Positions 1 to 60,096 of a stretch of 60,096 nt of DNA are shown one piece after another. The notes under the pieces were generated by a model, which was not told where the DNA came from, did not search any database, and worked only from the letters and a program-made list of their open reading frames with translations. Origin of the DNA: a virus (lineage: Duplodnaviria > Caudoviricetes); the IMG/VR virus record IMGVR_UViG_3300020450_000024, positions 1 through 60,096 of that record; one strand, given 5' to 3'. The position numbers and the translations under genes are program-made. The first letter of the stretch is position 1. The number at the start of each line of letters is the position of its first letter.

Positions 1-814
1 TGTCTCCTGCTTCTACATTAGCATATTCACTCTTGGTGTTTCTAGCACTGCCCTTACGTAAAAACTTGTCATCACCATCATCAAATACCAAACTGGATCC
101 GCCCAGCCTCATTGAGTGTATCTGTGCCTTTGCTCCTTTAGGACCGTATGCTGTTTTAGGTGCTCCTGGACTCTTGTCCAAAGGTCCTGGTGTGCTTACA
201 CCAAACACCGAACTTGGTGTTTCACGTCTTGCACTGCTTGATGTGATACCACGTATCTCGTCCGTCAACAATCCCTGTGAACTTAATACTGTGCTTTGTG
301 GACTCACAGGCTTTATAAACTGTGTAGGATCTGCCGTGCGTCCTTTTTCTGTAAGTTTGTTGTATTCCGTTACTGGTAATTTTTTGCTTTTGTTTAATTC
401 GTTGAATGTTGTGGCCGCATAGTTTCCTGATGGCACGCCAAAATTCATATAGTCATCTGGCACACAACCTATCCAATAGCCTTGGTTGATTGAACCTTCA
501 ACAAACACTACCATAACACGAGTGCCTATGTCTGGTGGTACAAACCACATACCATAACTCATCTGTGAATTTGCGTAACCTTCGTTCTTGCTGTTTGCTC
601 TGACTGTTGTTTGTCCGCCAAACAAACTTAGGTATCTAACGTGTAGGATCTGTCCTGCGGCTTCCTCATCATTACCTGATGTTGTGGTCTTTAGGATCTC
701 AACCTCAAGGTCTCCCTTGCTTAATGGATCAAGATGTGAAATGATTCTTGCTATGTAGACTCCATGTCTACGACTTAAACCACCTGCATCAACTGTACGT
801 TTTTCCTGTGCCAT
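1..814 (-). CDS. gp5: Baseplate central spike / gp5-like (VgrG OB-fold) protein, partial (runs off the left edge)
   Basis: Not in the ORF track. Manual translation from the ATG at 814 (overlapping TAA of the upstream gene, TAATG): MAQEKRTVDAGGLSRRHGVYIARIISHLDPLSKGDLEVEIL...SYGMWFVPPDIGTRVMVVFVEGSINQGYWIGCVPD, a gp5/VgrG OB-fold signature. Open to position 1. Confidence 0.8.
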   Translation of the reverse strand, partial: MAQEKRTVDAGGLSRRHGVYIARIISHLDPLSKGDLEVEILKTTTSGNDEEAAGQILHVRYLSLFGGQTTVRANSKNEGYANSQMSYGMWFVPPDIGTRVMVVFVEGSINQGYWIGCVPDDYMNFGVPSGNYAATTFNELNKSKKLPVTEYNKLTEKGRTADPTQFIKPVSPQSTVLSSQGLLTDEIRGITSSSARRETPSSVFGVSTPGPLDKSPGAPKTAYGPKGAKAQIHSMRLGGSSLVFDDGDDKFLRKGSARNTKSEYANVEAGD

Positions 815-3396
815 TATGTGTTCAATTCCTCATCTGTAATTTCTTCAAAGAAAGTATCGTTTTCAACTGCATCTACTGAACCGTCCGCTTTAACTTCGTT
901 GCCAACTTTGTTTTGTTTTTCACCTTCTTGATATGCGTTCGTGTCTGAATCACTTGCACTTACGTTTGTAAGTTGATTACGTCTACGTACCATATTAAGT
1001 GTTTGTTTGAATACTCCGCCTTGGAAAACATTTGTTACCTTAACAACCTGATACACTCCTGAGAATGCATTTACTTTTATTGTTTGTTCTGGAAATGTCA
1101 TTATACCTTCAGGACTAAAGTCCACTGGTGTTCTAAAGTTAACATTTACATCAACTTCTCCATTTTGATGATTTATTGAACCATCAGCATTTAAATTTAT
1201 AGTTCCGGGTAAAGGTTCTGAATTGTAATTACCCATTCCACTGTCGGCAATGTAATAAGGATCTCCCCATATCTCCATGTCCGCTGTTACTAGGTCTGAC
1301 CCACTATCTATGATAGCATTGTGGAAACGTCTAGCCACTGCCATTTCTGGAGTCTCTGGTACAGCACCCGCGGCGTCTGATTTGTTTTCAATATCTGGTA
1401 ACGCACCTGGTGTTCCGTTGTTTGGATTCTTGGTGTTACCATCTGCCTGTTTAAAGTTTGTATCGGAAACATCTTCGGCAGTACCAGATGTTTCAACCTT
1501 GTTTGTTCCTGCGTTATCAGTGTTTTTTGCAATACTTGTATAAAATGCAGTATTAATGTTGATATCAAATGAAAGCACATCTTTGTTTGCACCTGTGTAT
1601 ATGTAATTGTATGCTTTTACGCATTGCTTTTCTAATGATTCAACACCCTTTGCTGGTGCAGTAGGTGGAGCAAATTTAGAACTGTGTACCTTGTATGGTA
1701 CTACTTTATATACATATACTCTAGGAGGTCTACCTGATTTCTTTTCCTGTGCTTTGTTTGTTACATTATACACACTGGATTCTATCTTAAACCAATCCTT
1801 AAATCCATTTGCATCTGTTGGTGCATTGTGTCCTATGTTTGCACCATAGTCACTCATGATAACTAATTCTTCTAATATTTTTTGTATGGTCATTCCTTGT
1901 GGAAATTTAATTTCCATATTTTTACCAGGAATAATTTTAATCTTTCCTCTTTCAAAAATACCTTGTTCTTTGTTGTAGGTAAATTTTGCAAGACCAAAAG
2001 GTGCCGCACCCGCGGCTCCATATTCAAATCTTCCTTTTGCTACTTCTCCATTTCCAATTTGGTTAATGTTTACTTTTGCTGTTCCTCTTTGTTTAATACC
2101 TTCTGATACCTTGCTACGTAGAACAGTATAACCTAATTGTTTGCTTAGATATTCATCAAAGTTTGCAGGTACTTCACCAGTTTGTCCTGATAGTGATTCC
2201 CATGCTTCTGCTGTGTTTACAGCCTTTATGGTTCCTGCTGAACTTCCGTCATTGGAAACTGTCGCCGCATTTTCTGATTCAGTGTCGCTTGTTCCTACAC
2301 TGTTTTTGTTACTTGCACGACTTCCTTCAGTAGGAAACAAAATTACATATTCATCTGGTTCTACTACATCACCTTTTTCTTTTTGTTCAAGCAAGTGTGT
2401 GTTTAAAACTGTTGCAATACTTTTTGCTCCACTTTGACAAAGTTCTTCTATGTTTTTTCCTGATACCTGTACATCAATAGGTATTCTTTGTACCTGATCA
2501 CTGAATGCAACATCATTCCACGGTACACCTTTAACACTGTACACACTTCCAGATGCTTCTACACTAAACCCTGCATTGGTCCATTTGAAAGGCATTACCT
2601 TTCTCATTCCTAAACTACTATCTGGATACACAGGATTACCAGATGAATCCCAACCTTTAAATTCTATTATTAAAACATATGGTGCTTGTAAATAATTTTC
2701 ATGTCCTGCTTTCATTGAACAAAGTTGCAGTGTTTGTAAAAACAATCCCATTGAATAAGGTTCATGTACTTCAAATTGAAAACTTGTTGCCTGTGTATTT
2801 CTACTTTTAGGATTGGGTGCAATAAAAGTTTGTATTTCTAAATTATCAATAAAGTATTCTAACTTAATTCCATTTTGTTCGTATGCTGTACGAGCCATAC
2901 CTTTTACACCACTTGAACCTCCTGTTTTTAATAAAACATTTGCAGGATCTTTTACCCTGTATGTAGTGTCTGGATTATTAAGTTCGTCATTTGTTAAACA
3001 ACCAATAGTATAAATGTAATTGTAACTTGCAAATCTATTAAGTGCATTATCCAATGGTAAATCTAATCCAGGAACAACTTTTAAAACTTTACTTTCAACT
3101 TCTTCTTTTTTGATAGGTTCAACATTATCTCCATTCATTTGCTCTGTGTTGCCAGTTTTTGTTGCGGAGTCTTTGATTTGATTTTCTGTGTTACCTGTGG
3201 CTAATTTACTACCACCTACTGTGATGTTATCATTTTGTTTTAAATTTGGATATACTCTATCGCCGAACTCTCCAAACATTCCGAATTCAGGATATCCTAA
3301 GACTTCGTCATAAGCAGAGCCCATCTCTACTAGAATAATATCGCCTTCTACGTTCTTAGAGTTTCTAATATTCTTGTCGATTGGTTTACTAAACAT
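814..3396 (-). CDS. Putative baseplate hub protein (gp27-like)
   Basis: 860 aa, lying between the gp53-like and gp5-like genes. The C-terminal EIWGDPYY...VNFRTPVD...FSGVYQVVKVTNVFQGGVFKQTLNMVR is typical of hub proteins. Exact start uncertain. Confidence 0.6.
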   Translation of the reverse strand: MFSKPIDKNIRNSKNVEGDIILVEMGSAYDEVLGYPEFGMFGEFGDRVYPNLKQNDNITVGGSKLATGNTENQIKDSATKTGNTEQMNGDNVEPIKKEEVESKVLKVVPGLDLPLDNALNRFASYNYIYTIGCLTNDELNNPDTTYRVKDPANVLLKTGGSSGVKGMARTAYEQNGIKLEYFIDNLEIQTFIAPNPKSRNTQATSFQFEVHEPYSMGLFLQTLQLCSMKAGHENYLQAPYVLIIEFKGWDSSGNPVYPDSSLGMRKVMPFKWTNAGFSVEASGSVYSVKGVPWNDVAFSDQVQRIPIDVQVSGKNIEELCQSGAKSIATVLNTHLLEQKEKGDVVEPDEYVILFPTEGSRASNKNSVGTSDTESENAATVSNDGSSAGTIKAVNTAEAWESLSGQTGEVPANFDEYLSKQLGYTVLRSKVSEGIKQRGTAKVNINQIGNGEVAKGRFEYGAAGAAPFGLAKFTYNKEQGIFERGKIKIIPGKNMEIKFPQGMTIQKILEELVIMSDYGANIGHNAPTDANGFKDWFKIESSVYNVTNKAQEKKSGRPPRVYVYKVVPYKVHSSKFAPPTAPAKGVESLEKQCVKAYNYIYTGANKDVLSFDININTAFYTSIAKNTDNAGTNKVETSGTAEDVSDTNFKQADGNTKNPNNGTPGALPDIENKSDAAGAVPETPEMAVARRFHNAIIDSGSDLVTADMEIWGDPYYIADSGMGNYNSEPLPGTINLNADGSINHQNGEVDVNVNFRTPVDFSPEGIMTFPEQTIKVNAFSGVYQVVKVTNVFQGGVFKQTLNMVRRRNQLTNVSASDSDTNAYQEGEKQNKVGNEVKADGSVDAVENDTFFEEITDEELNT

Positions 3397-3702
3397 CTAG
3401 ATTCCCAATAATCTTTTTAATTTGTCTCCCTTTGGAAGAAATATCTTCGTTCCTGATTCTAAGTCAAATATAGGATCTTTGATTGTATTCATATTACGTT
3501 GAGCAAACACCCACCATAGTTTAGGCGAGCCATACAAGTCATACGCAAGTAAGTCTGGTCTGTGATTGTACTGTGGTGCTACTTCATATAGCACATCATC
3601 TGCTTCTGCTGGAATAGGTCTAATTTTTAAAGTATCTAAAAACCCATTACCATATCCTGTGTTTCTCCATGGACTTGTATCTTTATAAAAAGCCTTAGGC
3701 AT
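3397..3702 (-). CDS. gp53: Baseplate wedge protein gp53-like (LysM-type)
   Basis: YNHRPDLLAYDLYGSPKLWWVFAQRN motif; 101 aa; baseplate context. Confidence 0.8.
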   Translation of the reverse strand: MPKAFYKDTSPWRNTGYGNGFLDTLKIRPIPAEADDVLYEVAPQYNHRPDLLAYDLYGSPKLWWVFAQRNMNTIKDPIFDLESGTKIFLPKGDKLKRLLGI

Positions 3703-4565
3703 TAGATAAACCCTTTCTCTTGCGTTACATATTCACCGTTAACAAAATCAGATAAACTAAATCCTTGTACATCTGTTCTGCTGTAGATAGGTTGTACTGT
3801 AACTGTAACCTGTGATTGAACTGGTACATACGCAACTGTTCCTTTTATGTTTGCTGTATCTGTTGCGCCTTGCGTTGCTTCTGCCAAAGCACCCATGTTA
3901 GATAAATCAACTGCAATGTAATCAATTTCAGTTGGCATATCCAAAGTAAACATTGTTACAATGACAGGAACGTTTTTGAAAACATAATCACCATAACCGT
4001 TTAATTTTACTACTGGTGGAGGAGCACCTTGAAATTCTCCTTCTCCATAAAACATCTTTGTAACACTTCTTAGGTAGTGTAACATAGAAATCCAATATGT
4101 ACCTTCTGCACTTGTTTGTACAAAAAACTCTCCTGTAATTGTCATCTGATCCACAGTTGAGTTGTTGTATGCATAGAACGGATAATTATTATGTACAGGC
4201 GATATCGGCGAATAATTTGCTGTATGAGATAAAATTATAGTTGGAGTATATGGAAACGTTAATCCACTTGTTTCACGTAAAGGCTGTAACATTTTACTGT
4301 TATTGAAACTTTGTACATTAGGAATAGACAATTTGACACGCCAATCTTTTTCACCAGGAGCAGAAGCAAAACTGGCATCTGCCTTAAATGATTGCGTAGG
4401 CTCACCATTTACTGGTAATAATCGAGATCTAACATTTTTCATGAAGCCTTGTGCTGTTGAAAATATTTTTGATCCGGTTTCTTTTATCACTCCACCATTA
4501 TCACCCGATTGTTGTGTGGATATGGTGCTATTTGATATAAAGCCTTTCGTGTCCTGTCTTTCCAT
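3702..4565 (-). CDS. Tail-tube-fold baseplate/tube initiator protein (gp48/gp54-like)
   Basis: FPYTPTI...FYAYNNS...ITGEF...GAPPPVVKLNGYGDYVFKNVPVIVT resembles tube-fold proteins. Start moved to the ATG at 4565 (MERQ...), which has an AGGAG RBS and a late promoter upstream. Confidence 0.6.
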   Translation of the reverse strand: MERQDTKGFISNSTISTQQSGDNGGVIKETGSKIFSTAQGFMKNVRSRLLPVNGEPTQSFKADASFASAPGEKDWRVKLSIPNVQSFNNSKMLQPLRETSGLTFPYTPTIILSHTANYSPISPVHNNYPFYAYNNSTVDQMTITGEFFVQTSAEGTYWISMLHYLRSVTKMFYGEGEFQGAPPPVVKLNGYGDYVFKNVPVIVTMFTLDMPTEIDYIAVDLSNMGALAEATQGATDTANIKGTVAYVPVQSQVTVTVQPIYSRTDVQGFSLSDFVNGEYVTQEKGFI

Positions 4566-4588
4566 TAAAAAACTCCTTTTGGTACAAG

Positions 4589-4595
4589 TATTTAT
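4589..4595 (-). promoter_or_regulatory. Late (gp55-type) promoter ATAAATA for the baseplate operon
   Basis: tatttat on + strand = ATAAATA on - strand, ~25 nt upstream of the 4565 start. Confidence 0.65.
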
Positions 4596-4623
4596 TGACA
4601 AAATTATCAGAGTATATTATAAT
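4595..4623 (+). promoter_or_regulatory. Perfect sigma70 promoter for the late sigma gene
   Basis: TTGACA (4595-4600), 17-bp spacer, TATAAT (4618-4623). Confidence 0.85.
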
Positions 4624-4646
4624 AAGGTTTGTTTGGAGAAAAAATT

Positions 4647-5480
4647 ATGAAAAGAGTCAATTACCTTAATAATAAAGACCTTTTGAGCGAAATTCACAAG
4701 AGTAAGACCTCTTATTGCAGTTTTACTGACGATGATCATGCACAATATGACATTATATTGCCTAGTGTAGACAAAATTAACGTTAGAACTATTGCAGAAG
4801 CCAAAAGGAACAAGGCAAAAAGGTTATCACAACAAGATTATGAAAGACGTAAAGAAGCAGGCGAAAAAGTCAAACAGGCGGATTGTGCAATAGATTACAA
4901 GAAAATTAAAAAAGATGAATTAATATTTAGGATTATGACATATGATCATATCCCTGAAGACAAAGGCAGAAAGAAAAATCCGAAGACAGTAGCGGATACA
5001 AAGGAAAAATTAAACTTTCCACCATTCCAGCACTTTAAATTTACATCAACAGACAAATTAATGACTGTAGGTAAATCACACTGGGTAGGTGGTATGAGCA
5101 ATGGTAACTTCAGTAAAGATCATGGTAAGACAACTGAAAAACTTGCTCGTATGTGGATGAAACTATGTGATAGATATGCAACCAGAGGAAACGTAAGAGG
5201 CTATACTTACAATGATGAAATGAAAGGTCAAGCAATACTTCAATTAACACAGATTGGATTACAGTTTGACGAATCTAAATCTAATAATCCTTTTGCTTAT
5301 TACACGGCGGCTGTAACAAACAGTTTTGTTAGAGTAATTAATATCGAAAAACGTAATCAAAATATTAGAGATGATATTTTAGAGATGAACGATATGAATC
5401 CGTCTTTCACTAGACAAATGCAAGGATCATGGGAAAGATCGGTAAAAGAAGCATACGATAAAATTAACAAGAAAGATTGA
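4647..5480 (+). CDS. gp55: Late transcription sigma factor (T4 gp55-like)
   Basis: NYLNNKDLL N-terminus; RGYTYNDEMKGQAILQL...FDESKSNNPFAYYT...SFVRVINIEKRNQ; next to gp47/gp46. ATG at 4647 follows GGAG. Confidence 0.85.
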   Translation: MKRVNYLNNKDLLSEIHKSKTSYCSFTDDDHAQYDIILPSVDKINVRTIAEAKRNKAKRLSQQDYERRKEAGEKVKQADCAIDYKKIKKDELIFRIMTYDHIPEDKGRKKNPKTVADTKEKLNFPPFQHFKFTSTDKLMTVGKSHWVGGMSNGNFSKDHGKTTEKLARMWMKLCDRYATRGNVRGYTYNDEMKGQAILQLTQIGLQFDESKSNNPFAYYTAAVTNSFVRVINIEKRNQNIRDDILEMNDMNPSFTRQMQGSWERSVKEAYDKINKKD

Positions 5481-5505
5481 CATTCGCAACTTTTTGTTGT
5501 ATAAT
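5477..5505 (+). promoter_or_regulatory. Perfect sigma70 promoter for the gp47-gp46-sufE operon
   Basis: TTGACA (5477-5482), 17-bp spacer, TATAAT (5500-5505). Confidence 0.85.
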
Positions 5506-5528
5506 GTTTGTAAAGTGAGGTTCTAGAT

Positions 5529-6533
5529 TTGTTTAAAAAAGCGGCTGTATTCACGGACATACACTTTGGACTGAAGTCTAATTCAAAAGTCCATAATGAT
5601 GACTGTGAAGAATTTGTAGATTGGTATATTGAACAAGCCAAAAAAGAAGGTTGTGAAACAGGCATCTTTATGGGTGACTGGCACCACAATAGAAATAGTT
5701 TAAATGTTGTAACAATGGATTATTCTATCCGTTGTTTAGAAAAGTTAGGAAAAGCATTTGAACAGTTTTACTATTTTCCAGGCAACCATGATTTGTATTA
5801 CAAAGACAAACGTGATGTGCATTCTGTAGAATATGCAAAGCACATTAAAGGAGTAACTGTTGTAAATGAAATTTATGAAAAGGATGACGTTTGTTTAGTT
5901 CCTTGGTTGGTTGGCGAAGAATGGAAAAAAATTCCTAAGATTAAAGCAAAATATATGTTTGGACATTTCGAACTTCCAAACTTTTATATGAACGCAATGG
6001 TTCAAATGCCTGACACAGGTGAATTAAAGTCTGAACATTTTGTTAATCAGGAATATGTGTTTAGTGGACACTTTCATAAAAGACAAACACACGGCAACGT
6101 AACATACATTGGTAATCCTATGCCTCACAACTATGCTGATACGTGGGACGATGAACGTGGTATGATGATCTTTGAATATGGAGGCAAGCCAAGATACTTG
6201 AACTGGCCAGATTGTCCAAAGTATAGAACAATTAAATTAAGTGAACTTATAGATAGAAAAGATGAAATTATTGGCAGTAAAACTTATCTAAGAGTTACAC
6301 TTGATATTGATATTAGTTTTGAAGAAGCAAGTTTTATTAAAGAAAACTTTATCAATGAATACAAGTGTAGAGAAATAACTTTACTTCCAAGTCAACAGGT
6401 AGATGAGATTAACACAGATATTGATATTACAAAATTTGAAAGTGTTGATCAAATTGTTACACATGAGATAGATGCAATAGATTCTGACAATTATAATAAA
6501 CAGAAACTATTAGAAATATATGGCGAATTATGA
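5529..6533 (+). CDS. gp47: Recombination endonuclease subunit (Mre11/SbcD-like metallophosphoesterase)
   Basis: TDIHFG, GDWHH, GNHD, GHFE and SGHFH motifs; TTG start with GAGG RBS. Confidence 0.92.
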   Translation: MFKKAAVFTDIHFGLKSNSKVHNDDCEEFVDWYIEQAKKEGCETGIFMGDWHHNRNSLNVVTMDYSIRCLEKLGKAFEQFYYFPGNHDLYYKDKRDVHSVEYAKHIKGVTVVNEIYEKDDVCLVPWLVGEEWKKIPKIKAKYMFGHFELPNFYMNAMVQMPDTGELKSEHFVNQEYVFSGHFHKRQTHGNVTYIGNPMPHNYADTWDDERGMMIFEYGGKPRYLNWPDCPKYRTIKLSELIDRKDEIIGSKTYLRVTLDIDISFEEASFIKENFINEYKCREITLLPSQQVDEINTDIDITKFESVDQIVTHEIDAIDSDNYNKQKLLEIYGEL

Positions 6534-8305
6534 TAAAGATAAAAGACTTAACCGTTAAAAACTTTATGAGTGTGGGTAACCAAACCCAAGCAGTTGACTT
6601 CAGCAACAGACAACTTACATTGGTGCTAGGAGAAAACTTGGATCAAGGAGGAGATGATTCAGGCTCACGTAACGGTACAGGTAAGACCACAATCATCAAC
6701 GCACTATCTTATGCGTTGTATGGTGTGGCGCTGACAAACATTAGAAAAAACAATTTAATTAACAAAACTAACAACAAAGGAATGTTAGTTACACTTAACT
6801 TTGAAAAAGACAATACAAAATATAGAATTGAAAGAGGGCGTGGCCCTAACGTATTAAAGTTCTTTGTAGATGAAGAAGAACAAGAACTTACAGATGAATC
6901 GCAAGGAGATAGTCGTAAAACACAGGAGACACTTGATCAACTATTGCAAATGAGTCATGATATGTTTAAGCATTTAATTGCATTAAACACATACACAGAA
7001 CCATTCCTTGCAATGAAGCCAAATGATCAACGTGCTATTATCGAACAACTATTAGGTATTACAATACTGTCTGAAAAGGCAAACGTATTACGTGAACATA
7101 TGAAAGTTACTCGAGATAGTATTACAGAAGAAAATGCAAAAATAAATGCACAACAAGATAGCAATGAACGTGTTAAGGAAAGCATTGAAAGTTTAAAATT
7201 AAAATTAAGTGCTTGGGAACAACAACGTGAAACAAATATTAAAAAACTTGAAACTGGTATTGATGAGTTAGAACACATAGATATTGATACAGAAATAAGC
7301 AATCATGAAAAATTACAATCTTGGAATGAAACAGAAAAACATCAACGCAATCTAATCAAAGAACAAGCAACACTAGAAAGTGCATTAGGACAAACAGATA
7401 AACGTCTTGAAAAGGTAAGCAAAGAACTAGATGATCTTGAAGATGCAAAATGTTATGCTTGTGGACAGGATTTGCCTGATGAAAAAGTTGACGAAATACA
7501 GAACAAACTGCAAACAGAATATGGTGAAACTACAACATACTTAATGGAAATAAATGAAAAGGCAGAGAAAGTAAAAACAAAACTAGCAAACATTGGAGAA
7601 CTTTCTGATAAGCCTAGCACGTTCTATGAAACTGCCAAAGAAGCATATGACCACAGAAGCAATATTGAAAACTTAAAAGACGCATTAAAAAGAGCAAAAG
7701 AAGATAAAGATCCTTATACTGAACAAATTGAAGAATTACAAAATACTGCAATCCAAGAAATAAATTGGGACGAAGTAAACAAACTAACAAATCATAAAGA
7801 TCATCAAGAGTTTTTATACAAACTTCTCACAAACAAAGATAGTTTTATACGTAAGAAAATTATTGATCAGAACCTCGCATATTTAAATAATAGACTTACA
7901 TACTATCTTGATCGTCTTGGTCTTCCACATTCTGTGGTATTTAAAAATGACCTAGCAGTTGAAATAACACAGTTAGGTCAAGACCTTGACTTTGACAATT
8001 TAAGTAGAGGTGAACGTAATAGACTTATACTTGGATTAAGTTGGGCATTTAGAGATGTCTGGGAAGGACTATATCAAAACATTAACTTATTATTTGTTGA
8101 TGAACTTATTGATAGTGGTATGGATACTGCTGGTGTTGAATCTAGTTTAGCAGTTCTTAAGAAGATGGGGAGAGAAAGAGATAAAAACATTTACATCATT
8201 TCTCATAAAGATGAATTACAAGGTAGGGTAAACAATGTATTGAAGGTCATTAAAGAAAATGGCTTTACAAGTTATGCTAACGATGTAGAAGTAGTGGAAC
8301 AGTGA
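6530..8305 (+). CDS. gp46: Recombination ATPase subunit (Rad50/SbcC-like)
   Basis: Walker A NGTGKTT, coiled coil with zinc hook CYACG, signature LSRGE, Walker B LLFVDE, IISH. Confidence 0.93.
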   Translation: MIKIKDLTVKNFMSVGNQTQAVDFSNRQLTLVLGENLDQGGDDSGSRNGTGKTTIINALSYALYGVALTNIRKNNLINKTNNKGMLVTLNFEKDNTKYRIERGRGPNVLKFFVDEEEQELTDESQGDSRKTQETLDQLLQMSHDMFKHLIALNTYTEPFLAMKPNDQRAIIEQLLGITILSEKANVLREHMKVTRDSITEENAKINAQQDSNERVKESIESLKLKLSAWEQQRETNIKKLETGIDELEHIDIDTEISNHEKLQSWNETEKHQRNLIKEQATLESALGQTDKRLEKVSKELDDLEDAKCYACGQDLPDEKVDEIQNKLQTEYGETTTYLMEINEKAEKVKTKLANIGELSDKPSTFYETAKEAYDHRSNIENLKDALKRAKEDKDPYTEQIEELQNTAIQEINWDEVNKLTNHKDHQEFLYKLLTNKDSFIRKKIIDQNLAYLNNRLTYYLDRLGLPHSVVFKNDLAVEITQLGQDLDFDNLSRGERNRLILGLSWAFRDVWEGLYQNINLLFVDELIDSGMDTAGVESSLAVLKKMGRERDKNIYIISHKDELQGRVNNVLKVIKENGFTSYANDVEVVEQ

Positions 8306-8709
8306 TATTGGATAAGATAAAAGCACGTGGTGAAGAAATGGCTCCTTTAGAAGGACATGATAGATTACAATATCTTATTGACATTGCTAGAGAAGTAGAA
8401 CCTTTACCAGACAACGATAAGATAGATGAAAATAAAATTAGAGGTTGTGCAAGTAATCTGTGGGTAGTTGGTAAAATAAATGAAGATGGAACTATGTCAT
8501 ATAAGCACGATGCAGATGCTTGGATAACAAAAGGCACTGCAAAAGTTTTAGTAGATTTGCTTAATGGTGAACATCGAAGTGCAATAGCAGATTTAACATT
8601 AGAAAGTTTTGAAGGACTTGGTATCAGAAATTTACTTACAATGCAACGGCAAGTTGGTTTTGGCAGTCTAGTAGAAAGAATGATAGCCATAGCAAAGATC
8701 AATGGATGA
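8302..8709 (+). CDS. sufE: SufE-family Fe-S cluster sulfur-transfer protein (auxiliary metabolic gene)
   Basis: DRLQYLIDIA...ENKIRGCASNLW (acceptor Cys)...DADAWITKG...LGIRNLLTMQRQVG. Confidence 0.85.
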   Translation: MILDKIKARGEEMAPLEGHDRLQYLIDIAREVEPLPDNDKIDENKIRGCASNLWVVGKINEDGTMSYKHDADAWITKGTAKVLVDLLNGEHRSAIADLTLESFEGLGIRNLLTMQRQVGFGSLVERMIAIAKING

Positions 8710-8914
8710 TAATCACGACAAATTAGTTAAAGCATACTTAGAATATTTCAAGGCACATGAACAGTACATCAAGACTGGTGGCATACGTCCACGTCGTGAA
8801 ACACGCAGATGGCTTAGAGAAATACGTGATCTTGCCAAAATACGCATGAATGAAGTGCAAGACAGTTACGTAAACCGTAGAGAAGATTCCAAAAAAGACG
8901 AGCAGGACAATTAG
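8702..8914 (+). CDS. Small basic helical protein, possibly Hc1/histone-H1-like DNA-binding
   Basis: 70 aa; YLEYFKAHEQY..GG..PRRETRRWLREIRDLAKIRMNEVQ resembles the Hc1-like two-helix family. Confidence 0.5.
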   Translation: MDDNHDKLVKAYLEYFKAHEQYIKTGGIRPRRETRRWLREIRDLAKIRMNEVQDSYVNRREDSKKDEQDN

Positions 8915-8932
8915 ACCTTGGTAAGTATCCAT

Positions 8933-9358
8933 ATGCAATGGACTTACAAAGGAAAAATAGTAGAAGAATTACCCCTTGGTTGTGAAGCCTTTGTATATCT
9001 TATTACAAATACAACCAATGGACGTAAGTACATCGGCAAAAAACTCGCTAAATTCAAAAAGACTCGCCCACCACTCAAGGGCAAGATAAACAAAAGAAGA
9101 AGCAAAGTAGAAAGTGACTGGAAGGACTATTGGGGTTCTAATGATCACTTAAAAGAAGACGTAGACAAATTAGGCACTGAAAAGTTTACTAGGGAAATAT
9201 TATATATTTGTCCTAGCAGAGGCGTAGCAAGTTATTTAGAGGCAAGGGAACAATTCGAAAGAAAAGTCTTAGAAACTGATGATTACTATAATGGCATTAT
9301 AAACGTTAGAGTAGGCGGCTCAAAAATTCTTAAAGAAGCACTTAAAGGCTTAAAATAG
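8933..9358 (+). CDS. Stand-alone GIY-YIG nuclease-domain protein
   Basis: FVYLITNTTNGRKYIGKK (GIY-YIG), YWGS, YLEAREQF (catalytic Glu) and YYN. ATG at 8933 lies 5 nt after TAAGTA with no SD. Confidence 0.85.
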   Translation: MQWTYKGKIVEELPLGCEAFVYLITNTTNGRKYIGKKLAKFKKTRPPLKGKINKRRSKVESDWKDYWGSNDHLKEDVDKLGTEKFTREILYICPSRGVASYLEAREQFERKVLETDDYYNGIINVRVGGSKILKEALKGLK

Positions 9359-9770
9359 CAACACTGTTTGGTCGGAGTAGTTCGACTCACGTTGAGGTCA
9401 CACGGATCTTGTGATCAGATTCTCGTGCGTTGCAAGGTTGATACTAACTTAGGTATTAAAAGATCGTGGCTCTGAGAAAAAGCAACCACACCGTTAATAT
9501 ATTTTGCTTAACAAGGATATATTAATGTTCCGTAACTTATGCGAAGGCTAAGGTAGGGAGTTGACGGGTTACCGCTTCCGTACATATTATTATGTAATCC
9601 TTTTTGTTAAGATGGGACGCTTATCTCACATGATGGCTTTCTTACTTTGCCCGGCAACGGGCGAAGTATGGCTCAACTATCTACATGATAGCAGTTGCTT
9701 ACGCAACTTATTGTTTCACAGATATAGTGTTTGAGCGATAGCGAAAACACAGTTGATCTTTAGATCAACT
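9358..9770 (+). ncRNA. Putative large structured ncRNA (or structured cis-element) of unknown family
   Basis: ~410 nt with no ORF of 60 aa or more; more than 12 manually found helices, many with G-U pairs, a GCAA tetraloop and a pseudoknot (see findings). Confidence 0.65.
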
Positions 9771-9772
9771 TT
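9751..9772. terminator. Palindromic hairpin between converging units, possibly a bidirectional terminator
   Basis: AGTTGATC-TTTA-GATCAACT, directly abutting the stop codon of the 60-aa minus-strand ORF. Confidence 0.5.
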
Positions 9773-9953
9773 AAACGTCCTTTAAATAATCATTAGGCAC
9801 AAGTTTTACTTCTGTGTTTATTTGATTAACGGTTCCTGTATTATGTTTTGCAGTGATAATACTATCCCTTGAAAAATAGAAGCCTAAATCTTCGGCTTTC
9901 TTCATAAATTCAAGAAATGCACTTTCTAATTCAACAACTTCTTTTTTGTTCAT
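9771..9953 (-). CDS. Hypothetical protein (60 aa)
   Basis: Protein-like composition; AGGT just before the ATG; TAAATA on - strand at 9984-9989. Confidence 0.55.
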   Translation of the reverse strand: MNKKEVVELESAFLEFMKKAEDLGFYFSRDSIITAKHNTGTVNQINTEVKLVPNDYLKDV

Positions 9954-10006
9954 AACCTACTATTTGATTGTTCCATAGTTTATTATTTAATATGACCTAC
10001 TTGAAC

Positions 10007-10012
10007 TAAATA
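10007..10012 (+). promoter_or_regulatory. Late promoter TAAATA
   Basis: Intergenic TAAATA upstream of 10041, back-to-back with a minus-strand copy at 9984-9989. Confidence 0.6.
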
Positions 10013-10040
10013 GTATTAGTTAAAAAATTAGGACTTTAGG

Positions 10041-10691
10041 ATGAAAGTACACCAAATAATTTACGAATCTACAAAAACACCCTTAAAAGAGAAGCCTGCA
10101 AGTGGGTTGGGGAACGTTGCACGTAAGGTAGGTGCTAAGGTTTTGGCTAAAGTTGGCGCAAAAAACGCCGCGGCCGGCATGGCCGGTAAGGTAGATGCGG
10201 CAGATAAAGCCAACGCACTATTCACGGATTTCAGAGCATATCTTGGACAAGTAGGTGAAAAATACGGTAATGCAGTTGATTCTGCTAGTTTACGTGACTT
10301 TTTAACTACTAAAAAGATGCCTACACAAAACATACCGCAAGACGGTGTGCTTACTAAAAAGCAAATTGATCAAGCAATTATGAAGTCAGTACAGGATTCA
10401 TACAGAGGCAAAGGCGGTATTCCAAACCAACCAGCAGGTCAAAAAGGTGCTCCTGCTAAAGGACAAGCACAAGGACAACAAGCACAAGGACAAGCGGCTG
10501 GTAACGTAGGCGGTGGTGCTCCTGCACAACAACAACAAGGTACAGGTTCAGCACAAACACCCGCTGGTAAGGCTCCGCCAACTAAAAACGGATCAACAGT
10601 AGGTAGTGCAAAAAGCATTCCACCAAGCATACAGAAACAATTAGATCAAATGAGTGCTGGTGAGAAAAAACAATTAGCGGGAATGATATAA
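10041..10691 (+). CDS. Hypothetical virion/internal head protein, Ala/Gly/Gln-rich
   Basis: 216 aa under a late promoter; N-terminal MKVHQIIYE; low-complexity QGQ linker. Confidence 0.6.
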   Translation: MKVHQIIYESTKTPLKEKPASGLGNVARKVGAKVLAKVGAKNAAAGMAGKVDAADKANALFTDFRAYLGQVGEKYGNAVDSASLRDFLTTKKMPTQNIPQDGVLTKKQIDQAIMKSVQDSYRGKGGIPNQPAGQKGAPAKGQAQGQQAQGQAAGNVGGGAPAQQQQGTGSAQTPAGKAPPTKNGSTVGSAKSIPPSIQKQLDQMSAGEKKQLAGMI

Positions 10692-12886
10692 TGAAAATTA
10701 CTGAAGTAAACCAATTTCCAAAATCAAATAGAACTGCACAAATACTTACTGAAGGTTATAAAGATCTTACAGAAACGCAAAGAGTATATCTTGGCAGATG
10801 GGAAAAGGAACTTTGGCCGTTATTAGAAGAATTCAAAAAGGTTTCAGAAGCAAGTTTAACTGCTGACGAGATCCAAGCAATATTCCAAGGTGCAGAACAA
10901 AGAAGTGTTGCAGGTGGACAAAACAAAACTGCATTAGGTAAAGTAGGAAGTGCGGCAGGAGCCATTGCAAAACTTCCAGTAGACATTGCAAAGAAAGTAG
11001 ATGCTAAAATAAATGAACTTGGCAGAATGGCTCAGAATGCTGGTCCAGTTAAAAACATGGATCAAAAGTTTGACGAACTTAAAAAGAAAATTGAAGCAGA
11101 AAACTCAGACAGCAAGATTGTACAAGGTATTAAAAAAGTAAGTGACTGGGCAAAAGAAAATCCAGGCAAGGCAAGTATTGCCGTTGGTATCCTTACAACT
11201 GTGGCGGCATTTGCAGGTGGACCAATGGGTGGTGCGGCCGCTGGTTTGATTTTACGTTCAACAAAAGATTTATTACAAGGTGAAAAACTTTCAACAGCAG
11301 TTGGTAAGTCAGTTAAAACAGCGGCATATGGTGCTCTTGCTGGTTTGGCAATACAAGGCTTAACCGACAACATGGTTGACAACATTGCAACAGGTAGTGA
11401 AGCAGAAGCAGACGCTATGCTAGATGGTTTCAGAAAAGCCAACTTCCAAGATGCTGTCGATAGTGCAACAGCCAAAGCAGGATTTGATGCAGGTGTACTT
11501 GACGGTGCTCAGAATTTAAAAATGTCAGGTAACATTAACGGATTCTTTTACAACTATGATGTAACAATGACTAAAGAGCAATTAGCAACTTACAAAGAAT
11601 TGACTAATGCCTACTATGCGGCAGATACATTTAGTCCAGAATATTATAAAGCGGCAGGAGAGTTACACGGATGGTTATCAACAACACAGGATCAAAATGA
11701 AAGTCTAACTGCACTTGCAAAAACAATTAGAAACATTCCAAGAGATGTTTTATCAAGTGATCAATTAGAAGCGGCAACGGCTGTGTTAGACAATGCAGAC
11801 GAAGCCATTGAAAAAATTATAGACATTGGTGGACCAGCCGCGGCGGCGGCACAAGGTGCTATGCAAACAGTTGATGATAATGCAAAGGAAAAGATCAAGG
11901 CTAAACCAATTGATCCAAAAGAAAAAGAGCAATTAGAATTATCATTAAAAGGTGGCGAAGACAATCCAGCAGATGACAAGGTTGCAGTAAGAGGAACTGA
12001 ATCAGTTTCTTATGCAGATGCATACGAACACTTGTACGAACAGTACTTGGCTGAAGCACCGGCGGCAACAGCAACAGCAGATGCACAAGGCGAATTACCA
12101 TTAAACAATCCTAATACACTAGGTGCTAAAGCAGGTAGAGGTATAAAAGGTGCCTTAGGTGCAGTAGGCGGCGCAATTAAAAAAGGTGCTAGTGCAGTAG
12201 GCGGTGCAGTAAAATCAACCGCAAGAGAATTAGGACAAAAAATTACAGCGAAAAAATTAAATTCTGAATGGGAAAAGATGGGTAAACCAACTGACAGTGG
12301 TACAATTTATAACATACTTTCTTCATTTGGTATGACAGACGATGACATCAAAGCAGTAGGTACAGAAGCCAATGTTAAAATAGATTCTTCAGGACCTGCT
12401 AAACCTGTGCGTACAGATGCAACACCAGGAACAACTGCTGGACAAAAACCAGCAGACGATGACACACCGCCAGGAGTTCCATCAGACGGAACAGGTGATG
12501 CACAAGGTGGAACAGGTGATGCACAAGGTGGCGGAGACGCACCAAAAGGTGCACCGGCAGGACAGGCAAAAGATCCTAAGAACGATGGTCCATTTGATAT
12601 GCAAAAACAAACTGGTACAAACGCAGGTGTTGTGTCGGGCGACTTTGAATGGAAAGGCGCACAATGGATCAATAATAAAACAGGTAAAATTGCCGACAAG
12701 GCGACAGCCGCAAAACTTGGAAATCCTAAATTAGCAGAGTTGGCACGTGAGATTGAAAAAGCAGGAGTTGCCGATTTAGTCAAAGATCAAATAAGTGCTC
12801 CTGGAGTAAAAGCAGGTACACCTCAAGCCGCAGTGGCTAAGAAAGTAGTAAGCAAAGCCGCACAGGCTCAAGGCGCTACTGCTTAA
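10691..12886 (+). CDS. Hypothetical virion protein, possible internal/ejection protein with glycine-zipper hydrophobic helices
   Basis: 731 aa; N-terminal MKITEV; hydrophobic ASIAVGILTTVAAFAGGPMGGAAAGLIL and AAYGALAGLAIQGL. Confidence 0.55.
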   Translation: MKITEVNQFPKSNRTAQILTEGYKDLTETQRVYLGRWEKELWPLLEEFKKVSEASLTADEIQAIFQGAEQRSVAGGQNKTALGKVGSAAGAIAKLPVDIAKKVDAKINELGRMAQNAGPVKNMDQKFDELKKKIEAENSDSKIVQGIKKVSDWAKENPGKASIAVGILTTVAAFAGGPMGGAAAGLILRSTKDLLQGEKLSTAVGKSVKTAAYGALAGLAIQGLTDNMVDNIATGSEAEADAMLDGFRKANFQDAVDSATAKAGFDAGVLDGAQNLKMSGNINGFFYNYDVTMTKEQLATYKELTNAYYAADTFSPEYYKAAGELHGWLSTTQDQNESLTALAKTIRNIPRDVLSSDQLEAATAVLDNADEAIEKIIDIGGPAAAAAQGAMQTVDDNAKEKIKAKPIDPKEKEQLELSLKGGEDNPADDKVAVRGTESVSYADAYEHLYEQYLAEAPAATATADAQGELPLNNPNTLGAKAGRGIKGALGAVGGAIKKGASAVGGAVKSTARELGQKITAKKLNSEWEKMGKPTDSGTIYNILSSFGMTDDDIKAVGTEANVKIDSSGPAKPVRTDATPGTTAGQKPADDDTPPGVPSDGTGDAQGGTGDAQGGGDAPKGAPAGQAKDPKNDGPFDMQKQTGTNAGVVSGDFEWKGAQWINNKTGKIADKATAAKLGNPKLAELAREIEKAGVADLVKDQISAPGVKAGTPQAAVAKKVVSKAAQAQGATA
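12488..12550 (+). repeat. In-frame 21-bp tandem repeat (GTGDAQG x2 plus a degenerate third copy)
   Basis: ggaacaggtgatgcacaaggt at 12488-12508 and 12509-12529. Confidence 0.85.
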
Positions 12887-12930
12887 ATTAATAAAATCAA
12901 TATTACTAGTATAATTAAATCTTGCATGGA

Positions 12931-13107
12931 TTAAAAGAACGGCATTTTTGTTTTTTTAGTTGTTTCTAAATTATCGTTAATAATCTTTGAAAATATTTCA
13001 CGATCCTCTGGCCCCATTTCGTATGCTTCAGACAAGGTTACACTGCCTCTCATATACCAACATATTTTACCAATGGTATGTTTGAGTTCCTTGCACTGGC
13101 CTTCCAT
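12931..13107 (-). CDS. gp51: Baseplate hub assembly catalyst gp51-like (58 aa; probably also made as a frameshift extension of gp26)
   Basis: Not in the ORF track. Manual translation: MEGQCKELKHTIGKICWYMRGSVTLSEAYEMGPEDREIFSKIINDNLETTKKTKMPFF. Follows gp26; GAGGT upstream. Confidence 0.7.
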   Translation of the reverse strand: MEGQCKELKHTIGKICWYMRGSVTLSEAYEMGPEDREIFSKIINDNLETTKKTKMPFF

Positions 13108-13154
13108 GGACCTTACCTCATCAAGAATTTTCTTGACTGGCCACGTTAAGATCC

Positions 13155-14048
13155 TTACGCGAAAAAATTTGACTGATCAAATGAAATTGGCACAGTAAAA
13201 GTTTCCGGGGCTCCTGCTTTGATTTCCTCGTCTGTTGCTTTTACAACCATAGGCTGAGTTTGAAATTTTTCCTTGTTATCATTTACGTGCTTTTTAATTG
13301 CATTGAAAACTTTTGCATCTGCACTATCAATAAATTCTGCAATATGAATTGGGTTTTTAACCGGTGTTTCATTTTGCCATTGAATAGATACAATAGCATC
13401 TTTCATAATCGCAACATTTAGTTCAGTTAATTTTTTAAAACTGTTGTTGAATAATTCTAACTTTTTCTCTGCGTCAAAATCATCATTGTTCACATTTTGT
13501 AAAAGTCTTTGTTCTTCAAAAGTTTTAATTGCCATTTCTGTAAATGTTTTATAAGAGATAGGTTTCAGTGTAACTGTAAATCCATCTATATGCATTATGT
13601 CTTCAAACTTTGCATTAATGTAAGTATCAATTAAGATCTTACAATCTACTTCATAGTCTTTTTCTATTTTAGTATTAGGTATAGTAACCTTTACTTCAAG
13701 TTTTTCACCAAAGGTAGCCATTCTAATTGCGACAAGTAAGCAATCTAAATCTACTGACGGTACTGCCCAAGCATTTTTAATTGCTGGTGCACAACTTTGT
13801 ATCACGTCTACAACTGATTGCCCATTTAAAAGTGCATCAGGTGTCTTGAACGTAAGTTCATCTTTTGCCGTCATAGAGTAGATTGGTATTTCTCCGTTTT
13901 CAGGCATATCAATAGCACCATTGGGATACCAACGTCCTTGACTAGGCAACTTCAGATAGATCTTAGGCTGTCTAAAGTGTTTCTGTAACGGATTTTGTCC
14001 CAAGGGTTGAACTGGTGTTCCTGCCTGTGGTACATTTTTATTATCCAT
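13155..14048 (-). CDS. gp26: Baseplate hub assembly chaperone gp26-like
   Basis: NPLQKHFRQPKIYLKLPS...PIYSMTAKDEL...DLDCLLVAIRMATFGE; ends ...SNFFA; divergent from the tape measure gene. Confidence 0.8.
   Translation of the reverse strand: MDNKNVPQAGTPVQPLGQNPLQKHFRQPKIYLKLPSQGRWYPNGAIDMPENGEIPIYSMTAKDELTFKTPDALLNGQSVVDVIQSCAPAIKNAWAVPSVDLDCLLVAIRMATFGEKLEVKVTIPNTKIEKDYEVDCKILIDTYINAKFEDIMHIDGFTVTLKPISYKTFTEMAIKTFEEQRLLQNVNNDDFDAEKKLELFNNSFKKLTELNVAIMKDAIVSIQWQNETPVKNPIHIAEFIDSADAKVFNAIKKHVNDNKEKFQTQPMVVKATDEEIKAGAPETFTVPISFDQSNFFA
13161..13167 (-). other. -1 ribosomal frameshift slippery heptamer T TTT TTC
   Basis: Minus strand reads AAT TTT TTC GCG TAA; the -1 frame is open into the gp51-like ORF. 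Confidence 0.65.
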
Positions 14049-14061
14049 CTTTTTCTCCTGC

Positions 14062-14091
14062 TAAATAAGTGTAATAGCATTAGTATTTATA
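14062..14091. promoter_or_regulatory. Face-to-face late promoters for tape measure (+) and gp26 (-)
   Basis: TAAATA on + at 14062-14067; perfect TATAAATA on - at 14084-14091. Confidence 0.65.
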
Positions 14092-14118
14092 GAGTCTAAT
14101 TATATGGGTATTTAATTA

Positions 14119-16281
14119 ATGGCAGTACAAGTTGACATTCCAGGAGTAGGTGCGGTTATAGCCAAAAATGCGGCACAAGAGGATACACTTAAAGAAATCC
14201 TTAAAGCATTAAAGAGCCGTGGCGGTACCGGTGGCGGAGGATCTGGCGGCGGACAAGGCGCAGGAGCCGGTGGAATGGGTCCTAACATGAAGAAAGCCAA
14301 TAAGGAAACTGGCGAATTCAGTAAAAAGATTGGGGAAACAACTACACTTGTTGATGATTTTGGTAGCGGATTAAGAAAAGCAACCAAAGGATTACTAGGT
14401 TTTGCCGGAGACTTACTAGGTTCAGCATACGATTTTGGAGAAACATTACTATTCACTGGTAATAGAATGAGTGATCTAGCAGGTGCTATACCGCTTGTTG
14501 GAGGGCCTTTAGGATCTTTAGTTGGATTAGCAGAGGGACTAGTAGATAATTTTAGAAACTTATCAGAATCAGGTGCTGGATTTTCAAACAACATTTTCAA
14601 TATTGCTAGAGCGGCCGCAAATGCAGAAATGCCATTAGGAATGTTTGCAGAAACAGTAGCAAACAATTCTAATGAATTGTCAAGGCTAGGAGGCAGTGTT
14701 ACAGAAGGTGCTAAACGTTTTGGTAGAATCAGTAAAAATTTAAGAACTAGCGAACAAGATTTCTTAGGCATGGGTTATACCATGGAAGGTGTAAATGAAG
14801 GTTTAATTGCTTATACCGAAGAAATGGCAAGAAGTGGTAGATTACGTGGAATGAGTGATGCACAATTGACTCAAGGTGCAGGTGTCTACTTAATGGAACT
14901 TGACAAGTTAGCAAAAGTAACAGGTATGACTCGTAAAGAGGCAGAAGCGGCTAGGGTGCAACAGCAAGGCGATGCCAGAATGAGAAATATGATCAATAAG
15001 TTAGAAGGAAAAGCACGAGAAAACTTAACCAACAGTTTAGCATTCTTAGATAATAAAGTGCCTGGACTTTCTGATGCATTTAAAGACTTGGCAGACGGTG
15101 CCGCTCAAACTGAAGAAGGTATGATGTTAATGGCTATGGGCGGTGACGAGTTTGTTAAACTTGCACAAGAAATGGCATCAGGTGAACTTGATCCTGCAGA
15201 ACTTAACAACAGGTTGATGGAACTTGCTCCACTTATTGAAAAGAATACAAAGAATATGAGTGATGCACAGTTACAAGCACTAGAACAAACTAATCCTGCA
15301 TTATACAAAATTTTAAGTAGTAACTCAGACCTATTAGCATTAACTAAAAAAGATGCTGAAAAGATTGCAGAAGAGAATAAATCAAGAGACGGTGTAACAC
15401 AATCATTAGCACAGGTAGAACAGAACCTTGCAACTATTAGAGGTAACTTATTTTCAGCATTTTTAGAAAGTGATATATTTAAAATGGTTACTGATGCACT
15501 TGGCGATTTAATGCCTAAGACGGAAGATGTAAGTGTAATGATGGAAAAATTAAAACCTCATGTAGAATCAGTCATAGAAAGTTTTACAAAATTTGTAAAT
15601 GACTTTATGGCAGATCCCGCAGGCACGTTTGAAAAGATTGTAGATAATATCAAGACTTATGTGTCAGACTTCTTCTCAAGTATGTTTGATGGTTTAGGAA
15701 CTAAGATTGCCACAGGTATATTAGCAGGATTGTTACTAATGGTTACAGGTGTTATAACAGGACCGTTCTTAGCCATTGGAGCAGGATTGGCATTGATATT
15801 TGGTGCAGACAAAATACTAGAATTAGGTAACAAATATATTTGGGAACCAATAAAAGGTATGTTTGGTTGGTTAGGAGATTGGTTTGGAAGTTTATGGGAA
15901 TCAATAAAAGGTTTTGGTAGTAAACTTAATCCGTTAAATTGGTTTGGTGGAGATGACGAAGAACAAGAGCAAAAAGTATCAGAAGCATACGAACCTGATG
16001 CTCCTTCAATTAAAAAAGCGGCAATGTCTGTGCCAGATACTGACACAACTGTTACCAAAGTTTCCGCAGAAGATGTAGATGCGGCACTCAAAGCATCAAA
16101 AGAAAATGATAAGAAGGTCAAAGAGCAGGCCAATAAGGCAATGGCTGATTCTAACAAGTCGGTAAATACTAACGAAAGCGGTAATATGCAGTTAGCACTT
16201 TTACAAGAACAAAATGAATTGCTACGTGCATTACTAAGAACAACAAAGAGTAACACTTCGGATATGTATTCGAGTGCATAA
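14119..16281 (+). CDS. Tail tape measure protein
   Basis: 720 aa, helical and Ala/Leu/Gly-rich; hydrophobic stretch IATGILAGLLLMVTGVITGPFLAIGAGLALIFG; Trp/Phe periodic repeats (IWEPIKGMFGWLGDWFGSLWESIKG); next to gp26. Confidence 0.75.
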   Translation: MAVQVDIPGVGAVIAKNAAQEDTLKEILKALKSRGGTGGGGSGGGQGAGAGGMGPNMKKANKETGEFSKKIGETTTLVDDFGSGLRKATKGLLGFAGDLLGSAYDFGETLLFTGNRMSDLAGAIPLVGGPLGSLVGLAEGLVDNFRNLSESGAGFSNNIFNIARAAANAEMPLGMFAETVANNSNELSRLGGSVTEGAKRFGRISKNLRTSEQDFLGMGYTMEGVNEGLIAYTEEMARSGRLRGMSDAQLTQGAGVYLMELDKLAKVTGMTRKEAEAARVQQQGDARMRNMINKLEGKARENLTNSLAFLDNKVPGLSDAFKDLADGAAQTEEGMMLMAMGGDEFVKLAQEMASGELDPAELNNRLMELAPLIEKNTKNMSDAQLQALEQTNPALYKILSSNSDLLALTKKDAEKIAEENKSRDGVTQSLAQVEQNLATIRGNLFSAFLESDIFKMVTDALGDLMPKTEDVSVMMEKLKPHVESVIESFTKFVNDFMADPAGTFEKIVDNIKTYVSDFFSSMFDGLGTKIATGILAGLLLMVTGVITGPFLAIGAGLALIFGADKILELGNKYIWEPIKGMFGWLGDWFGSLWESIKGFGSKLNPLNWFGGDDEEQEQKVSEAYEPDAPSIKKAAMSVPDTDTTVTKVSAEDVDAALKASKENDKKVKEQANKAMADSNKSVNTNESGNMQLALLQEQNELLRALLRTTKSNTSDMYSSA

Positions 16282-16289
16282 GGAATAAA

Positions 16290-18026
16290 ATGAGTTGGAA
16301 GAGATATTTTACACCAGTTGAACAAGGAACAGGAACTGGAAATAATTACAGTCCAATAAATGGACGTGGGCAGGGACCAGGACCTGCAAGGTCAAACTAT
16401 TCATCATATCTTCCAGATGTATATGTAGGAAGTCCAAACCGTATTGAAAGATATGGACAATATAATGTAATGGACAACGACAGTGAGGTAAATGCCGCAC
16501 TAGATATACTTGCAGAATTTTGTTCACAAGAGAATGAACAAAACAGAACATCATTTAAAATTAACTTTAAACAAAAAGCAACTAACAGTGAAATAACTGT
16601 TTTACAAAAATACTTACAGCAATGGTGTAAATTAAACGATTTTGGAACAAAAATGTTCCGTATGTTAAGAAATGTATTCAAGTACGGTGATGCATTTTTT
16701 ATTAGAGATCCAGAAACTAAAAAGTGGTTTCATGTTGATCCAGCAAAAGTTACACGTATTATTGTAAATGAATCAGAAGGCAAGAAGCCAGAACAATATA
16801 TCATAAGAGATGTAAACTTAAACTTCAGAGAACAAGTTGCAACAACACCTTATACCACTAATGGTAACGTTACAGGAGGCGGTGACGGATACTTAACAGG
16901 CGGTGTAAGAGGTATGGTTGGAAACGCACAACAACAAAGCGGAAGTAGATTTGGCACAGAACAAAGAGAAGTAGCCATTGATGCAGAACACATTGTACAT
17001 TTAAGTTTAAGCGAAGGACTAGACAACAATTATCCTTTTGGTAATTCATTATTAGAAAGTATTTTCAAAGTTTACAAACAAAAAGAATTATTAGAAGACG
17101 CAATTATTATTTACAGAACACAAAGAGCACCTGAACGTAGAGTGTTTTACATTGACGTAGGTAATATGCCATCACACCTTGCAATGCAATTTGTTGAACG
17201 TGTTAAAACAGAAATACATCAAAGACGTATTCCTAGTTCATCAGGTGGTTCAACAAACGTAATTGACAGTGCATACAATCCTTTATCAACAAATGAAGAT
17301 TACTTCTTTCCGCAAACAGCAGAAGGACGTGGATCTAAAGTTGAAACATTACCAGGTGGTACTAATTTAGGTGAGATTGATGATCTTAAATATTTTACAA
17401 ACAAATTAATTAGAGGCTTACGTATTCCTAGTTCATATTTGCCAAGTGCGGCACAAGATGAAGGACAAAGTCAGTTTAATGACGGCAGAGTAGGTACAGC
17501 ATATATTCAAGAATTAAGATTTAACAAGTATTGTGAACGTTTACAAAACCTAGTAACAGAAGAATTTGATCAAGAATTCAAACGTTACTTACTAGAAAAG
17601 GGTGCAAATGTTGACTTTGCTATGTTTGACTTAGAATTACAGACTCCACAAAACTTTGCAAGTTACAGACAAAGTGAATTAGATAATCAACGTATTGGAA
17701 CGTTTACACAAATACAGGCAATTCCATTTATATCAAATAGATATGCAATGAAACGTTTCTTAGGTATGACAGCAGAAGAACTTGCAGAGAACGAACGTTA
17801 TTGGAGAGAAGAGAACGATGAAAATCTTAAGGCTCCTCCAACAGACGCCGCAGGTGAAATGCGTGGCGTTGGCGTAAGTGGTGCAGGTATTACTGCTGAC
17901 TTGGGTGGAACTGAAGAAGTAGATCCAGAAGCAGAGCCAGATCCAGTAGCAGGCGGAGAAGCAACACCTCCAGACACAGCAACAGGTCAACCACTAGGCG
18001 GTGGTGGCGGTACTCCACAGCAATAA
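16290..18026 (+). CDS. gp20: Portal protein
   Basis: LEDAIIIYR..RAPERRVFYIDVGNMP...EDYFFP...GRGSKVETLPGG.NLGEIDDLKYF. Confidence 0.95.
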   Translation: MSWKRYFTPVEQGTGTGNNYSPINGRGQGPGPARSNYSSYLPDVYVGSPNRIERYGQYNVMDNDSEVNAALDILAEFCSQENEQNRTSFKINFKQKATNSEITVLQKYLQQWCKLNDFGTKMFRMLRNVFKYGDAFFIRDPETKKWFHVDPAKVTRIIVNESEGKKPEQYIIRDVNLNFREQVATTPYTTNGNVTGGGDGYLTGGVRGMVGNAQQQSGSRFGTEQREVAIDAEHIVHLSLSEGLDNNYPFGNSLLESIFKVYKQKELLEDAIIIYRTQRAPERRVFYIDVGNMPSHLAMQFVERVKTEIHQRRIPSSSGGSTNVIDSAYNPLSTNEDYFFPQTAEGRGSKVETLPGGTNLGEIDDLKYFTNKLIRGLRIPSSYLPSAAQDEGQSQFNDGRVGTAYIQELRFNKYCERLQNLVTEEFDQEFKRYLLEKGANVDFAMFDLELQTPQNFASYRQSELDNQRIGTFTQIQAIPFISNRYAMKRFLGMTAEELAENERYWREENDENLKAPPTDAAGEMRGVGVSGAGITADLGGTEEVDPEAEPDPVAGGEATPPDTATGQPLGGGGGTPQQ

Positions 18027-18029
18027 GGC

Positions 18030-18035
18030 TAAATA
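18030..18035 (+). promoter_or_regulatory. Late promoter, leaderless arrangement
   Basis: TAAATA-attat-ATG(18041), no SD. Confidence 0.65.
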
Positions 18036-18040
18036 ATTAT

Positions 18041-18283
18041 ATGATACTGCGAGAGTTATTTTATTTTGATAAAGAATCACTGGAACCTATAGAAGATAAG
18101 TCCTATGATGCTTCTATGGACGACAGTATCATGAAGAAAAGTGATACAAGAAAGACACGCCTAACACTACGCCAAATCAATAAGGCTCGATTAGCATCTG
18201 AACTACATAAAGAAGAGCAGGAGAAAGATTTAGATTTCGTAAGACAAATGTACGGAATTGCCGCTAATACAGCCGAGGTGTAG
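18041..18283 (+). CDS. Small head-operon protein (prohead core-like, hypothetical)
   Basis: 80 aa between portal and core genes; MILRELF...DTRKTRLTLRQINKAR. Confidence 0.65.
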   Translation: MILRELFYFDKESLEPIEDKSYDASMDDSIMKKSDTRKTRLTLRQINKARLASELHKEEQEKDLDFVRQMYGIAANTAEV

Positions 18284-18286
18284 TAA

Positions 18287-18883
18287 ATGTCAGTAGCATT
18301 CGTGCTAGGAAACGGAACAAGTCGTAAAGACATCCCATTAGAACCATTAAGACAATACGGAAAAATTTATGGTTGCAATGCAATCTATAGAACGTTTGAT
18401 TGCGATTATCTTGTGGCTGTAGATGCCAAAATGGTAATGGAAATTGCACAATCTAACTACCAAATGCGTATTCCTGTATGGACTAATCCAAATAAAACAT
18501 TTAAAGATGTAAAAGGATTAAATTTTTTTAATCCAAGCAAGGGTTGGAGTAGCGGACCTACTGCATTAGACCTTGCTACATATCATCAACATAAAACTTT
18601 TTACTTGTTAGGCTTTGATTTTAAAGGCACAACAGGTACAGGGGGCAACGAGGACAAAGTAAACAACATATATGCTGGTACGTTGAATTACAAAAATGAG
18701 AATGATAATGCTACCTACTATGGCAACTGGGAGCGTCAAACAGGCATTATTGCCCAGAGAAATCATTTAAACAGATATATACGTGTGGTTAAAGATGGGG
18801 AAGATTTTTGTCCTAAGAGTCTTAAAAAGTTTAGCAACTTTACCCATATGACTGTTACAGAGTTCTGTAAGCAGTTCATATAA
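18287..18883 (+). CDS. MAF/DUF115/CstII-like (sialyltransferase-fold) putative glycosyltransferase
   Basis: FVLGNGTS...YGCNAIY...YLVAVD...WSSGPTAL...YLLGFDF motif set. Confidence 0.55.
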   Translation: MSVAFVLGNGTSRKDIPLEPLRQYGKIYGCNAIYRTFDCDYLVAVDAKMVMEIAQSNYQMRIPVWTNPNKTFKDVKGLNFFNPSKGWSSGPTALDLATYHQHKTFYLLGFDFKGTTGTGGNEDKVNNIYAGTLNYKNENDNATYYGNWERQTGIIAQRNHLNRYIRVVKDGEDFCPKSLKKFSNFTHMTVTEFCKQFI

Positions 18884-18947
18884 TCACATTAAGGTTTCAA
18901 AATAACGCATTTTGAGCCTATATTCCGCGTATTTTCATCATTATATG

Positions 18948-18953
18948 TAAATA
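18948..18953 (+). promoter_or_regulatory. Late promoter for the head operon
   Basis: TAAATA upstream of the AGGAGG RBS of 18998. Confidence 0.65.
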
Positions 18954-18997
18954 TTACTGACAGCCTTACCAAAAAAACACTTATAGGAGGTATTACA

Positions 18998-19990
18998 ATG
19001 GCAGATCGTAACAAATTCGAAGAAATGCTTGAGAAATTAGTTGCTGAAGACCGTAAAGGTGCTGAAGAATTATTTCACGAGATTGTAGTAGAAAAATCAA
19101 GAACAATTTATGAAAATTTATTAGCAGATGACGTGAAAGAATTAGACGTCGCTGAAGAGAAAAAAGAAGACGAAGCAGTTGACGAAGCATCAAAAGAAGA
19201 TGATGACAAAGAAGTTGACGAAGCGTCTAAAGAATCTGAAGAAGATAAAGTAGAAGAAGCATCTGATGAAGAAAAAGATGAAGAAACTACTGAAGCAACT
19301 GAAGAAGAAAAAACAGAAGAAGGTATTGAAGAGATTACACCTGAAGCACCAGCACCAGAAATGGGCGGCGATCCAGCAGATGACATGATTGATGATGTTG
19401 AAGATGCAATGGATGGCGACAAAGGTGACGAAGACAAAGGTGAAGACGACGAAGATATCGAAGATAGAGTCGTAGATCTTGAAGACGCACTTGACGACCT
19501 TAAGTCTGAATTTGAAAAAATGATGGGCGATAAGGAAGAAAAGGACGATGATGAAGATTCTGAGGAGCCTATGGGTGACATGGGTGACGAAGAAAAGGAA
19601 GATGAGGCTCTTGAGCCAACTTCCGAACTTGGAGTTGAAGAAATGCCAGTAGAATCAACTGATGAAGTTGAGGAAACTGCAAAGTCTCAAACAGAACAAA
19701 TGCGTGAGTATGTTGAAAAAGTGGCTGAGCCAAAAGGTGAAGACCATAAAGCAAAATCACCAGTAGCGGGTAAAAACGATATGGGTGGAAGTGCTTCTAA
19801 CATAGCAGGCGGTTCTGCAGAGGAAAAAGGCGGATCAGCGGCATCACCAAAAGAAGATTCAGCAGGTAACGTGAATGTTCCAGGTGGTAAAGCAAGTAAG
19901 TCTATGAAAGCAGACTCCAAAGGCCATGGTGCTGAGAAAAAAGGCGCAGGCGAAACTGGAACTGATGGCAAAAGCGTCATTGGTTCGTAA
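18998..19990 (+). CDS. Highly acidic prohead core protein
   Basis: 330 aa, very D/E-rich, immediately before the prohead protease; strong RBS. Confidence 0.7.
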   Translation: MADRNKFEEMLEKLVAEDRKGAEELFHEIVVEKSRTIYENLLADDVKELDVAEEKKEDEAVDEASKEDDDKEVDEASKESEEDKVEEASDEEKDEETTEATEEEKTEEGIEEITPEAPAPEMGGDPADDMIDDVEDAMDGDKGDEDKGEDDEDIEDRVVDLEDALDDLKSEFEKMMGDKEEKDDDEDSEEPMGDMGDEEKEDEALEPTSELGVEEMPVESTDEVEETAKSQTEQMREYVEKVAEPKGEDHKAKSPVAGKNDMGGSASNIAGGSAEEKGGSAASPKEDSAGNVNVPGGKASKSMKADSKGHGAEKKGAGETGTDGKSVIGS

Positions 19991-20005
19991 TATTAGGAAC
20001 GGATA

Positions 20006-20641
20006 GTGGTGTTAAACTTACGTGAGAACTTGACATTCGACCAAGCGAAGATGGTCGTTGAAACTACTGAGAACGATAAGGGAGGCAAAGACCTTTACCT
20101 AAAAGGTATTTGTATTCAAGGTGGCGTTAGAAACGCAAACCAAAGAGTGTATCCTGTAAGCGAGATTAGTAGGGCTGTCAACACTCTCAACGATCAAATA
20201 AGCGGAGGATACAGTGTTCTTGGCGAAGTTGATCATCCAGAAGGACTTAATATTAACCTAGACAGAGTAAGCCATATGATCACAGAGATGTGGACAGATG
20301 GACCAAATGGCTATGGAAAGATGAAGATATTACCTACACCGATGGGAGTCCTAGTTAAAACAATGCTGGAAAGCGGAGTTAAATTAGGGGTCTCATCAAG
20401 AGGTTCAGGGAATGTTAGCGAAGACGGAAGCAATACGGTTTCAGATTTTGAAATCATTACTGTGGACGTAGTAGCACAACCAAGTGCTCCTGGTGCCTAT
20501 CCGACACCAATATATGAGCATTTACTAAATGCCCGTGGTGGGTATCAGGCTTTAAATTTGGCTAAAGAGGTCCAAGGCGATCAAAAGGCACAGAAGTACA
20601 TCAAAGAATCTTTAATGAATGTTATTAAAGGTTTGAAATAA
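20006..20641 (+). CDS. gp21: Prohead maturation protease
   Basis: NANQRVYP, LGEVDHP, GVSSRGSG and DVVAQPSAPGAYP motifs. Confidence 0.93.
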   Translation: MVLNLRENLTFDQAKMVVETTENDKGGKDLYLKGICIQGGVRNANQRVYPVSEISRAVNTLNDQISGGYSVLGEVDHPEGLNINLDRVSHMITEMWTDGPNGYGKMKILPTPMGVLVKTMLESGVKLGVSSRGSGNVSEDGSNTVSDFEIITVDVVAQPSAPGAYPTPIYEHLLNARGGYQALNLAKEVQGDQKAQKYIKESLMNVIKGLK

Positions 20642-20651
20642 GGAGAACCAG

Positions 20652-21749
20652 ATGTTAGACGCTTTAAAATCACTTTTTGAAACGAATGCAATTTCAGAAG
20701 AGATCAAGAATGACATCGAAGAGGCTTGGAATGCCAAAGTTAAAGAAAATCAAATGCAAATCACTGCTGAGTTGCGTGAGGAATTTGCATCTAAATACGA
20801 ACACGATAAAGCCAACATGGTTGAAGCCGTGGAAAAAATGTTAGATGAAAAACTAAACGAAGAAATTTCAGAGTTTGCAGAAGATAGAAAAAAACTTGCT
20901 GAAGCCAGAGCAAAGTACCATGTAGCAATGCGTGAAAACGCAGACCTACTTAAAGGCTTTGTAATGGAACAGTTAGGCAAAGAAGTTTCTGAACTACATG
21001 AAGACCAAAAAGTAATGGCAAGTAAATTTGGCAAACTTGAGGAATTTGTAGTTGATGCTCTTGCAAAAGAAATTGCTGAGTTCCACGAAGACAAAAAAGA
21101 TTTGGCAGAAACGAAGGTTAGATTAATTCGTGAAGCCAAAGAACATTTAAGTAAAGTAAAACAATCCTTCATCGAAAAAGGTGCTAAAGTTGTCGAAAAA
21201 ACAGTTGCTAAAACATTGAACAATGAAATTAGTCAATTGAAAGAAGACATCGACACAGCACGTAGAAATGACTTCGGTCGTAAAATTTTCGAGACATTTG
21301 CAGAAGAGTATAGCAATTCATACATGAATGAGAAAAGCGAAACTGCAAAACTACTTAAAGTAGTTGATCTGAAGGATAAACAACTTGCGGAAGCAAAAGC
21401 GAATGCTGAGGAAAAAGCAAAATTAGTTGAAAGCAAAGATGCTGAAATTAAAAATGCTGTTGAAACCGCAAAGAGAAAAGAAACAATTTCTGAACTAGTT
21501 GCTCCTTTGAGCAAAGAACAGAAAGAGATTATGCAAGACTTACTAGAGTCAGTAGAAACTGAAAAGTTACAAGGACACTTTAACAAGTACCTTTCTGCTG
21601 TAATCGATGGCAAGTCAGTAGCAAAGAAGGCGACACTTACCGAGGCAAAAGAAATTACAGGCGATAAAGAAGAAAATAGTTCGAGTGCAAGTGATTCTGC
21701 AAAAGTTGATAATGTTGTAGATATTAGAAGACTTGCAGGATTAAAATAA
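20652..21749 (+). CDS. gp22: Prohead scaffolding protein
   Basis: 365-aa E/K-rich coiled coil between protease and major capsid; ends IRRLAGLK. Confidence 0.85.
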   Translation: MLDALKSLFETNAISEEIKNDIEEAWNAKVKENQMQITAELREEFASKYEHDKANMVEAVEKMLDEKLNEEISEFAEDRKKLAEARAKYHVAMRENADLLKGFVMEQLGKEVSELHEDQKVMASKFGKLEEFVVDALAKEIAEFHEDKKDLAETKVRLIREAKEHLSKVKQSFIEKGAKVVEKTVAKTLNNEISQLKEDIDTARRNDFGRKIFETFAEEYSNSYMNEKSETAKLLKVVDLKDKQLAEAKANAEEKAKLVESKDAEIKNAVETAKRKETISELVAPLSKEQKEIMQDLLESVETEKLQGHFNKYLSAVIDGKSVAKKATLTEAKEITGDKEENSSSASDSAKVDNVVDIRRLAGLK

Positions 21750-21759
21750 GGAGAAAATA

Positions 21760-22923
21760 ATGTCAGAACTTTTAGAAAGTAAATGGCAGGATACAAAAGT
21801 TGCGTTGCTCGAAGGCCTAACAGGCAATAAAAAGTCTGTGATGTCCGCTACTCTAGAAAATACTAGAAAGTATTTGGCAGAGGCGGCTACTGCAGGTGCC
21901 ACAGGCGCGGGTAATGTTGCAACTCTTAACAGAGTTATCCTTCCAGTAATTAGACGTGTTATGCCAACGGTTATCGCTAACGAAATCGTAGGTGTACAAC
22001 CAATGACTGGTCCAGTTGGACAAATCCACACACTAAGAGTAAGATATGCAGATTCATTTGATGACGTAACAGCAGGCGAAGAAGCATTATCACCTTTCCA
22101 AATTGGTTTAGGTTACTCAGGTGGCGGATCCACTGATAAAGCAGACGCAACAGCAAACCTAGAAGGTACTGCTGGTAAGCGTTTAAGCATTCAGATCTTA
22201 AAACAAACAGTTGAAGCGAAAACTCGTAAATTGAGTGCTCGTTGGACTTTTGAAGCGGCTCAGGATGCACAAGCACAGCAAGGTATCGATATTGAAGCAG
22301 AAATTATGGCGGCATTAGCCCAAGAAATTACTGCTGAGATCGACCAAGAAGTTCTTAACTCATTAAGAACTTTAGCAGGTGCGGCTGAATCAGACGTTCA
22401 ATACGATCAAAATGCTGTATCAGGTACTGCAACGTTCGTGGGTGATGAACACGCGGCGTTGGCTGTAATGATCAACAGAGCGGCAAACAAAATTGCACAA
22501 CGTACAAGACGTGGTGCTGGTAACTTTGCAGTGGTATCACCGCATACGTTAACAGTTCTTCAGTCAGCAACAACTTCAGCGTTCGCAAGAACAACTGAAG
22601 GTACGTTCGAAGCACCAACTAATACTAAATTAGTAGGTACTTTAAATGGTGCAATGAAAGTTTACGTTGACGCTTATGCATCAGATACTACTGATGTATT
22701 AGTAGGGTACAAAGGAACATCAGAAGCAGATGCGGCGGCGTTCTACTGTCCTTACATTCCATTAATGTCAAGTGGCGTTGTACTTGACCCATCATCTTTC
22801 GAACCAGTTGTGTCTTTCATGACTAGATACGGATATGTTGAGTTAAACAATACTGCTTCTTCATTAGGTAATGCGGCAGACTACCTAGCAAGAGTTAGTG
22901 TAGCAAACGTAACATTCTCGTAA
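21760..22923 (+). CDS. gp23: Major capsid protein
   Basis: RRVMPTVIANEIVGVQPMTGPVGQI, AKTRKLSARWTFEAAQD, EITAEIDQE, FYCPYIPL, FMTRYG. Confidence 0.97.
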   Translation: MSELLESKWQDTKVALLEGLTGNKKSVMSATLENTRKYLAEAATAGATGAGNVATLNRVILPVIRRVMPTVIANEIVGVQPMTGPVGQIHTLRVRYADSFDDVTAGEEALSPFQIGLGYSGGGSTDKADATANLEGTAGKRLSIQILKQTVEAKTRKLSARWTFEAAQDAQAQQGIDIEAEIMAALAQEITAEIDQEVLNSLRTLAGAAESDVQYDQNAVSGTATFVGDEHAALAVMINRAANKIAQRTRRGAGNFAVVSPHTLTVLQSATTSAFARTTEGTFEAPTNTKLVGTLNGAMKVYVDAYASDTTDVLVGYKGTSEADAAAFYCPYIPLMSSGVVLDPSSFEPVVSFMTRYGYVELNNTASSLGNAADYLARVSVANVTFS

Positions 22924-22940
22924 GAGATTGTAAACTTATT

Positions 22941-22970
22941 AAAAGGGCGGCTTTATGTCGCCCTTTTTTT
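22941..22970 (+). terminator. Rho-independent terminator after gp23
   Basis: AAAAGGGCGGC-TTTAT-GTCGCCC followed by a T run. Confidence 0.85.
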
Positions 22971-23014
22971 ATGGCCAAAATATCTATTTTGGTAAACCTT
23001 TTTGCTTTTTTCGG

Positions 23015-23043
23015 TTGCTTTTTTCTACAAACAATGTTATATT
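23015..23043 (+). promoter_or_regulatory. Sigma70-type promoter (extended -10) ahead of a putative ncRNA
   Basis: TTGCTT (23015-23020), 17-bp spacer ending TGT, TATATT (23038-23043). Confidence 0.6.
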
Positions 23044-23049
23044 AATATT

Positions 23050-23280
23050 AACTTTAACACAAACTAAGAGAGTTATAAACTCTTAGCACTTGTGGCAGAA
23101 CAACCCTTCGGCAGGGGGGTAATGCACACTAAAGTCTTTTACGCGGCCAAGTGGCTAGGTTTAGGCGGAGGTGGTTGGAAGTAGATATCATATCTAAACC
23201 TTGCAAAATTCAGATGTGATCTGCTTATCGAAAGTTGGAGGTGAGTTCACAGCAAGGCCTCCCAAGTAGTGTTTTAGTTG
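23050..23280 (+). ncRNA. Putative stand-alone structured ncRNA (~230 nt), unknown family
   Basis: 5' and 3' ends pair (AACT..AACAC / GTGTT..AGTT) and enclose at least 5 helices; GC-richer than flanks; followed by a T run. Confidence 0.6.
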
Positions 23281-23307
23281 TTCCCCTTTTTTTAAATAAA
23301 TATATGT

Positions 23308-23730
23308 ATGAAGGACGAATATACATCGGCCTTTTTCGACATTGTCAAGGAGGCATCCGAGACTACGGGTTATCAATTACCATTAGAAATTGAGTCCTAT
23401 GTAGTAATGCTTCTTGCTGACAAAATAGACAATCCAAATTTTTTACCAAAAACAACTTTTGCACAGGAATTATTTGAAATCCAAAATCATCGATTGAAAG
23501 GAAAAGAACTAGGAGATACTGCTCTATTTCTATCAGGTGTTTTTCCTGAATATTGTGAAAATAAGGTGTCTGTAAGTTACTTTGTTCAGATAGGTAGTAC
23601 AAGTTATACCATGTGTAGTAAACACCTACACAGCGACCTCTTTGAAGCATTAAGCGGTAATTTTAACTTCATTCGTGAGTTCATAAACGTAACAGTCCGC
23701 AAGCCTAATCCATTATTACATATTGGATAA
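23308..23730 (+). CDS. Hypothetical protein resembling a conserved uncharacterised bacterial family
   Basis: YVVMLL...KELGDTALFLSGVFPE...YFVQIGSTSY...FEALSGNF; leaderless (TAAATA 23297-23302, N5, ATG). Confidence 0.65.
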   Translation: MKDEYTSAFFDIVKEASETTGYQLPLEIESYVVMLLADKIDNPNFLPKTTFAQELFEIQNHRLKGKELGDTALFLSGVFPEYCENKVSVSYFVQIGSTSYTMCSKHLHSDLFEALSGNFNFIREFINVTVRKPNPLLHIG

Positions 23731-23836
23731 ATACTTTTGTCATGATAGTGTGCCACATAATTTTTGGTGGACTTATGGGGACAAAACCCCGTAGCAGATA
23801 GAACCTGCATCGGACTTCTAAAAGAGGAGAAAAAAA
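23728..23836 (+). promoter_or_regulatory. Late promoter plus structured 5' leader
   Basis: GATAAATA, then hairpins CCAC/GTGG, TATGGGG/CCCCGTA and GCAG/CTGC before the GAGGAG RBS. Confidence 0.55.
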
Positions 23837-24283
23837 ATGGGTAGACCACTTAATAAAAAGTTTTTCGGAGAGCCAACTGCGGGTGGCAACGAAATCAAAG
23901 TAGAATTTCACAACGGTTCAGCAGTTGTGGAAGGACATATCGTTAAGCAATTAGGATCAAAAAAATTCAGAGTAGCAACAATTGGTGCTGACGACACTGA
24001 ATATGATCGTTTCTTAACAACAGGAAAATTAGCATCAGCATTGACTGGTACTGAAATGGCAATCACTGTAAAAGGTGATGATTCAGAAACATATCAAGTT
24101 TCTAAAATCGCTGGTAGAAAAGCAACTATAATTGCACCAGACGGTACAGGATCAAATGCTTTATCAGGTACGTCAGTAGCATGGAACTTCTCAACTGCAA
24201 CCAATGACGGTGCGGCGCAAGTAGAAGAAGCAGGTGACGACGATACAGCAGGTAACGATGATGACGATTTCGCAAATGCGTAA
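23837..24283 (+). CDS. Virion structural protein (possible head decoration)
   Basis: MGRPLNKKFFG N-terminus; strong RBS; late promoter; downstream of gp23. Confidence 0.6.
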   Translation: MGRPLNKKFFGEPTAGGNEIKVEFHNGSAVVEGHIVKQLGSKKFRVATIGADDTEYDRFLTTGKLASALTGTEMAITVKGDDSETYQVSKIAGRKATIIAPDGTGSNALSGTSVAWNFSTATNDGAAQVEEAGDDDTAGNDDDDFANA

Positions 24284-24291
24284 TTAGAATA

Positions 24292-24319
24292 TATTGTAGG
24301 GGAGCAATCCCCTACAGTA
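24292..24319 (+). terminator. GNRA-capped intergenic hairpin (partial terminator or mRNA stabiliser)
   Basis: TATTGTAGGGGA-GCAA-TCCCCTACAGTA with only a weak U tract. Confidence 0.6.
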
Positions 24320-24336
24320 ACTTTAGGAATTAGAGA

Positions 24337-25302
24337 ATGTCAAAACTTGTTAATGTTGCAAACGGAAATTACAAACTAACTGTCCAGCCAGGCGGTTCCA
24401 TTACAATGGATACTGGCGTTCAACAAGGACAATTTATAATCACAGGTGACCTTCAAGTACAAGGTGACACAACTTTTGTATCTTCTGCAAACTTAACAAT
24501 TCAAGATAATGTAATAGTTTTGAACCAAGGTGAAACTGGTGCAGGTGTAAGTTTAAATACTTCAGGTATTAGAATAGACAGAGGTACATTACCAGATGCT
24601 TTACTTGTATTTGACGAAACAATAACTTACAATGAACCTGTTACACAAACAATCAAGCAAGGTGCATTTAAATTTAAAGATGAAAACAATGATAACATTG
24701 GATTCTTTCTTACACACATTGCAACAGGCGGAAGTAATTTAAATTTAATTAATCAAGGTACAGGTGTTATTAATGTATCTGGAACAGCAGACTACGAAAA
24801 CCAAGTTCAGTTTGATGATGACATTCCAAACAGAAAATTCGTAGTAGATAGAATTCAAAATGCCTTTTTAGGATTTTCAAGTCCTCAAATTACAAGCGGT
24901 GATACAGTTGTAAAAGTAACTGACATTAGTGAAGATAGTACTATATCACAAGCATTCGTAGATGTAAATGGTCAACGTACTTCTACATTCTTTGAGGAAA
25001 GAACAGAATTATTTGACATAATGGTAAAAGGTTCTACAATAAGTTCATATCTAAGTAATAGTGATCTAGTTTTAGAATCTCCAGGTACTGGAAGTATTAG
25101 AATTGATGACACTTTACATATTAATTCAACTCCAGGACTAGATGATAATACAATAGATCCTGCGGCTCCAACAGACGGTGTAAAAATATATGCCAAAGCC
25201 GAAGGTAATGGAAATACTGGTATCTATTATGTAAATAGTACTAGTGAAAGAGATGAACTAATTAGTAGAAATAGATCGCTACTATATGGAATGTTATTTT
25301 AA
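24337..25302 (+). CDS. Virion structural/fibre-associated protein
   Basis: ITGDLQVQGDTTFV...IQDNVIVLNQGE..GIRIDRG fibre-shaft motifs; ends SRNRSLLYGMLF. Confidence 0.65.
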   Translation: MSKLVNVANGNYKLTVQPGGSITMDTGVQQGQFIITGDLQVQGDTTFVSSANLTIQDNVIVLNQGETGAGVSLNTSGIRIDRGTLPDALLVFDETITYNEPVTQTIKQGAFKFKDENNDNIGFFLTHIATGGSNLNLINQGTGVINVSGTADYENQVQFDDDIPNRKFVVDRIQNAFLGFSSPQITSGDTVVKVTDISEDSTISQAFVDVNGQRTSTFFEERTELFDIMVKGSTISSYLSNSDLVLESPGTGSIRIDDTLHINSTPGLDDNTIDPAAPTDGVKIYAKAEGNGNTGIYYVNSTSERDELISRNRSLLYGMLF

Positions 25303-25311
25303 GGAGGACAA

Positions 25312-25644
25312 ATGGCACTAGCAAATTCATTAATTGGATCAACTAACACAAATTTAGTAGTTGTACCGGCTGGAAAACAGTATGCTATTTTGACTTTAAT
25401 GGTATGTAACACTGCGGCAGAAGATCCAACAGGAAGTAATGACAGTAAATTTGATTTACACTTTGTTCCGCAAGGACAAAGTATTGGAGCAGTTAACCAA
25501 GTTTGTAAAGAAATAAATGTTACTGGTGCAGAAACATTTACTTTTGACACAGAGAAGATGGTATTAAGTGAAGGTGATTCCATTGTTGCTGTATCACAGG
25601 CTCCATTAAATTTGTCAGCAACGGTAAGTTTTTTAGAGGTATAA
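25312..25644 (+). CDS. Small beta-sandwich fibre adaptor, paralogue 1
   Basis: LMVCN...EKMVLSEGD...ATVSFLEV; similar to 33141 and 47943. Confidence 0.6.
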   Translation: MALANSLIGSTNTNLVVVPAGKQYAILTLMVCNTAAEDPTGSNDSKFDLHFVPQGQSIGAVNQVCKEINVTGAETFTFDTEKMVLSEGDSIVAVSQAPLNLSATVSFLEV

Positions 25645-25645
25645 G

Positions 25646-26173
25646 ATGAAATTTTTAAAGGCTCAAACTACAAACACACGTGGTATCCAACACGGTAAAG
25701 GAATTTATTTCGATACCGATGAGGGTGTACGTATGGAGTCTACAAATTCATTGAATCTTCCAAGAGGTAACAATGCACAAAGACCTAACACTGCACAAAT
25801 AGGACAGATAAGATATAATACACAAGAAAATTATGTTGAATTTTATCAAGCAGGTGTTTGGAAACCAATAAGATTACAAGAGCCAACAACTATAACACAA
25901 CAAAGTTTAGGTAACGGTGACGGAACAGAAACAGTGTTTGGTGTTTTAGCAAGTGGTGATAGTGCATTTCCAGTTCCTAGTGCGGCACAAAACGTATTAG
26001 TATTAGTAGAAAACGTTTTACAATTAGCCACAACAAACTATACACTAGAACAAAGTACGTCAGGAAATTTAACAGGACCAAATCAGCCTTATGCTGATGG
26101 TTATTACATTAAATTTACACAGGCAGTTCCATTAGGTAAGCCTGTAACTGTAATTCATAACTTTGACAAATAA
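25646..26173 (+). CDS. Virion structural protein
   Basis: LPRGNNAQRP...GQIRYNT trimer-knob motif plus GDGTETVF...VLVENVLQ...YTL module. Confidence 0.6.
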   Translation: MKFLKAQTTNTRGIQHGKGIYFDTDEGVRMESTNSLNLPRGNNAQRPNTAQIGQIRYNTQENYVEFYQAGVWKPIRLQEPTTITQQSLGNGDGTETVFGVLASGDSAFPVPSAAQNVLVLVENVLQLATTNYTLEQSTSGNLTGPNQPYADGYYIKFTQAVPLGKPVTVIHNFDK

Positions 26174-26385
26174 TGTCTGCTAACGGTATATCACACTTAA
26201 CTTATAAAAGACAACGCCAAGAACAAAAGTTAAAACTTGCGGCAGAAAAACGTGCGGCAACAGGTAAAAGATCTAAACTTAAAAAAGGTTTAATGCCTAC
26301 TCTATACACAGCAAGTGAAAACAGCACAGCAAAGAAAAAACAAATCACAACAGGATCTTTAAAGACTGGCCGTCCTTGGACATAA
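26173..26385 (+). CDS. Small Lys/Arg-rich protein
   Basis: 70 aa, MSANGIS...RQEQKLKLAAEKR...GRPWT; coupled to the upstream gene by TAATG. Confidence 0.6.
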   Translation: MSANGISHLTYKRQRQEQKLKLAAEKRAATGKRSKLKKGLMPTLYTASENSTAKKKQITTGSLKTGRPWT

Positions 26386-26393
26386 TATTCCGA

Positions 26394-26399
26394 TAAATA
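26394..26399 (+). promoter_or_regulatory. Late promoter (CGATAAATA)
   Basis: TAAATA upstream of the AAGGAG RBS of 26419. Confidence 0.7.
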
Positions 26400-26418
26400 T
26401 TAGTAAGGAGTACTAAAA

Positions 26419-29262
26419 ATGAGTCTTGGAAGAATATCCGGTCCGCTTTTAAAAAGCAATTTAGAAAGACAGTCAGATTTAGCAATAGAAACTAATCTAT
26501 TGTACATAGGTCATACTGACGGTAAGATCGGTATTAAAACTGTTACTCGCCCAAGAAACTTTACTATTGATGGTACTGCAAAATTTAGAAATACAACAGC
26601 AGGACAACCAGATTTATATCTTAATAATTCATTAAATTTAGGAAATTTAACAGTAAGTACAAACGGTATTGATAGTTTAACAGGATCTATATTTTTAAAT
26701 TCTGCACAAGACATTACAGTTGGTGGATTAGCAACTAATCAAATCAAAATCACTGGCAATCAAATTTCTACTTACAACACAAATAGCAATATAGACATTC
26801 GTCCAAACGGTACAGGTACAAACGAAATTGTAACAGCAGGTAAAACTGTTACTGTTGATGGTAGCACACACGCAACAGGTAATATTACTTTTGATGGCAG
26901 TGTAATTATTGCTGGTACAGGTGACGAAGATAACTTTACAATTAACGCAGACATAGTTGGTGACCTAATACCTGATGTAGATAACACATATGAATTAGGA
27001 ACAACTGCAAAACGTATGAGTTTATATGCAGAAGAAATTACAACTAATAGTGTTTTTACAGAAAATTTAATTTACCAAGGAATTAATTTAACTTTACGTG
27101 TAGGAAACATATATGTTGCAACAAATGGATTAGATACAAATGTTGGTGATACAGTTCAAGGTCCTGTAAGAACAATTCAAAAAGCATTGAGCATTGCAAC
27201 AGCAGGACAAGTAATTAATATCGAACCAGGTGAATATGAAGAAGTATTTCCTATGGTAGTTCCAGCAGGAGTAACAATAAAAGGAAGAGATTTAAGAAAT
27301 TGTATTGTAAAACCTACCGCGGCAACTAATGACAAAGATGCTTTCTTAATAGACGGTGAAACAACTGTAACAGATTTAACAATAAAAGACTTTTACTATA
27401 ACAGTACAGACAATACAGGATACGCATTCCGCTTTAGAAGTGGTGCAAAGGTTACGTCAAGGTCGCCTTACATTATGAATTGTACCGTTATAACAAAAGG
27501 TAGTGTTACAAGTGCAAGTGATCCTAGAGGTTTTGCCCAAGGAGATGCAGGTAAAGGAGTTTATGTTGACGGAGAAGTTTGTGATCATGATACAAATGAA
27601 GCAAGTATGCTATTTCATGCCGCAACTTTTATTACTCCGGGTGTTGATGCACTTACAATGACTAACGGAGTAAGAGTTGAATGGTTAAATTGTTTTACAT
27701 ACTTTGCAAATAGAGGAATATATGCAATAAATGGGCCAGGAAGATGGAGAAGTGATTCTGTTTTAATAAAAGGTGCAGAAATAAGATCAATCGGTAGTGC
27801 CTGTGTATATGGAAATATAGGTGCAGAAGCCGATGGTGCCAACTGTTTGATGTATTTGATACAACATAACATGGCTTACGTTGGTGCAGGAAAAGAAGTT
27901 ACTAATGATAAAACTTTAATTCAACAAGCAAACGAAGTTGTAGAAGCAAATAGCGGAAATGTTTACTATCAGACTGTTGATCAAAGTGGAAATTTTAGAG
28001 TAGGTGATGACTTTTTTATTGATTTCGAAAACGGAACTACAAGCATAGATACAAGTTCTATTGCAGGAGGTTTAACAAGTCTAAAAATTACAACAGGTAC
28101 AGCAGAAACTTTTATAGATGGTTCAAAAGTACAAACAGGAAACATAAGAATTAAAAGTCCAAACACAGTTTCTAGTATTACAGGTGATATTACTTTTAAC
28201 AGTATAACAGGAACACATAATATTAATACAAGTGTAACTGCTCCTGCAATTACAACAGGCGGAAATGTAACTTTAGCAGGATCTTTAATTAAGTTAGGTG
28301 ATGATCCAGGAGATACTATTGACTTTAACACTCCATTTGCACAAGATTTAAAACCTAATCAAAACATGGTTTACAATTTAGGAAGTTCAAGTAAACGTTG
28401 GCTTACAAGTAACTTGTCACAAACTTTTGTAGATGACTTTAGAATTTATGATAATGTTATAGAACAAACTTCAACAAACGCAAATATAGAATTAAATCCA
28501 CAAGGCGCAGGAAAAGTTGTGTTTGACGATATTACAGCAGATCAAAATACAATAGCAAGTACTAATAATCAAGATATTAGACTTAATGCAAATGATTCAT
28601 TTACTATTTCAGCAACAGGATCAGCAAAATTACCATCAGGTAGTACTGCACAAAGAAAAAATACTCTTGCAGATCTAAGATACAATGCTACGTTTGGAGA
28701 ATTTGAAGGAAATAACGGCGGTACAGTGTATTTTCCTACAATGCGTGATAGTGATAGAGATACTTACATTAATTTAAATGATAATCAGTTTAGATTTGTT
28801 ACAGATAATCAGCAAAATACACTATTAAATCAACACATATTGCAAACAAACAAATTTACAAGTGATAATAAGTTTAGCATTGATGGAAATACAATTACAT
28901 CTGCTACACCTGATGCAGATATTAACTTTTTTGCTAATGGTACAGGTGGAATACCGTTTGAAGACATAGAATTTAAAGGGCAAACTGTAACAAATAAACT
29001 TAACAGTCCATTTACGTTTGGACTTGCAGATGTTTATAGTTATTTGAAGTTTGATAATCCTTATGGACTTGTAATACCAAACGGTGTAGATGCAAATAGA
29101 CCAACTAGTCCTGAGCAAGGTACTACACGTTGGAACCAAGATAAAGGATATTTAGAAACTTGGAACGGAACGCAGTGGGTTTTAGCGGCGGGCGGTGGTG
29201 CATCTGTGACGCAAGAATACGCAGAAGATATAAACTTTTTGTGGGCAACTTTACTAGGCTAA
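26419..29262 (+). CDS. Fibre protein with a central pectin-lyase-like beta-helix, paralogue A1
   Basis: IYVATNGLDTN.G...PVRTIQKAL...IEPGEYEE.FP beta-helix start, flanked by shaft repeats (LIPDVDNTYELG; LPSGSTAQR). Confidence 0.7.
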   Translation: MSLGRISGPLLKSNLERQSDLAIETNLLYIGHTDGKIGIKTVTRPRNFTIDGTAKFRNTTAGQPDLYLNNSLNLGNLTVSTNGIDSLTGSIFLNSAQDITVGGLATNQIKITGNQISTYNTNSNIDIRPNGTGTNEIVTAGKTVTVDGSTHATGNITFDGSVIIAGTGDEDNFTINADIVGDLIPDVDNTYELGTTAKRMSLYAEEITTNSVFTENLIYQGINLTLRVGNIYVATNGLDTNVGDTVQGPVRTIQKALSIATAGQVINIEPGEYEEVFPMVVPAGVTIKGRDLRNCIVKPTAATNDKDAFLIDGETTVTDLTIKDFYYNSTDNTGYAFRFRSGAKVTSRSPYIMNCTVITKGSVTSASDPRGFAQGDAGKGVYVDGEVCDHDTNEASMLFHAATFITPGVDALTMTNGVRVEWLNCFTYFANRGIYAINGPGRWRSDSVLIKGAEIRSIGSACVYGNIGAEADGANCLMYLIQHNMAYVGAGKEVTNDKTLIQQANEVVEANSGNVYYQTVDQSGNFRVGDDFFIDFENGTTSIDTSSIAGGLTSLKITTGTAETFIDGSKVQTGNIRIKSPNTVSSITGDITFNSITGTHNINTSVTAPAITTGGNVTLAGSLIKLGDDPGDTIDFNTPFAQDLKPNQNMVYNLGSSSKRWLTSNLSQTFVDDFRIYDNVIEQTSTNANIELNPQGAGKVVFDDITADQNTIASTNNQDIRLNANDSFTISATGSAKLPSGSTAQRKNTLADLRYNATFGEFEGNNGGTVYFPTMRDSDRDTYINLNDNQFRFVTDNQQNTLLNQHILQTNKFTSDNKFSIDGNTITSATPDADINFFANGTGGIPFEDIEFKGQTVTNKLNSPFTFGLADVYSYLKFDNPYGLVIPNGVDANRPTSPEQGTTRWNQDKGYLETWNGTQWVLAAGGGASVTQEYAEDINFLWATLLG

Positions 29263-29299
29263 AAAGAACTGCTTACTTAACTACTTTACCAAAATCACA

Positions 29300-29422
29300 T
29301 AAATAATAGTAATGCAACAATGGCCGACCAAGCCGTTGCAGGACAAACCGTGGTTAACCAGCGATTGGGAAGGTCAAAACAGGTTAGAGGGACATAAGTG
29401 ATCCCCGTGTTAGGAGAATAAG
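29300..29422 (+). promoter_or_regulatory. Late promoter plus structured ~110-nt 5' leader
   Basis: TAAATA at 29300-29305; GC-rich leader with several helices ending next to the AGGAG RBS; GTG start. Confidence 0.55.
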
Positions 29423-32400
29423 GTGGCAGTTGGTCGTATTTCGGGTCCACTCTTAAAGTCAAATCTATTGCGTAATGGCGTAGATCTGGCATTTGAGACA
29501 GACCTATTATATCTAGATGTAAATAATAGCCGAGTAGGTATAAAAACCACTAGTCCTCAGCACCCATTAGACGTCAACGGTTCAGCAAGAATTACAGATT
29601 TAGATATTTTAACTCCTAACTTACCAATAGGAAATTTAACTATCGATGGAACTACAAACACAATTAGCACCACTGCTAATAGTTTAAACATCGGTACTCC
29701 AAACGCAGTAGTATATCAAAACAAGATTGTAGTTGACAATATTACACTTGATGGCAATGTAATCCAAGCAACTGATGTAAATGGTAATTTAGAATTCAGA
29801 CCACAAGGTACTGGTACAGTAAACTTCTTTGGTGATACTAATATTACAGGTAATTTACACGCAACAGGTAACATAAGTGCTGACGGAAACATAACAATAG
29901 GTGATGCAGACACTGACACACTTACTATTAATGCGGATATTGCCGGCGATTTAATACCAGATGTAACAAACACTTACGATATAGGTACAACAACTAAACG
30001 TTGGAAACATGGTTACATTAATAATCTTAACACTACAACATTAAATTCAGCAAGTATAACACTTTCAGGTATTGACCTTGTAAGCACTCCTGGTAATTTG
30101 TACTATGTTGGTACAAATGGTGATGATACTAAAACAGGAAATCACCCACAAGATCCATATGCCACAGTTGCAAAAGCATTATCAGTAGCAACAGCAGGTG
30201 ATACAGTTTACATTTATCCAGGAACTTACCAAGAAGCATTTCCTTTAACAATACCAGCGGGTGTTGCCGTAAAAGGTACAGGTTTACGTTCTGTAAAAAT
30301 TACTCCAACAGCAGTAACAAATACAAATGATGCATTTTTACTAAATGGAGAATCTACAGTTGAAGATTTAACAGTTGCAGACTACTATTATGACTCAGTA
30401 AATGATACAGGTTACGCATTTAAGTTTGCAAACAATATGACTGTAACTTCAAGATCTCCATATCTAAGAAATTTAACAGTTTTAACAAAAGGTTCTGTAA
30501 CTTCAGCAAGTGATCCTAGAGGATTTGATCAAGGAGATGCAGGTAAAGGTGCATTTTTAGATGGATCAGTTGTTAATAGTTCTAGCAGAGAAGCAGGTTG
30601 TTTATTTCACGCAGTAACATTTATTACTCCGGCGCAAAATGCCTTGCATATTAAAAACGGAACTAGAGTTGAATGGTTAAATTCATTTACATATTTTGCT
30701 GACAAAGGTATATTAGCAGAAAATGGCACAACTGGTTTGTATGGTGCAGGTAAAACTAAAGTAAAATTAAGAGATATTTCAGGAACATTTACAGCAGGAC
30801 AAAGTTTTTCTTACTTTGAAGGTGGAACATTAAGAGCATCAGGAACTATTGCAAGTGTAGATGGTGCGTATGTATTCTTAACAGGTAACATTGCTAACTT
30901 AATAGAAGCAGGTGCAAGGGTTGGTAAGTCAGTTACTGCTAATGGTAATGCACAAATAGACACTGCAATTAAAAAGTTTGGTCAAGGTTCAGTACTATTA
31001 GACGGAACAGATGATTATCTTTCAATAGCATCTAATGATGACTTTGGTTTTGGTACAGGAGACTTTGCATTTGAAGGTTGGATTTACTGTACAAACATTT
31101 CAGGCAACAGAACATTGTTTGATTTTAGAGGAGGTGCAGACGGAGACACAGCACCAACAGTAGAAATAAATGGATCAGGTGCAGTAAATTACCTAGTAGG
31201 CGGCACTCAACAAATTACAGGCGGAACTGTTGTTGTGAATACATGGCATCACATTGCAGTTTCTAGATTAAGTGGAGTCACAAGATTATTTTTAGACGGT
31301 GCAAAAATAGGAAGTGATTATAACGATACAAACAATTACGGAACAACTAAACCTTTAACAATAGGTGCAAGTCATGATGGCACAGAAGACTTTATAGGAC
31401 ACTTTGACGATATTAGAGTTTCTTCTATTAGTAGATACAGTGGTAACTTTACAGCACCAACGGCAGAAGTTGCTAATGACGAATACGTAAAATTAGTTTT
31501 AAGATTTAACGATCAAACAGATGGTAGTACAACATTTACTGATGATGGAATATATGAACAAGATATTAGATGTGGTAATGGTGCAACTGCTAAATTTATG
31601 GACTTGGTTGACTACACAGACTTTGGTGGAGAAATAAGATCAATAGCAAGTGCTTGTATCTACGGAAACTATGGAGCATATGGTAACGGTAATGGTGTAA
31701 CAATGTACCTAATTGGTACAAACTTTGCGTACATAGGTTTAGGAAAAGAAGTAGATAATGATCCAACACAGGTAATTCAAGCACAAGAAACTACAGAACT
31801 AAATGGTGCAAGAGTTTATTTCAACTCAGTTGACCACAAAGGTGATTTTAGAGTTGGTGACTTATTCCATGTTGACCAACAAACTGGTACTGTAAACTTT
31901 ACAAATGCAAACTTTAACATTGACACAACAACTGGTGTTACTTTTACAGATGGATCAAGCACAACAAACATTGATGGATCAAAAGTACAAACAGGAAACG
32001 TAAAATTAAGTTCAAACATTGTTGAATCTCTTTCAGGAGACTTAAACATTGATGCTAGTGGTAAAGTAAATTTTAATGACAACGTTAACATCACAGGAAA
32101 CTTAGATGTATCAGGTGATTTAACAATAGGTGGTAACATTACAATTGGTGATGCGGCATCGGATACAATACAAATTACAGCAGGAATTGAAAGTGACCTT
32201 GTACCAAGTGTTGATGGAGTTTACAATTTAGGTTCTGCAACAAAGCAATGGTCAAATTTACATACAGGAAGATTAAATGTAGATAGCATATCAATAGATG
32301 ACAACTATATTACAACTACAGATTCTAATTCAAACTTAGAACTTAGAGCAAATGGTACAGGTGATGTTGTTATTGATGATTTAAGATTCAACACAAATAC

Positions 32401-33136
32401 AATTAGAAATATATCAGGCGATTTAATATTAGATCCTGCTTCAGAAACAATACATTTTGATAGCACAGGAAGTATAAGATTGCCAAGTGGTACTACTGCA
32501 CAAAGACCAGGTACTCCAACTGTTGGTATGATTAGATACAACACAGATACAAATGTATTTGAAGGATACGATGGTAATTGGATAGCATTGAATGGATTGT
32601 ATGACTTAGACCAAGATACATATATTTCACCAGAAGCAACACCAGGCACAGATGATGACACACTAAAATTCTATGCTGGTGGTACATTGGTTGCTTCTGC
32701 AACAAAAGATAGATTTGATATACCAAAATTAAGTGTAGATGACATTGAAATTACTGGAGATACTATCACAACTACCGTAACTAATGGTGATTTAAACCTA
32801 GTTGCTAACGGTACAGGTGGTGTCAACGTAGAAAACTTTAGTTTTAATGCAAATACGATAACTAATAATATAAGTGGTGGTGTAACAACACTGGCACAAA
32901 CAGGCACAGGATATTTCAAAATTGAAGGCTCAGGTGGTTTCGTAATACCAACAGGGGACAACTTTAACAGACACCCGTCCCCAGTACTAGGAATGATGAG
33001 ATTTAACACTGCTGACGATAGAGTAGAAATATACGATGCAAGTAACAACTGGGTTTCAGTTGCAGGTAGTTCAGGTGCAGTTTCGGCCTTGGACGCAGAA
33101 AATATTGCAATCCAGACTGCGATTATAATGGGATAA
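29423..33136 (+). CDS. Fibre protein with beta-helix and inserted LamG/ConA domain, paralogue A2
   Basis: N-terminus near-identical to 26419 (GRISGPLLKSNL); KFGQGSVLLDG..DYL...GTGDFAFEGW...WHHIAVSR...GHFDDIRVS is a LamG-like domain. Confidence 0.75.
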   Translation: MAVGRISGPLLKSNLLRNGVDLAFETDLLYLDVNNSRVGIKTTSPQHPLDVNGSARITDLDILTPNLPIGNLTIDGTTNTISTTANSLNIGTPNAVVYQNKIVVDNITLDGNVIQATDVNGNLEFRPQGTGTVNFFGDTNITGNLHATGNISADGNITIGDADTDTLTINADIAGDLIPDVTNTYDIGTTTKRWKHGYINNLNTTTLNSASITLSGIDLVSTPGNLYYVGTNGDDTKTGNHPQDPYATVAKALSVATAGDTVYIYPGTYQEAFPLTIPAGVAVKGTGLRSVKITPTAVTNTNDAFLLNGESTVEDLTVADYYYDSVNDTGYAFKFANNMTVTSRSPYLRNLTVLTKGSVTSASDPRGFDQGDAGKGAFLDGSVVNSSSREAGCLFHAVTFITPAQNALHIKNGTRVEWLNSFTYFADKGILAENGTTGLYGAGKTKVKLRDISGTFTAGQSFSYFEGGTLRASGTIASVDGAYVFLTGNIANLIEAGARVGKSVTANGNAQIDTAIKKFGQGSVLLDGTDDYLSIASNDDFGFGTGDFAFEGWIYCTNISGNRTLFDFRGGADGDTAPTVEINGSGAVNYLVGGTQQITGGTVVVNTWHHIAVSRLSGVTRLFLDGAKIGSDYNDTNNYGTTKPLTIGASHDGTEDFIGHFDDIRVSSISRYSGNFTAPTAEVANDEYVKLVLRFNDQTDGSTTFTDDGIYEQDIRCGNGATAKFMDLVDYTDFGGEIRSIASACIYGNYGAYGNGNGVTMYLIGTNFAYIGLGKEVDNDPTQVIQAQETTELNGARVYFNSVDHKGDFRVGDLFHVDQQTGTVNFTNANFNIDTTTGVTFTDGSSTTNIDGSKVQTGNVKLSSNIVESLSGDLNIDASGKVNFNDNVNITGNLDVSGDLTIGGNITIGDAASDTIQITAGIESDLVPSVDGVYNLGSATKQWSNLHTGRLNVDSISIDDNYITTTDSNSNLELRANGTGDVVIDDLRFNTNTIRNISGDLILDPASETIHFDSTGSIRLPSGTTAQRPGTPTVGMIRYNTDTNVFEGYDGNWIALNGLYDLDQDTYISPEATPGTDDDTLKFYAGGTLVASATKDRFDIPKLSVDDIEITGDTITTTVTNGDLNLVANGTGGVNVENFSFNANTITNNISGGVTTLAQTGTGYFKIEGSGGFVIPTGDNFNRHPSPVLGMMRFNTADDRVEIYDASNNWVSVAGSSGAVSALDAENIAIQTAIIMG

Positions 33137-33140
33137 ATGA

Positions 33141-33470
33141 ATGGCAACGTTTTTTAAAAATAAAGTAATTAAAGATGTAGGAAAACAAGCAGTAGAAGTT
33201 TATACTACTGGTGTTTCTACGAAGACTACTGTAATTGGACTTTCACTTTGTAACTTAACTGCAAGTGTGATTTCAGTTAGCATTTTAATAAGTGATGACA
33301 CATCAGTTACAGGCTATTATCTCAAAGATGTACTTGTACCACCTAACTCAACATTAAAAGCATTGAACGGTGGTGAAAAATTAGTATTGCCTGCAACAAA
33401 TATTTTATATGCACAAAGTAACATTGATGCTAGTTTAGATGTCATCATGAGTTACGTGGAGATTGTATAA
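33141..33470 (+). CDS. Small beta-sandwich fibre adaptor, paralogue 2
   Basis: VYT...TVIGLSLCN...GGEKLVL...DVIMSYVEI. Confidence 0.6.
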   Translation: MATFFKNKVIKDVGKQAVEVYTTGVSTKTTVIGLSLCNLTASVISVSILISDDTSVTGYYLKDVLVPPNSTLKALNGGEKLVLPATNILYAQSNIDASLDVIMSYVEIV

Positions 33471-33931
33471 TGGCAGGGTCATTTTATGTTGGACCTAATC
33501 CAAGCGACTTAATCTTTGACGGATTAGGCGAAAGATTCTTTTACGGTTTGAGAAGAACTGATGATGGAGAATTATTTCTTGCGAAGATTGACCAACTTGG
33601 AAGTGACTCTTTAATTATAAACAAGTCTGGAGATCCAGTAAAAAATTATCCAGACTTTGAAGAAGGACATGAATTTTTTGATGGTAGAGATATCAATCAT
33701 AATTTAGTATATGAAAATTTAAACTATGAACAGTTTAGATGGGACGATGCGAATTTAGTTTACTACATTAATGATGAGGGTGAACTAGTGGTGCGTGTCA
33801 ACCAAGATGCAGACGCAGGTGCTATCAGTTATGCTGATACATCTGAAGAAGAAGATACAGGTGTATCAACAGGTTGGGACGAAACAGGATTTACATTTGA
33901 TAACAACAGTTTGACATACGATAAAACATAG
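33470..33931 (+). CDS. Structural protein, paralogue B1
   Basis: FFYGLRRTDDGEL...YENLNYEQFRWDD..YYINDEGELVVRVN, shared with 35415. Confidence 0.65.
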   Translation: MAGSFYVGPNPSDLIFDGLGERFFYGLRRTDDGELFLAKIDQLGSDSLIINKSGDPVKNYPDFEEGHEFFDGRDINHNLVYENLNYEQFRWDDANLVYYINDEGELVVRVNQDADAGAISYADTSEEEDTGVSTGWDETGFTFDNNSLTYDKT

Positions 33932-33943
33932 GAGCAGAGACAG

Positions 33944-35404
33944 ATGGCAAAACAAGCAGTTAACACAGGTGTTCTTCCAAATGATGGACAAGGGGATAAC
34001 CTACGTTCAGGTGCTGTAAAGATTAATAATAACTTTACTGAACTTTATACAGCACTAGGAGATGGAAGCAACCTTACAACGGTAAACAATGGTGTATTTA
34101 ATAGTGCGCCTGCGTTATCGACAGGAAGTAATAAAATAACATTTAAGTACACAGCATTTAGTGACTTACCTTCAGCAACAACATACGATGGTATGTTAGG
34201 AAAAGTAACTAACGATAGTTCTGTTTACTATGCAAATAACAATGCATGGGTAAAACTTTTAGATGTTAACAAGACCATCGGTGATTTGTCAAATGTCTCA
34301 AATACTGCTCCGACAAATGGCGATAGTCTTGTATGGGATCAAAGTTTAGGCTCATGGAAACCAGATGCAGTAACAGGTGGCGGTGGTTCGGCTAATTTTA
34401 CAGGATTATCTGACACTCCAGGAAGTTTTTCAACACATGGTGGTAAGATGATTAGAGTTAATTCTGGTGCAACAGCATTAGAATTTTCAACAGCGGTTAC
34501 AGCCTCAGAAGTTGCAAATATATCAATTGATGCTTTAAGTGATGTTGATACAACAACATCTGCTCCAAGTACTGGACAAGTTTTAAAATGGGACGGGGCA
34601 AAATGGGCACCAGCGGCTGACGTAACATCAGGCGGTGGCGGAACTGATGCTGATACACTTGATGGCCAAGATGGATCATACTACTTAAACTATAACAACT
34701 TTACAAACACACCAACACTGTTTGGTGGTGCTTTCTTAAACTTATCTGATACACCAGGTGCGTTTACAGGAGCGGCAAATAGATTTGTAAAAGTAAAAGC
34801 AGATGGAACAGGTTTAGAATTTGTAGCGGACCAATCAACAGATCAAAACTTATTTGCAACAGTGGCCGGTGATTCAGGATCAACTACTGCAAACAGTTTA
34901 ACAGACACATTAACTATTGCAGGCGGAGCCAATATTGCAACGTCAGTGACAGGTGATACACTTACAGTTGCTTTCAACGGAACACTAGGTGCAACTACTT
35001 TAGGTGCTTTATCAGATGTTGATACAGCAGGTGCGGTTGCAGGTAGTAGCATTTTTTATGATGGATCTAGTTGGGACATACAAAACGGACCAAAAATATC
35101 ATGGACAATTGGAGCCAATGGTGCAAGTGATTATACTTTTAGTGGTCCAGGATTTCCAACAACTGCAAACGATCCAGTGATTTACTTAATGCGTGGAATG
35201 ACATACGTGTTTATTAATACAACTGGAGCAAATCACCCATTTGAAATTAGAACAACAAATGGTGGATCTGCATATACTAGTGGTATTACAGGAAGTAAAA
35301 ATGGTACACAATATTTTACGGTACCTATGGGTGCACCAAATACACTTTATTACCAATGTACAATACACCCAAACATGGGTAACACGATTAATATAGTAAC
35401 GTAA
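33944..35404 (+). CDS. Fibre/baseplate connector with a gp9/gp10-like N-terminus and a C-terminal cupredoxin-like domain
   Basis: NTGVLPNDGQGDNLRSGAVKINNNFTELY; LSDV...P..GQVLKWDG repeats; HPF...YYQCTIHPNMG. Confidence 0.7.
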   Translation: MAKQAVNTGVLPNDGQGDNLRSGAVKINNNFTELYTALGDGSNLTTVNNGVFNSAPALSTGSNKITFKYTAFSDLPSATTYDGMLGKVTNDSSVYYANNNAWVKLLDVNKTIGDLSNVSNTAPTNGDSLVWDQSLGSWKPDAVTGGGGSANFTGLSDTPGSFSTHGGKMIRVNSGATALEFSTAVTASEVANISIDALSDVDTTTSAPSTGQVLKWDGAKWAPAADVTSGGGGTDADTLDGQDGSYYLNYNNFTNTPTLFGGAFLNLSDTPGAFTGAANRFVKVKADGTGLEFVADQSTDQNLFATVAGDSGSTTANSLTDTLTIAGGANIATSVTGDTLTVAFNGTLGATTLGALSDVDTAGAVAGSSIFYDGSSWDIQNGPKISWTIGANGASDYTFSGPGFPTTANDPVIYLMRGMTYVFINTTGANHPFEIRTTNGGSAYTSGITGSKNGTQYFTVPMGAPNTLYYQCTIHPNMGNTINIVT

Positions 35405-35414
35405 GGAGAGTTAG

Positions 35415-35783
35415 GTGAGTGCTTTTAGTGTAGGAAATAACATACAAACTGTAAATGCAACTGTCAAAGGTGCAAGATATTTTTATGGTTTGAGAAGAAC
35501 TGACGATGGTGACTTGTATCTAATTAAAGCAGATGCTTTAAAAACTACAGACGGTGTACAAGTTAACAAGCCAGGCGATCCTATACAAAATTTACCAGAC
35601 TTTCAAAGAGGAATAGAGTTCTTTTCAGGTAGAGACGAAGAACACAACAAGGTGTATGAAAACTTGAATTATGAACAATACAGATGGGATGACAGAAGTT
35701 TGTTCTATTATGTTGATGATGAGGGTCAACTTGTTGTCAGAGTAAATGAACAATACAATTATCCTGATGGAGTAAGTCCATAA
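35415..35783 (+). CDS. Structural protein, paralogue B2
   Basis: YFYGLRRTDDGDL...YENLNYEQYRWDD; GTG start after AAGGAG. Confidence 0.65.
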   Translation: MSAFSVGNNIQTVNATVKGARYFYGLRRTDDGDLYLIKADALKTTDGVQVNKPGDPIQNLPDFQRGIEFFSGRDEEHNKVYENLNYEQYRWDDRSLFYYVDDEGQLVVRVNEQYNYPDGVSP

Positions 35784-35793
35784 TGTACAACGA

Positions 35794-35799
35794 TAAATA
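35794..35799 (+). promoter_or_regulatory. Late promoter (CGATAAATA)
   Basis: Intergenic TAAATA before 35830. Confidence 0.7.
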
Positions 35800-35829
35800 C
35801 ATTAAATTAAGTGAAAGAGTTCAGAACTA

Positions 35830-38800
35830 ATGGCCGAATTTAAACTAGATAGGATACGTTTTAGATGGAAGGGTGCATGGTCTTCAACTACTGCATACAT
35901 CAAAGATGACATTGTAAGTTATGGTGGTAAAGTTTACGTTTGTATATTTGGCCACACTTCAGTAGATGAATCAGTACCAGGTACAGACTTTTATACAGAT
36001 GCATTTGATTCAACACAACCTAAATGGACACAAATGCTTGATGGTGTATCTTGGAAAGATACATGGCAACCAGGCATATACTATAAAGTAAATGACATTG
36101 TCAAGTATGGCGGTAATTTATATCAATGTATTATTGGTCATGATTCTGCAAGTTATTCAGCACCTACTTCAGCAACAACGTATAATGTCATAACAGGATT
36201 TGACACAGTAAATTCTCCAGAAGACAGAGACTTTGTTGTTACTGTTGAAGCAGGAAGTCCTACACAGGCAGATGGTTACTTCTTCTTAGATGATGTACAA
36301 GCACCAACATTAAGTTTTGTTAAAGGAAAAACTTATACATTTGATCAATCACCAGGATCTAACGAAACATACAATAGTAAAATTCATCCATTCTATTTTA
36401 GTATTACAAGTGATGGAACAAACACCACAGGTACATATTATGAAACAGGTGTTACATATGAGTTAGATGGTACAGTAGTAAATAGAGCAAATTACGAAAC
36501 AGGATTTGCGGCGGCATCTAGTAGAAAAGTTGTTATACAAGTAGGCGCAACTGCTCCTGCAACACTTTATTATTTTTCAAATAGCAGTGCAAACAGAGGC
36601 GGAACTATTAATGTTGCAGAAGCGGCAGGTAATTTTTATCTTGCTGGCACAGAAAACAGAGTTTTAAGTTTAGTTGAAGGACACCAATACATATTTGATC
36701 AAACTGATAATTCAAATATTACATTTGGTGGACAGACACACCCATTAGTATTAAGTACATATTGGGACGGACATCACAATGGCGGATCAGTTTACGCAAA
36801 TGGTGTTACGTATCTATTAGACGGAAGTGTGGTAACACTTGCAAACTATCTAAGTGGATTTGCAACTGCTTCAGATAGAAAAGTAAAATTAATTGTTCCT
36901 AATAATCCGCCAGACAAAATTTATTACTATGATTATAATCAGGCTGACACAGGAAATAAACACAAGAATCAAGGTCAGTACTTACATTTATATGATAATG
37001 GATCGATAGGTGATACTGATATTGGTAATTGGAAAATTTTATCTGCATCAGACAACTGGAGATTTGAATGGCAACCACTTACAATTTACAGAGTAGGTGA
37101 CACAATTAGTTACGGCGGAATATTATATAGATGTGTAACTGCACATACAAGTTCAAATACTGTAACTGGATTAGAATTAGATATTGCTAAATGGAATACA
37201 GTAATAGAATCAGACAGTTGGAAAGGTGACTGGACACCTGGTACAAGATATTTCAATCATGACATTGTAAGATATGGTGGAGTAACAAAAAGATGTATTA
37301 CAGGACACGTTGCACAGGCAGATGACAACCTAGGTATTGAACCTGATGACGCTAAATGGGAAACATTAATTGATGGTATTGAATACATTGGTGAATGGAA
37401 AGCAAAAGAAGATTTAAATGTTACTGCATACGCAGGTACTAGTGCAACCTGTGTACACACATTTACAGCAGATGACAACGGTACTATATTTAAATATACA
37501 ACTGATGGTACTGTAGATACTGCCTTAACTGCAAATAAAAATTACTATTTAAGATATGTTGACGCAACAAAAATTAGTTTCCATACTAATAAAGTAGATG
37601 CAGAGTTTGGTAGAAATGCAATTAGTTTCAATGGTGATTCAACAGGTGGACAAACACTTGAAGTAAGTAAAAAAATTAAAGTTGGAGACATTCTAAGATA
37701 TGGACCAACTATATTTAGATGTACTACTGCACACGTACCAGGAACAACATTTTCAACTCAGTTCCATAGCACATGGATTCCAGGATTAGGTTTTGAGAAT
37801 CAATGGCAAGATAGTATTACATATCAACCAGGTGATATTGTAACTTATGGAGGATACAGTTATACATCATTAACAGTAAACACTGCATCGGCTCCTAGTG
37901 CAAATTTATTAGCACAGGATACAGGTGATTGGGAATTATTAACACAAGGTTACAGACTAGGAGCACAATACAATCAAGATGCTTCAACACAAGATACTGC
38001 TAGTGATTGGGGTTCAACAACTGCATACAAGACTGGTGATGTTGTTAGACTAAATGGTCATGTGTTTATTGCATTACGTGATAGCACAGGAAGTGAACCA
38101 GATGACTCTTTAACAACTACAACTTATACAGTAACAGTTGGTGCTCCAGGTAATCCACCAGGCAACAAATATTACATAGATGGAAATTTATATCCGGATC
38201 TATCATTGGTTGAAGGAAACACTTATATCTTTAATCAATCTGATAGCACTAATAATAATCACCCAATTTATATTAGTACAAAGCAAAATGGTCATCATGT
38301 TGATAGCACATACAATTATTATACACCGGGCGTTGTTTATCACTTAGACGGAACAGATTATTTAAATCCACAAGATTATGACAGTGGATTTAATGCATCA
38401 ACAGTAAGATATGTAAAATTTACTGTACCAAGAGATGCATACAAACAAGTATATCCTGTTTGTGCAAACCATTCAGGTATGTATGAGAGTGGTGTATGGA
38501 ATACAATACAATCAGGAAACAACTGGCAAACTTTAATTACAGGTGATCACTGGAGAGATTTTTGGGTTGAGTCAGATCCAGTAACTTTATCTCCAACAAA
38601 CTATTTCTTAGGTGATGTAGTAACATACGAAGGAACATTGTATAGATGTGTTAAACGTCACACTGCAACGGCATCGGGTGCAAGACCAGATCTTGACATG
38701 GACTACACTCAAGAAAATTTCTGGACAAAAGTTATACAAGGTGGATTAACAAACGTATTACAATACAGAGGTGATATAAGAACACATGACGGTACCGAAA

Positions 38801-41800
38801 CTGTAAGACAAGGAATTGGTAATCCAGGTGACGTATTAAAAGTTATAAACACTATTCCTAGTTATGAAGATTTAGGTGCAGTAGCAAATGTATTTTATGT
38901 TGCACCAAATGGTATAGATAATACTAGCACAGGTAGAGGATTATCTGATTCAGCACCATTTAAAACAGTAAAATATGCTTGTGATTATATTTTCCAAGAC
39001 GAAGCAAGTAGAGCCCCTGCAACTATTTTTGTTAAGACAGGACTTTACAAAGAACAATTACCTATTAAGGTTCCGGCAAACGTTGCTATCGTAGGAGATG
39101 AATTACGTTCTACTAGAATAGAACCGGCAAGTAGTGCATTTGAAGACCAAGATATGTTTAGAGTACGTAACGGTTGTGGTATTAGAAACATGACACTTGC
39201 AGGACTAAAAGGAAGTTTAGGAGACCCAGACACATTCCAAACAAAACGTATTACAGGTGGAGCCTTTGTTGCTCTTGATCCAGGTGACGGTCCAGGTGAT
39301 ACAAGTGTATGGGTAACAAATAAATCAACTTATGTACAAAATGTATCTACATTTGGTGAACAATGTATTGGTTTAAGAATTGACGGTGACTTACATAATG
39401 GTGGTAACAAATCTGTTGTTGCTAATGACTTTACACAAATTTTACAACAAGGTATTGGCTTCTGGTGTAGCGGAGAAGGTAAAGCAGAATTAGTATCAGT
39501 CTTTACATATTATTGTCATATAGGTTATCTATGTACTGACGGTGGTAAAGTTAGAGCAACAAATGGTAACAACTCATATGGTGACTTTGGATCAGTTGCG
39601 ATAGGATTTGATAATTCAGAAAGTCCAATCTCAGGTAAAGTAGACAACTATTCAAAAGAAGCAACTATCAGTCAAGTGTTTAATGATGAAAACCAATTGT
39701 TCACAGTTGGATATGACAACGCAGGAAATCATTATACAAGTGGTAGTGTAACAATAACAGGTTCAGGACAAAACGCCGCGGCTAAGGTTACAGAATTTAG
39801 AGACAACGGTATTATGGAAGTACGTGTGCTTGATCCAGGAGATTCAAGTATTGCAGGTGGTTCCGGTTATACTTTTGTAAACAACAGAGCACAACTTGGT
39901 GACAGTTTAAGTATTAACATTGCAAACTCTGATGTACAAAATGAAAATTATTATCTAAACAAACTTTTAACTATTGTTGAAGGTGAAGGTAGAGGACAGT
40001 ATGGTTACATTACAAGTTACGATTGGAACACAGGTGGAGTAATTTCAGGAACTGTAACAAGTGGTACTGACGCCACTAGAGTTACAGGTACTTACACAGG
40101 CAAATTAGGAACAAGTAGTAACGCACTTGCAACTGAGCCAACAGTAACAATCAATATTGATGGCACTGGTGATGCAACAATTACAGTCACAGATGTTGGT
40201 AAAGACAACCTAGCAGACGATATCATTACATACACTAACACAGACTTTGGTGGACAAGGTGCAGACATTACATTTAAAATTACTTCTGTAAGTTTAGGAA
40301 ATAAAAGAATGACGATTGCAAGACAGTCAGATGGACTTGCAGGTTTCGAACACTTATTACCTGGACAACCTATTAAGACTGTATTAGATGAAACTACTAG
40401 ATATCAAATCACTCCAAGAATTGATGTGTCAGAGCCACCATACAATGATACAAACAATAATGTGCCTTCAGGAACAGATATTAAATCAATGGCGTATCAA
40501 AAACTTGGCTCTAACAGATTAACTGTTGCTGTTGGTAATAATAGTATTATATGGTCAACTGATGGTACAACTTGGAACAATGCGGCAAGTTATACAAATT
40601 TACCTTACATTGCTGTTGCAGAAGGAAATAATTTCTTTGTAGCATTAGATAGTGCAGGTAATATTAGAAAATCAGGAGATGGTACAAACTGGTCAAGTGC
40701 AGGTACTTTACCTTCCGGAACATATAATAGTTTAGTATATGGTGATGGATATCACGTTGCTATTGCTGATAGTGATTCAAATGCTTACGTAAGTACAAAC
40801 AATGGTGATACATGGACAACTGTATCTGCAGGATTTAGTAACGTTAAGTTTCTTGCTTATGGAAATGGTAAATGGATTGCAATGAACCAAGCAGGTGATA
40901 CTTGGGAAAGTACTGATAATGGTAGTACTTGGACACAAGGTCCAGACTTAGGTAATGTACAATATGATGTTGCAAGTTTATGTTTTGGTAATGGTAGATT
41001 TGTAGCGGCGGCTTATGACTCACCAAATGATATATCAACTGTTAACAATAAATTCTTTTACAGTTTAACAAATAAAAGTACTGCGGCAGGTAGCACAGTA
41101 TGGTTAATGGGTGAAGATACTCCAGCGGCTGATAACTTTTATGTAAGTTATGCACAAGGAGTATTTGTGGCTATAAGTGCAAATGGTCAAGTATGTGTAT
41201 CTCCAGATGGTAATTTATGGAATAATAAAAATTCATTAGGCGGTGCATACAACGGAATATTTGCAGGTAGTTCAAGACAAGGCGGTCCGCAATTCTTCCC
41301 AACACAAAACGGAACTGTATCTCAATTAACAACTATTGAATATGGTGCCACTGCAAGACTTATTGCACAGGTAAAAAGTAATAGAATAAGTGAATTTACT
41401 ATTGTTGAAGCAGGATCAGGTTACACAGGATCAGCACCAACATTAAGTATTATAGATCCTGATAAACAATCATCAGTTACTTATGAAGTTAGATTAGGAA
41501 CAGGTGTATTAGGTCCATTAGAATTTACAAATAGAGGTACTGGTTATCTTAACATTGGTGTTACAGTAACTGGTGATGGATATAAAGATGAATTCCAACT
41601 AGGTGAAAAATTAGTTGTAAAAGAATTGTCAAGAGAACCTGGACCGGGTGATAACTTATACATCACAGGTATTAATGATGTTGTCTATAGTATTCAATCA
41701 GTTGCAGGATTGGCTGGTTCTGAACCTAACTTAACTGCAACATTAACAATAAGTCCAACATTAGATAGAGCAGAATCACCAAACCATGAAGAACAGTTTA

Positions 41801-42456
41801 TAATTAGACAAAAATATTCACAGGTTAGATTAACAGGACATGATTTCTTAGAAATAGGTAGAGGTGACTTGTTTACTTCTAACTATCCATTGCTTATACC
41901 AGATGAAAATTATGAAGATAAACCATTCAATGAAACTGCTCAAGGTAATGGTGGTAGAGTATTTTATACTAGTACTGACCAGGACGGTAACTTTAGAGTT
42001 GGTGAATTGTTTGAGGTTGAACAGAGTACAGGTATTGTAACACTAAACGCAAGTTACTTCCAATTAGAAGGATTGACAGAATTAAGATTGGGTGGTGTAA
42101 CACTTGGTGGTACAAATGCACTAATTAAAGAGTTTTCAAAAGACGGTACTTTTGCCGCAAATAGTAACGAAATTGTTCCAACACAAAGAGCAGTAGCGGC
42201 TTATATTGCTTCTAGAATATCAGGTGGTGGAGTAAATGTTAATGTTAACGCATTAATATCAGGTGAAGTCAAAGTAATTGGTAATCAGATTACTACAACT
42301 AGTGGAAATACGATACAAGTTCCTGTCAAAATGAATTTCCAGAAGGGAATTGACGGAAGTATGGCGGCTATGACGTACTTTACAGCGGGTGGAGTATTTT
42401 CTAATATAGATGAAGGAGATCCTACAACACCGCAGGAACAAGGGTATGGTTTATAG
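35830..42456 (+). CDS. Giant fibre/receptor-binding protein (2208 aa), paralogue C1
   Basis: CBM5/12-like W...Y..GDIV.YGG..Y.C...H repeats, three cupredoxin-like modules, a beta-helix, and an Asp-box propeller (STDGTTW, SGDGTNW, STNNGDTW, STDNGSTW); RLTGHDFL C-terminal block. Confidence 0.75.
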   Translation: MAEFKLDRIRFRWKGAWSSTTAYIKDDIVSYGGKVYVCIFGHTSVDESVPGTDFYTDAFDSTQPKWTQMLDGVSWKDTWQPGIYYKVNDIVKYGGNLYQCIIGHDSASYSAPTSATTYNVITGFDTVNSPEDRDFVVTVEAGSPTQADGYFFLDDVQAPTLSFVKGKTYTFDQSPGSNETYNSKIHPFYFSITSDGTNTTGTYYETGVTYELDGTVVNRANYETGFAAASSRKVVIQVGATAPATLYYFSNSSANRGGTINVAEAAGNFYLAGTENRVLSLVEGHQYIFDQTDNSNITFGGQTHPLVLSTYWDGHHNGGSVYANGVTYLLDGSVVTLANYLSGFATASDRKVKLIVPNNPPDKIYYYDYNQADTGNKHKNQGQYLHLYDNGSIGDTDIGNWKILSASDNWRFEWQPLTIYRVGDTISYGGILYRCVTAHTSSNTVTGLELDIAKWNTVIESDSWKGDWTPGTRYFNHDIVRYGGVTKRCITGHVAQADDNLGIEPDDAKWETLIDGIEYIGEWKAKEDLNVTAYAGTSATCVHTFTADDNGTIFKYTTDGTVDTALTANKNYYLRYVDATKISFHTNKVDAEFGRNAISFNGDSTGGQTLEVSKKIKVGDILRYGPTIFRCTTAHVPGTTFSTQFHSTWIPGLGFENQWQDSITYQPGDIVTYGGYSYTSLTVNTASAPSANLLAQDTGDWELLTQGYRLGAQYNQDASTQDTASDWGSTTAYKTGDVVRLNGHVFIALRDSTGSEPDDSLTTTTYTVTVGAPGNPPGNKYYIDGNLYPDLSLVEGNTYIFNQSDSTNNNHPIYISTKQNGHHVDSTYNYYTPGVVYHLDGTDYLNPQDYDSGFNASTVRYVKFTVPRDAYKQVYPVCANHSGMYESGVWNTIQSGNNWQTLITGDHWRDFWVESDPVTLSPTNYFLGDVVTYEGTLYRCVKRHTATASGARPDLDMDYTQENFWTKVIQGGLTNVLQYRGDIRTHDGTETVRQGIGNPGDVLKVINTIPSYEDLGAVANVFYVAPNGIDNTSTGRGLSDSAPFKTVKYACDYIFQDEASRAPATIFVKTGLYKEQLPIKVPANVAIVGDELRSTRIEPASSAFEDQDMFRVRNGCGIRNMTLAGLKGSLGDPDTFQTKRITGGAFVALDPGDGPGDTSVWVTNKSTYVQNVSTFGEQCIGLRIDGDLHNGGNKSVVANDFTQILQQGIGFWCSGEGKAELVSVFTYYCHIGYLCTDGGKVRATNGNNSYGDFGSVAIGFDNSESPISGKVDNYSKEATISQVFNDENQLFTVGYDNAGNHYTSGSVTITGSGQNAAAKVTEFRDNGIMEVRVLDPGDSSIAGGSGYTFVNNRAQLGDSLSINIANSDVQNENYYLNKLLTIVEGEGRGQYGYITSYDWNTGGVISGTVTSGTDATRVTGTYTGKLGTSSNALATEPTVTINIDGTGDATITVTDVGKDNLADDIITYTNTDFGGQGADITFKITSVSLGNKRMTIARQSDGLAGFEHLLPGQPIKTVLDETTRYQITPRIDVSEPPYNDTNNNVPSGTDIKSMAYQKLGSNRLTVAVGNNSIIWSTDGTTWNNAASYTNLPYIAVAEGNNFFVALDSAGNIRKSGDGTNWSSAGTLPSGTYNSLVYGDGYHVAIADSDSNAYVSTNNGDTWTTVSAGFSNVKFLAYGNGKWIAMNQAGDTWESTDNGSTWTQGPDLGNVQYDVASLCFGNGRFVAAAYDSPNDISTVNNKFFYSLTNKSTAAGSTVWLMGEDTPAADNFYVSYAQGVFVAISANGQVCVSPDGNLWNNKNSLGGAYNGIFAGSSRQGGPQFFPTQNGTVSQLTTIEYGATARLIAQVKSNRISEFTIVEAGSGYTGSAPTLSIIDPDKQSSVTYEVRLGTGVLGPLEFTNRGTGYLNIGVTVTGDGYKDEFQLGEKLVVKELSREPGPGDNLYITGINDVVYSIQSVAGLAGSEPNLTATLTISPTLDRAESPNHEEQFIIRQKYSQVRLTGHDFLEIGRGDLFTSNYPLLIPDENYEDKPFNETAQGNGGRVFYTSTDQDGNFRVGELFEVEQSTGIVTLNASYFQLEGLTELRLGGVTLGGTNALIKEFSKDGTFAANSNEIVPTQRAVAAYIASRISGGGVNVNVNALISGEVKVIGNQITTTSGNTIQVPVKMNFQKGIDGSMAAMTYFTAGGVFSNIDEGDPTTPQEQGYGL

Positions 42457-42472
42457 GAATTTACGATAATGA

Positions 42473-42478
42473 TAAATA
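42473..42478 (+). promoter_or_regulatory. Late promoter (GATAAATA)
   Basis: Intergenic TAAATA before 42506. Confidence 0.7.
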
Positions 42479-42505
42479 TATTAAAGAAAGCGATAGGTTT
42501 CAAAA

Positions 42506-45500
42506 ATGGCAGAGTTTAAACTAGGTAGAATCAGATTTATATGGAAAGGTGCATGGTCAACCGGCACTCAATACTTTAAAGATGACGTTATTAGATATGG
42601 TGGACGCACATATATTTGTGTAGTAGGCCACACTGCTTCTGGCACATTTGAAACAGATCAATCTACTAAATGGAACAACCTAGCAGACGGTCAAGAATGG
42701 AAAAGTGACTGGGCATTATCAACAATTTATAAGCCAAACGATATTGTAAAATACGGAAGTTTACTATATGTATGTAACACAGGACATACATCAGCATCTA
42801 CAACAAGTGACGGACTAGAATTAGATCAATCTAAATGGGATCTTTGGACAGAAGGTTTTGATTGGAAAGGTGTTTGGGGTGTTTCAACAAGATACAAAGT
42901 TAATGACATAGTTGCTTATGGTGGTGACTTATATCTTTGTACAGAAAAACACACATCGGCGGCTTCAACTTCAGATGGATTAGAATTAGACAATGCGAAA
43001 TGGGATACTTTTGCAAGAGGTCTTGAGTGGAGAGGCAACTGGACTGCAACTACAAGATATAGATTAAATGATGTAATTAAATATGGTGGACAAGTTTATG
43101 TTTGTAACAATGGTCACACTGCGGCGGCAACCAATGCATTAGGTTTAGAAGCAAATCAGTCAAACTGGGATTCATTACACAAAGGTATAGATTACAAAGG
43201 TAACTGGGCAACTACAACAAGATATAAAGTAAACGATTTAGTTAAGTATGGTGGAGACATTTGGATCTGTAACACTTATCATACTTCGACAGGAAGTTTA
43301 GCGGCAGACGAAAGTAACTGGGCAATTTTTGTTCCAGGTTTAGAATTTGAAGACAGTTGGCAAAATAATGTAAACTATCAACCAGGTGACGTTGTTACTT
43401 ATGGTGGATATTCTTACATTTCAAAAACAAATAACTTTGCGGCAACTCCATTTAACAATACATCTAATTGGGATTTATTTACAACAGGATTTAGTTTAAA
43501 AGGAGACTACAACAACACTACAAATTATAAAGTAGGTGATGTAGTTAGAGTAGGTGGTTGGACATACTTGGCAATCGCTGATGGTGTTGGTAACAGACCA
43601 CCAGACAATACAAAATGGGATAAATTAAATCAAGGATTCTATTGGAAGAATACTTGGACAGATGGTGCATACTATGATAAAGGTGATGTTGTCAGAGGCA
43701 TTAACAATATCAACTCTTATGTTTGTGTACTTGAACATACAGCAGACCAAACTACTGCACAGAATAGACCAGACCAAGATTTATCAGGAACCAATTGGAA
43801 TCTATTAAGTGGTGGTGTTGAATCAGGTAACTTAACAACACGTGGTGACCTTGTTTACTACGGTGGTGCTGGTCCAACAAGACTTGCTATTGGTTCTCCA
43901 GGACAGGTATTAAAAGTTAATGACGCTGGTACAGATCCAGTTTGGGGTTACTTCGGTCAGATCGAAGCAGTGTACTATGTTGCACCAACAGGATTAGATG
44001 AAGATGTACCTGCTTATGGTGTTACACTTGATAAACCATTTAAAACTGTACAGTTTGGTTTACAACAAATTGAGAAAGGTGCAAGAAAACCTTTTGCAAC
44101 AGAATTATTAAGAAGAAACAAAGCATTTATTGTTGCTGAGACTTTAGCATGGGTAGACAGACAGATATCTACTAACCAAAGTCCATTTAGTGCGGCATTC
44201 ACTTATACTGCTAGTGATTGGTCAAGAGATTTAAGACACTTGTTAAATGGTGTTGAGTTTGATTTAAGTCATGGTGGTAACAGAAGATCAAGACAAGTTG
44301 CATTTAACTTCTTTAGATCAAATTCATTTAGTTATTATGTAACTAACAGTTCACTAACAACAGAGTGGGCGGCAATGTTGGCTTACATGAAAACTTTGAT
44401 TGATGATGTATTAACACAAAACACTCCAAGCACAAATTATCAAACATTAATGAGTGTTTCACCTGCAACGTTGCAAATTAAAAATGCGGCAATTACTGAA
44501 GAGCCAGGTGGACAAGCAGTTGTTAATAATTTAATTGATATTTCAAGAGATGCCATTGTGGCAAACAGTGCAACAAGCACAACTTATAATGTTACGGCGG
44601 CAACTTATGATGGTGCTACTGGAGACATGGATTTAACTATTGGTTCTCATAATTTAGCAGTAAACACAAAAATTGTTTTAAAATCAAACAGTTTAACGTT
44701 TACTTGTGATAAAGATAATAACGTATCACAAAAATCATATCCAAGAACAACTGACCCAGCATACGTTACTCCGATTGCAATTACAAGCACAACAGGCACA
44801 ACAATTAGAGTAAACGTTGGTAAAAATCCAGACGGAAATTATGCTCACACATTTGTAAGTGCAACAGCAGGTGCAGTTTCATTAGCAAGTGGCGGCGGTA
44901 TTCCAGCAGAGATTGTAGCAAATGATACACTATTTGTTAAAACAGGAACTTTCCCAGAAGTACTTCCAATGGTAATTCCAGAAAGTTGTGCAGTAGTAGG
45001 TGACGAACTACGTTCTACTAAAATTACACCAGCAGGTCAATTAACAAGTTCAGACGATACTGCATTTAGTTTATATGGTATTCTTCATATGAAATCAATC
45101 ATTGATAATATCATTCTTAATACAAGTATTACAAAACAAACAAACAATCCTTTGACACAGGATACTGCACACCCGGCAGGTGATGCCGCGGCTGTTACAA
45201 AAGCAGAAGCAGTTGTTGATGCAATACATGATTACATCAACTACAATGTTATTAGTGATTCAACAGCAGTAAACCCAACAATGTCAGGACAAATGAGTCC
45301 AAATCAAGAATTAGGTGTGCAAAATGCTGTACTTAGATTAGAAGAAAACAAAGAATTCATTGCTGAAGATGTAACAAATTACATTTTAAATACATTCCCA
45401 GGATACACTTCCTTTGATGCAACTGCTCAAGCGGCTTGTAAGAGAGATGTAAGAAGATACGTTGAAGCAGTACAGCACGATATTGTTTACGATGGAACAT

Positions 45501-47929
45501 ACATGGCAATCAGAGCAGGTAGACTTTATGCAAATAGTGTAAGTGGTTCTACACAAGAAAATATGTTCTTTGTAAGAAACGGTACAGGTATTAGAAACAT
45601 GACTGTAAGTGGATTAAATGGTACACTAGGAGTTGCAAACTCATTTGGTACAAAACGTCCAAGTGCAGGTGCTTATGTATCGTTGGATCCAGGTTGGGGA
45701 CCAGCACACGAAGATGTGTGGGTCAAAAACAAATCTTGTTATGTACAAAACGTAACAACATTTGGAACAGGATGTATTGGATTAAAAATTGACGGTGACT
45801 TACACGCAGGTGGTAACGATTCTATTGTTGCTAACGACTTTACACAGGTACTATCAGATGGTATTGGTGTATGGTGTACAAACTTAGGTAGAACAGAACT
45901 TGTTTCCGTGTTCTCATACTATGGACACATTGGATACCTAGCAGAAAACGGCGGTAAGATACGTGCTACAAACGGTAACTCATCATATGGTGACTTTGGT
46001 TGTGTTGCAGAAGGTGTAGACGCAACAGAAACTCCAATAACAGGATTTGTAGATAATAAAGCAGGCCAGGCATTAGTTGCTAACGTAACTACTGATGGTG
46101 AAAGAGTGTTAACATTAGAATACCTAAATGCTGGACGAGATTATGATCTTGGAGGTGGAACTGCAAACATAGCCATTACAGGTGAAGGGTATAACTTGGG
46201 AACAGTGACTCCTGTTTACAGAACAGGTGGTGTCATGGAAGTTAGAATGCTTGAAACAGCAACAGACCCAAGTAACTTAGGTGGTGCTGATTACAAATTT
46301 GTAAGTAACAACGCACAGATTGGTAACGCAACACAGATTACTATTTCAAACACAGATACTAACCCATCAGGTGCATTAGTAGGATTAGGAATCTTTATTA
46401 AAGCAGGACTTGGTGCAGGTCAGTATGCTTACATTGATACATACAACTCAGGTACAAAAGTTGCAACAGTAAGAAAATATTCAGATGGTACAGCAGGTTG
46501 GGATCACTTACTTGGTGAAAGTATTTTAAATTTACTTGATAGTACAACTGCATATGAAATTGAACCAAGAATTACTTTTGCGGCACCAGGTGGTGATGGA
46601 TCAAGTTCAAGCATTACTGCTTTAGGTAGAGCAACTGTTGTTGATGGTAAAATTTCACAGATTAGAATTTGGGAACCAGGACAAGGTTACACAACTGCTC
46701 CTGCAATTACAATTACTGATCCAAACAATACAGTAGACGCACCAACGCAAGTAAGAATAGGTGATGGTGTATTAGCACAGCCTACTTATGCAGGTGGTAC
46801 AAATAACGGTAGAGGACAAGCATTTGAAACTGCAAGTGCTAGTATTACTGCTACATTGACTGAAACAAATATTACAGGTATTGCTTTAAACAATCCAATT
46901 AGAGTTACAGCAAGTGGCGGACATACAGTTCAACAAGGTGCTAAAGTAAAAATTACAGAAGTTGTTGGAAGTATTCAACTTAACGACAACACATATTTTG
47001 CAAAAGTTATAGATGCAAACAACATAGATTTATTTAGAGATCCTGATTTAAATGATGGTATTGATGGTACATTAAGTGGTGCATACGGTACATATCTATC
47101 AGGAGGTAAAATAAAATACGGCGGTGGATTTAGAGATCAATTCCAATCAGGACAGTTTGTCACAGTTGTTGGAATGGCTAACAAACCAGTTGCAGGTTCA
47201 AACGTACAATTTAGTAACATAAGTGGTACAGTATTTAAAATGGTAAGTGTTACAAACTTACTAGGACAAGGACCTTACAGTGCAACTTTACAAGTTTCAC
47301 CAAACGTTGCGGTAAGTGATGCTCCGGCACACCACCAAGACACAACAATAAGAATTAGATACTCACAGGTAAGATTAACAGGACACGATTTCTTAGATAT
47401 TGGTACAGGTAACTTTGCTAATACTAACTATCCGAATATACCATTACAAAATCCTAATCCAGCAAATGAGACTAGGGAACGTGATGGAGGTAGAGTGTTC
47501 TTTACTTCAACTGACCAAGATGGTAACTTTAGAGTTGGCGGGTTATTTACAGTTGAACAAAGTACTGGGGTAGCGACCTTAAATGCAGATGCATTTAACA
47601 TTAGCGGTCTACAAGAATTATCACTAGGATCTGTAGCATTAGGTTCAACAGGTGCAACTATTAATGAGTTCAGCACTGACGGAGCGTTTGCGGCAAATAG
47701 TGATAGTATAGTGCCAACGCAAAAAGCAATTAAAACATATATCACATCACAAATAGGTGGTGGTGCTTCCACATTGAACGTTAACCAGATAACTGCTGGT
47801 TTAGTACAAATTTCCGGTCAGGAAATTACTACAACAACAGTTGTTCCGATCAATGTAAATGCAACTATGAACTTCAAGGGTGGAGTTGATGGTACGCCGG
47901 TTGCACTAAATATGTTTTTAATGGGATAA
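42506..47929 (+). CDS. Giant fibre protein (1807 aa), paralogue C2
   Basis: Same MAEFKLxRIRFxWKGAWS start, tandem CBM5/12-like repeats, same beta-helix and RLTGHDFL...STDQDGNFRVG end as 35830. Confidence 0.75.
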   Translation: MAEFKLGRIRFIWKGAWSTGTQYFKDDVIRYGGRTYICVVGHTASGTFETDQSTKWNNLADGQEWKSDWALSTIYKPNDIVKYGSLLYVCNTGHTSASTTSDGLELDQSKWDLWTEGFDWKGVWGVSTRYKVNDIVAYGGDLYLCTEKHTSAASTSDGLELDNAKWDTFARGLEWRGNWTATTRYRLNDVIKYGGQVYVCNNGHTAAATNALGLEANQSNWDSLHKGIDYKGNWATTTRYKVNDLVKYGGDIWICNTYHTSTGSLAADESNWAIFVPGLEFEDSWQNNVNYQPGDVVTYGGYSYISKTNNFAATPFNNTSNWDLFTTGFSLKGDYNNTTNYKVGDVVRVGGWTYLAIADGVGNRPPDNTKWDKLNQGFYWKNTWTDGAYYDKGDVVRGINNINSYVCVLEHTADQTTAQNRPDQDLSGTNWNLLSGGVESGNLTTRGDLVYYGGAGPTRLAIGSPGQVLKVNDAGTDPVWGYFGQIEAVYYVAPTGLDEDVPAYGVTLDKPFKTVQFGLQQIEKGARKPFATELLRRNKAFIVAETLAWVDRQISTNQSPFSAAFTYTASDWSRDLRHLLNGVEFDLSHGGNRRSRQVAFNFFRSNSFSYYVTNSSLTTEWAAMLAYMKTLIDDVLTQNTPSTNYQTLMSVSPATLQIKNAAITEEPGGQAVVNNLIDISRDAIVANSATSTTYNVTAATYDGATGDMDLTIGSHNLAVNTKIVLKSNSLTFTCDKDNNVSQKSYPRTTDPAYVTPIAITSTTGTTIRVNVGKNPDGNYAHTFVSATAGAVSLASGGGIPAEIVANDTLFVKTGTFPEVLPMVIPESCAVVGDELRSTKITPAGQLTSSDDTAFSLYGILHMKSIIDNIILNTSITKQTNNPLTQDTAHPAGDAAAVTKAEAVVDAIHDYINYNVISDSTAVNPTMSGQMSPNQELGVQNAVLRLEENKEFIAEDVTNYILNTFPGYTSFDATAQAACKRDVRRYVEAVQHDIVYDGTYMAIRAGRLYANSVSGSTQENMFFVRNGTGIRNMTVSGLNGTLGVANSFGTKRPSAGAYVSLDPGWGPAHEDVWVKNKSCYVQNVTTFGTGCIGLKIDGDLHAGGNDSIVANDFTQVLSDGIGVWCTNLGRTELVSVFSYYGHIGYLAENGGKIRATNGNSSYGDFGCVAEGVDATETPITGFVDNKAGQALVANVTTDGERVLTLEYLNAGRDYDLGGGTANIAITGEGYNLGTVTPVYRTGGVMEVRMLETATDPSNLGGADYKFVSNNAQIGNATQITISNTDTNPSGALVGLGIFIKAGLGAGQYAYIDTYNSGTKVATVRKYSDGTAGWDHLLGESILNLLDSTTAYEIEPRITFAAPGGDGSSSSITALGRATVVDGKISQIRIWEPGQGYTTAPAITITDPNNTVDAPTQVRIGDGVLAQPTYAGGTNNGRGQAFETASASITATLTETNITGIALNNPIRVTASGGHTVQQGAKVKITEVVGSIQLNDNTYFAKVIDANNIDLFRDPDLNDGIDGTLSGAYGTYLSGGKIKYGGGFRDQFQSGQFVTVVGMANKPVAGSNVQFSNISGTVFKMVSVTNLLGQGPYSATLQVSPNVAVSDAPAHHQDTTIRIRYSQVRLTGHDFLDIGTGNFANTNYPNIPLQNPNPANETRERDGGRVFFTSTDQDGNFRVGGLFTVEQSTGVATLNADAFNISGLQELSLGSVALGSTGATINEFSTDGAFAANSDSIVPTQKAIKTYITSQIGGGASTLNVNQITAGLVQISGQEITTTTVVPINVNATMNFKGGVDGTPVALNMFLMG

Positions 47930-47942
47930 AGGAGATAGAACT

Positions 47943-48260
47943 ATGGCAACAGGAAGACTAGGAGCCGCAGATTTGGGAGCAGGAACTAATACCACTGTTT
48001 ATACGGTACCCGCATCAACTTATGGGGTTGTGACGTGTTCAGTATGTAATAGAGGTAATAGTGCTATTTCAGTCAGAATGGCGGTTGCAAGTGCAGATAC
48101 ACCCACAAATGGCGAGTACATTGAGTACGATGTAGAAGTTTTAGCCAAGGGAGTACTAGAGCGAAGCGGTATCGTTATGGATGCTGGCAAGAAATTGGTA
48201 GTGTACTCATCTGCCGTAAACGTAAGTGCCGTTGTTTTCGGAATTGAAACAACAGCATAA
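47943..48260 (+). CDS. Small beta-sandwich fibre adaptor, paralogue 3
   Basis: TTVYTVPAS...SVCNR...VLERSGIVM...VVFGIE. Confidence 0.6.
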   Translation: MATGRLGAADLGAGTNTTVYTVPASTYGVVTCSVCNRGNSAISVRMAVASADTPTNGEYIEYDVEVLAKGVLERSGIVMDAGKKLVVYSSAVNVSAVVFGIETTA

Positions 48261-48262
48261 TG

Positions 48263-48270
48263 TATAAATA
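48263..48270 (+). promoter_or_regulatory. Perfect T4 late promoter TATAAATA
   Basis: TATAAATA upstream of 48294. Confidence 0.75.
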
Positions 48271-48293
48271 CTAATAAGGATAAGGATAAAACA

Positions 48294-48620
48294 ATGGGAA
48301 GATATATAACAACCACAGGAACAGCAGGTACAGTTGTTAAAGAAGTCAACTCTACGTATCAATCAGTAGTTAATGACAGAATTCTTTGTACAACTGGCGG
48401 GTTCACTATTACACTTCCTCTTTCTACGTCATTGTTAGTTAACGACACCGTTCAGATCATTGATGTAACTGGTGTTGCTAACTCACAGAACATTACGATA
48501 GCGAGAAACGGTGCAAAAATACAGAACCTTGCAGAAAATTTAGTACTTGACGTCAACAACGTTGCAATTACACTGATTTACACAGGTGCAACTTACGGTT
48601 GGGTCATTAGTGGAACGTAA
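48294..48620 (+). CDS. Stand-alone gp9/gp34-type fibre-junction domain protein
   Basis: FTITLP...DTVQIID...NITIARNGAKI...LIYTGATYGW pattern of T4-like proximal fibre domains. Confidence 0.6.
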   Translation: MGRYITTTGTAGTVVKEVNSTYQSVVNDRILCTTGGFTITLPLSTSLLVNDTVQIIDVTGVANSQNITIARNGAKIQNLAENLVLDVNNVAITLIYTGATYGWVISGT

Positions 48621-48641
48621 GAATTAGGAGAAGGAAGTACG

Positions 48642-49373
48642 ATGTCATCATTAAGAGCATTTTTAAATGACGTAGCGCCTATCAAGGGTGGGGTTACCAA
48701 CCAAGTATGGATCTACAGAAAAGATGATAACATAGGTAACGGCGGTAGATGTTGCTTATGGACCGTACCTACCGGAAAAGTAAACGTCACATTTGAACTA
48801 TGGGGCGGCGGCGGAGGCGGCGGTGGCGGATGCTGTTGTCAGTTTCCAAATAGACCAGCCTCTGGTGGAGCATACGCGATAAGAACAGTCCAAACAACAG
48901 CAGGAAATCAATATACGGTTTGTGCTGGTGGTTCTACTCCTTGTTGTTGTCACGGATGTTTAGGTGGTGACGGTTATCCAAGTTTTGTTACAGGCTCAAG
49001 TATTCCAACAACGTGTGCACCGGGTGGTTGCGGTGGCAAACAATGTTGCTTTACTGATGCTTACACTTGTCACCCAAGTTTCGTATATAGTTGCGGAACA
49101 GGTGATTGGGGACTTCCAAGAGTAACTGGAAGTGCAAAAAGATCTCAGTACTGTCACAATCAAATGTGGACATGGACTGGTGGTACACCAATATTTGGTG
49201 GACAAAGAAAAAGTAAAGACTGGTGTGCAGGTAACTTTACAAACACGGGATCGTGTTTTAGTTGTCTAGCAGAATTCCCAGGCGGTGGTGGAGGCTCAGG
49301 TGCGGCCTGTGGTAATCCATGCTGTTGGGGAGGCTGGGGACAAGCCGGCGCAGTCAAAATATCGTATAGTTAG
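48642..49373 (+). CDS. Cys/Gly-rich (polyglycine-domain) fibre-tip protein 1
   Basis: CCLWTVP...FELWGGGGGGGGGCCC...PGGGG...AGAVKISY; 23 Cys by hand count. Confidence 0.7.
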   Translation: MSSLRAFLNDVAPIKGGVTNQVWIYRKDDNIGNGGRCCLWTVPTGKVNVTFELWGGGGGGGGGCCCQFPNRPASGGAYAIRTVQTTAGNQYTVCAGGSTPCCCHGCLGGDGYPSFVTGSSIPTTCAPGGCGGKQCCFTDAYTCHPSFVYSCGTGDWGLPRVTGSAKRSQYCHNQMWTWTGGTPIFGGQRKSKDWCAGNFTNTGSCFSCLAEFPGGGGGSGAACGNPCCWGGWGQAGAVKISYS

Positions 49374-49397
49374 GAAGGGAAATAGGAGACTTAAATT

Positions 49398-50090
49398 ATG
49401 CCAAATACTATAATTGAAAAAGACTTTACCTATAATATCCCTGATGATTATCTGGCGCAGACTAACAACGACAGTAAAACTGCTGAGGCGACTTTTAAAG
49501 GCCCGGATAAGATTTGGATATTTGTAGATAAAGATACAGGCAAATCTACTAGAAGTAGACTATTGCTTACAGAAGAGGAGAACGGAGCAGACTTTCCAAC
49601 TCCTGAAGATCAGTTTAAAATCGAAGTTGATTGTGCAACTGATCCTACAATATGTTCTTTATGGGATACAACTGAATGGGAAACTGTTAAAAATCAAACT
49701 CAACTAGTAGTGGATTTGCCAGATGGAACTACTTATGAGAGACCAGAACCAACAGATGTTGATCATACATATGAATTAGATGATTGTGTTTATAACATGG
49801 ACGGAACATTGTCAGCAGATGGTACAACTTACACAGGTGGTACTTGGACAATGGCTTGGAAACAACCTTGGAGTTCATGGGATGAATTAATCTTAGTAAG
49901 AAACAATTTGCTTACTGGATCTGATGCCAAAATTGCAGAAGATATGCCAGAAGCAACAAAAACAGTATGGAAAGAATACAGACAAAAGTTGAGAGACTTA
50001 CCTGCTACTTTTAAAAGAGGTACAGCAGAAGAGTTTCCAGCACACATGGTAAACTTTCCAGTAGAACCAGGCGCGGATTTAGGAGAATAA
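49398..50090 (+). CDS. Tail fibre assembly chaperone (Tfa-like C-terminal domain)
   Basis: WDELILVRNNLLTGSD....DMP.....WKEYRQKLRDLP. Confidence 0.75.
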   Translation: MPNTIIEKDFTYNIPDDYLAQTNNDSKTAEATFKGPDKIWIFVDKDTGKSTRSRLLLTEEENGADFPTPEDQFKIEVDCATDPTICSLWDTTEWETVKNQTQLVVDLPDGTTYERPEPTDVDHTYELDDCVYNMDGTLSADGTTYTGGTWTMAWKQPWSSWDELILVRNNLLTGSDAKIAEDMPEATKTVWKEYRQKLRDLPATFKRGTAEEFPAHMVNFPVEPGADLGE

Positions 50091-50091
50091 G

Positions 50092-50832
50092 ATGGCCTCA
50101 TTAAGGACATTATTACAGTACGGTACTAGTTCAGCAGGGTCTGATCCATTAAGAAGTTTGCGAGTTTATAATACAAGTATTACATCCGCAAACAATGGAG
50201 GACAATGTTGTCAGTGGACTGCACCTACAGGAGTTACTTGGGTCGCTTTCGAAATTTGGGGAGGCGGTGGACCAGGTGCTGGTGTATGTTGTTGCCAACA
50301 AGGTTGGGCCGGTGGTAGTGGTTCTTATGCAAGACGTATTATTACAGCGTCAGCAGGTGATCAATTTACTTTATGTGCGGCAGGTACTACTTGCTGTCAC
50401 TCAAGATGTTATCCATGCAGAGGATTTCCTAGTTACGTATGTGGACCAGGCGGATTCTGTATGTGTGTATCCGGTGGAGCGGAAACGGCTTCTAAATGTT
50501 TTTGGAGTCAAGGATGTTCTTACTCAGGATGTCAACAATTTAACTGTGGTTGTGTAAACGGTGGTACATTATCATTCTGTGGTACAACAGGTGGCGGACA
50601 TGGTTCTTCACACTGTGCCTCTGATATGCACCAGTTTATACCAAGTGCACCTTTAACAGCACCAACTAGAATGTCTAGAAACGGTTGCTACAAAACACAC
50701 GGACAAGATCATGGAGATCACGGTGTGTTCCCAGGAGGTGGTGGTGCATCAGGTGTAACACACAACGAAACTTGTTATTGCGGAGCGAAAGGAATGGGCG
50801 GTTTAGTAACACTTTACTTTGCACACCCATAA
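50092..50832 (+). CDS. Cys/Gly-rich fibre-tip protein 2
   Basis: NNGGQCCQWTAP...FEIWGGGG...CCC; 23 Cys by hand count. Confidence 0.7.
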   Translation: MASLRTLLQYGTSSAGSDPLRSLRVYNTSITSANNGGQCCQWTAPTGVTWVAFEIWGGGGPGAGVCCCQQGWAGGSGSYARRIITASAGDQFTLCAAGTTCCHSRCYPCRGFPSYVCGPGGFCMCVSGGAETASKCFWSQGCSYSGCQQFNCGCVNGGTLSFCGTTGGGHGSSHCASDMHQFIPSAPLTAPTRMSRNGCYKTHGQDHGDHGVFPGGGGASGVTHNETCYCGAKGMGGLVTLYFAHP

Positions 50833-50841
50833 GGAGAAGTT

Positions 50842-51564
50842 ATGAGTAGTTTAAGACAATTTTTATTTGGATATGCAGAAGAAAAATCTGTTCCTCAAGA
50901 ACTTGCAGTATATAACACTTCTACAACTTCTGTAAACAACGGAGGTAGATGTTGTCTATGGACTGTGCCTGCAGGAACAAGTTACGCAATATTTGAATTA
51001 TGGGGCGGTGGTGCTTCAGGAGATGGTGCTTGTTGTTGTCAAATGGGATATCCATCAACTTCAGGATCATACGGACAAAAAGCATTATCAGTAGAGGCTG
51101 GTCAACAAGTTACAATTTGTGCGGCTGGAACTACTTGTTGTAGACAAAAAGGAAACTGTCAACAAGGTTATGACACTTATGTATGTAGATCAGGTAACTG
51201 GTGTGCAAGAGCCTGTGGCGGTAGAGTTATGCGTACAGAATGTTTCATGTATAGAACGTGTTATTCATGTTGTAGAATGGAATATTGTGTACACGGATAT
51301 TCAGGTATGGACTTTGGTTTAGGTGCAACACAGGCATCTTCACAGTTAAGTCAATACTGTCATGATAGAGGTAATATGTATGTAACACAAAACGTTGCAC
51401 AAGGATCACCAAGAAACGGACCTAACGGTTGTTGTGCTTGGGGTGGATCACAAGGGTTTGGACTATTTCCAGGTGGTGGCGGAATGTCAGCACAGGTATT
51501 TGGCGAGCCATGTTGTTGTGGATCACCAGGCGGTGGTGGACTAGTGTACGTGGTGTACTATTAA
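50842..51564 (+). CDS. Cys/Gly-rich fibre-tip protein 3
   Basis: NNGGRCCLWTVP...FELWGGG...CCC...PCCCGSPGGGGLV; 23 Cys by hand count. Confidence 0.7.
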   Translation: MSSLRQFLFGYAEEKSVPQELAVYNTSTTSVNNGGRCCLWTVPAGTSYAIFELWGGGASGDGACCCQMGYPSTSGSYGQKALSVEAGQQVTICAAGTTCCRQKGNCQQGYDTYVCRSGNWCARACGGRVMRTECFMYRTCYSCCRMEYCVHGYSGMDFGLGATQASSQLSQYCHDRGNMYVTQNVAQGSPRNGPNGCCAWGGSQGFGLFPGGGGMSAQVFGEPCCCGSPGGGGLVYVVYY

Positions 51565-51579
51565 GGATAGGTAAAAGAT

Positions 51580-52527
51580 ATGGCATTTAAACAAATTACA
51601 TTTAACTACCCTAAACCAGATGAGTATCTAGGTCAGTTTGATAACGAACAACTTCAAGGAACACATACTTATGATGGTCCAGAAGATATGTGGATTTTCA
51701 TTGACAAAGAAACTAAAAAATTGGCTCCAAGTGCTTATATGGAATATGAAGAAGGTATGGATTTTCAACCAGCACCACATTTAGAAAAAGTGTATGTTGA
51801 TTGTGATGAACATCCAATTATTTGTGCTTTACAAGAATGTGATTTTGAAGATGAACAATTAGAACAAATTACAGAAACATTACCAAATGGATCACAATAC
51901 TTAACTTACAAAGATCCACCACCAGAACACACTTACGAAAAGTTTGACATCGAATATGACTTTGATGCTAAAACATTTAAGAAAGTAGCAAGTTCTATAG
52001 AAGGTGGACGTGAACATTATCCTTGGAAACAACCTCATGTAAAATGGCCACACGTAAGAAAACATAGAAATTCATTACTAGCAGGTACTGATCACAAAGT
52101 TAAAAGTGATATGCCAAATGCTTTATCAACTGCATGGTCAACTTTTAGACAAGAATTAAGAGATCTTCCTGTAAAATATGGAGACAGTTTTGATGCTGAA
52201 ATTACAGCGGCTGGATCAGGTTATTCAGTAGATGACGAATTAAGTTTTGCAAAAGCAGATTTAGAAAACTTTATTACTGCTGATGCTATGAAAGTTACTG
52301 TTACAACTGTTGACGGTAGTGGTGCTATTACAGGCATTAAACTATCAAACAACCAAGCAATTAATGACGGTAACGATATTGTTATAGGTAGAGAAGCAAA
52401 AGAATATGCTGACGCTACATATACAACTTCAAGTGCAGGTACTGGTGCTAAATTTAAAATACATAAGTGCCAAAGATATGCGGCTTGGAAAGTCCTTTAT
52501 CCTAGTTCCCCTTGCGGAACAATTTAA
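51580..52527 (+). CDS. Tail fibre assembly chaperone paralogue with an inserted fibre-type module
   Basis: Paralogous to 49398 (PDEYLGQ, GPEDMWIFIDK, HTYE, WKQP, RNSLLAGTD...FRQELRDLP), plus ITAAGSGYSVDD...VDGSGAITGI insert. Confidence 0.7.
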   Translation: MAFKQITFNYPKPDEYLGQFDNEQLQGTHTYDGPEDMWIFIDKETKKLAPSAYMEYEEGMDFQPAPHLEKVYVDCDEHPIICALQECDFEDEQLEQITETLPNGSQYLTYKDPPPEHTYEKFDIEYDFDAKTFKKVASSIEGGREHYPWKQPHVKWPHVRKHRNSLLAGTDHKVKSDMPNALSTAWSTFRQELRDLPVKYGDSFDAEITAAGSGYSVDDELSFAKADLENFITADAMKVTVTTVDGSGAITGIKLSNNQAINDGNDIVIGREAKEYADATYTTSSAGTGAKFKIHKCQRYAAWKVLYPSSPCGTI

Positions 52528-52545
52528 TAGTAAAACATTAGATTC

Positions 52546-52569
52546 AAAAGGCGCTACGGCGCCTTTTTT
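52546..52569 (+). terminator. Rho-independent terminator with a cUACGg loop
   Basis: AAAAGGCGC-TACG-GCGCCTTTTTT. Confidence 0.85.
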
Positions 52570-52586
52570 ATTCTGTAAATATCTGT

Positions 52587-53396
52587 ATGCAAACAGAAAG
52601 ACCACCAGTACGATTCGCAGGCTTACAAATGCCTGTAACACAAGAGTTGAATAAAAATAAACAAGCAATACTTGATTGTTTAGACTGGTGTAAAGATAAC
52701 AAAGTAAATTGGTTAATTACTCCTGAAGGATCACTAACAGGATATTTTCCCAATTTTGATTTAGTTGCAGAAGGTGGAGTAACAGGAATACAATCTGCGG
52801 CAACAGAACTTGTTGCAAAAGCACAAAATTTAGGAATAGGTTTAGCATTAGGCACACTTTGGGTAGACGTTGAACATAGAGGCGCAATAAGAAAAAATCA
52901 AATAAGATATTATGATCCAGAAGGATTATTTTTAGGTGCAACAAACAAACAATACATCGTAGGTGGAATGGATAGTCCAAGTAGTAGTTGGGATCAAGTA
53001 TTAGCAGATCCTCCAGGAACAACTAAAACGCATTATTGTAATGGTATTAGAACAACCGGAATGATATGTAATGATTTTTGGGGTAATGGATTTAGATTTA
53101 ATGCTCCATCTTTACCTATGTTAGCAAGTATGAATAGTGTTGAACTAATTTTACATAGTACAAACGGTGATAGAGGTAATGATCAAGATGAGATTTGGAT
53201 GGAATGGCATGACATACATCTAAGAATGATGAGTTTACAATACGGCATACCTATTATTACAGTAGATAGTTGTTGCGACAAGTACGGTAATAGACATGAT
53301 TTACCTACAAGTAGTCCAAGCGGAGTAGTTATTAACGGCAAATGGGAAGTGCAAATGCCAAGAACCGGAACTCAGATGTTCTACTGGGATTTCTAA
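52587..53396 (+). CDS. Carbon-nitrogen hydrolase (nitrilase/amidase superfamily)
   Basis: Catalytic triad contexts TPEGSLTGY (Glu), TNKQY (Lys) and MICND (Cys); leaderless (TAAATA 52576-52581, N5, ATG). Confidence 0.85.
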   Translation: MQTERPPVRFAGLQMPVTQELNKNKQAILDCLDWCKDNKVNWLITPEGSLTGYFPNFDLVAEGGVTGIQSAATELVAKAQNLGIGLALGTLWVDVEHRGAIRKNQIRYYDPEGLFLGATNKQYIVGGMDSPSSSWDQVLADPPGTTKTHYCNGIRTTGMICNDFWGNGFRFNAPSLPMLASMNSVELILHSTNGDRGNDQDEIWMEWHDIHLRMMSLQYGIPIITVDSCCDKYGNRHDLPTSSPSGVVINGKWEVQMPRTGTQMFYWDF

Positions 53397-53428
53397 ATAA
53401 GTATCTATATCAAAGGAAATATTAACAA

Positions 53429-54394
53429 ATGACAGATAAAAGAAGTACAGCAATTTTTATTAATGGTGGAGCAGGTAGAACTATTTCAAGTATTCCAGCA
53501 TTAGAAAAATTTAAAGAAGAAAATCCAGACGACGACTTTGTAATTGTTTGCGAAGGAGGAACAGATTTTTATAAAGGACATCCTGATCTTTTCAATAGGA
53601 CATATGATGTTTGGCACAAAAATTTATTCCAAGATAAATTAAAAGAAAGAAATTTATTAACACCTGAGCCTTATAGAGTTTTCGAATATTATAATCAAAA
53701 ATGTAATTTACATGAAGCATATGATATCGCTATTAATAATAAAGGTGTTAGAGAACTTCCTAAACCTACAATTAAATTATCTATGCAAGAAAAAATGACA
53801 GGCAAAAAACTTGTCGATGAAGTAAAACAAAAAACCGGAAAAGATAAAATTATTGTATTTCAATCCTTTGGTAGAGGTACTATAAATGACAATGGCATCA
53901 TCGGAGATCCATCAGGTAGAAGTTTTGAAGCAGAGAATACTGTCAATCTCGTAAACAAACTTTCTAAACACTTTGGTGTAATCTTCATGAGTGAAATCGC
54001 TATTGAATTTCAAAAGCACGGAGTAAAAGAACCTATTGCAATACCGCAGAATGTAGAATTAAGATTCTGGTTAGGTATTATAAATGAAGCAGATTATTTC
54101 TTAGGATGTGATAGTGTAGGTCAACATATGGCGTATGCTTTAGACAAACCTGCAACAGTTGTTGTTGGAAGCACATTTAAAGAAAATATTTCTTATCCTA
54201 ATGCTAAAGGTTTTGACGTATTAGATATGGGTGAAGGTGCTAGAGTCTACAGTCCAATTAGAATAACAATGGACGAATTATCAGACAGAACTAATGAAGG
54301 TATTATGTGGATGAATGATAAGATAGAAGAAGTAATTGTTGAAAGTTGCTTGAAAGGTGCTGGACTCAAGAAGGATGACAAAAAGAAAAAGTAG
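53429..54394 (+). CDS. Putative GT-B glycosyltransferase (GT9/heptosyltransferase-like)
   Basis: INGGAGRTISSIPAL N-terminus and IINEADYFLGCDSVGQHMAYALDKPATVVVGST C-terminal GT9-like motif. Confidence 0.65.
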   Translation: MTDKRSTAIFINGGAGRTISSIPALEKFKEENPDDDFVIVCEGGTDFYKGHPDLFNRTYDVWHKNLFQDKLKERNLLTPEPYRVFEYYNQKCNLHEAYDIAINNKGVRELPKPTIKLSMQEKMTGKKLVDEVKQKTGKDKIIVFQSFGRGTINDNGIIGDPSGRSFEAENTVNLVNKLSKHFGVIFMSEIAIEFQKHGVKEPIAIPQNVELRFWLGIINEADYFLGCDSVGQHMAYALDKPATVVVGSTFKENISYPNAKGFDVLDMGEGARVYSPIRITMDELSDRTNEGIMWMNDKIEEVIVESCLKGAGLKKDDKKKK

Positions 54395-55274
54395 ACTTTT
54401 CGTTTTTGGTTGTAGTTTTACTATGTATGCGTGGCCTACGTATGCAGATTTCTTAGGATACGAATTCGATCATTATGAGAACTGGGGATTTCCTGGTCTA
54501 GGTAACCGTGCAATAGCAGAAAGAGTTGCCGAATGTCACATAAAAAATAACTTTACAGAAGATGATACAATAATTGTGCAGTGGAGTACGCACATTAGAA
54601 ATGATTGGCACACGTTTAAGAGAAGTAACCTACAACGTGGAGATGCTATTAGAAATACAGAAGACATTGGTTGGAAAACAAAAGGCAGTATTTTTAATTA
54701 CATGAATAGAGAAAATTGTTATGATGACAAATGGATAGAAACTTTTTGGGACGAGCATAGTTATTTTATGCATGGACAAAATGCAATAATACTTACGCAA
54801 GGATTATTAGAAAGTACACATTGCACTTATAGAATGTTAAGCATAGGTGATATGGAAAAGTTAGGAACAGATATGCCCGACTTTCCTGGCTTCGGAGAAA
54901 CTACACAAAAGGAAGTTGATGTTTACAAAGACAAAACAGAATTACAAGTATATAAAAATATAGATAAATCTAAATGGTTAGAACCATTAGGTTTGTTTGC
55001 ATGGAAAAATAAAGAAAAACAATACACGTTTTATGACCCTAATAGCAAAAAAGATTGGGTTGAAATGCACCCTAGTCATTGGCAACATTACAAATATTTA
55101 AATGAAGTAGTTCGTCCAAGTTTGGGTCTTAAAGACAAAAATAACGATAAACAAGTTAGTACACTTAATACTTTAGATAAACTAAAAGATGAACATAAGG
55201 ACCTTTTAAGTTTTGAAAAAGGCATTTTAGAGAATATAGTTGAATATAAGCATATAGGATATTTAGGATTTTAA
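54375..55274 (+). CDS. SGNH/GDSL-like hydrolase or acyltransferase
   Basis: FVFGCSFT (block I), NWGFPGLGN (block II), IIVQWS, and C-terminal MHPS..H; start taken at the internal ATG. Confidence 0.6.
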   Translation: MTKRKSRLFVFGCSFTMYAWPTYADFLGYEFDHYENWGFPGLGNRAIAERVAECHIKNNFTEDDTIIVQWSTHIRNDWHTFKRSNLQRGDAIRNTEDIGWKTKGSIFNYMNRENCYDDKWIETFWDEHSYFMHGQNAIILTQGLLESTHCTYRMLSIGDMEKLGTDMPDFPGFGETTQKEVDVYKDKTELQVYKNIDKSKWLEPLGLFAWKNKEKQYTFYDPNSKKDWVEMHPSHWQHYKYLNEVVRPSLGLKDKNNDKQVSTLNTLDKLKDEHKDLLSFEKGILENIVEYKHIGYLGF

Positions 55275-55275
55275 T

Positions 55276-57090
55276 ATGAAAAAACCAAGTCAGTGGATTG
55301 CCGCAATAGCCAGAGGACACAACGCAGGAGTTTGTTTACTTAAAGATGGCAAAGTTATATTTTCTATAGAAGAAGAAAGATTAAGTAGACACAAATACGA
55401 TGGTGGTCCATATGCGTCTATGATGAAAATATTAGATTACACAGATAAATTAGATTATCTTGTAGTAGCACATACACAAACATTAGATGCAACAGCAGGT
55501 AGAGTAGACTTTACTGGTGATGATGTTTACACAGGACTTGCACGTAAGATGGGATTAATTGATAGAAATCCTAAATTGCTACCTAAACATCCACAGGTTG
55601 TTGACCTAAGTTATTTTCACCATAAATTACACGCCGCTTTAAGTTTTTATAATAGTGGATTCGAAGATGCAGTTGCAGTAATTGTTGATGGAGCAGGAAC
55701 TTTCTTTAATGCTAACATGGGTGGCGATCCTAATGACAGTGTTACACTTTGGGAAACAGAATCTATTTTTGATTGTCAGTATCCTGTAGACTTTAAAACT
55801 TTATACAAACATTTAGGAACAACAGGTCCATTATTAGGAGCAGAATATCAAAACTTTAGTGGAGATTTTTTTGCAGAAAAAGACAACGTTCCTGAAATAG
55901 TAATTAGTGAAACAGCAGGAATAGTAAAAACATACGAAGCAGTAACAGATTATTGTGGATTTAGTTTTATTGAAGCAGGAAAAACTATGGGATTGTTTCC
56001 ATATGGTGAACATCCTAAAGAAGTTCCTTCGTTGTTTACAAAAGGACAAACACATCCATTGAGTGATAGAAATGTTATTGTGCCAACTTATCCTAATGGT
56101 GCATTAGTAAATAGAAATTATTTTGAATTTTTAAGAGACAGACATGACCAAGATGAAGATGTAACAAAATTAAAGAATCGTAGAGATATGGCTTTTGCTG
56201 TACAAACACAAACACAAGAACAAGTTACAAATTTAATTAGAAAAGCAGTAGCAATGAGTGGTAAAAAGAATGTTGTATTAAGTGGAGGTTATGGACTTAA
56301 CTGTGTTGCAAATTATCATTACTTAGAAGCACTAAAAAATGAAGGAATTAATTTGTATGTCGAACCTGTTTCTAATGATGCAGGAACGGCCATGGGTGCG
56401 GCATTATTACAATACAGAACAATAACAAGAGATAGAACAGTAAATCAACAAGTTGATACACTATATAATGGACCAACTTACACATATGACGAAAACCAAT
56501 TTAAAGAACTAGCAGAAAAATACGAAGCAAAAATAGATGACGAAATAGAAAACGATTCAGTAGTAGAATTAATTAGAAATAAAAATATAGTTGCTATTTT
56601 CCAAGGCGGAAGTGAAAACGGACCACGTGCATTAGGTAACAGAAGTTTACTATTTGATCCATCATATGAAGATGGTAAAGATTATGTAAACAAAGTAAAA
56701 CGTAGAGAATATTTTAGACCATTTGCAGGAACAATATTAGAAGAAGATGCTCATGAATGGTTTGATTTACGGGGTATGAAAAATTCTCCAACTATGATGT
56801 ATGCAGTAAATTGTCAACCTGGCATTGCAGAAAAAATACCAAGCATAATTCACGTTGATGGTACTTGTAGAATACAAACAGTTAGTGAAAAACAGAACAA
56901 AAATTACTATGATTTAATCAAAGCATTTAAGGAAAAAACTGGACTTCCTATTGTTTTTAACACTTCCTTTAATTTAGGTGGTGATCCATTGGTTGAAACA
57001 CTGGAAGATGCACTGCATACCCTAGCAAAAAGCGACATAGAGTACCTATATTTGCCCGAATACAAGACATTGTTTACAATTTCTAACTAG
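55276..57090 (+). CDS. O-carbamoyltransferase (NodU/CmcH/TobZ family)
   Basis: EEERLSRHK, HHKLHA, VDGAG, AGKTMGL, GGYGLNCVAN, GPRALGNRS, KRREYFRPFA, HVDGTCRIQTV, NTSFN. Confidence 0.93.
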   Translation: MKKPSQWIAAIARGHNAGVCLLKDGKVIFSIEEERLSRHKYDGGPYASMMKILDYTDKLDYLVVAHTQTLDATAGRVDFTGDDVYTGLARKMGLIDRNPKLLPKHPQVVDLSYFHHKLHAALSFYNSGFEDAVAVIVDGAGTFFNANMGGDPNDSVTLWETESIFDCQYPVDFKTLYKHLGTTGPLLGAEYQNFSGDFFAEKDNVPEIVISETAGIVKTYEAVTDYCGFSFIEAGKTMGLFPYGEHPKEVPSLFTKGQTHPLSDRNVIVPTYPNGALVNRNYFEFLRDRHDQDEDVTKLKNRRDMAFAVQTQTQEQVTNLIRKAVAMSGKKNVVLSGGYGLNCVANYHYLEALKNEGINLYVEPVSNDAGTAMGAALLQYRTITRDRTVNQQVDTLYNGPTYTYDENQFKELAEKYEAKIDDEIENDSVVELIRNKNIVAIFQGGSENGPRALGNRSLLFDPSYEDGKDYVNKVKRREYFRPFAGTILEEDAHEWFDLRGMKNSPTMMYAVNCQPGIAEKIPSIIHVDGTCRIQTVSEKQNKNYYDLIKAFKEKTGLPIVFNTSFNLGGDPLVETLEDALHTLAKSDIEYLYLPEYKTLFTISN

Positions 57091-57103
57091 ACTGCTTTTC
57101 CGA

Positions 57104-57109
57104 TAAATA
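57104..57109 (+). promoter_or_regulatory. Late promoter (CGATAAATA)
   Basis: Intergenic TAAATA before 57129; another copy at 57561-57566 before 57588. Confidence 0.65.
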
Positions 57110-57128
57110 CATACATAAAGGGGTATTA

Positions 57129-57548
57129 ATGTTTAGTTTAGATAAGTTTTTTGGCAAGGGCACTAAAGGTACAGTTTTACTTAAAAACGGTACAAATTTT
57201 AGTTATCACGGTCCCTGGAAAAAAGTTACACAAAATACTGAAATAGATAGATTCTTAGTCAATGATTTCTGTGCCGCAGAGTACACAATAGTCATTGATT
57301 TATCATCAAGTGCTAAAGAAATAATAAAAGCACTTGTGGTAGCAGGTCCTAATGATGCAAATGTTACTATATATGGTAGATCAAACCTTAATCAAGACTT
57401 ACTTACGTTAACTGCAACTGTAAATGATTCAACTGTTTCATTGATTGCAAATGCACATACATCGTCAGATAGTTCAGAATTACGCGGATCAAAGATTATA
57501 TTTTCAGCAAATTATTATCAAAACCAAAATATACCAGTAGCAGGGTGA
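57129..57548 (+). CDS. Virion structural protein (beta-rich)
   Basis: IDRF....AAEYTI...KEIIKALV...ANVTIYG pattern typical of T4-like fibre-associated modules. Confidence 0.55.
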   Translation: MFSLDKFFGKGTKGTVLLKNGTNFSYHGPWKKVTQNTEIDRFLVNDFCAAEYTIVIDLSSSAKEIIKALVVAGPNDANVTIYGRSNLNQDLLTLTATVNDSTVSLIANAHTSSDSSELRGSKIIFSANYYQNQNIPVAG

Positions 57549-57587
57549 AAGAGATTCAGATAAATATGATTAGTTGGAGAGAAAAGC

Positions 57588-58631
57588 ATGGCAATTAGTT
57601 ACAATCCCTTTGAATCAGATTACGGTTTTAAAAGTCCAGGCTTTTCTGTAGACATTAACGGAAATGTTACTCTTAGAAGTGTTACATATACATTAGAACA
57701 AGAAGAAGCGGCAGTTGATAATCAATTTATTGTTAGACAATTAGGTGCTGTTCCTTCAGCAGAATTTACTATAGATAATCAATATGTCGAAGGAACAGAA
57801 GACGTATTAGAAAATAATCCAACTCTTACATTAACACGAGGTACAACTTATTCATTTAAACTAATGACGTTACCTCAACTTACATTTAGTTTATTTTTTA
57901 AATCAGATGACAACCCTATTGTGAATTTAAGTGGCATAGGAAACTGTGCTTACTACAATGATGGTGTAAGTCATACTACAAGCGGCGAACCAGCAGTTAC
58001 TACAACAGGCGAACAAGCACAAACAAAAGCAAATGATGTAATGACACTTAATTTAAGTCCAACTGCACCTGCACAAATTTTTTATGGAAACGCAGATGGA
58101 AGTGTGTTTGGTACAATTAACACTGTTGACCCTACTATAACTGGTGTAGGTAGTTTTAGTAGTTTGCTAGTAACAGGTGATGTTACTATGCAAGGTCAAG
58201 ATGCAGATTTAGTATTTTCACCACAAGGCGCATATGGTACTGTAACAATTAATCCAGCAGGTGAAGGTACTATGAGTAACATGAATGTAAACGCATTAAC
58301 AATGACTGCTAGTGAAAATGTTACATTTAATGGTGCAAATGCTAATCTAATACTTGCTCCAACCGGTACAGGTGCTATAACACTTACTAGTTCAGCCGCA
58401 GGCACAATTAACAATATGAGCATAGGACAAACCACTCCTAAAGATGGTTCGTTCTTAAACTTAAATGCCAGTTCTGGGTTAAATAACACTGTAATTGGAG
58501 ATGTAACACCCAAGAATGCTACGTTTACATCAGCAGTTGCACAATCGACTCCAACAACGGAGTTACAGGTAACAAATAAAAAGTATGTTGACAGTAAGGC
58601 AACCGCACTAGCGATTGCATTAGGAGTATAA
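57588..58631 (+). CDS. Virion structural/fibre protein
   Basis: NPTLTLTRGTTYSF module; INNMSIGQTTP repeats; TNKKYVD..ALAIALG C-terminus. Confidence 0.65.
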   Translation: MAISYNPFESDYGFKSPGFSVDINGNVTLRSVTYTLEQEEAAVDNQFIVRQLGAVPSAEFTIDNQYVEGTEDVLENNPTLTLTRGTTYSFKLMTLPQLTFSLFFKSDDNPIVNLSGIGNCAYYNDGVSHTTSGEPAVTTTGEQAQTKANDVMTLNLSPTAPAQIFYGNADGSVFGTINTVDPTITGVGSFSSLLVTGDVTMQGQDADLVFSPQGAYGTVTINPAGEGTMSNMNVNALTMTASENVTFNGANANLILAPTGTGAITLTSSAAGTINNMSIGQTTPKDGSFLNLNASSGLNNTVIGDVTPKNATFTSAVAQSTPTTELQVTNKKYVDSKATALAIALGV

Positions 58632-58637
58632 AAGTAA

Positions 58638-60096
58638 ATGGCTAAAAGAAAACTTAATGAATACGTATTCCAAACAGGTATTCCATTTTCTGGTAATAGA
58701 CGTCCTAATGCGTACTATCTAATTCAGAACAATGTTGAATTTATTAAAGATGAAGTACGTGCTTACATTAATGATAACATAACTAGATCATCTGCAACAC
58801 ATACGTTTTCACCTACAAATGCTACATACGATCCAACTACTGGATTAATGGTAGTAACGATTGGTGCACATAATTTATTACCAGGTGACCAAGTAGAGTT
58901 TGCTACAGGTTCTATTACATTTACAACTGCCCAAGACGGTGGTGCAACTCAATATGCTTATCCAAGAGCAACAGGTGCCGGTACAACAACAGGTTGGGAT
59001 CCATGGTATAATAGACCTGTTGTAATTACAGCAACTGATTCTACAACAATTACTTGTAAAGTTGGAAAAACATTAAACCAAACTGAACACACTTTTGTAA
59101 GTGCTACTGCAAGTTCAATTGTTAATACATTTAAAGATTATGTAAATGATAGTAATGATAAATGTGAAAGAGATATGGGTTACAACCTTATTGGAGGCGA
59201 CCCAAAAAATCCTGTACAAAATCAACCAGGCGGTTTATTATATGATTTAAGATACAACGGTAATGAACAAGGTAGATATCTTGCTTCAACATATTGGGAC
59301 GGAACTATTCCACAGATTGATGGTGATAGAAATCCTGAACGTGCGGCAAAACAATTTTGTACTTGGCTTATTCAAACTCATATATTAACAAACGTTGCAT
59401 ACACTACAAAACAAAGTCCAGTTGATACTACACAACATATTAATGAAGAATATGTTACTGAAGCAGATGCAGGTGCAAAGGTTGAAGAAATTTTAGATGA
59501 TATAATCGGAAACGTAATTTATTTTGGACTAGATAATATTCCAGCATTAGCCAATGCACAAGTTTCAAGTGTAAGATTCCCAACTAAAGTAACTTTAGAT
59601 AACGTGCTTTTAATTACAAACACTTCTACTAACGAAGTGCTGTTTAATTTTAGTGATCCAACAGCAGGTGGTGATACTCAGTATGTTACAAATTCAATTG
59701 AATTTACTCCTGGGTTTGAATATTTTAGAAAATTTTTAGAAAATACTGATACTATTACAACAGTATTTTTTGATAAGTCAACTGAAAATAGAACTTATCT
59801 TACAAACGCAAGAAAATTAATCTCAGATAATAAAGAATTTATTAAAGATGAAGCAGTTGCTTGGCTACAAGATAAAGTTGCTAACGCAACAGGTGGATCA
59901 ACTTTTGATGGATATACTTTTACAAATGCATTAGTTGAAAGAGATACAGGATCTGAGATAGATGGTTTCCTTCATGATATGCAATATGGCGGAAATGAAA
60001 AGACAAGATTACAAGGAAGTAAATTCTGGGATGGTCCTACTCCGCTTATATCAGGAACAAGAATTGCAGAAAAAGAATTAAAAGAATTTGTAAGAG
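58638..60096 (+). CDS. Large virion structural protein, partial (runs off the right edge)
   Basis: Not in the ORF track. MAKRKLNEYVF...NVEFIKDEV...TNATYDPTTGLMVVTIGAH...KCERDMG...; still in frame at the window end; shares modules with 42506. Confidence 0.8.
   Translation, partial: MAKRKLNEYVFQTGIPFSGNRRPNAYYLIQNNVEFIKDEVRAYINDNITRSSATHTFSPTNATYDPTTGLMVVTIGAHNLLPGDQVEFATGSITFTTAQDGGATQYAYPRATGAGTTTGWDPWYNRPVVITATDSTTITCKVGKTLNQTEHTFVSATASSIVNTFKDYVNDSNDKCERDMGYNLIGGDPKNPVQNQPGGLLYDLRYNGNEQGRYLASTYWDGTIPQIDGDRNPERAAKQFCTWLIQTHILTNVAYTTKQSPVDTTQHINEEYVTEADAGAKVEEILDDIIGNVIYFGLDNIPALANAQVSSVRFPTKVTLDNVLLITNTSTNEVLFNFSDPTAGGDTQYVTNSIEFTPGFEYFRKFLENTDTITTVFFDKSTENRTYLTNARKLISDNKEFIKDEAVAWLQDKVANATGGSTFDGYTFTNALVERDTGSEIDGFLHDMQYGGNEKTRLQGSKFWDGPTPLISGTRIAEKELKEFVR

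What the first reader, a model, noticed from the sequence alone, without database searches (positions are those of the whole stretch)
8922..9770. Minimal GIY-YIG nuclease coupled to a ~410-nt pseudoknotted RNA: candidate new protein-RNA system
Seen: the 141-aa GIY-YIG ORF is only the catalytic domain plus a Lys/Arg insert (KFKKTRPPLKGKINKRRSK). Dense pairing starts on the last base of its stop codon. Domain 1: GCAAC 9358-62/GTTGC 9429-33 encloses GTCGGA/TTCGAC (9371-86) and GGTCACA/TGTGATC. Then hairpins at 9438-59 and 9466-89, and a long hairpin 9494-9525 whose loop CTTAA (9507-11) complements TTAAG (9607-11). That pseudoknot would stack on helix GTTCCGT 9527-33/ATGGGAC 9612-18, which encloses a junction (AAGG/CCTT, GGGAG/CTTCC, CGG/CCG, TACATA/TATGTA). 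An 11-bp stem with a GCAA tetraloop follows (9643-68). G-U pairs and the GNRA loop favour RNA on the + strand. Established: I-TevI/Seg homing GIY-YIG enzymes get their specificity from C-terminal DNA-binding domains, which are absent here, and nuclease-plus-cis-RNA pairs are known (IscB/omegaRNA, TnpB/reRNA). Inference: the late transcript may encode a ribonucleoprotein in which the RNA scaffolds, guides or inhibits the nuclease. An origin/R-loop primer RNA is the main alternative.
Basis: partly seen in the sequence, partly recalled or inferred. Interest (0 to 1): 0.88.

Follow-up and report, generated by a model that had tools for sequence, protein, structure and literature searches.

The report
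New structured RNA beside phage nuclease
Right after a small DNA-cutting enzyme gene, abundant marine T4-like phages carry a large, intricately folded RNA of a family not catalogued before, and what it does is still unknown.

Summary
Window 9358 to about 9715 (+) is a conserved, non-coding, highly structured RNA. On 31 sequences under 96% identical, 103 modelled pairs are 88.9% paired, against 75.7% when shuffled and about 40% when slid; 60 pairs show compensatory changes. One reader helix (9527-33/9612-18) is not supported. No Rfam family matches.

The RNA always follows the GIY-YIG gene: 87 of 89 and 113 of 120 RNA-first loci, with the other 9 too short to judge. gp46 is equally constant upstream, so synteny alone can explain the linkage.

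The protein is not a truncated homing enzyme. It is a full-length member of a large family of about 140 aa (PF19835, phrog_447) that occurs without this RNA in other phages.

One new and unexplained feature: two single-stranded boxes flanking a GNRA hairpin carry hexamers that are identical to each other in 240 of 240 loci, although eight variants exist.

Best reading: a new large phage ncRNA made at the 3' end of the operon and binding one co-evolving partner twice. An RNA-guided nuclease is neither shown nor excluded.

The parts
8702..8914 (+). p70: small basic protein (70 aa) directly upstream of the GIY-YIG gene, conserved in most related loci
   Evidence: ORF. No Pfam or PHROG match. Of 170 unique upstream ORFs, 145 are 50-90 aa and align as one family. 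Atlas neighbour clusters carry PF07432 Hc1 on 10-18% of members; this is a lead only.
8933..9358 (+). Stand-alone GIY-YIG nuclease gene (141 aa; alternative TTG start at 8918)
   Evidence: PF19835 positions 1-123 of 123, E 2.7e-34. phrog_447 positions 5-143 of 148. AF2 model with pLDDT 96.7. Best PDB fold is the I-TevI catalytic domain 1LN0, prob 0.99.
9358..9433 (+). 5' domain: closing helix S1 (9358-62/9429-33) around hairpin S2 (9371-76/9381-86) and S3 (9388-91/9424-27) plus S4 (9396-9402/9410-16)
   Evidence: helices 1-4: 93-100% paired, with 2, 2, 4 and 4 pairs changed on both sides.
9438..9459 (+). Hairpin S5 with an invariant CTAAC loop
   Evidence: columns 129-133/140-145 (AU 28/GC 3; UA/GC/AU). 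The loop is invariant.
9465..9489 (+). Hairpin S6 (GTGG/CCAC) with a conserved purine-rich loop
   Evidence: helix 7: 95% paired, 3 of 4 pairs compensatory.
9493..9526 (+). Helix A, first stem of pseudoknot 1; its loop holds the 5' strand of helix H_L
   Evidence: 74% paired on the MAFFT alignment, where some rows are out of register; 7 of 10 pairs compensatory. 9500:9519 shows five pair types.
9507..9611 (+). Long-range helix H_L (9507-9515 with 9603-9611), second stem of pseudoknot 1; encloses the core junction
   Evidence: 96-97% paired, 6 of 9 pairs compensatory.
9532..9572 (+). Pseudoknot 2: 9532-9536 pairs with the loop 9568-9572 of hairpin S_b
   Evidence: helix 3: 100% paired, 4 of 5 pairs compensatory. 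It holds the top mutual-information pair 9533:9571.
9550..9602 (+). Helix P_x (9550-9553 with 9599-9602), stacked under H_L
   Evidence: 100% paired, 3 of 4 pairs compensatory, at least 6 pair combinations.
9556..9596 (+). Hairpins S_b (9556-60/9575-79, plus 9565-66/9573-74) and S_c (9581-86/9591-96)
   Evidence: helices 12, 13 and 15: 94-100% paired.
9625..9633 (+). Box R1: CTC followed by the hexamer ACATGA (9628-9633); single-stranded in all predictions
   Evidence: the hexamer is identical to that of R2 in 240 of 240 loci, across 8 variants.
9643..9668 (+). Hairpin S_d, 11 bp with a GCAA (GNRA) loop, between the two boxes
   Evidence: helix 16: 96% paired. The loop is GCAA, GAGA or GGTA in relatives.
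9680..9688 (+). Box R2: TCT followed by the hexamer ACATGA (9683-9688)
9693..9717 (+). Hairpin S_e (9693-9708; the loop is TTCG in most relatives) plus a T-rich tail: probable intrinsic terminator and 3' end of the RNA
   Evidence: + strand terminator-like site. Searches show covariation (UA/GC; GC/AU).
9728..9750 (+). Hairpin S_f with a GNRA loop (GATA); its motif is kept across RNA subtypes. Role unknown. It lies after the + strand terminator.
   Evidence: helix 18: 93% paired, 5 of 7 pairs compensatory. Seen in subtype 2.
9751..9770 (-). Hairpin S_g: intrinsic terminator of the convergent - strand ORF 9771-9953
   Evidence: - strand hairpin followed by a T-run. helix 19: 97% paired, 5 of 8 pairs compensatory.

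Best explanation
Window 9358 to about 9715 (+) encodes a previously uncatalogued, phage-specific structured non-coding RNA of about 360 nt. It has at least 14 helices, two pseudoknots and GNRA/UUCG loops.

What is shown:
- It is conserved.
- It covaries as an RNA on the + strand.
- It is not coding.
- It matches no Rfam family.
- It is always the last element of the gp47-gp46-(SufE)-p70-GIY gene run.

What is inferred:
- It is transcribed with that operon and ends at its own hairpin terminator (9693-9717), like a 3'-UTR-derived RNA.
- It acts as a folded RNA that binds one co-evolving, phage-encoded partner at two sites. Those sites are the twin single-stranded boxes R1 and R2, which flank the GNRA hairpin.
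- The nearest candidate partners are the products of the same operon: the GIY-YIG nuclease, or the small basic protein p70. On this reading the RNA works as a protein-binding scaffold or decoy, not as a programmable guide.

My odds: about 0.9 that this is a genuine new structured RNA; about 0.4 for the two-site partner-binding mechanism; about 0.2 that the partner is the GIY-YIG protein.
For: Conservation:
- The 412 nt match 100% down to 69% in GIY-selected loci.
- In the GIY-first set, 66 of 80 loci have an nhmmer hit, 7 more carry the subtype-2 core, 6 have under 300 nt downstream, and 1 (L069) lacks it. That is 73 of 74 loci that can be judged.

Structure:
- 103 pairs, 88.9% paired against 75.7% shuffled; covariation score 0.383 against 0.159 (0 of 500 shuffles reach it); slid controls 39-45% paired.
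- both pseudoknots are supported.

Strand and coding:
- 232 G:U cells against 63 A:C cells in the modelled pairs, and no frame open through the region.
- GNRA and UUCG loops read correctly only on the + strand.

End of the RNA: a terminator-like hairpin with a T tail on the + strand.

Twin boxes: the two hexamers are identical in 240 of 240 loci, with 8 variants, and no complement in cis.

Virus-specific: the subtype-2 core motif occurs in only 2 GTDB contigs, both in one MAG.

Precedent for two-site binding: T4 EndoII binds as a tetramer to two DNA substrates (PMC2764454; only the title and start of the abstract were seen, in the listing).
Against: - No binding, expression ends or strand were measured. 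The RNA-library data are contigs without strand, and such libraries may hold DNA.
- Linkage to GIY equals linkage to gp46, so it is no evidence of a functional tie.
- The GIY family works without this RNA elsewhere.
- In L068 an IMPDH-like gene sits between GIY and the RNA.
- The 5' half of the RNA is not alignable between subtypes although GIY stays 72-79% identical (median, against the window's GIY).
- Six-letter boxes are short. Their identity could reflect a DNA-level site or a trans nucleic acid instead.
Confidence: 0.4

Rival explanations
1. The RNA is an independent ncRNA gene. The GIY-YIG protein is a domesticated Seg-type nuclease that acts on DNA and sits beside a conserved RNA gene, as SegB sits among T4/T6 tRNA genes. 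The tie is at the DNA level (preferred inheritance or amplification of the RNA gene) or purely syntenic. The twin boxes could then be its DNA sites.
For: - SegB lies in the tRNA cluster, cuts inside tRNA genes and is significantly co-localised with tRNAs. It drives amplification of the neighbouring RNA genes and has been 'repeatedly domesticated' by myoviruses (PMC13096335: abstract, section 10 and passages read; PMC2330249: listing only).
- GIY is far better kept than the backbone: Melnitz GIY is 71% identical against 28% for gp46, and it sits at another locus there.
- The family occurs in varied contexts.
Against: - The protein has no C-terminal DNA-binding domain.
- The gene is not sporadic, as selfish homing genes are: 73 of 74 GIY-first loci that can be judged carry the RNA, and all 200 RNA-first loci that can be judged have the gene.
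- The GIY tree largely follows RNA subtype: 8 changes against a mean of 50 when shuffled. This fits long co-inheritance rather than hopping.
Confidence: 0.3
2. A cis-acting 3' UTR. The fold controls stability, termination or translation of the nuclease (operon) mRNA and has no function in trans.
For: - It lies at the 3' end of the operon, directly after the stop codon in the window.
- Terminator-like hairpins are present.
- One RNA-library contig spans the stop codon, 9236-9454.
Against: - About 360 nt with two pseudoknots and near-invariant junction nucleotides is far more than stabilisers or terminators need.
- The RNA start is 3-80 nt from the stop in relatives, and a whole gene is inserted in L068.
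Confidence: 0.12
3. An RNA-guided or RNA-targeted nuclease. The RNA gives the minimal GIY-YIG domain its target specificity, with the twin boxes as short paired guides.
For: - The RNA is never found without the gene.
- The boxes are a variable element inside a constant scaffold.
- The protein lacks a DNA-binding domain.
Against: - No guide of usual length exists.
- The locus is syntenic and not at a transposon end.
- Close relatives of the protein lack the RNA.
- A full-text search for 'GIY-YIG' + 'RNA-guided' + 'noncoding RNA' from 2021 on found 7 papers, and none of the 6 titles and abstract starts listed describes such an enzyme.
Confidence: 0.08
4. A replication origin or R-loop primer region acting mainly as DNA.
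For: - It sits at the boundary of the replication and structural modules, at a point where genes converge.
- An AT-rich linker of variable length follows hairpin S_e.
Against: - G:U pairs outnumber A:C, and the GNRA/UUCG loops point to RNA folding.
- There is no turn in cumulative GC skew at 9-10 kb.
- There is no iteron array, only two boxes.
Confidence: 0.05
5. A known RNA in disguise (a group I intron remnant, tRNA-like element or other Rfam family), or a decayed C-terminal domain of the nuclease.
For: Phage GIY-YIG genes often sit in group I introns (recalled).
Against: - No Rfam hit falls in 9359-9770 at E up to 10 in the window. There was no hit at all at E up to 0.1 in five related loci searched whole.
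- No tRNA or tmRNA.
- No exon downstream on the same strand.
- Helices covary as RNA, and no frame is conserved.
Confidence: 0.03

Closest known systems
SegB (GIY-YIG) with the tRNA gene cluster of T4/T6
   Same: A Seg-type GIY-YIG gene in a T4-like myovirus lies directly beside structured RNA genes. That association is statistically established for SegB (PMC13096335).
   Different: - SegB has a DNA-binding C-terminal part; this protein is the catalytic domain alone.
- The RNA here is one large pseudoknotted molecule, not tRNAs.
- The gene is fixed in the clade, not sporadic.
HEARO / omegaRNA with IscB, and reRNA with TnpB (OMEGA systems)
   Same: A large structured RNA is encoded next to a small nuclease gene on the same strand (recalled; the review PMC13565253 was seen only in search listings).
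   Different: - The nuclease fold is different (GIY-YIG).
- There is no long guide and no transposon ends.
- The position is syntenic.
- There is no Rfam match.
T4 endonuclease II (DenA)
   Same: A stand-alone GIY-YIG enzyme of about 140 aa. EndoII binds two DNA substrates as a tetramer (PMC2764454, listing). Relatives of the window protein lie after the ribonucleotide reductase genes in Melnitz and S-H38, where I recall denA lies in T4.
   Different: - No sequence match to any PDB chain.
- No endonuclease II entry is among the listed fold matches; the top fold is I-TevI.
Large phage-associated ncRNAs of unknown function (GOLLD, ROOL; recalled)
   Same: Large, complex, covariation-supported RNAs found in phage genomes.
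   Different: No match to those Rfam models. Different size and architecture. The twin boxes are not described for them, as far as I recall.

Membership tests
PF19835 SegE-type GIY-YIG domain / phrog_447 (protein) | Full-length profile match above the curated cut-off | tested here: met
   118.5 bits against a cut-off of 25, positions 1-123 of 123. phrog_447 E 1.3e-37.
PF19835 SegE-type GIY-YIG domain / phrog_447 (protein) | GIY-YIG fold with conserved catalytic-type residues | tested here: met
   Invariant Y22, Y33, G35, E103 and N120, with R87 nearly invariant, in 44 sequences. The top fold match is the I-TevI catalytic domain. The assignment of roles to these residues is recalled.
Two-domain free-standing homing endonucleases (SegA-G, I-TevI type) | C-terminal DNA-binding domain joined by a linker | tested here: not met
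   The protein is 141 aa, all of it covered by the catalytic-domain profile. Most of the 150 listed representatives are 130-150 aa.
Two-domain free-standing homing endonucleases (SegA-G, I-TevI type) | Sporadic presence or absence among close relatives | tested here: not met
   All 200 RNA-first loci that can be judged have the gene. Different loci in distant phages do suggest past mobility.
OMEGA-type RNA-guided nucleases (IscB/omegaRNA, TnpB/reRNA) | Variable guide segment of about 15 nt or more at one end of a conserved scaffold | tested here: not met
   The alignments show no such segment. The only variable element is a pair of identical 6-7 nt boxes.
OMEGA-type RNA-guided nucleases (IscB/omegaRNA, TnpB/reRNA) | RuvC/HNH nuclease, at the end of a transposon | tested here: not met
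   GIY-YIG fold. Fixed syntenic slot after gp46.
OMEGA-type RNA-guided nucleases (IscB/omegaRNA, TnpB/reRNA) | RNA binds the nuclease and directs cleavage | not testable with these tools
   Needs biochemistry.
Group I intron | Match to the covariance model of the catalytic core | tested here: not met
   No Rfam hit falls in 9359-9770 at E up to 10. There was no hit at all at E up to 0.1 in five related loci searched whole.
Group I intron | Interrupts a gene, with exons on both sides on the same strand | tested here: not met
   Upstream ORFs end with stop codons, and the next gene is on the opposite strand.
tRNA / tmRNA | Cloverleaf or tmRNA detected | tested here: not met
   ARAGORN finds 0 genes in the window.
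Intrinsic terminator (hairpin S_e 9693-9717) | GC-containing hairpin followed by a T-run on the transcribed strand | tested here: met
   Consensus scan. The stem covaries. Termination itself was not measured.

The most novel reading that the evidence does not exclude
The RNA and the minimal GIY-YIG domain form a ribonucleoprotein. The RNA supplies target recognition, and its two identical, lineage-specific boxes act as a pair of short guides or recognition elements for a two-site (repeated or symmetric) nucleic-acid target. This would be the first RNA-programmed GIY-YIG nuclease.
Probability: 0.1. Interest if true: 0.95.

Novelty: new variant of a known kind. Interest (0 to 1): 0.78.

Why it matters
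- Large RNAs whose folds are this well supported by covariation are rare, and several earlier ones turned out to be ribozymes or nuclease partners.
- This one is widespread. The linked protein gave 8000 scored clusters, the scoring cap.
- It sits in abundant marine T4-like phages that probably have very large genomes. CheckV rates the 60-kb window as 17% complete, and a 335-kb contig carries the motif.
- It gives a defined structure for experiments: two pseudoknots and a conserved 3' module.
- It also shows an unusual signal, two boxes that change in parallel. That points to a specific partner which can be looked for.
- If the partner is the adjacent nuclease, this would open a new class of RNA-dependent nucleases. 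If not, it is still a new family of phage regulatory or structural RNA.

Tried and rejected
Searches that found nothing:
- tRNA/tmRNA scan: none.
- Rfam at gathering and at loose thresholds: nothing in the region.
- blastn of the RNA against 50,697 phage records: no match at E up to 1.
- PDB by sequence, with the single protein and with a profile: no hit.

Structure:
- RNAalifold's 115-118/428-431 pairing has invariant columns and competes with S1, which covaries. I dropped it.
- In one search, helices 6 and 17 scored low only because I placed the pairs by the window's register. One search shows both hairpins with other column pairs.

Twin boxes:
- A complement in cis: none at a conserved place.
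- Mimicry of the GIY start region: some loci share a 10-letter stretch, but the variants do not follow it.
- Enrichment elsewhere in the window: 3 matches against 6.3 expected.
- Exact-repeat length alone is not above chance. The signal is the parallel change.

Other tests:
- GC skew shows no turn at the locus.
- Model R1, built from subtype 1, did not find subtypes 2 or 3, nor anything in Melnitz, S-SRM01, S-H38 or phiN3 loci. For distant RNAs this is weak evidence.
- Read laying: no RNA-library contig covered 9786-9960. Depth is low and flat, and there is no strand or end information, so it says nothing on level or ends.
- Fold search did not list endonuclease II.
No supplements were needed.
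Full report
**What is in the window**

The window is a fragment of a T4-like myovirus. It carries the Gp20 portal (16290-18026) and Gp23 capsid (21760-22923) genes. CheckV rates the record as 17% complete.

The finding lies at the end of a + strand gene run:
- a gp47-like phosphoesterase (5529-6533)
- a gp46/SbcC-like ATPase (6530-8305)
- a SufE-domain ORF (8302-8709)
- a small basic protein, p70 (8702-8914)
- the GIY-YIG ORF (8933-9358)

After that come about 410 nt without a conserved ORF, then a small ORF on the opposite strand (9771-9953), then + strand genes again.

**The protein**

- The 141-aa ORF matches PF19835 (SegE_GIY-YIG) over the whole model (1-123 of 123, E 2.7e-34). It matches phrog_447 over 5-143 of 148.
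- A profile-free search of 1.84 billion representatives gave 2064 relatives at E up to 0.001. Most of the 150 listed are 130-150 aa.
It is conserved in a 44-sequence alignment (consensus KGK..KKR). It is modelled with pLDDT above 95 as a beta-hairpin.
- The best solved fold is the I-TevI catalytic domain (1LN0, prob 0.99, TM 0.68 on the target). No endonuclease II entry is among the listed matches, and no PDB chain matches by sequence.
- So this is a complete member of a large family of stand-alone GIY-YIG proteins, not a homing enzyme that has lost its DNA-binding domain.
- Relatives occur in cultured phages in other contexts with short downstream spacers:
  - Melnitz: 71% identical, after the ribonucleotide reductase genes, 148-nt spacer.
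  - S-H38: after nrdAB, 37 nt.
  - S-SRM01: 88 nt.
  - phiN3: 29 nt.
- Melnitz gp46 is only 28% identical to the window's. The GIY gene is therefore either unusually constrained or has moved between lineages.

**Conservation and linkage of the RNA**

- Starting from the protein, 80 IMG/VR loci were fetched; 587 candidates were confirmed in all.
- The 412 nt downstream match by blastn from 100% down to 69% identity.
- With an nhmmer profile, 66 of the 80 loci have a hit. Seven more carry a second, divergent subtype that I saw by eye and later captured with a motif. Six have under 300 nt of downstream sequence. One (L069) has coding sequence instead. That makes 73 of 74 loci that can be judged.
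- Starting from the RNA:
  - A 22-letter subtype-1 motif found 89 stretches. 87 have the GIY gene 306-394 nt upstream of the motif, and 2 are too short.
113 have the gene upstream and 7 are too short.
  - None of the 200 loci that can be judged lacks the gene.
- The same loci also have gp46 upstream wherever the sequence reaches. The linkage is therefore as well explained by conserved gene order as by a functional tie.
- In L068 an IMPDH/GMP-reductase-like ORF lies between the GIY gene and the RNA.

**Structure**

I aligned 31 sequences that are under 96% identical to one another. RNAalifold predicted 76 pairs, 41 of them with compensatory changes. Mutual information added pairs that RNAalifold cannot draw.

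My full model has 103 pairs in 19 helices:
- 88.9% of cells are paired, against 75.7% in shuffles and 39-45% when partners are slid.
- 60 pairs have changes on both sides.
- The covariation score is 0.383 against 0.159, reached by 0 of 500 shuffles.

Two pseudoknots are supported:
- Pseudoknot 1: helix A (9493-9502/9517-9526) crossed by the long-range helix 9507-9515/9603-9611.
- Pseudoknot 2: a new one, 9532-9536 with the loop 9568-9572. It is 100% paired and 4 of 5 pairs are compensatory.

Evidence that this is an RNA on the + strand:
- G:U cells outnumber A:C cells 232 to 63.
- The loops read GNRA or UUCG on the + strand only.
- No reading frame stays open through the region.

Hairpin 9693-9708 with its T-rich tail scores as a + strand intrinsic terminator. 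Hairpin 9751-9770 scores as the terminator of the convergent gene. The main RNA is therefore about 360 nt. A further conserved GNRA hairpin (9728-9750) lies between the two terminators.

**The twin boxes**

- On either side of the GNRA hairpin 9643-9668 lie two single-stranded boxes: CTC+ACATGA (9625-9633) and TCT+ACATGA (9680-9688).
- Across 149 unique 3' modules the two hexamers are the same in every row where both are aligned.
- A pattern that demands identity matched 240 of 240 loci with enough flank. Eight variants occur: ACATGA 181, GCATGA 27, AGATAA 15, ACATAA 9, ACGTGA 4, GCATAA 2, AGATGA 1, GTATGA 1. Further variants, again doubled, are seen in divergent loci.
- So the two boxes change in parallel, not in a complementary way.
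- I found no complementary segment at a conserved place, no enrichment of the box elsewhere in the window, and no tracking of the nuclease gene's start region.
- I read this as one co-evolving partner recognised twice: a protein dimer or tetramer, or a nucleic acid in trans. That is inference.

**Subtypes and range**

- The 3' module (box, hairpin, box, terminator) is shared by subtypes 1 and 2.
- The 5' half differs so much that a covariance model of the subtype-1 core does not find subtype 2.
- The subtype-2 core is almost invariant over more than 60 nt in 30 diverse loci.
- The quick GIY protein tree needs 8 changes of RNA subtype, against a mean of 50 for shuffled labels. Gene and RNA are therefore mostly co-inherited.
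- The subtype-2 motif occurs in only two contigs of 185,579 species genomes, both in one Neomarinimicrobiota MAG (335 kb and 153 kb). These are probably phage contigs binned with it.
- Contigs from four metatranscriptome studies cover the gene and the RNA at low depth, and one spans the stop codon (9236-9454). They carry no strand or end information, and such libraries may contain DNA.

**What it is not**

- Not a tRNA or tmRNA.
- Not any Rfam 15 family, including group I introns, HEARO, GOLLD and ROOL.
- Not coding.
- Not an intron, since there is no downstream exon.
- Not marked by a turn in GC skew.

**Explanations**

I am about 0.9 sure that this is a genuine new structured RNA. On how it works:

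| Reading | Odds | Comment |
|---|---|---|
| 3'-end-of-operon RNA that binds one co-evolving phage partner at the twin boxes | 0.4 | The operon's own products are the nearest candidates |
| Independent RNA gene with a domesticated Seg-type nuclease beside it | 0.3 | SegB is beside tRNA genes (PMC13096335) |
| cis-acting 3' UTR | 0.12 | |
| Replication origin | 0.05 | |
| Known family in disguise | 0.03 | |

Against the RNA-guided reading: there is no long guide, the locus is syntenic, and close protein relatives do without the RNA.

**Comparison and novelty**

- It works most like the known pairings of a nuclease gene with a structured RNA (SegB with tRNAs; IscB with omegaRNA). It meets the defining features of neither (see Membership tests).
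- A full-text search for 'GIY-YIG' + 'RNA-guided' + 'noncoding RNA' from 2021 on found 7 papers. None of the 6 titles and abstract starts listed describes an RNA-dependent GIY-YIG enzyme.
- Two broader searches for a description of such a phage RNA listed nothing relevant.
- These searches cover only the held library. Supplements were not consulted.

**Limits**

- There are no raw reads, so ends, strand and abundance are unmeasured.
- Alignments are MAFFT-based, and some rows are out of register in helix A.
- The covariation controls do not fully remove phylogeny.
- The GIY tree is a quick tree on 144 columns.

Noticed in passing
window 23753-23839 (+): Match to the Rfam freshwater-2 RNA (RF02980): 65 bits against a gathering score of 49.9.
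   Followed up: no
window 8702-8914 (+): p70 is a conserved basic protein of 65-72 aa, upstream of the GIY gene in most related loci. Atlas neighbour clusters carry the histone-like Hc1 family on 10-18% of members. It is a candidate nucleic-acid binder of the same operon.
   Followed up: partly
window 8302-8709 (+): A SufE-domain ORF (PF02657, E 5e-29) lies between gp46 and p70. It is present in only some related loci.
   Followed up: no
L068:4297-5328 (+): An IMPDH/GMP-reductase-like ORF (PF00478, E 2.4e-72) is inserted between the GIY gene and the RNA in one lineage.
   Followed up: partly
L295, L296 (GTDB MAG contigs of 335 kb and 153 kb): The only two cellular-genome contigs with the subtype-2 RNA motif sit in one Neomarinimicrobiota MAG. 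They are probably phage contigs binned with it, and they hint at a phage genome of about 335 kb.
   Followed up: no
L171 and L299 (Methylophilales phage Melnitz): The Melnitz GIY protein is 71% identical to the window's, while its gp46 is only 28% identical, and the gene lies after nrdB instead of after gp46. The gene is either highly constrained or was transferred horizontally.
   Followed up: partly
window 9728-9750 (+): A hairpin with a GNRA loop, whose motif is kept across RNA subtypes, lies after the + strand terminator and before the - strand terminator. Its role is unknown.
   Followed up: partly
window 35830-47929 (+): Two very large ORFs of 2208 and 1807 aa follow each other. Not examined.
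   Followed up: no
window 55276-57090 (+): A carbamoyltransferase ORF (PF16861 and PF02543) in a phage fragment.
   Followed up: no
window 10041-12886 (+): Two Ala/Gly/Gln-rich low-complexity proteins (216 and 731 aa) start the next + strand block. They have no Pfam or meaningful PHROG match.
   Followed up: no

Follow-up and report, generated by a model that had tools for sequence, protein, structure and literature searches.

A divergent manA-type structured RNA behind the major capsid gene of an uncultured giant phage

Introduction

What occupies the non-coding stretch between the major capsid gene of an uncultured T4-related phage and the next gene on the same strand, and is it a gene in its own right or the leader of that next gene? 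The window considered here (the whole stretch of DNA analysed, 60,096 nucleotides in length) belongs to the genome of an uncultured virus; CheckV rates this 60-kb piece as 17% complete, which implies a genome of approximately 350 kb. The original prediction, made from the letters of the sequence, placed in this gap a structured non-coding RNA with its own promoter and proposed for it a role as a decoy, sponge, anti-defence RNA or ribozyme. Here we use homologues collected from viral and metagenomic DNA to examine the fold, the relatives and the likely mode of expression of this element.

Genomic setting

The ORF at 21760-22923 encodes a T4-type major head protein (phrog_138, E 7e-103), whose nearest deposited relatives (67-71% identity) belong to giant myoviruses of Vibrio, Serratia, Erwinia, Yersinia and Sinorhizobium with genomes of 349-469 kb. 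In the closest cultured of these by capsid, Vibrio phage 2.275.O, the post-capsid gap is only 120 nt and so leaves no room for the RNA. Behind the head-protein gene the window contains the following features:

22945-22970, + strand: intrinsic terminator of the capsid gene, as read from the sequence (stem GGGCGGC/GTCGCCC, loop TTTAT, T run 22964-70)
23016-23043, + strand: predicted sigma70-type promoter (-35 TTGCTT 23016-21; extended -10 TG 23035-36; TATATT 23038-43; predicted start ~23050)
23055-23276, + strand: structured RNA of ~222 nt, a manA-type variant (A-type), located by the match to covariance model R1 and by the Rfam manA match
23296-23302, + strand: ATAAATA, a T4-type late-promoter-like motif between the structured RNA and the next gene
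23308-23730, + strand: 140-aa ORF, 31 nt behind the RNA, with no PHROG and no Pfam match

The capsid-gene terminator, which is absent from the list of terminators returned by the program scan, sets the capsid transcript apart from the RNA unit; in locus L005 its stem is replaced by another complementary pair (AGGCCC/GGGCCU), which is again followed by a T run. The motif ATAAATA, which we take to be the T4-type late promoter consensus, occurs 11 times in the window against 26 expected by chance, and all 11 copies are intergenic, in sense and upstream of ORFs, a distribution which fits T4-type late promoters. The same motif lies between RNA and ATG in 9 of the 14 A-type copies of the element (the window's copy included in this layout), and relatives of the 140-aa ORF are encoded in 15 viral loci.

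Homologues and covariation

Sequence-level homologues of the element were found in only 2 of the 80 loci gathered through the capsid protein, and blastn of the element against cultured and deposited phages returned a 39-nt piece only. When viral sequences were scanned for conserved blocks of the element, 116 stretches matched, many by chance or within coding sequence, and a longer pattern gave at least 119 stretches in metagenomes; after removal of duplicates the scans provided 80 distinct full-length sequences, with 16 further matches cut by contig ends. The resulting covariance-model alignment (A5) contains 82 rows, of which 14 are window-like (A-type) and 68 are of a second type (B-type).

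Covariance model R1, built from 11 B-type sequences only and containing no window-like sequence, matches the window at 23055-23276 (+) over all of its positions (1-213) with 76.6 bits (E 4.3e-22), and no second match in the window is better than E 0.47. Among the 82 sequences 94.1% of pair cells are standard, against 31-51% when the partners are slid by 1-3 columns, and compensatory change is seen in 34 of 51 pairs; the observed values were reached by none of 500 shuffles. Fitting an alignment to a model biases it in that model's favour, a caveat which is for the most part answered by the slid controls and by the independence of the A-type sequences, whose 14 copies alone show 13 compensatory pairs. 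Folding energy by itself is uninformative for this element (−70.4 kcal/mol and z −1.64 on the + strand, where 11 of 200 shuffles fold as well; z −0.82 on the − strand). Comparison thus shows the homology directly and, on this comparative evidence, the element is real, a folded RNA on the + strand with full-length homology to distant relatives. The original prediction of a structured non-coding RNA with paired ends on this strand is accordingly borne out, and the covarying homologues that it named as a check exist.

Secondary structure

The arrangement of helices supported by comparison is as follows:

23056-60 with 23269-73, + strand: P0, end-closing helix; 98.5% of cells paired, 4 of 4 modelled pairs changing on both sides
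23064-70 with 23080-86, + strand: P1, hairpin CUAAGAG/CUCUUAG; 8 of 9 pairs compensatory (82 sequences)
23088-92 with 23263-67, + strand: P2, ACUUG/CAAGU, closing the five-way junction; 2 of 5 pairs compensatory (A-type)
23095-23125, + strand: P3 arm, with GC/GC (23095-96 with 23124-25) and internal loop AGAACAA/UAAU
23103-09 with 23114-20, + strand: P3 hairpin, ACCCUUC-GGCA-GGGGGGU; 99.6% paired, 3 of 6 pairs compensatory
23127-23173, + strand: P4/P5 arm, a long irregular hairpin (23127-30 with 23170-73; 23134-37 with 23163-66; 23141-42 with 23159-60)
23145-48 with 23153-56, + strand: P5, capping the P4/P5 arm, loop AAGU
23174-23183, + strand: conserved junction strand GUUGGAAGUA, which in the B-type reads GUUGUGAGUA
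23184-87 with 23226-29, + strand: P6, GAUA/UAUC; 4 of 4 pairs compensatory
23188-95 with 23212-19, + strand: P7, UCAUAUCU/AGAUGUGA, counted in the 82-row and A-type alignments
23237-41 with 23258-62, + strand: P8, hairpin GGAGG/CCUCC, loop with ACAGCAA; 99.8% paired, 2 of 5 pairs compensatory

On the evidence of these covarying pairs the fold consists of ends paired through P0, hairpin P1, and a five-way junction closed by P2 from which extend the arms P3, P4/P5, P6/P7 and P8; like the homology, it is shown by comparison of the copies. Within the A-type, P1 has compensatory changes in 3 of 7 pairs. Covariation of P2 is also visible in the 82-row alignment (as helix 3, together with a slipped-register column pair, 49/283), and directly after its 5' strand comes a conserved GUG junction, the beginning of a segment, GUGGCAGAAYAA..UAAUGCA, that is invariant in the 82 variants and present too in the canonical manA copies L232, L277 and L314. 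The P6/P7 arm (23184-23229) has a loop of 16 nt, with UUGCAA inside it, and on its 3' side the bulge UCUGCU (23220-25); P6 itself varies as CCGA/UCGG, GAUA/UAUC, AGGA/UCCU and CCUA/UAGG.

The P4/P5 arm was counted within the 14 A-type sequences only, because R1 left this arm unaligned between the types. Each of its three helix groups has one compensatory pair (C-G to U-A in L217; G-C to U-A in L255 and L416; and G-C to C-G in P5), and the B-type counterparts of P4 and P5 covary strongly. The conserved cap hairpin of this arm reads GGCC-NANU-GGCU. Some candidate pairings were set aside: MAFFT with RNAalifold on the mixed A/B alignment put P1 and P4 out of register, the AGCA/UGCU pairing from that analysis was dropped because it clashes with P1, and a first guess for P4 (CUAAA 23129-33 with UUUAG 23160-64) gave way to the arm from RNAalifold on the A-type, where there is compensatory support.

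All helices quoted in the original prediction can be drawn in the sequence, but comparison supports only some of them. Its AACAC/GTGTT (23056-60 with 23269-73), with 4 of 4 modelled pairs covarying in the 82 sequences, corresponds to P0, and its CTAAGAG/CTCTTAG, ACCCTTC/GGGGGGT and GGAGG/CCTCC (23237-41 with 23258-62) recur, each with compensatory changes, as P1, the P3 hairpin and P8, respectively. By contrast, CACTTG/CAAGTG (23148-53) has no compensatory pair and is broken in L255; ACUUG 23088-92 belongs instead to the covarying P2, and CAAGTG lies within the conserved hairpin P5. CAGAT/ATCTG likewise lacks compensatory pairs and competes with covarying helices, the first pair of the outermost AACT/AGTT is broken in 7 of the 14 window-like sequences, and the T run noted behind the element is not conserved among homologues. 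The proposed AGGTTTAG/CTAAACCT helix is uninformative, since 7 of its 8 pairs never vary; nothing in the 68 B-type sequences corresponds to it, and it competes with covarying helices, but may form in the A-type as an alternative conformer. The helix AGGUUUAG/CUAAACCU of that prediction is likewise a competing pairing.

Tertiary contacts

A scan for further covarying columns identified two contacts, each with three Watson-Crick types, of which one is present in the window:

23110-23113 (P3 loop GGCA) with 23222-25 (UGCU, P6/P7 bulge), + strand: putative pseudoknot or kissing contact, from covariation

The cells of this loop-bulge pairing are 100% paired in the 82 sequences, against 30-61% in slid controls, and its central pair is CG in 62 sequences, UA in 14 and AU in 6. 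Such covariation fits pairing within one molecule and pairing between molecules alike. The other contact, of two pairs, is confined to the B-type and joins the junction strands GGUUG and GAAAGC (one pair being GC in 52, UA in 13 and CG in 3). Column pairs 48/261, 94/257 and 257/265 show two states only, and probably reflect clades rather than contacts. Loop base 112 tracks pair 105/157.

In most copies the apex of P1 is a self-complementary hexamer. It is UUAUAA in the window, UUAUAA or UAAUUA in the A-type and UUGCAA in most B-type copies, where the switches to UUCGAA and CUGCAG keep the symmetry; exceptions are UUGCAG, UUAUUA and UAAUUG. Since a hairpin apex is palindromic by construction, this symmetry is a weak lead for assembly.

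Promoter and transcripts

The original prediction of a sigma70-like TTGCTT/TATATT promoter with a start near 23050 stands as regards the site, which recurs at the same distance before the 80 homologues, but not as regards its spacer, which by count is 16 nt and not 17. A simple promoter scan of the window does not list 23016-23043, because the site matches the consensus at 8 of 12 positions and the scan needs 9. When the 12 consensus positions were scored at a fixed place before the RNA, at least 9 matched in 51 of the 80 homologues (4.5% of control windows), at least 10 in 34 (0.57% of control windows) and at least 11 in 23 (0.05% of control windows); an earlier, stricter scan had under-counted, because it demanded A2 and T6 in the -10 element. 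In most homologues the promoter ends 4-11 nt upstream of the model start, a position that is thus shown by comparison. A layout GGTTGAC-N-TGTTATATTA stands before canonical manA in 12 related loci, and the window reads GGTTGCT-N-TGTTATATTA. Taken together, these comparisons strongly support a putative promoter of the host-polymerase (sigma70) type belonging to the RNA itself, in a region that appears to be otherwise served by T4-type late promoters (ATAAATA).

The element is present in RNA-library contigs of four studies, and marine RNA-library contigs match the stretch, in run X5 without any difference. Contigs of three studies cover 23087-23241, 23020-23273 and 22998-23258 and none of the 140-aa gene; one further contig, X1 (1161 nt), spans both the RNA and that gene. 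Two of the contigs begin upstream of the predicted start at ~23050, at 22998 and 23020. As contigs cannot define RNA ends, their extents are a weak hint only of a free RNA, and the missing cover of the 140-aa gene in runs X5, X8 and X10 is not evidence of silence.

Kinship with manA

The original prediction saw no tRNA, tmRNA or RNase P signature. The element indeed contains no tRNA or tmRNA, but the Rfam search proposed there as a check finds a relative: manA (RF01745; Rfam 15) matches 23064-23272 with 21.3 bits (E 0.0048 in a 1.1-kb search), below the gathering cut-off of 55.2 bits, and a search of the whole window at the gathering cut-off gives no manA match. This is the only Rfam match on the element that is not of the terminator-type chance kind. 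The cmscan alignment extends over P1, the closing helix (aligned to P2), the GUG junction with all of the first arm, and the last hairpin (23235-23267, in which P8, 23237-23262, is aligned to the last manA hairpin), and leaves the middle unaligned; the GUG junction and first arm are aligned with high posterior probability, the P3 arm being the part best matched to the Rfam model. In the other direction, R1 scores the canonical manA copies L235, L314, L277 and L239 at 20-28 bits (E 1e-6 to 4e-4). Of 41 related giant-phage records, 12 contain manA (36.6-56.4 bits) downstream of the same capsid gene, at a distance of 0.4-1 kb and on the same strand, 8 of these loci with a freshwater-2 leader and 1 with a glutamine riboswitch, and intermediate forms occur on other contigs (L235, L264-266, L271). 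Because the similarity is reciprocal and the position syntenic, the window carries a variant cassette at the manA place. Judged by these alignments and by synteny, the element is a divergent manA subclass, and not a new kind of RNA. A first-look search with RF01745 gave no candidate in the window's own record, and is for that reason unfit for counting the subclass.

With RF01745 the element shares its general plan, in which a hairpin stands at the 5' side and the closing helix behind it surrounds four arms in the manA order. It also has the GUG junction, and its first arm combines the internal loop GAAUAA/UAA with a C-rich/G-rich hairpin, as in manA. In both, the hairpin UUG-GNGGG...CCCNC (UG-GGU...ACAGNAA...CC) comes last, immediately ahead of the closing strand, and both have a phage and marine setting. 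In its second arm the variant departs from manA: a single long hairpin with the GGCC-NANU-GGCU cap takes the place of three hairpins, of which one has a GUGGUG loop. Its third arm, P6/P7, stands at the place of the manA third arm and covaries, but has no sequence match to the Rfam model; both junction strands next to it (GUUGNNAGUA, GAAAG) differ from manA, and the end-closing helix P0 is extra. The variant occurs in a ~350-kb T4-related giant phage and a ~60-kb marine phage and, unlike manA, apparently in no cyanophage. With the canonical manA loci L082-L093 the window shares the capsid-gene locus, the strand, the GGTTGAC..TGTTATATTA layout, the paired ends and the ATAAATA motif behind (often with a freshwater-2 leader in those loci); these have an intrinsic terminator in 11 of 12 cases, whereas in the window the arms are those of the variant and a terminator hairpin is missing. 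Against assignment to the manA kind stand the missed Rfam cut-off (21.3 vs 55.2 bits) and two of four arms unlike the canonical ones.

manA was described in marine metagenomes, T4-like cyanophages and two gamma-proteobacteria (Photobacterium), mostly in 5' UTRs, and was rated a riboswitch candidate (Weinberg et al. 2010, PMC2864571). The legend of the consensus drawing in that paper marks a 'pseudoknot?', which is a different pairing from the loop-bulge contact supported here, and a 2023 cyanophage paper still calls the role of manA unverified (PMC9964418). Searches of the literature on manA, freshwater-2 and RF01745 yielded no description of the subclass, which the supplementary alignments of the 2010 paper and figures S13-16 of the 2026 preprint discussed below may contain. 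It is uncatalogued in Rfam 15 and widespread in marine phage DNA.

Free-standing gene or leader

To the reading of the element as a free-standing RNA gene we assign a probability of roughly 0.6. Host polymerase would transcribe the ~222-nt gene (23055-23276, +) from its own sigma70-type promoter, starting near 23050; the RNA would fold with its ends paired, a 5' hairpin and a five-way junction with four arms, the P3 loop pairing with the P6/P7 bulge, and would act as a folded particle by itself, without switching the 140-aa gene behind it. Phage 023Pt_psg01, whose complete genome measures 59.8 kb, carries a B-type copy (98.6% identical to L115) in an intergenic gap with 18 of 18 annotated neighbouring genes on the opposite strand, and the RNAs of L115 and L368 each face a conserved small ORF that runs towards them and stops at their 3' end. 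Of the 12 canonical manA copies in related giant phages, 11 have both a promoter and, no more than ~40 nt behind the RNA, an intrinsic terminator. A promoter at fixed distance, opposite or convergent neighbours, canonical terminators and an intervening late-promoter motif favour a free-standing gene. Against it, a terminator-like site lies within 90 nt in only 1 of 79 variant copies, and 38 of 68 rows have their next ORF on the strand of the RNA, a rough figure only, as the crude ORF picker behind it disagrees with the GenBank annotation in the L115-type context.

The main competing explanation, which we hold to be rather unlikely though of some weight, is that of a cis-acting leader: early sigma70 transcripts would carry the RNA as a 5' UTR in which a riboswitch-type fold, on sensing a ligand, tunes early expression of the 140-aa gene, and late transcripts would start at ATAAATA and skip it. 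The RNA and the gene are on the same strand with 31 nt to the ATG, and no terminator hairpin or anything else obvious lies between them to stop early transcripts; a co-oriented ORF follows at 13-31 nt in 10 of 14 A-type copies (those with enough sequence) and an ORF at 5-36 nt behind several B-type copies, contig X1 covers RNA and gene together, and manA was rated as a riboswitch candidate of 5' UTRs (Weinberg et al. 2010, PMC2864571). Against this reading, the stretch from P0 to the ATG is the least conserved part, with no conserved expression platform of the terminator/antiterminator or start-masking kind, and the downstream genes differ among copies (140 aa, 80 aa, 330 aa and others); some copies, moreover, face a convergent gene or oppose all their neighbours, and the canonical relatives end in terminators.

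Two further readings carry much less weight. A decoy, sponge or anti-defence RNA that would engage ribosomes or a defence protein through two GGAGG motifs, or else a self-cleaving ribozyme, is improbable: an independent promoter and early-type expression would fit the timing of counter-defence, but the two motifs, which the original prediction pointed out, are not conserved (the B-type has GGGAG/GGAAG and GUGGG) and both sites lie inside helices, so that the sponge idea is left unsupported, and the Rfam search, with E allowed to reach 10, gave no match to a ribozyme family. That the conserved element is a protein-coding one, either the 60-aa minus-strand ORF at 23194-23376 or a small + strand ORF, has a negligible probability; ORFs of 30-60 aa can be drawn, but of the other 13 A-type copies only L217 keeps the minus-strand frame, the remaining 12 having a stop or a frameshift in it, which settles in the negative the concern raised with the original prediction. 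There is no PHROG match, changes in the helices are compensatory, and none of the reading frames stays open throughout the element in every one of the 82 copies (longest open runs 28-73 codons), the absence of a conserved ORF being shown by this comparison.

Assembly and relation to other phage RNAs

Cryo-EM structures of canonical manA RNAs show them assembled into decamers, an octamer and an icosahedral-like cage of 60 subunits built from pentamers (Ren et al., bioRxiv 10.64898/2026.07.01.735769). According to this preprint, whose assemblies were made in vitro and from canonical manA only, the subunits are held by kissing loops including an L3-L8' contact, and the relatives share a core fold but differ in their peripheral helices; as far as its text goes, no cellular function is shown. 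In the preprint's RNAs loops including L3 make subunit contacts, and here it is the P3 loop that has a covarying partner; the peripheral arms of those constructs, as far as the main text tells, are unlike those of the present subclass. By analogy with the canonical pentamer-based rings and 60-mer cage, which form through loop-loop contacts, the RNA of the window might form oligomers, a possibility that we regard as tentative. More speculative still, and on balance doubtful, is the wider proposal that the subclass is a self-assembling ring or cage made early, from a host-type promoter, by unrelated marine phages (~350 kb and ~60 kb), with the P3-loop/bulge pair and the P1 apex as subunit contacts. 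If this were true, manA-type RNAs would be free-standing structural gene products of phages and not riboswitches, and interchangeable peripheral arms would set the geometry.

manA, classed as a probable riboswitch, has stayed an orphan for 16 years. To this the present analysis adds a widespread subclass (at least 119 metagenome stretches) that Rfam-based annotation overlooked; a fold which, being well determined and including a tertiary pair, lends itself to structural work; and genomic evidence for stand-alone manA-type genes, namely their own sigma70 promoter, the canonical terminators and the 023Pt_psg01 copy that stands opposite all its neighbours. Whether such an RNA is a leader or a particle becomes answerable on a defined RNA of 222 nt.

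Two other ornate non-coding RNAs associated with phages, ROOL and GOLLD, assemble into homo-oligomers in vitro, but they are much larger. The Rfam search of the element gave no match to either, and no similarity of sequence or fold to them is shown. A place between tRNA genes is a known setting of ROOL and GOLLD, and one canonical manA copy, L277, also sits between tRNA genes.

Elements downstream of the RNA in the window

A second structured RNA lies 3′ of the manA variant (RF01745; window 23055-23276, + strand) that follows the major capsid gene:

window 23753-23839, + strand: freshwater-2 RNA (RF02980), 65 bits, above the cut-off

This leader takes in the start of a 148-aa ORF (window 23837-24283), enclosing its ribosome-binding site as well as its ATG, and also occurs 3′ of manA in 8 of the 12 related giant-phage loci with canonical manA behind the same capsid gene. 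Immediately 5′ of the freshwater-2 RNA in the window, at 23727-33, is an ATAAATA motif, a heptamer rarer than chance in the window (11 copies observed vs 26 expected). All 11 are intergenic, in sense orientation and 5-120 nt 5′ of an ORF, among them:

window 26393-99, sense: ATAAATA
window 35793-99, sense: ATAAATA
window 42472-78, sense: ATAAATA
window 57103-09, sense: ATAAATA

Judged from this placement, the sites look like late promoters of the phage.

Neighbours of canonical manA

Two loci place canonical manA beside other known or putative RNA elements, the second being one of the related giant-phage loci, with the aptamer 5′ of manA:

L277:1592-1815, − strand: canonical manA
L082:1946-1993, − strand: glutamine riboswitch aptamer (RF01739), 47.1 bits, cut-off 35

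The L277 copy is immediately flanked on both sides by tRNA-like sequences (upstream, a T-arm-like end; downstream, GGGAUGUAGCUCAGUU...), and this position between two putative tRNA genes suggests that it may be co-processed with them.

Variation among the variant RNAs

Many loci of the second variant type (B-type, n=68; e.g. L378, L380, L355) carry long hairpins, perfectly paired and lacking a U run, 5-60 nt 3′ of the RNA, some followed immediately by GGAGG and then ATG; these may be separate next-gene leaders or 3′ stabilisers of the RNA.

In the 82-row model-guided alignment of window-like (A-type, n=14) and B-type RNAs, the third base of the B-type P5 loop (column 112; UAGU vs UACU) co-varies with the foot pair of that helix (columns 105/157; GC 31, CG 34, UA 3), which could reflect either clade membership or a contact made by the loop. 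UUGCAA, the self-complementary hexamer found at the apex of P1 in the majority of B-type copies, also occurs within the A-type P7 loop (window 23196-23211).

Seven loci (L264, L265, L274, L283, L293, L306 and L313) share a GUGGCAGAAYAA-hairpin-UAAUGCA module, recognised by conserved-block pattern matches, with strongly divergent arms 3′ of it and scores of 14-17 bits against the covariance model built from 11 B-type sequences; they may constitute an additional manA-type subclass.
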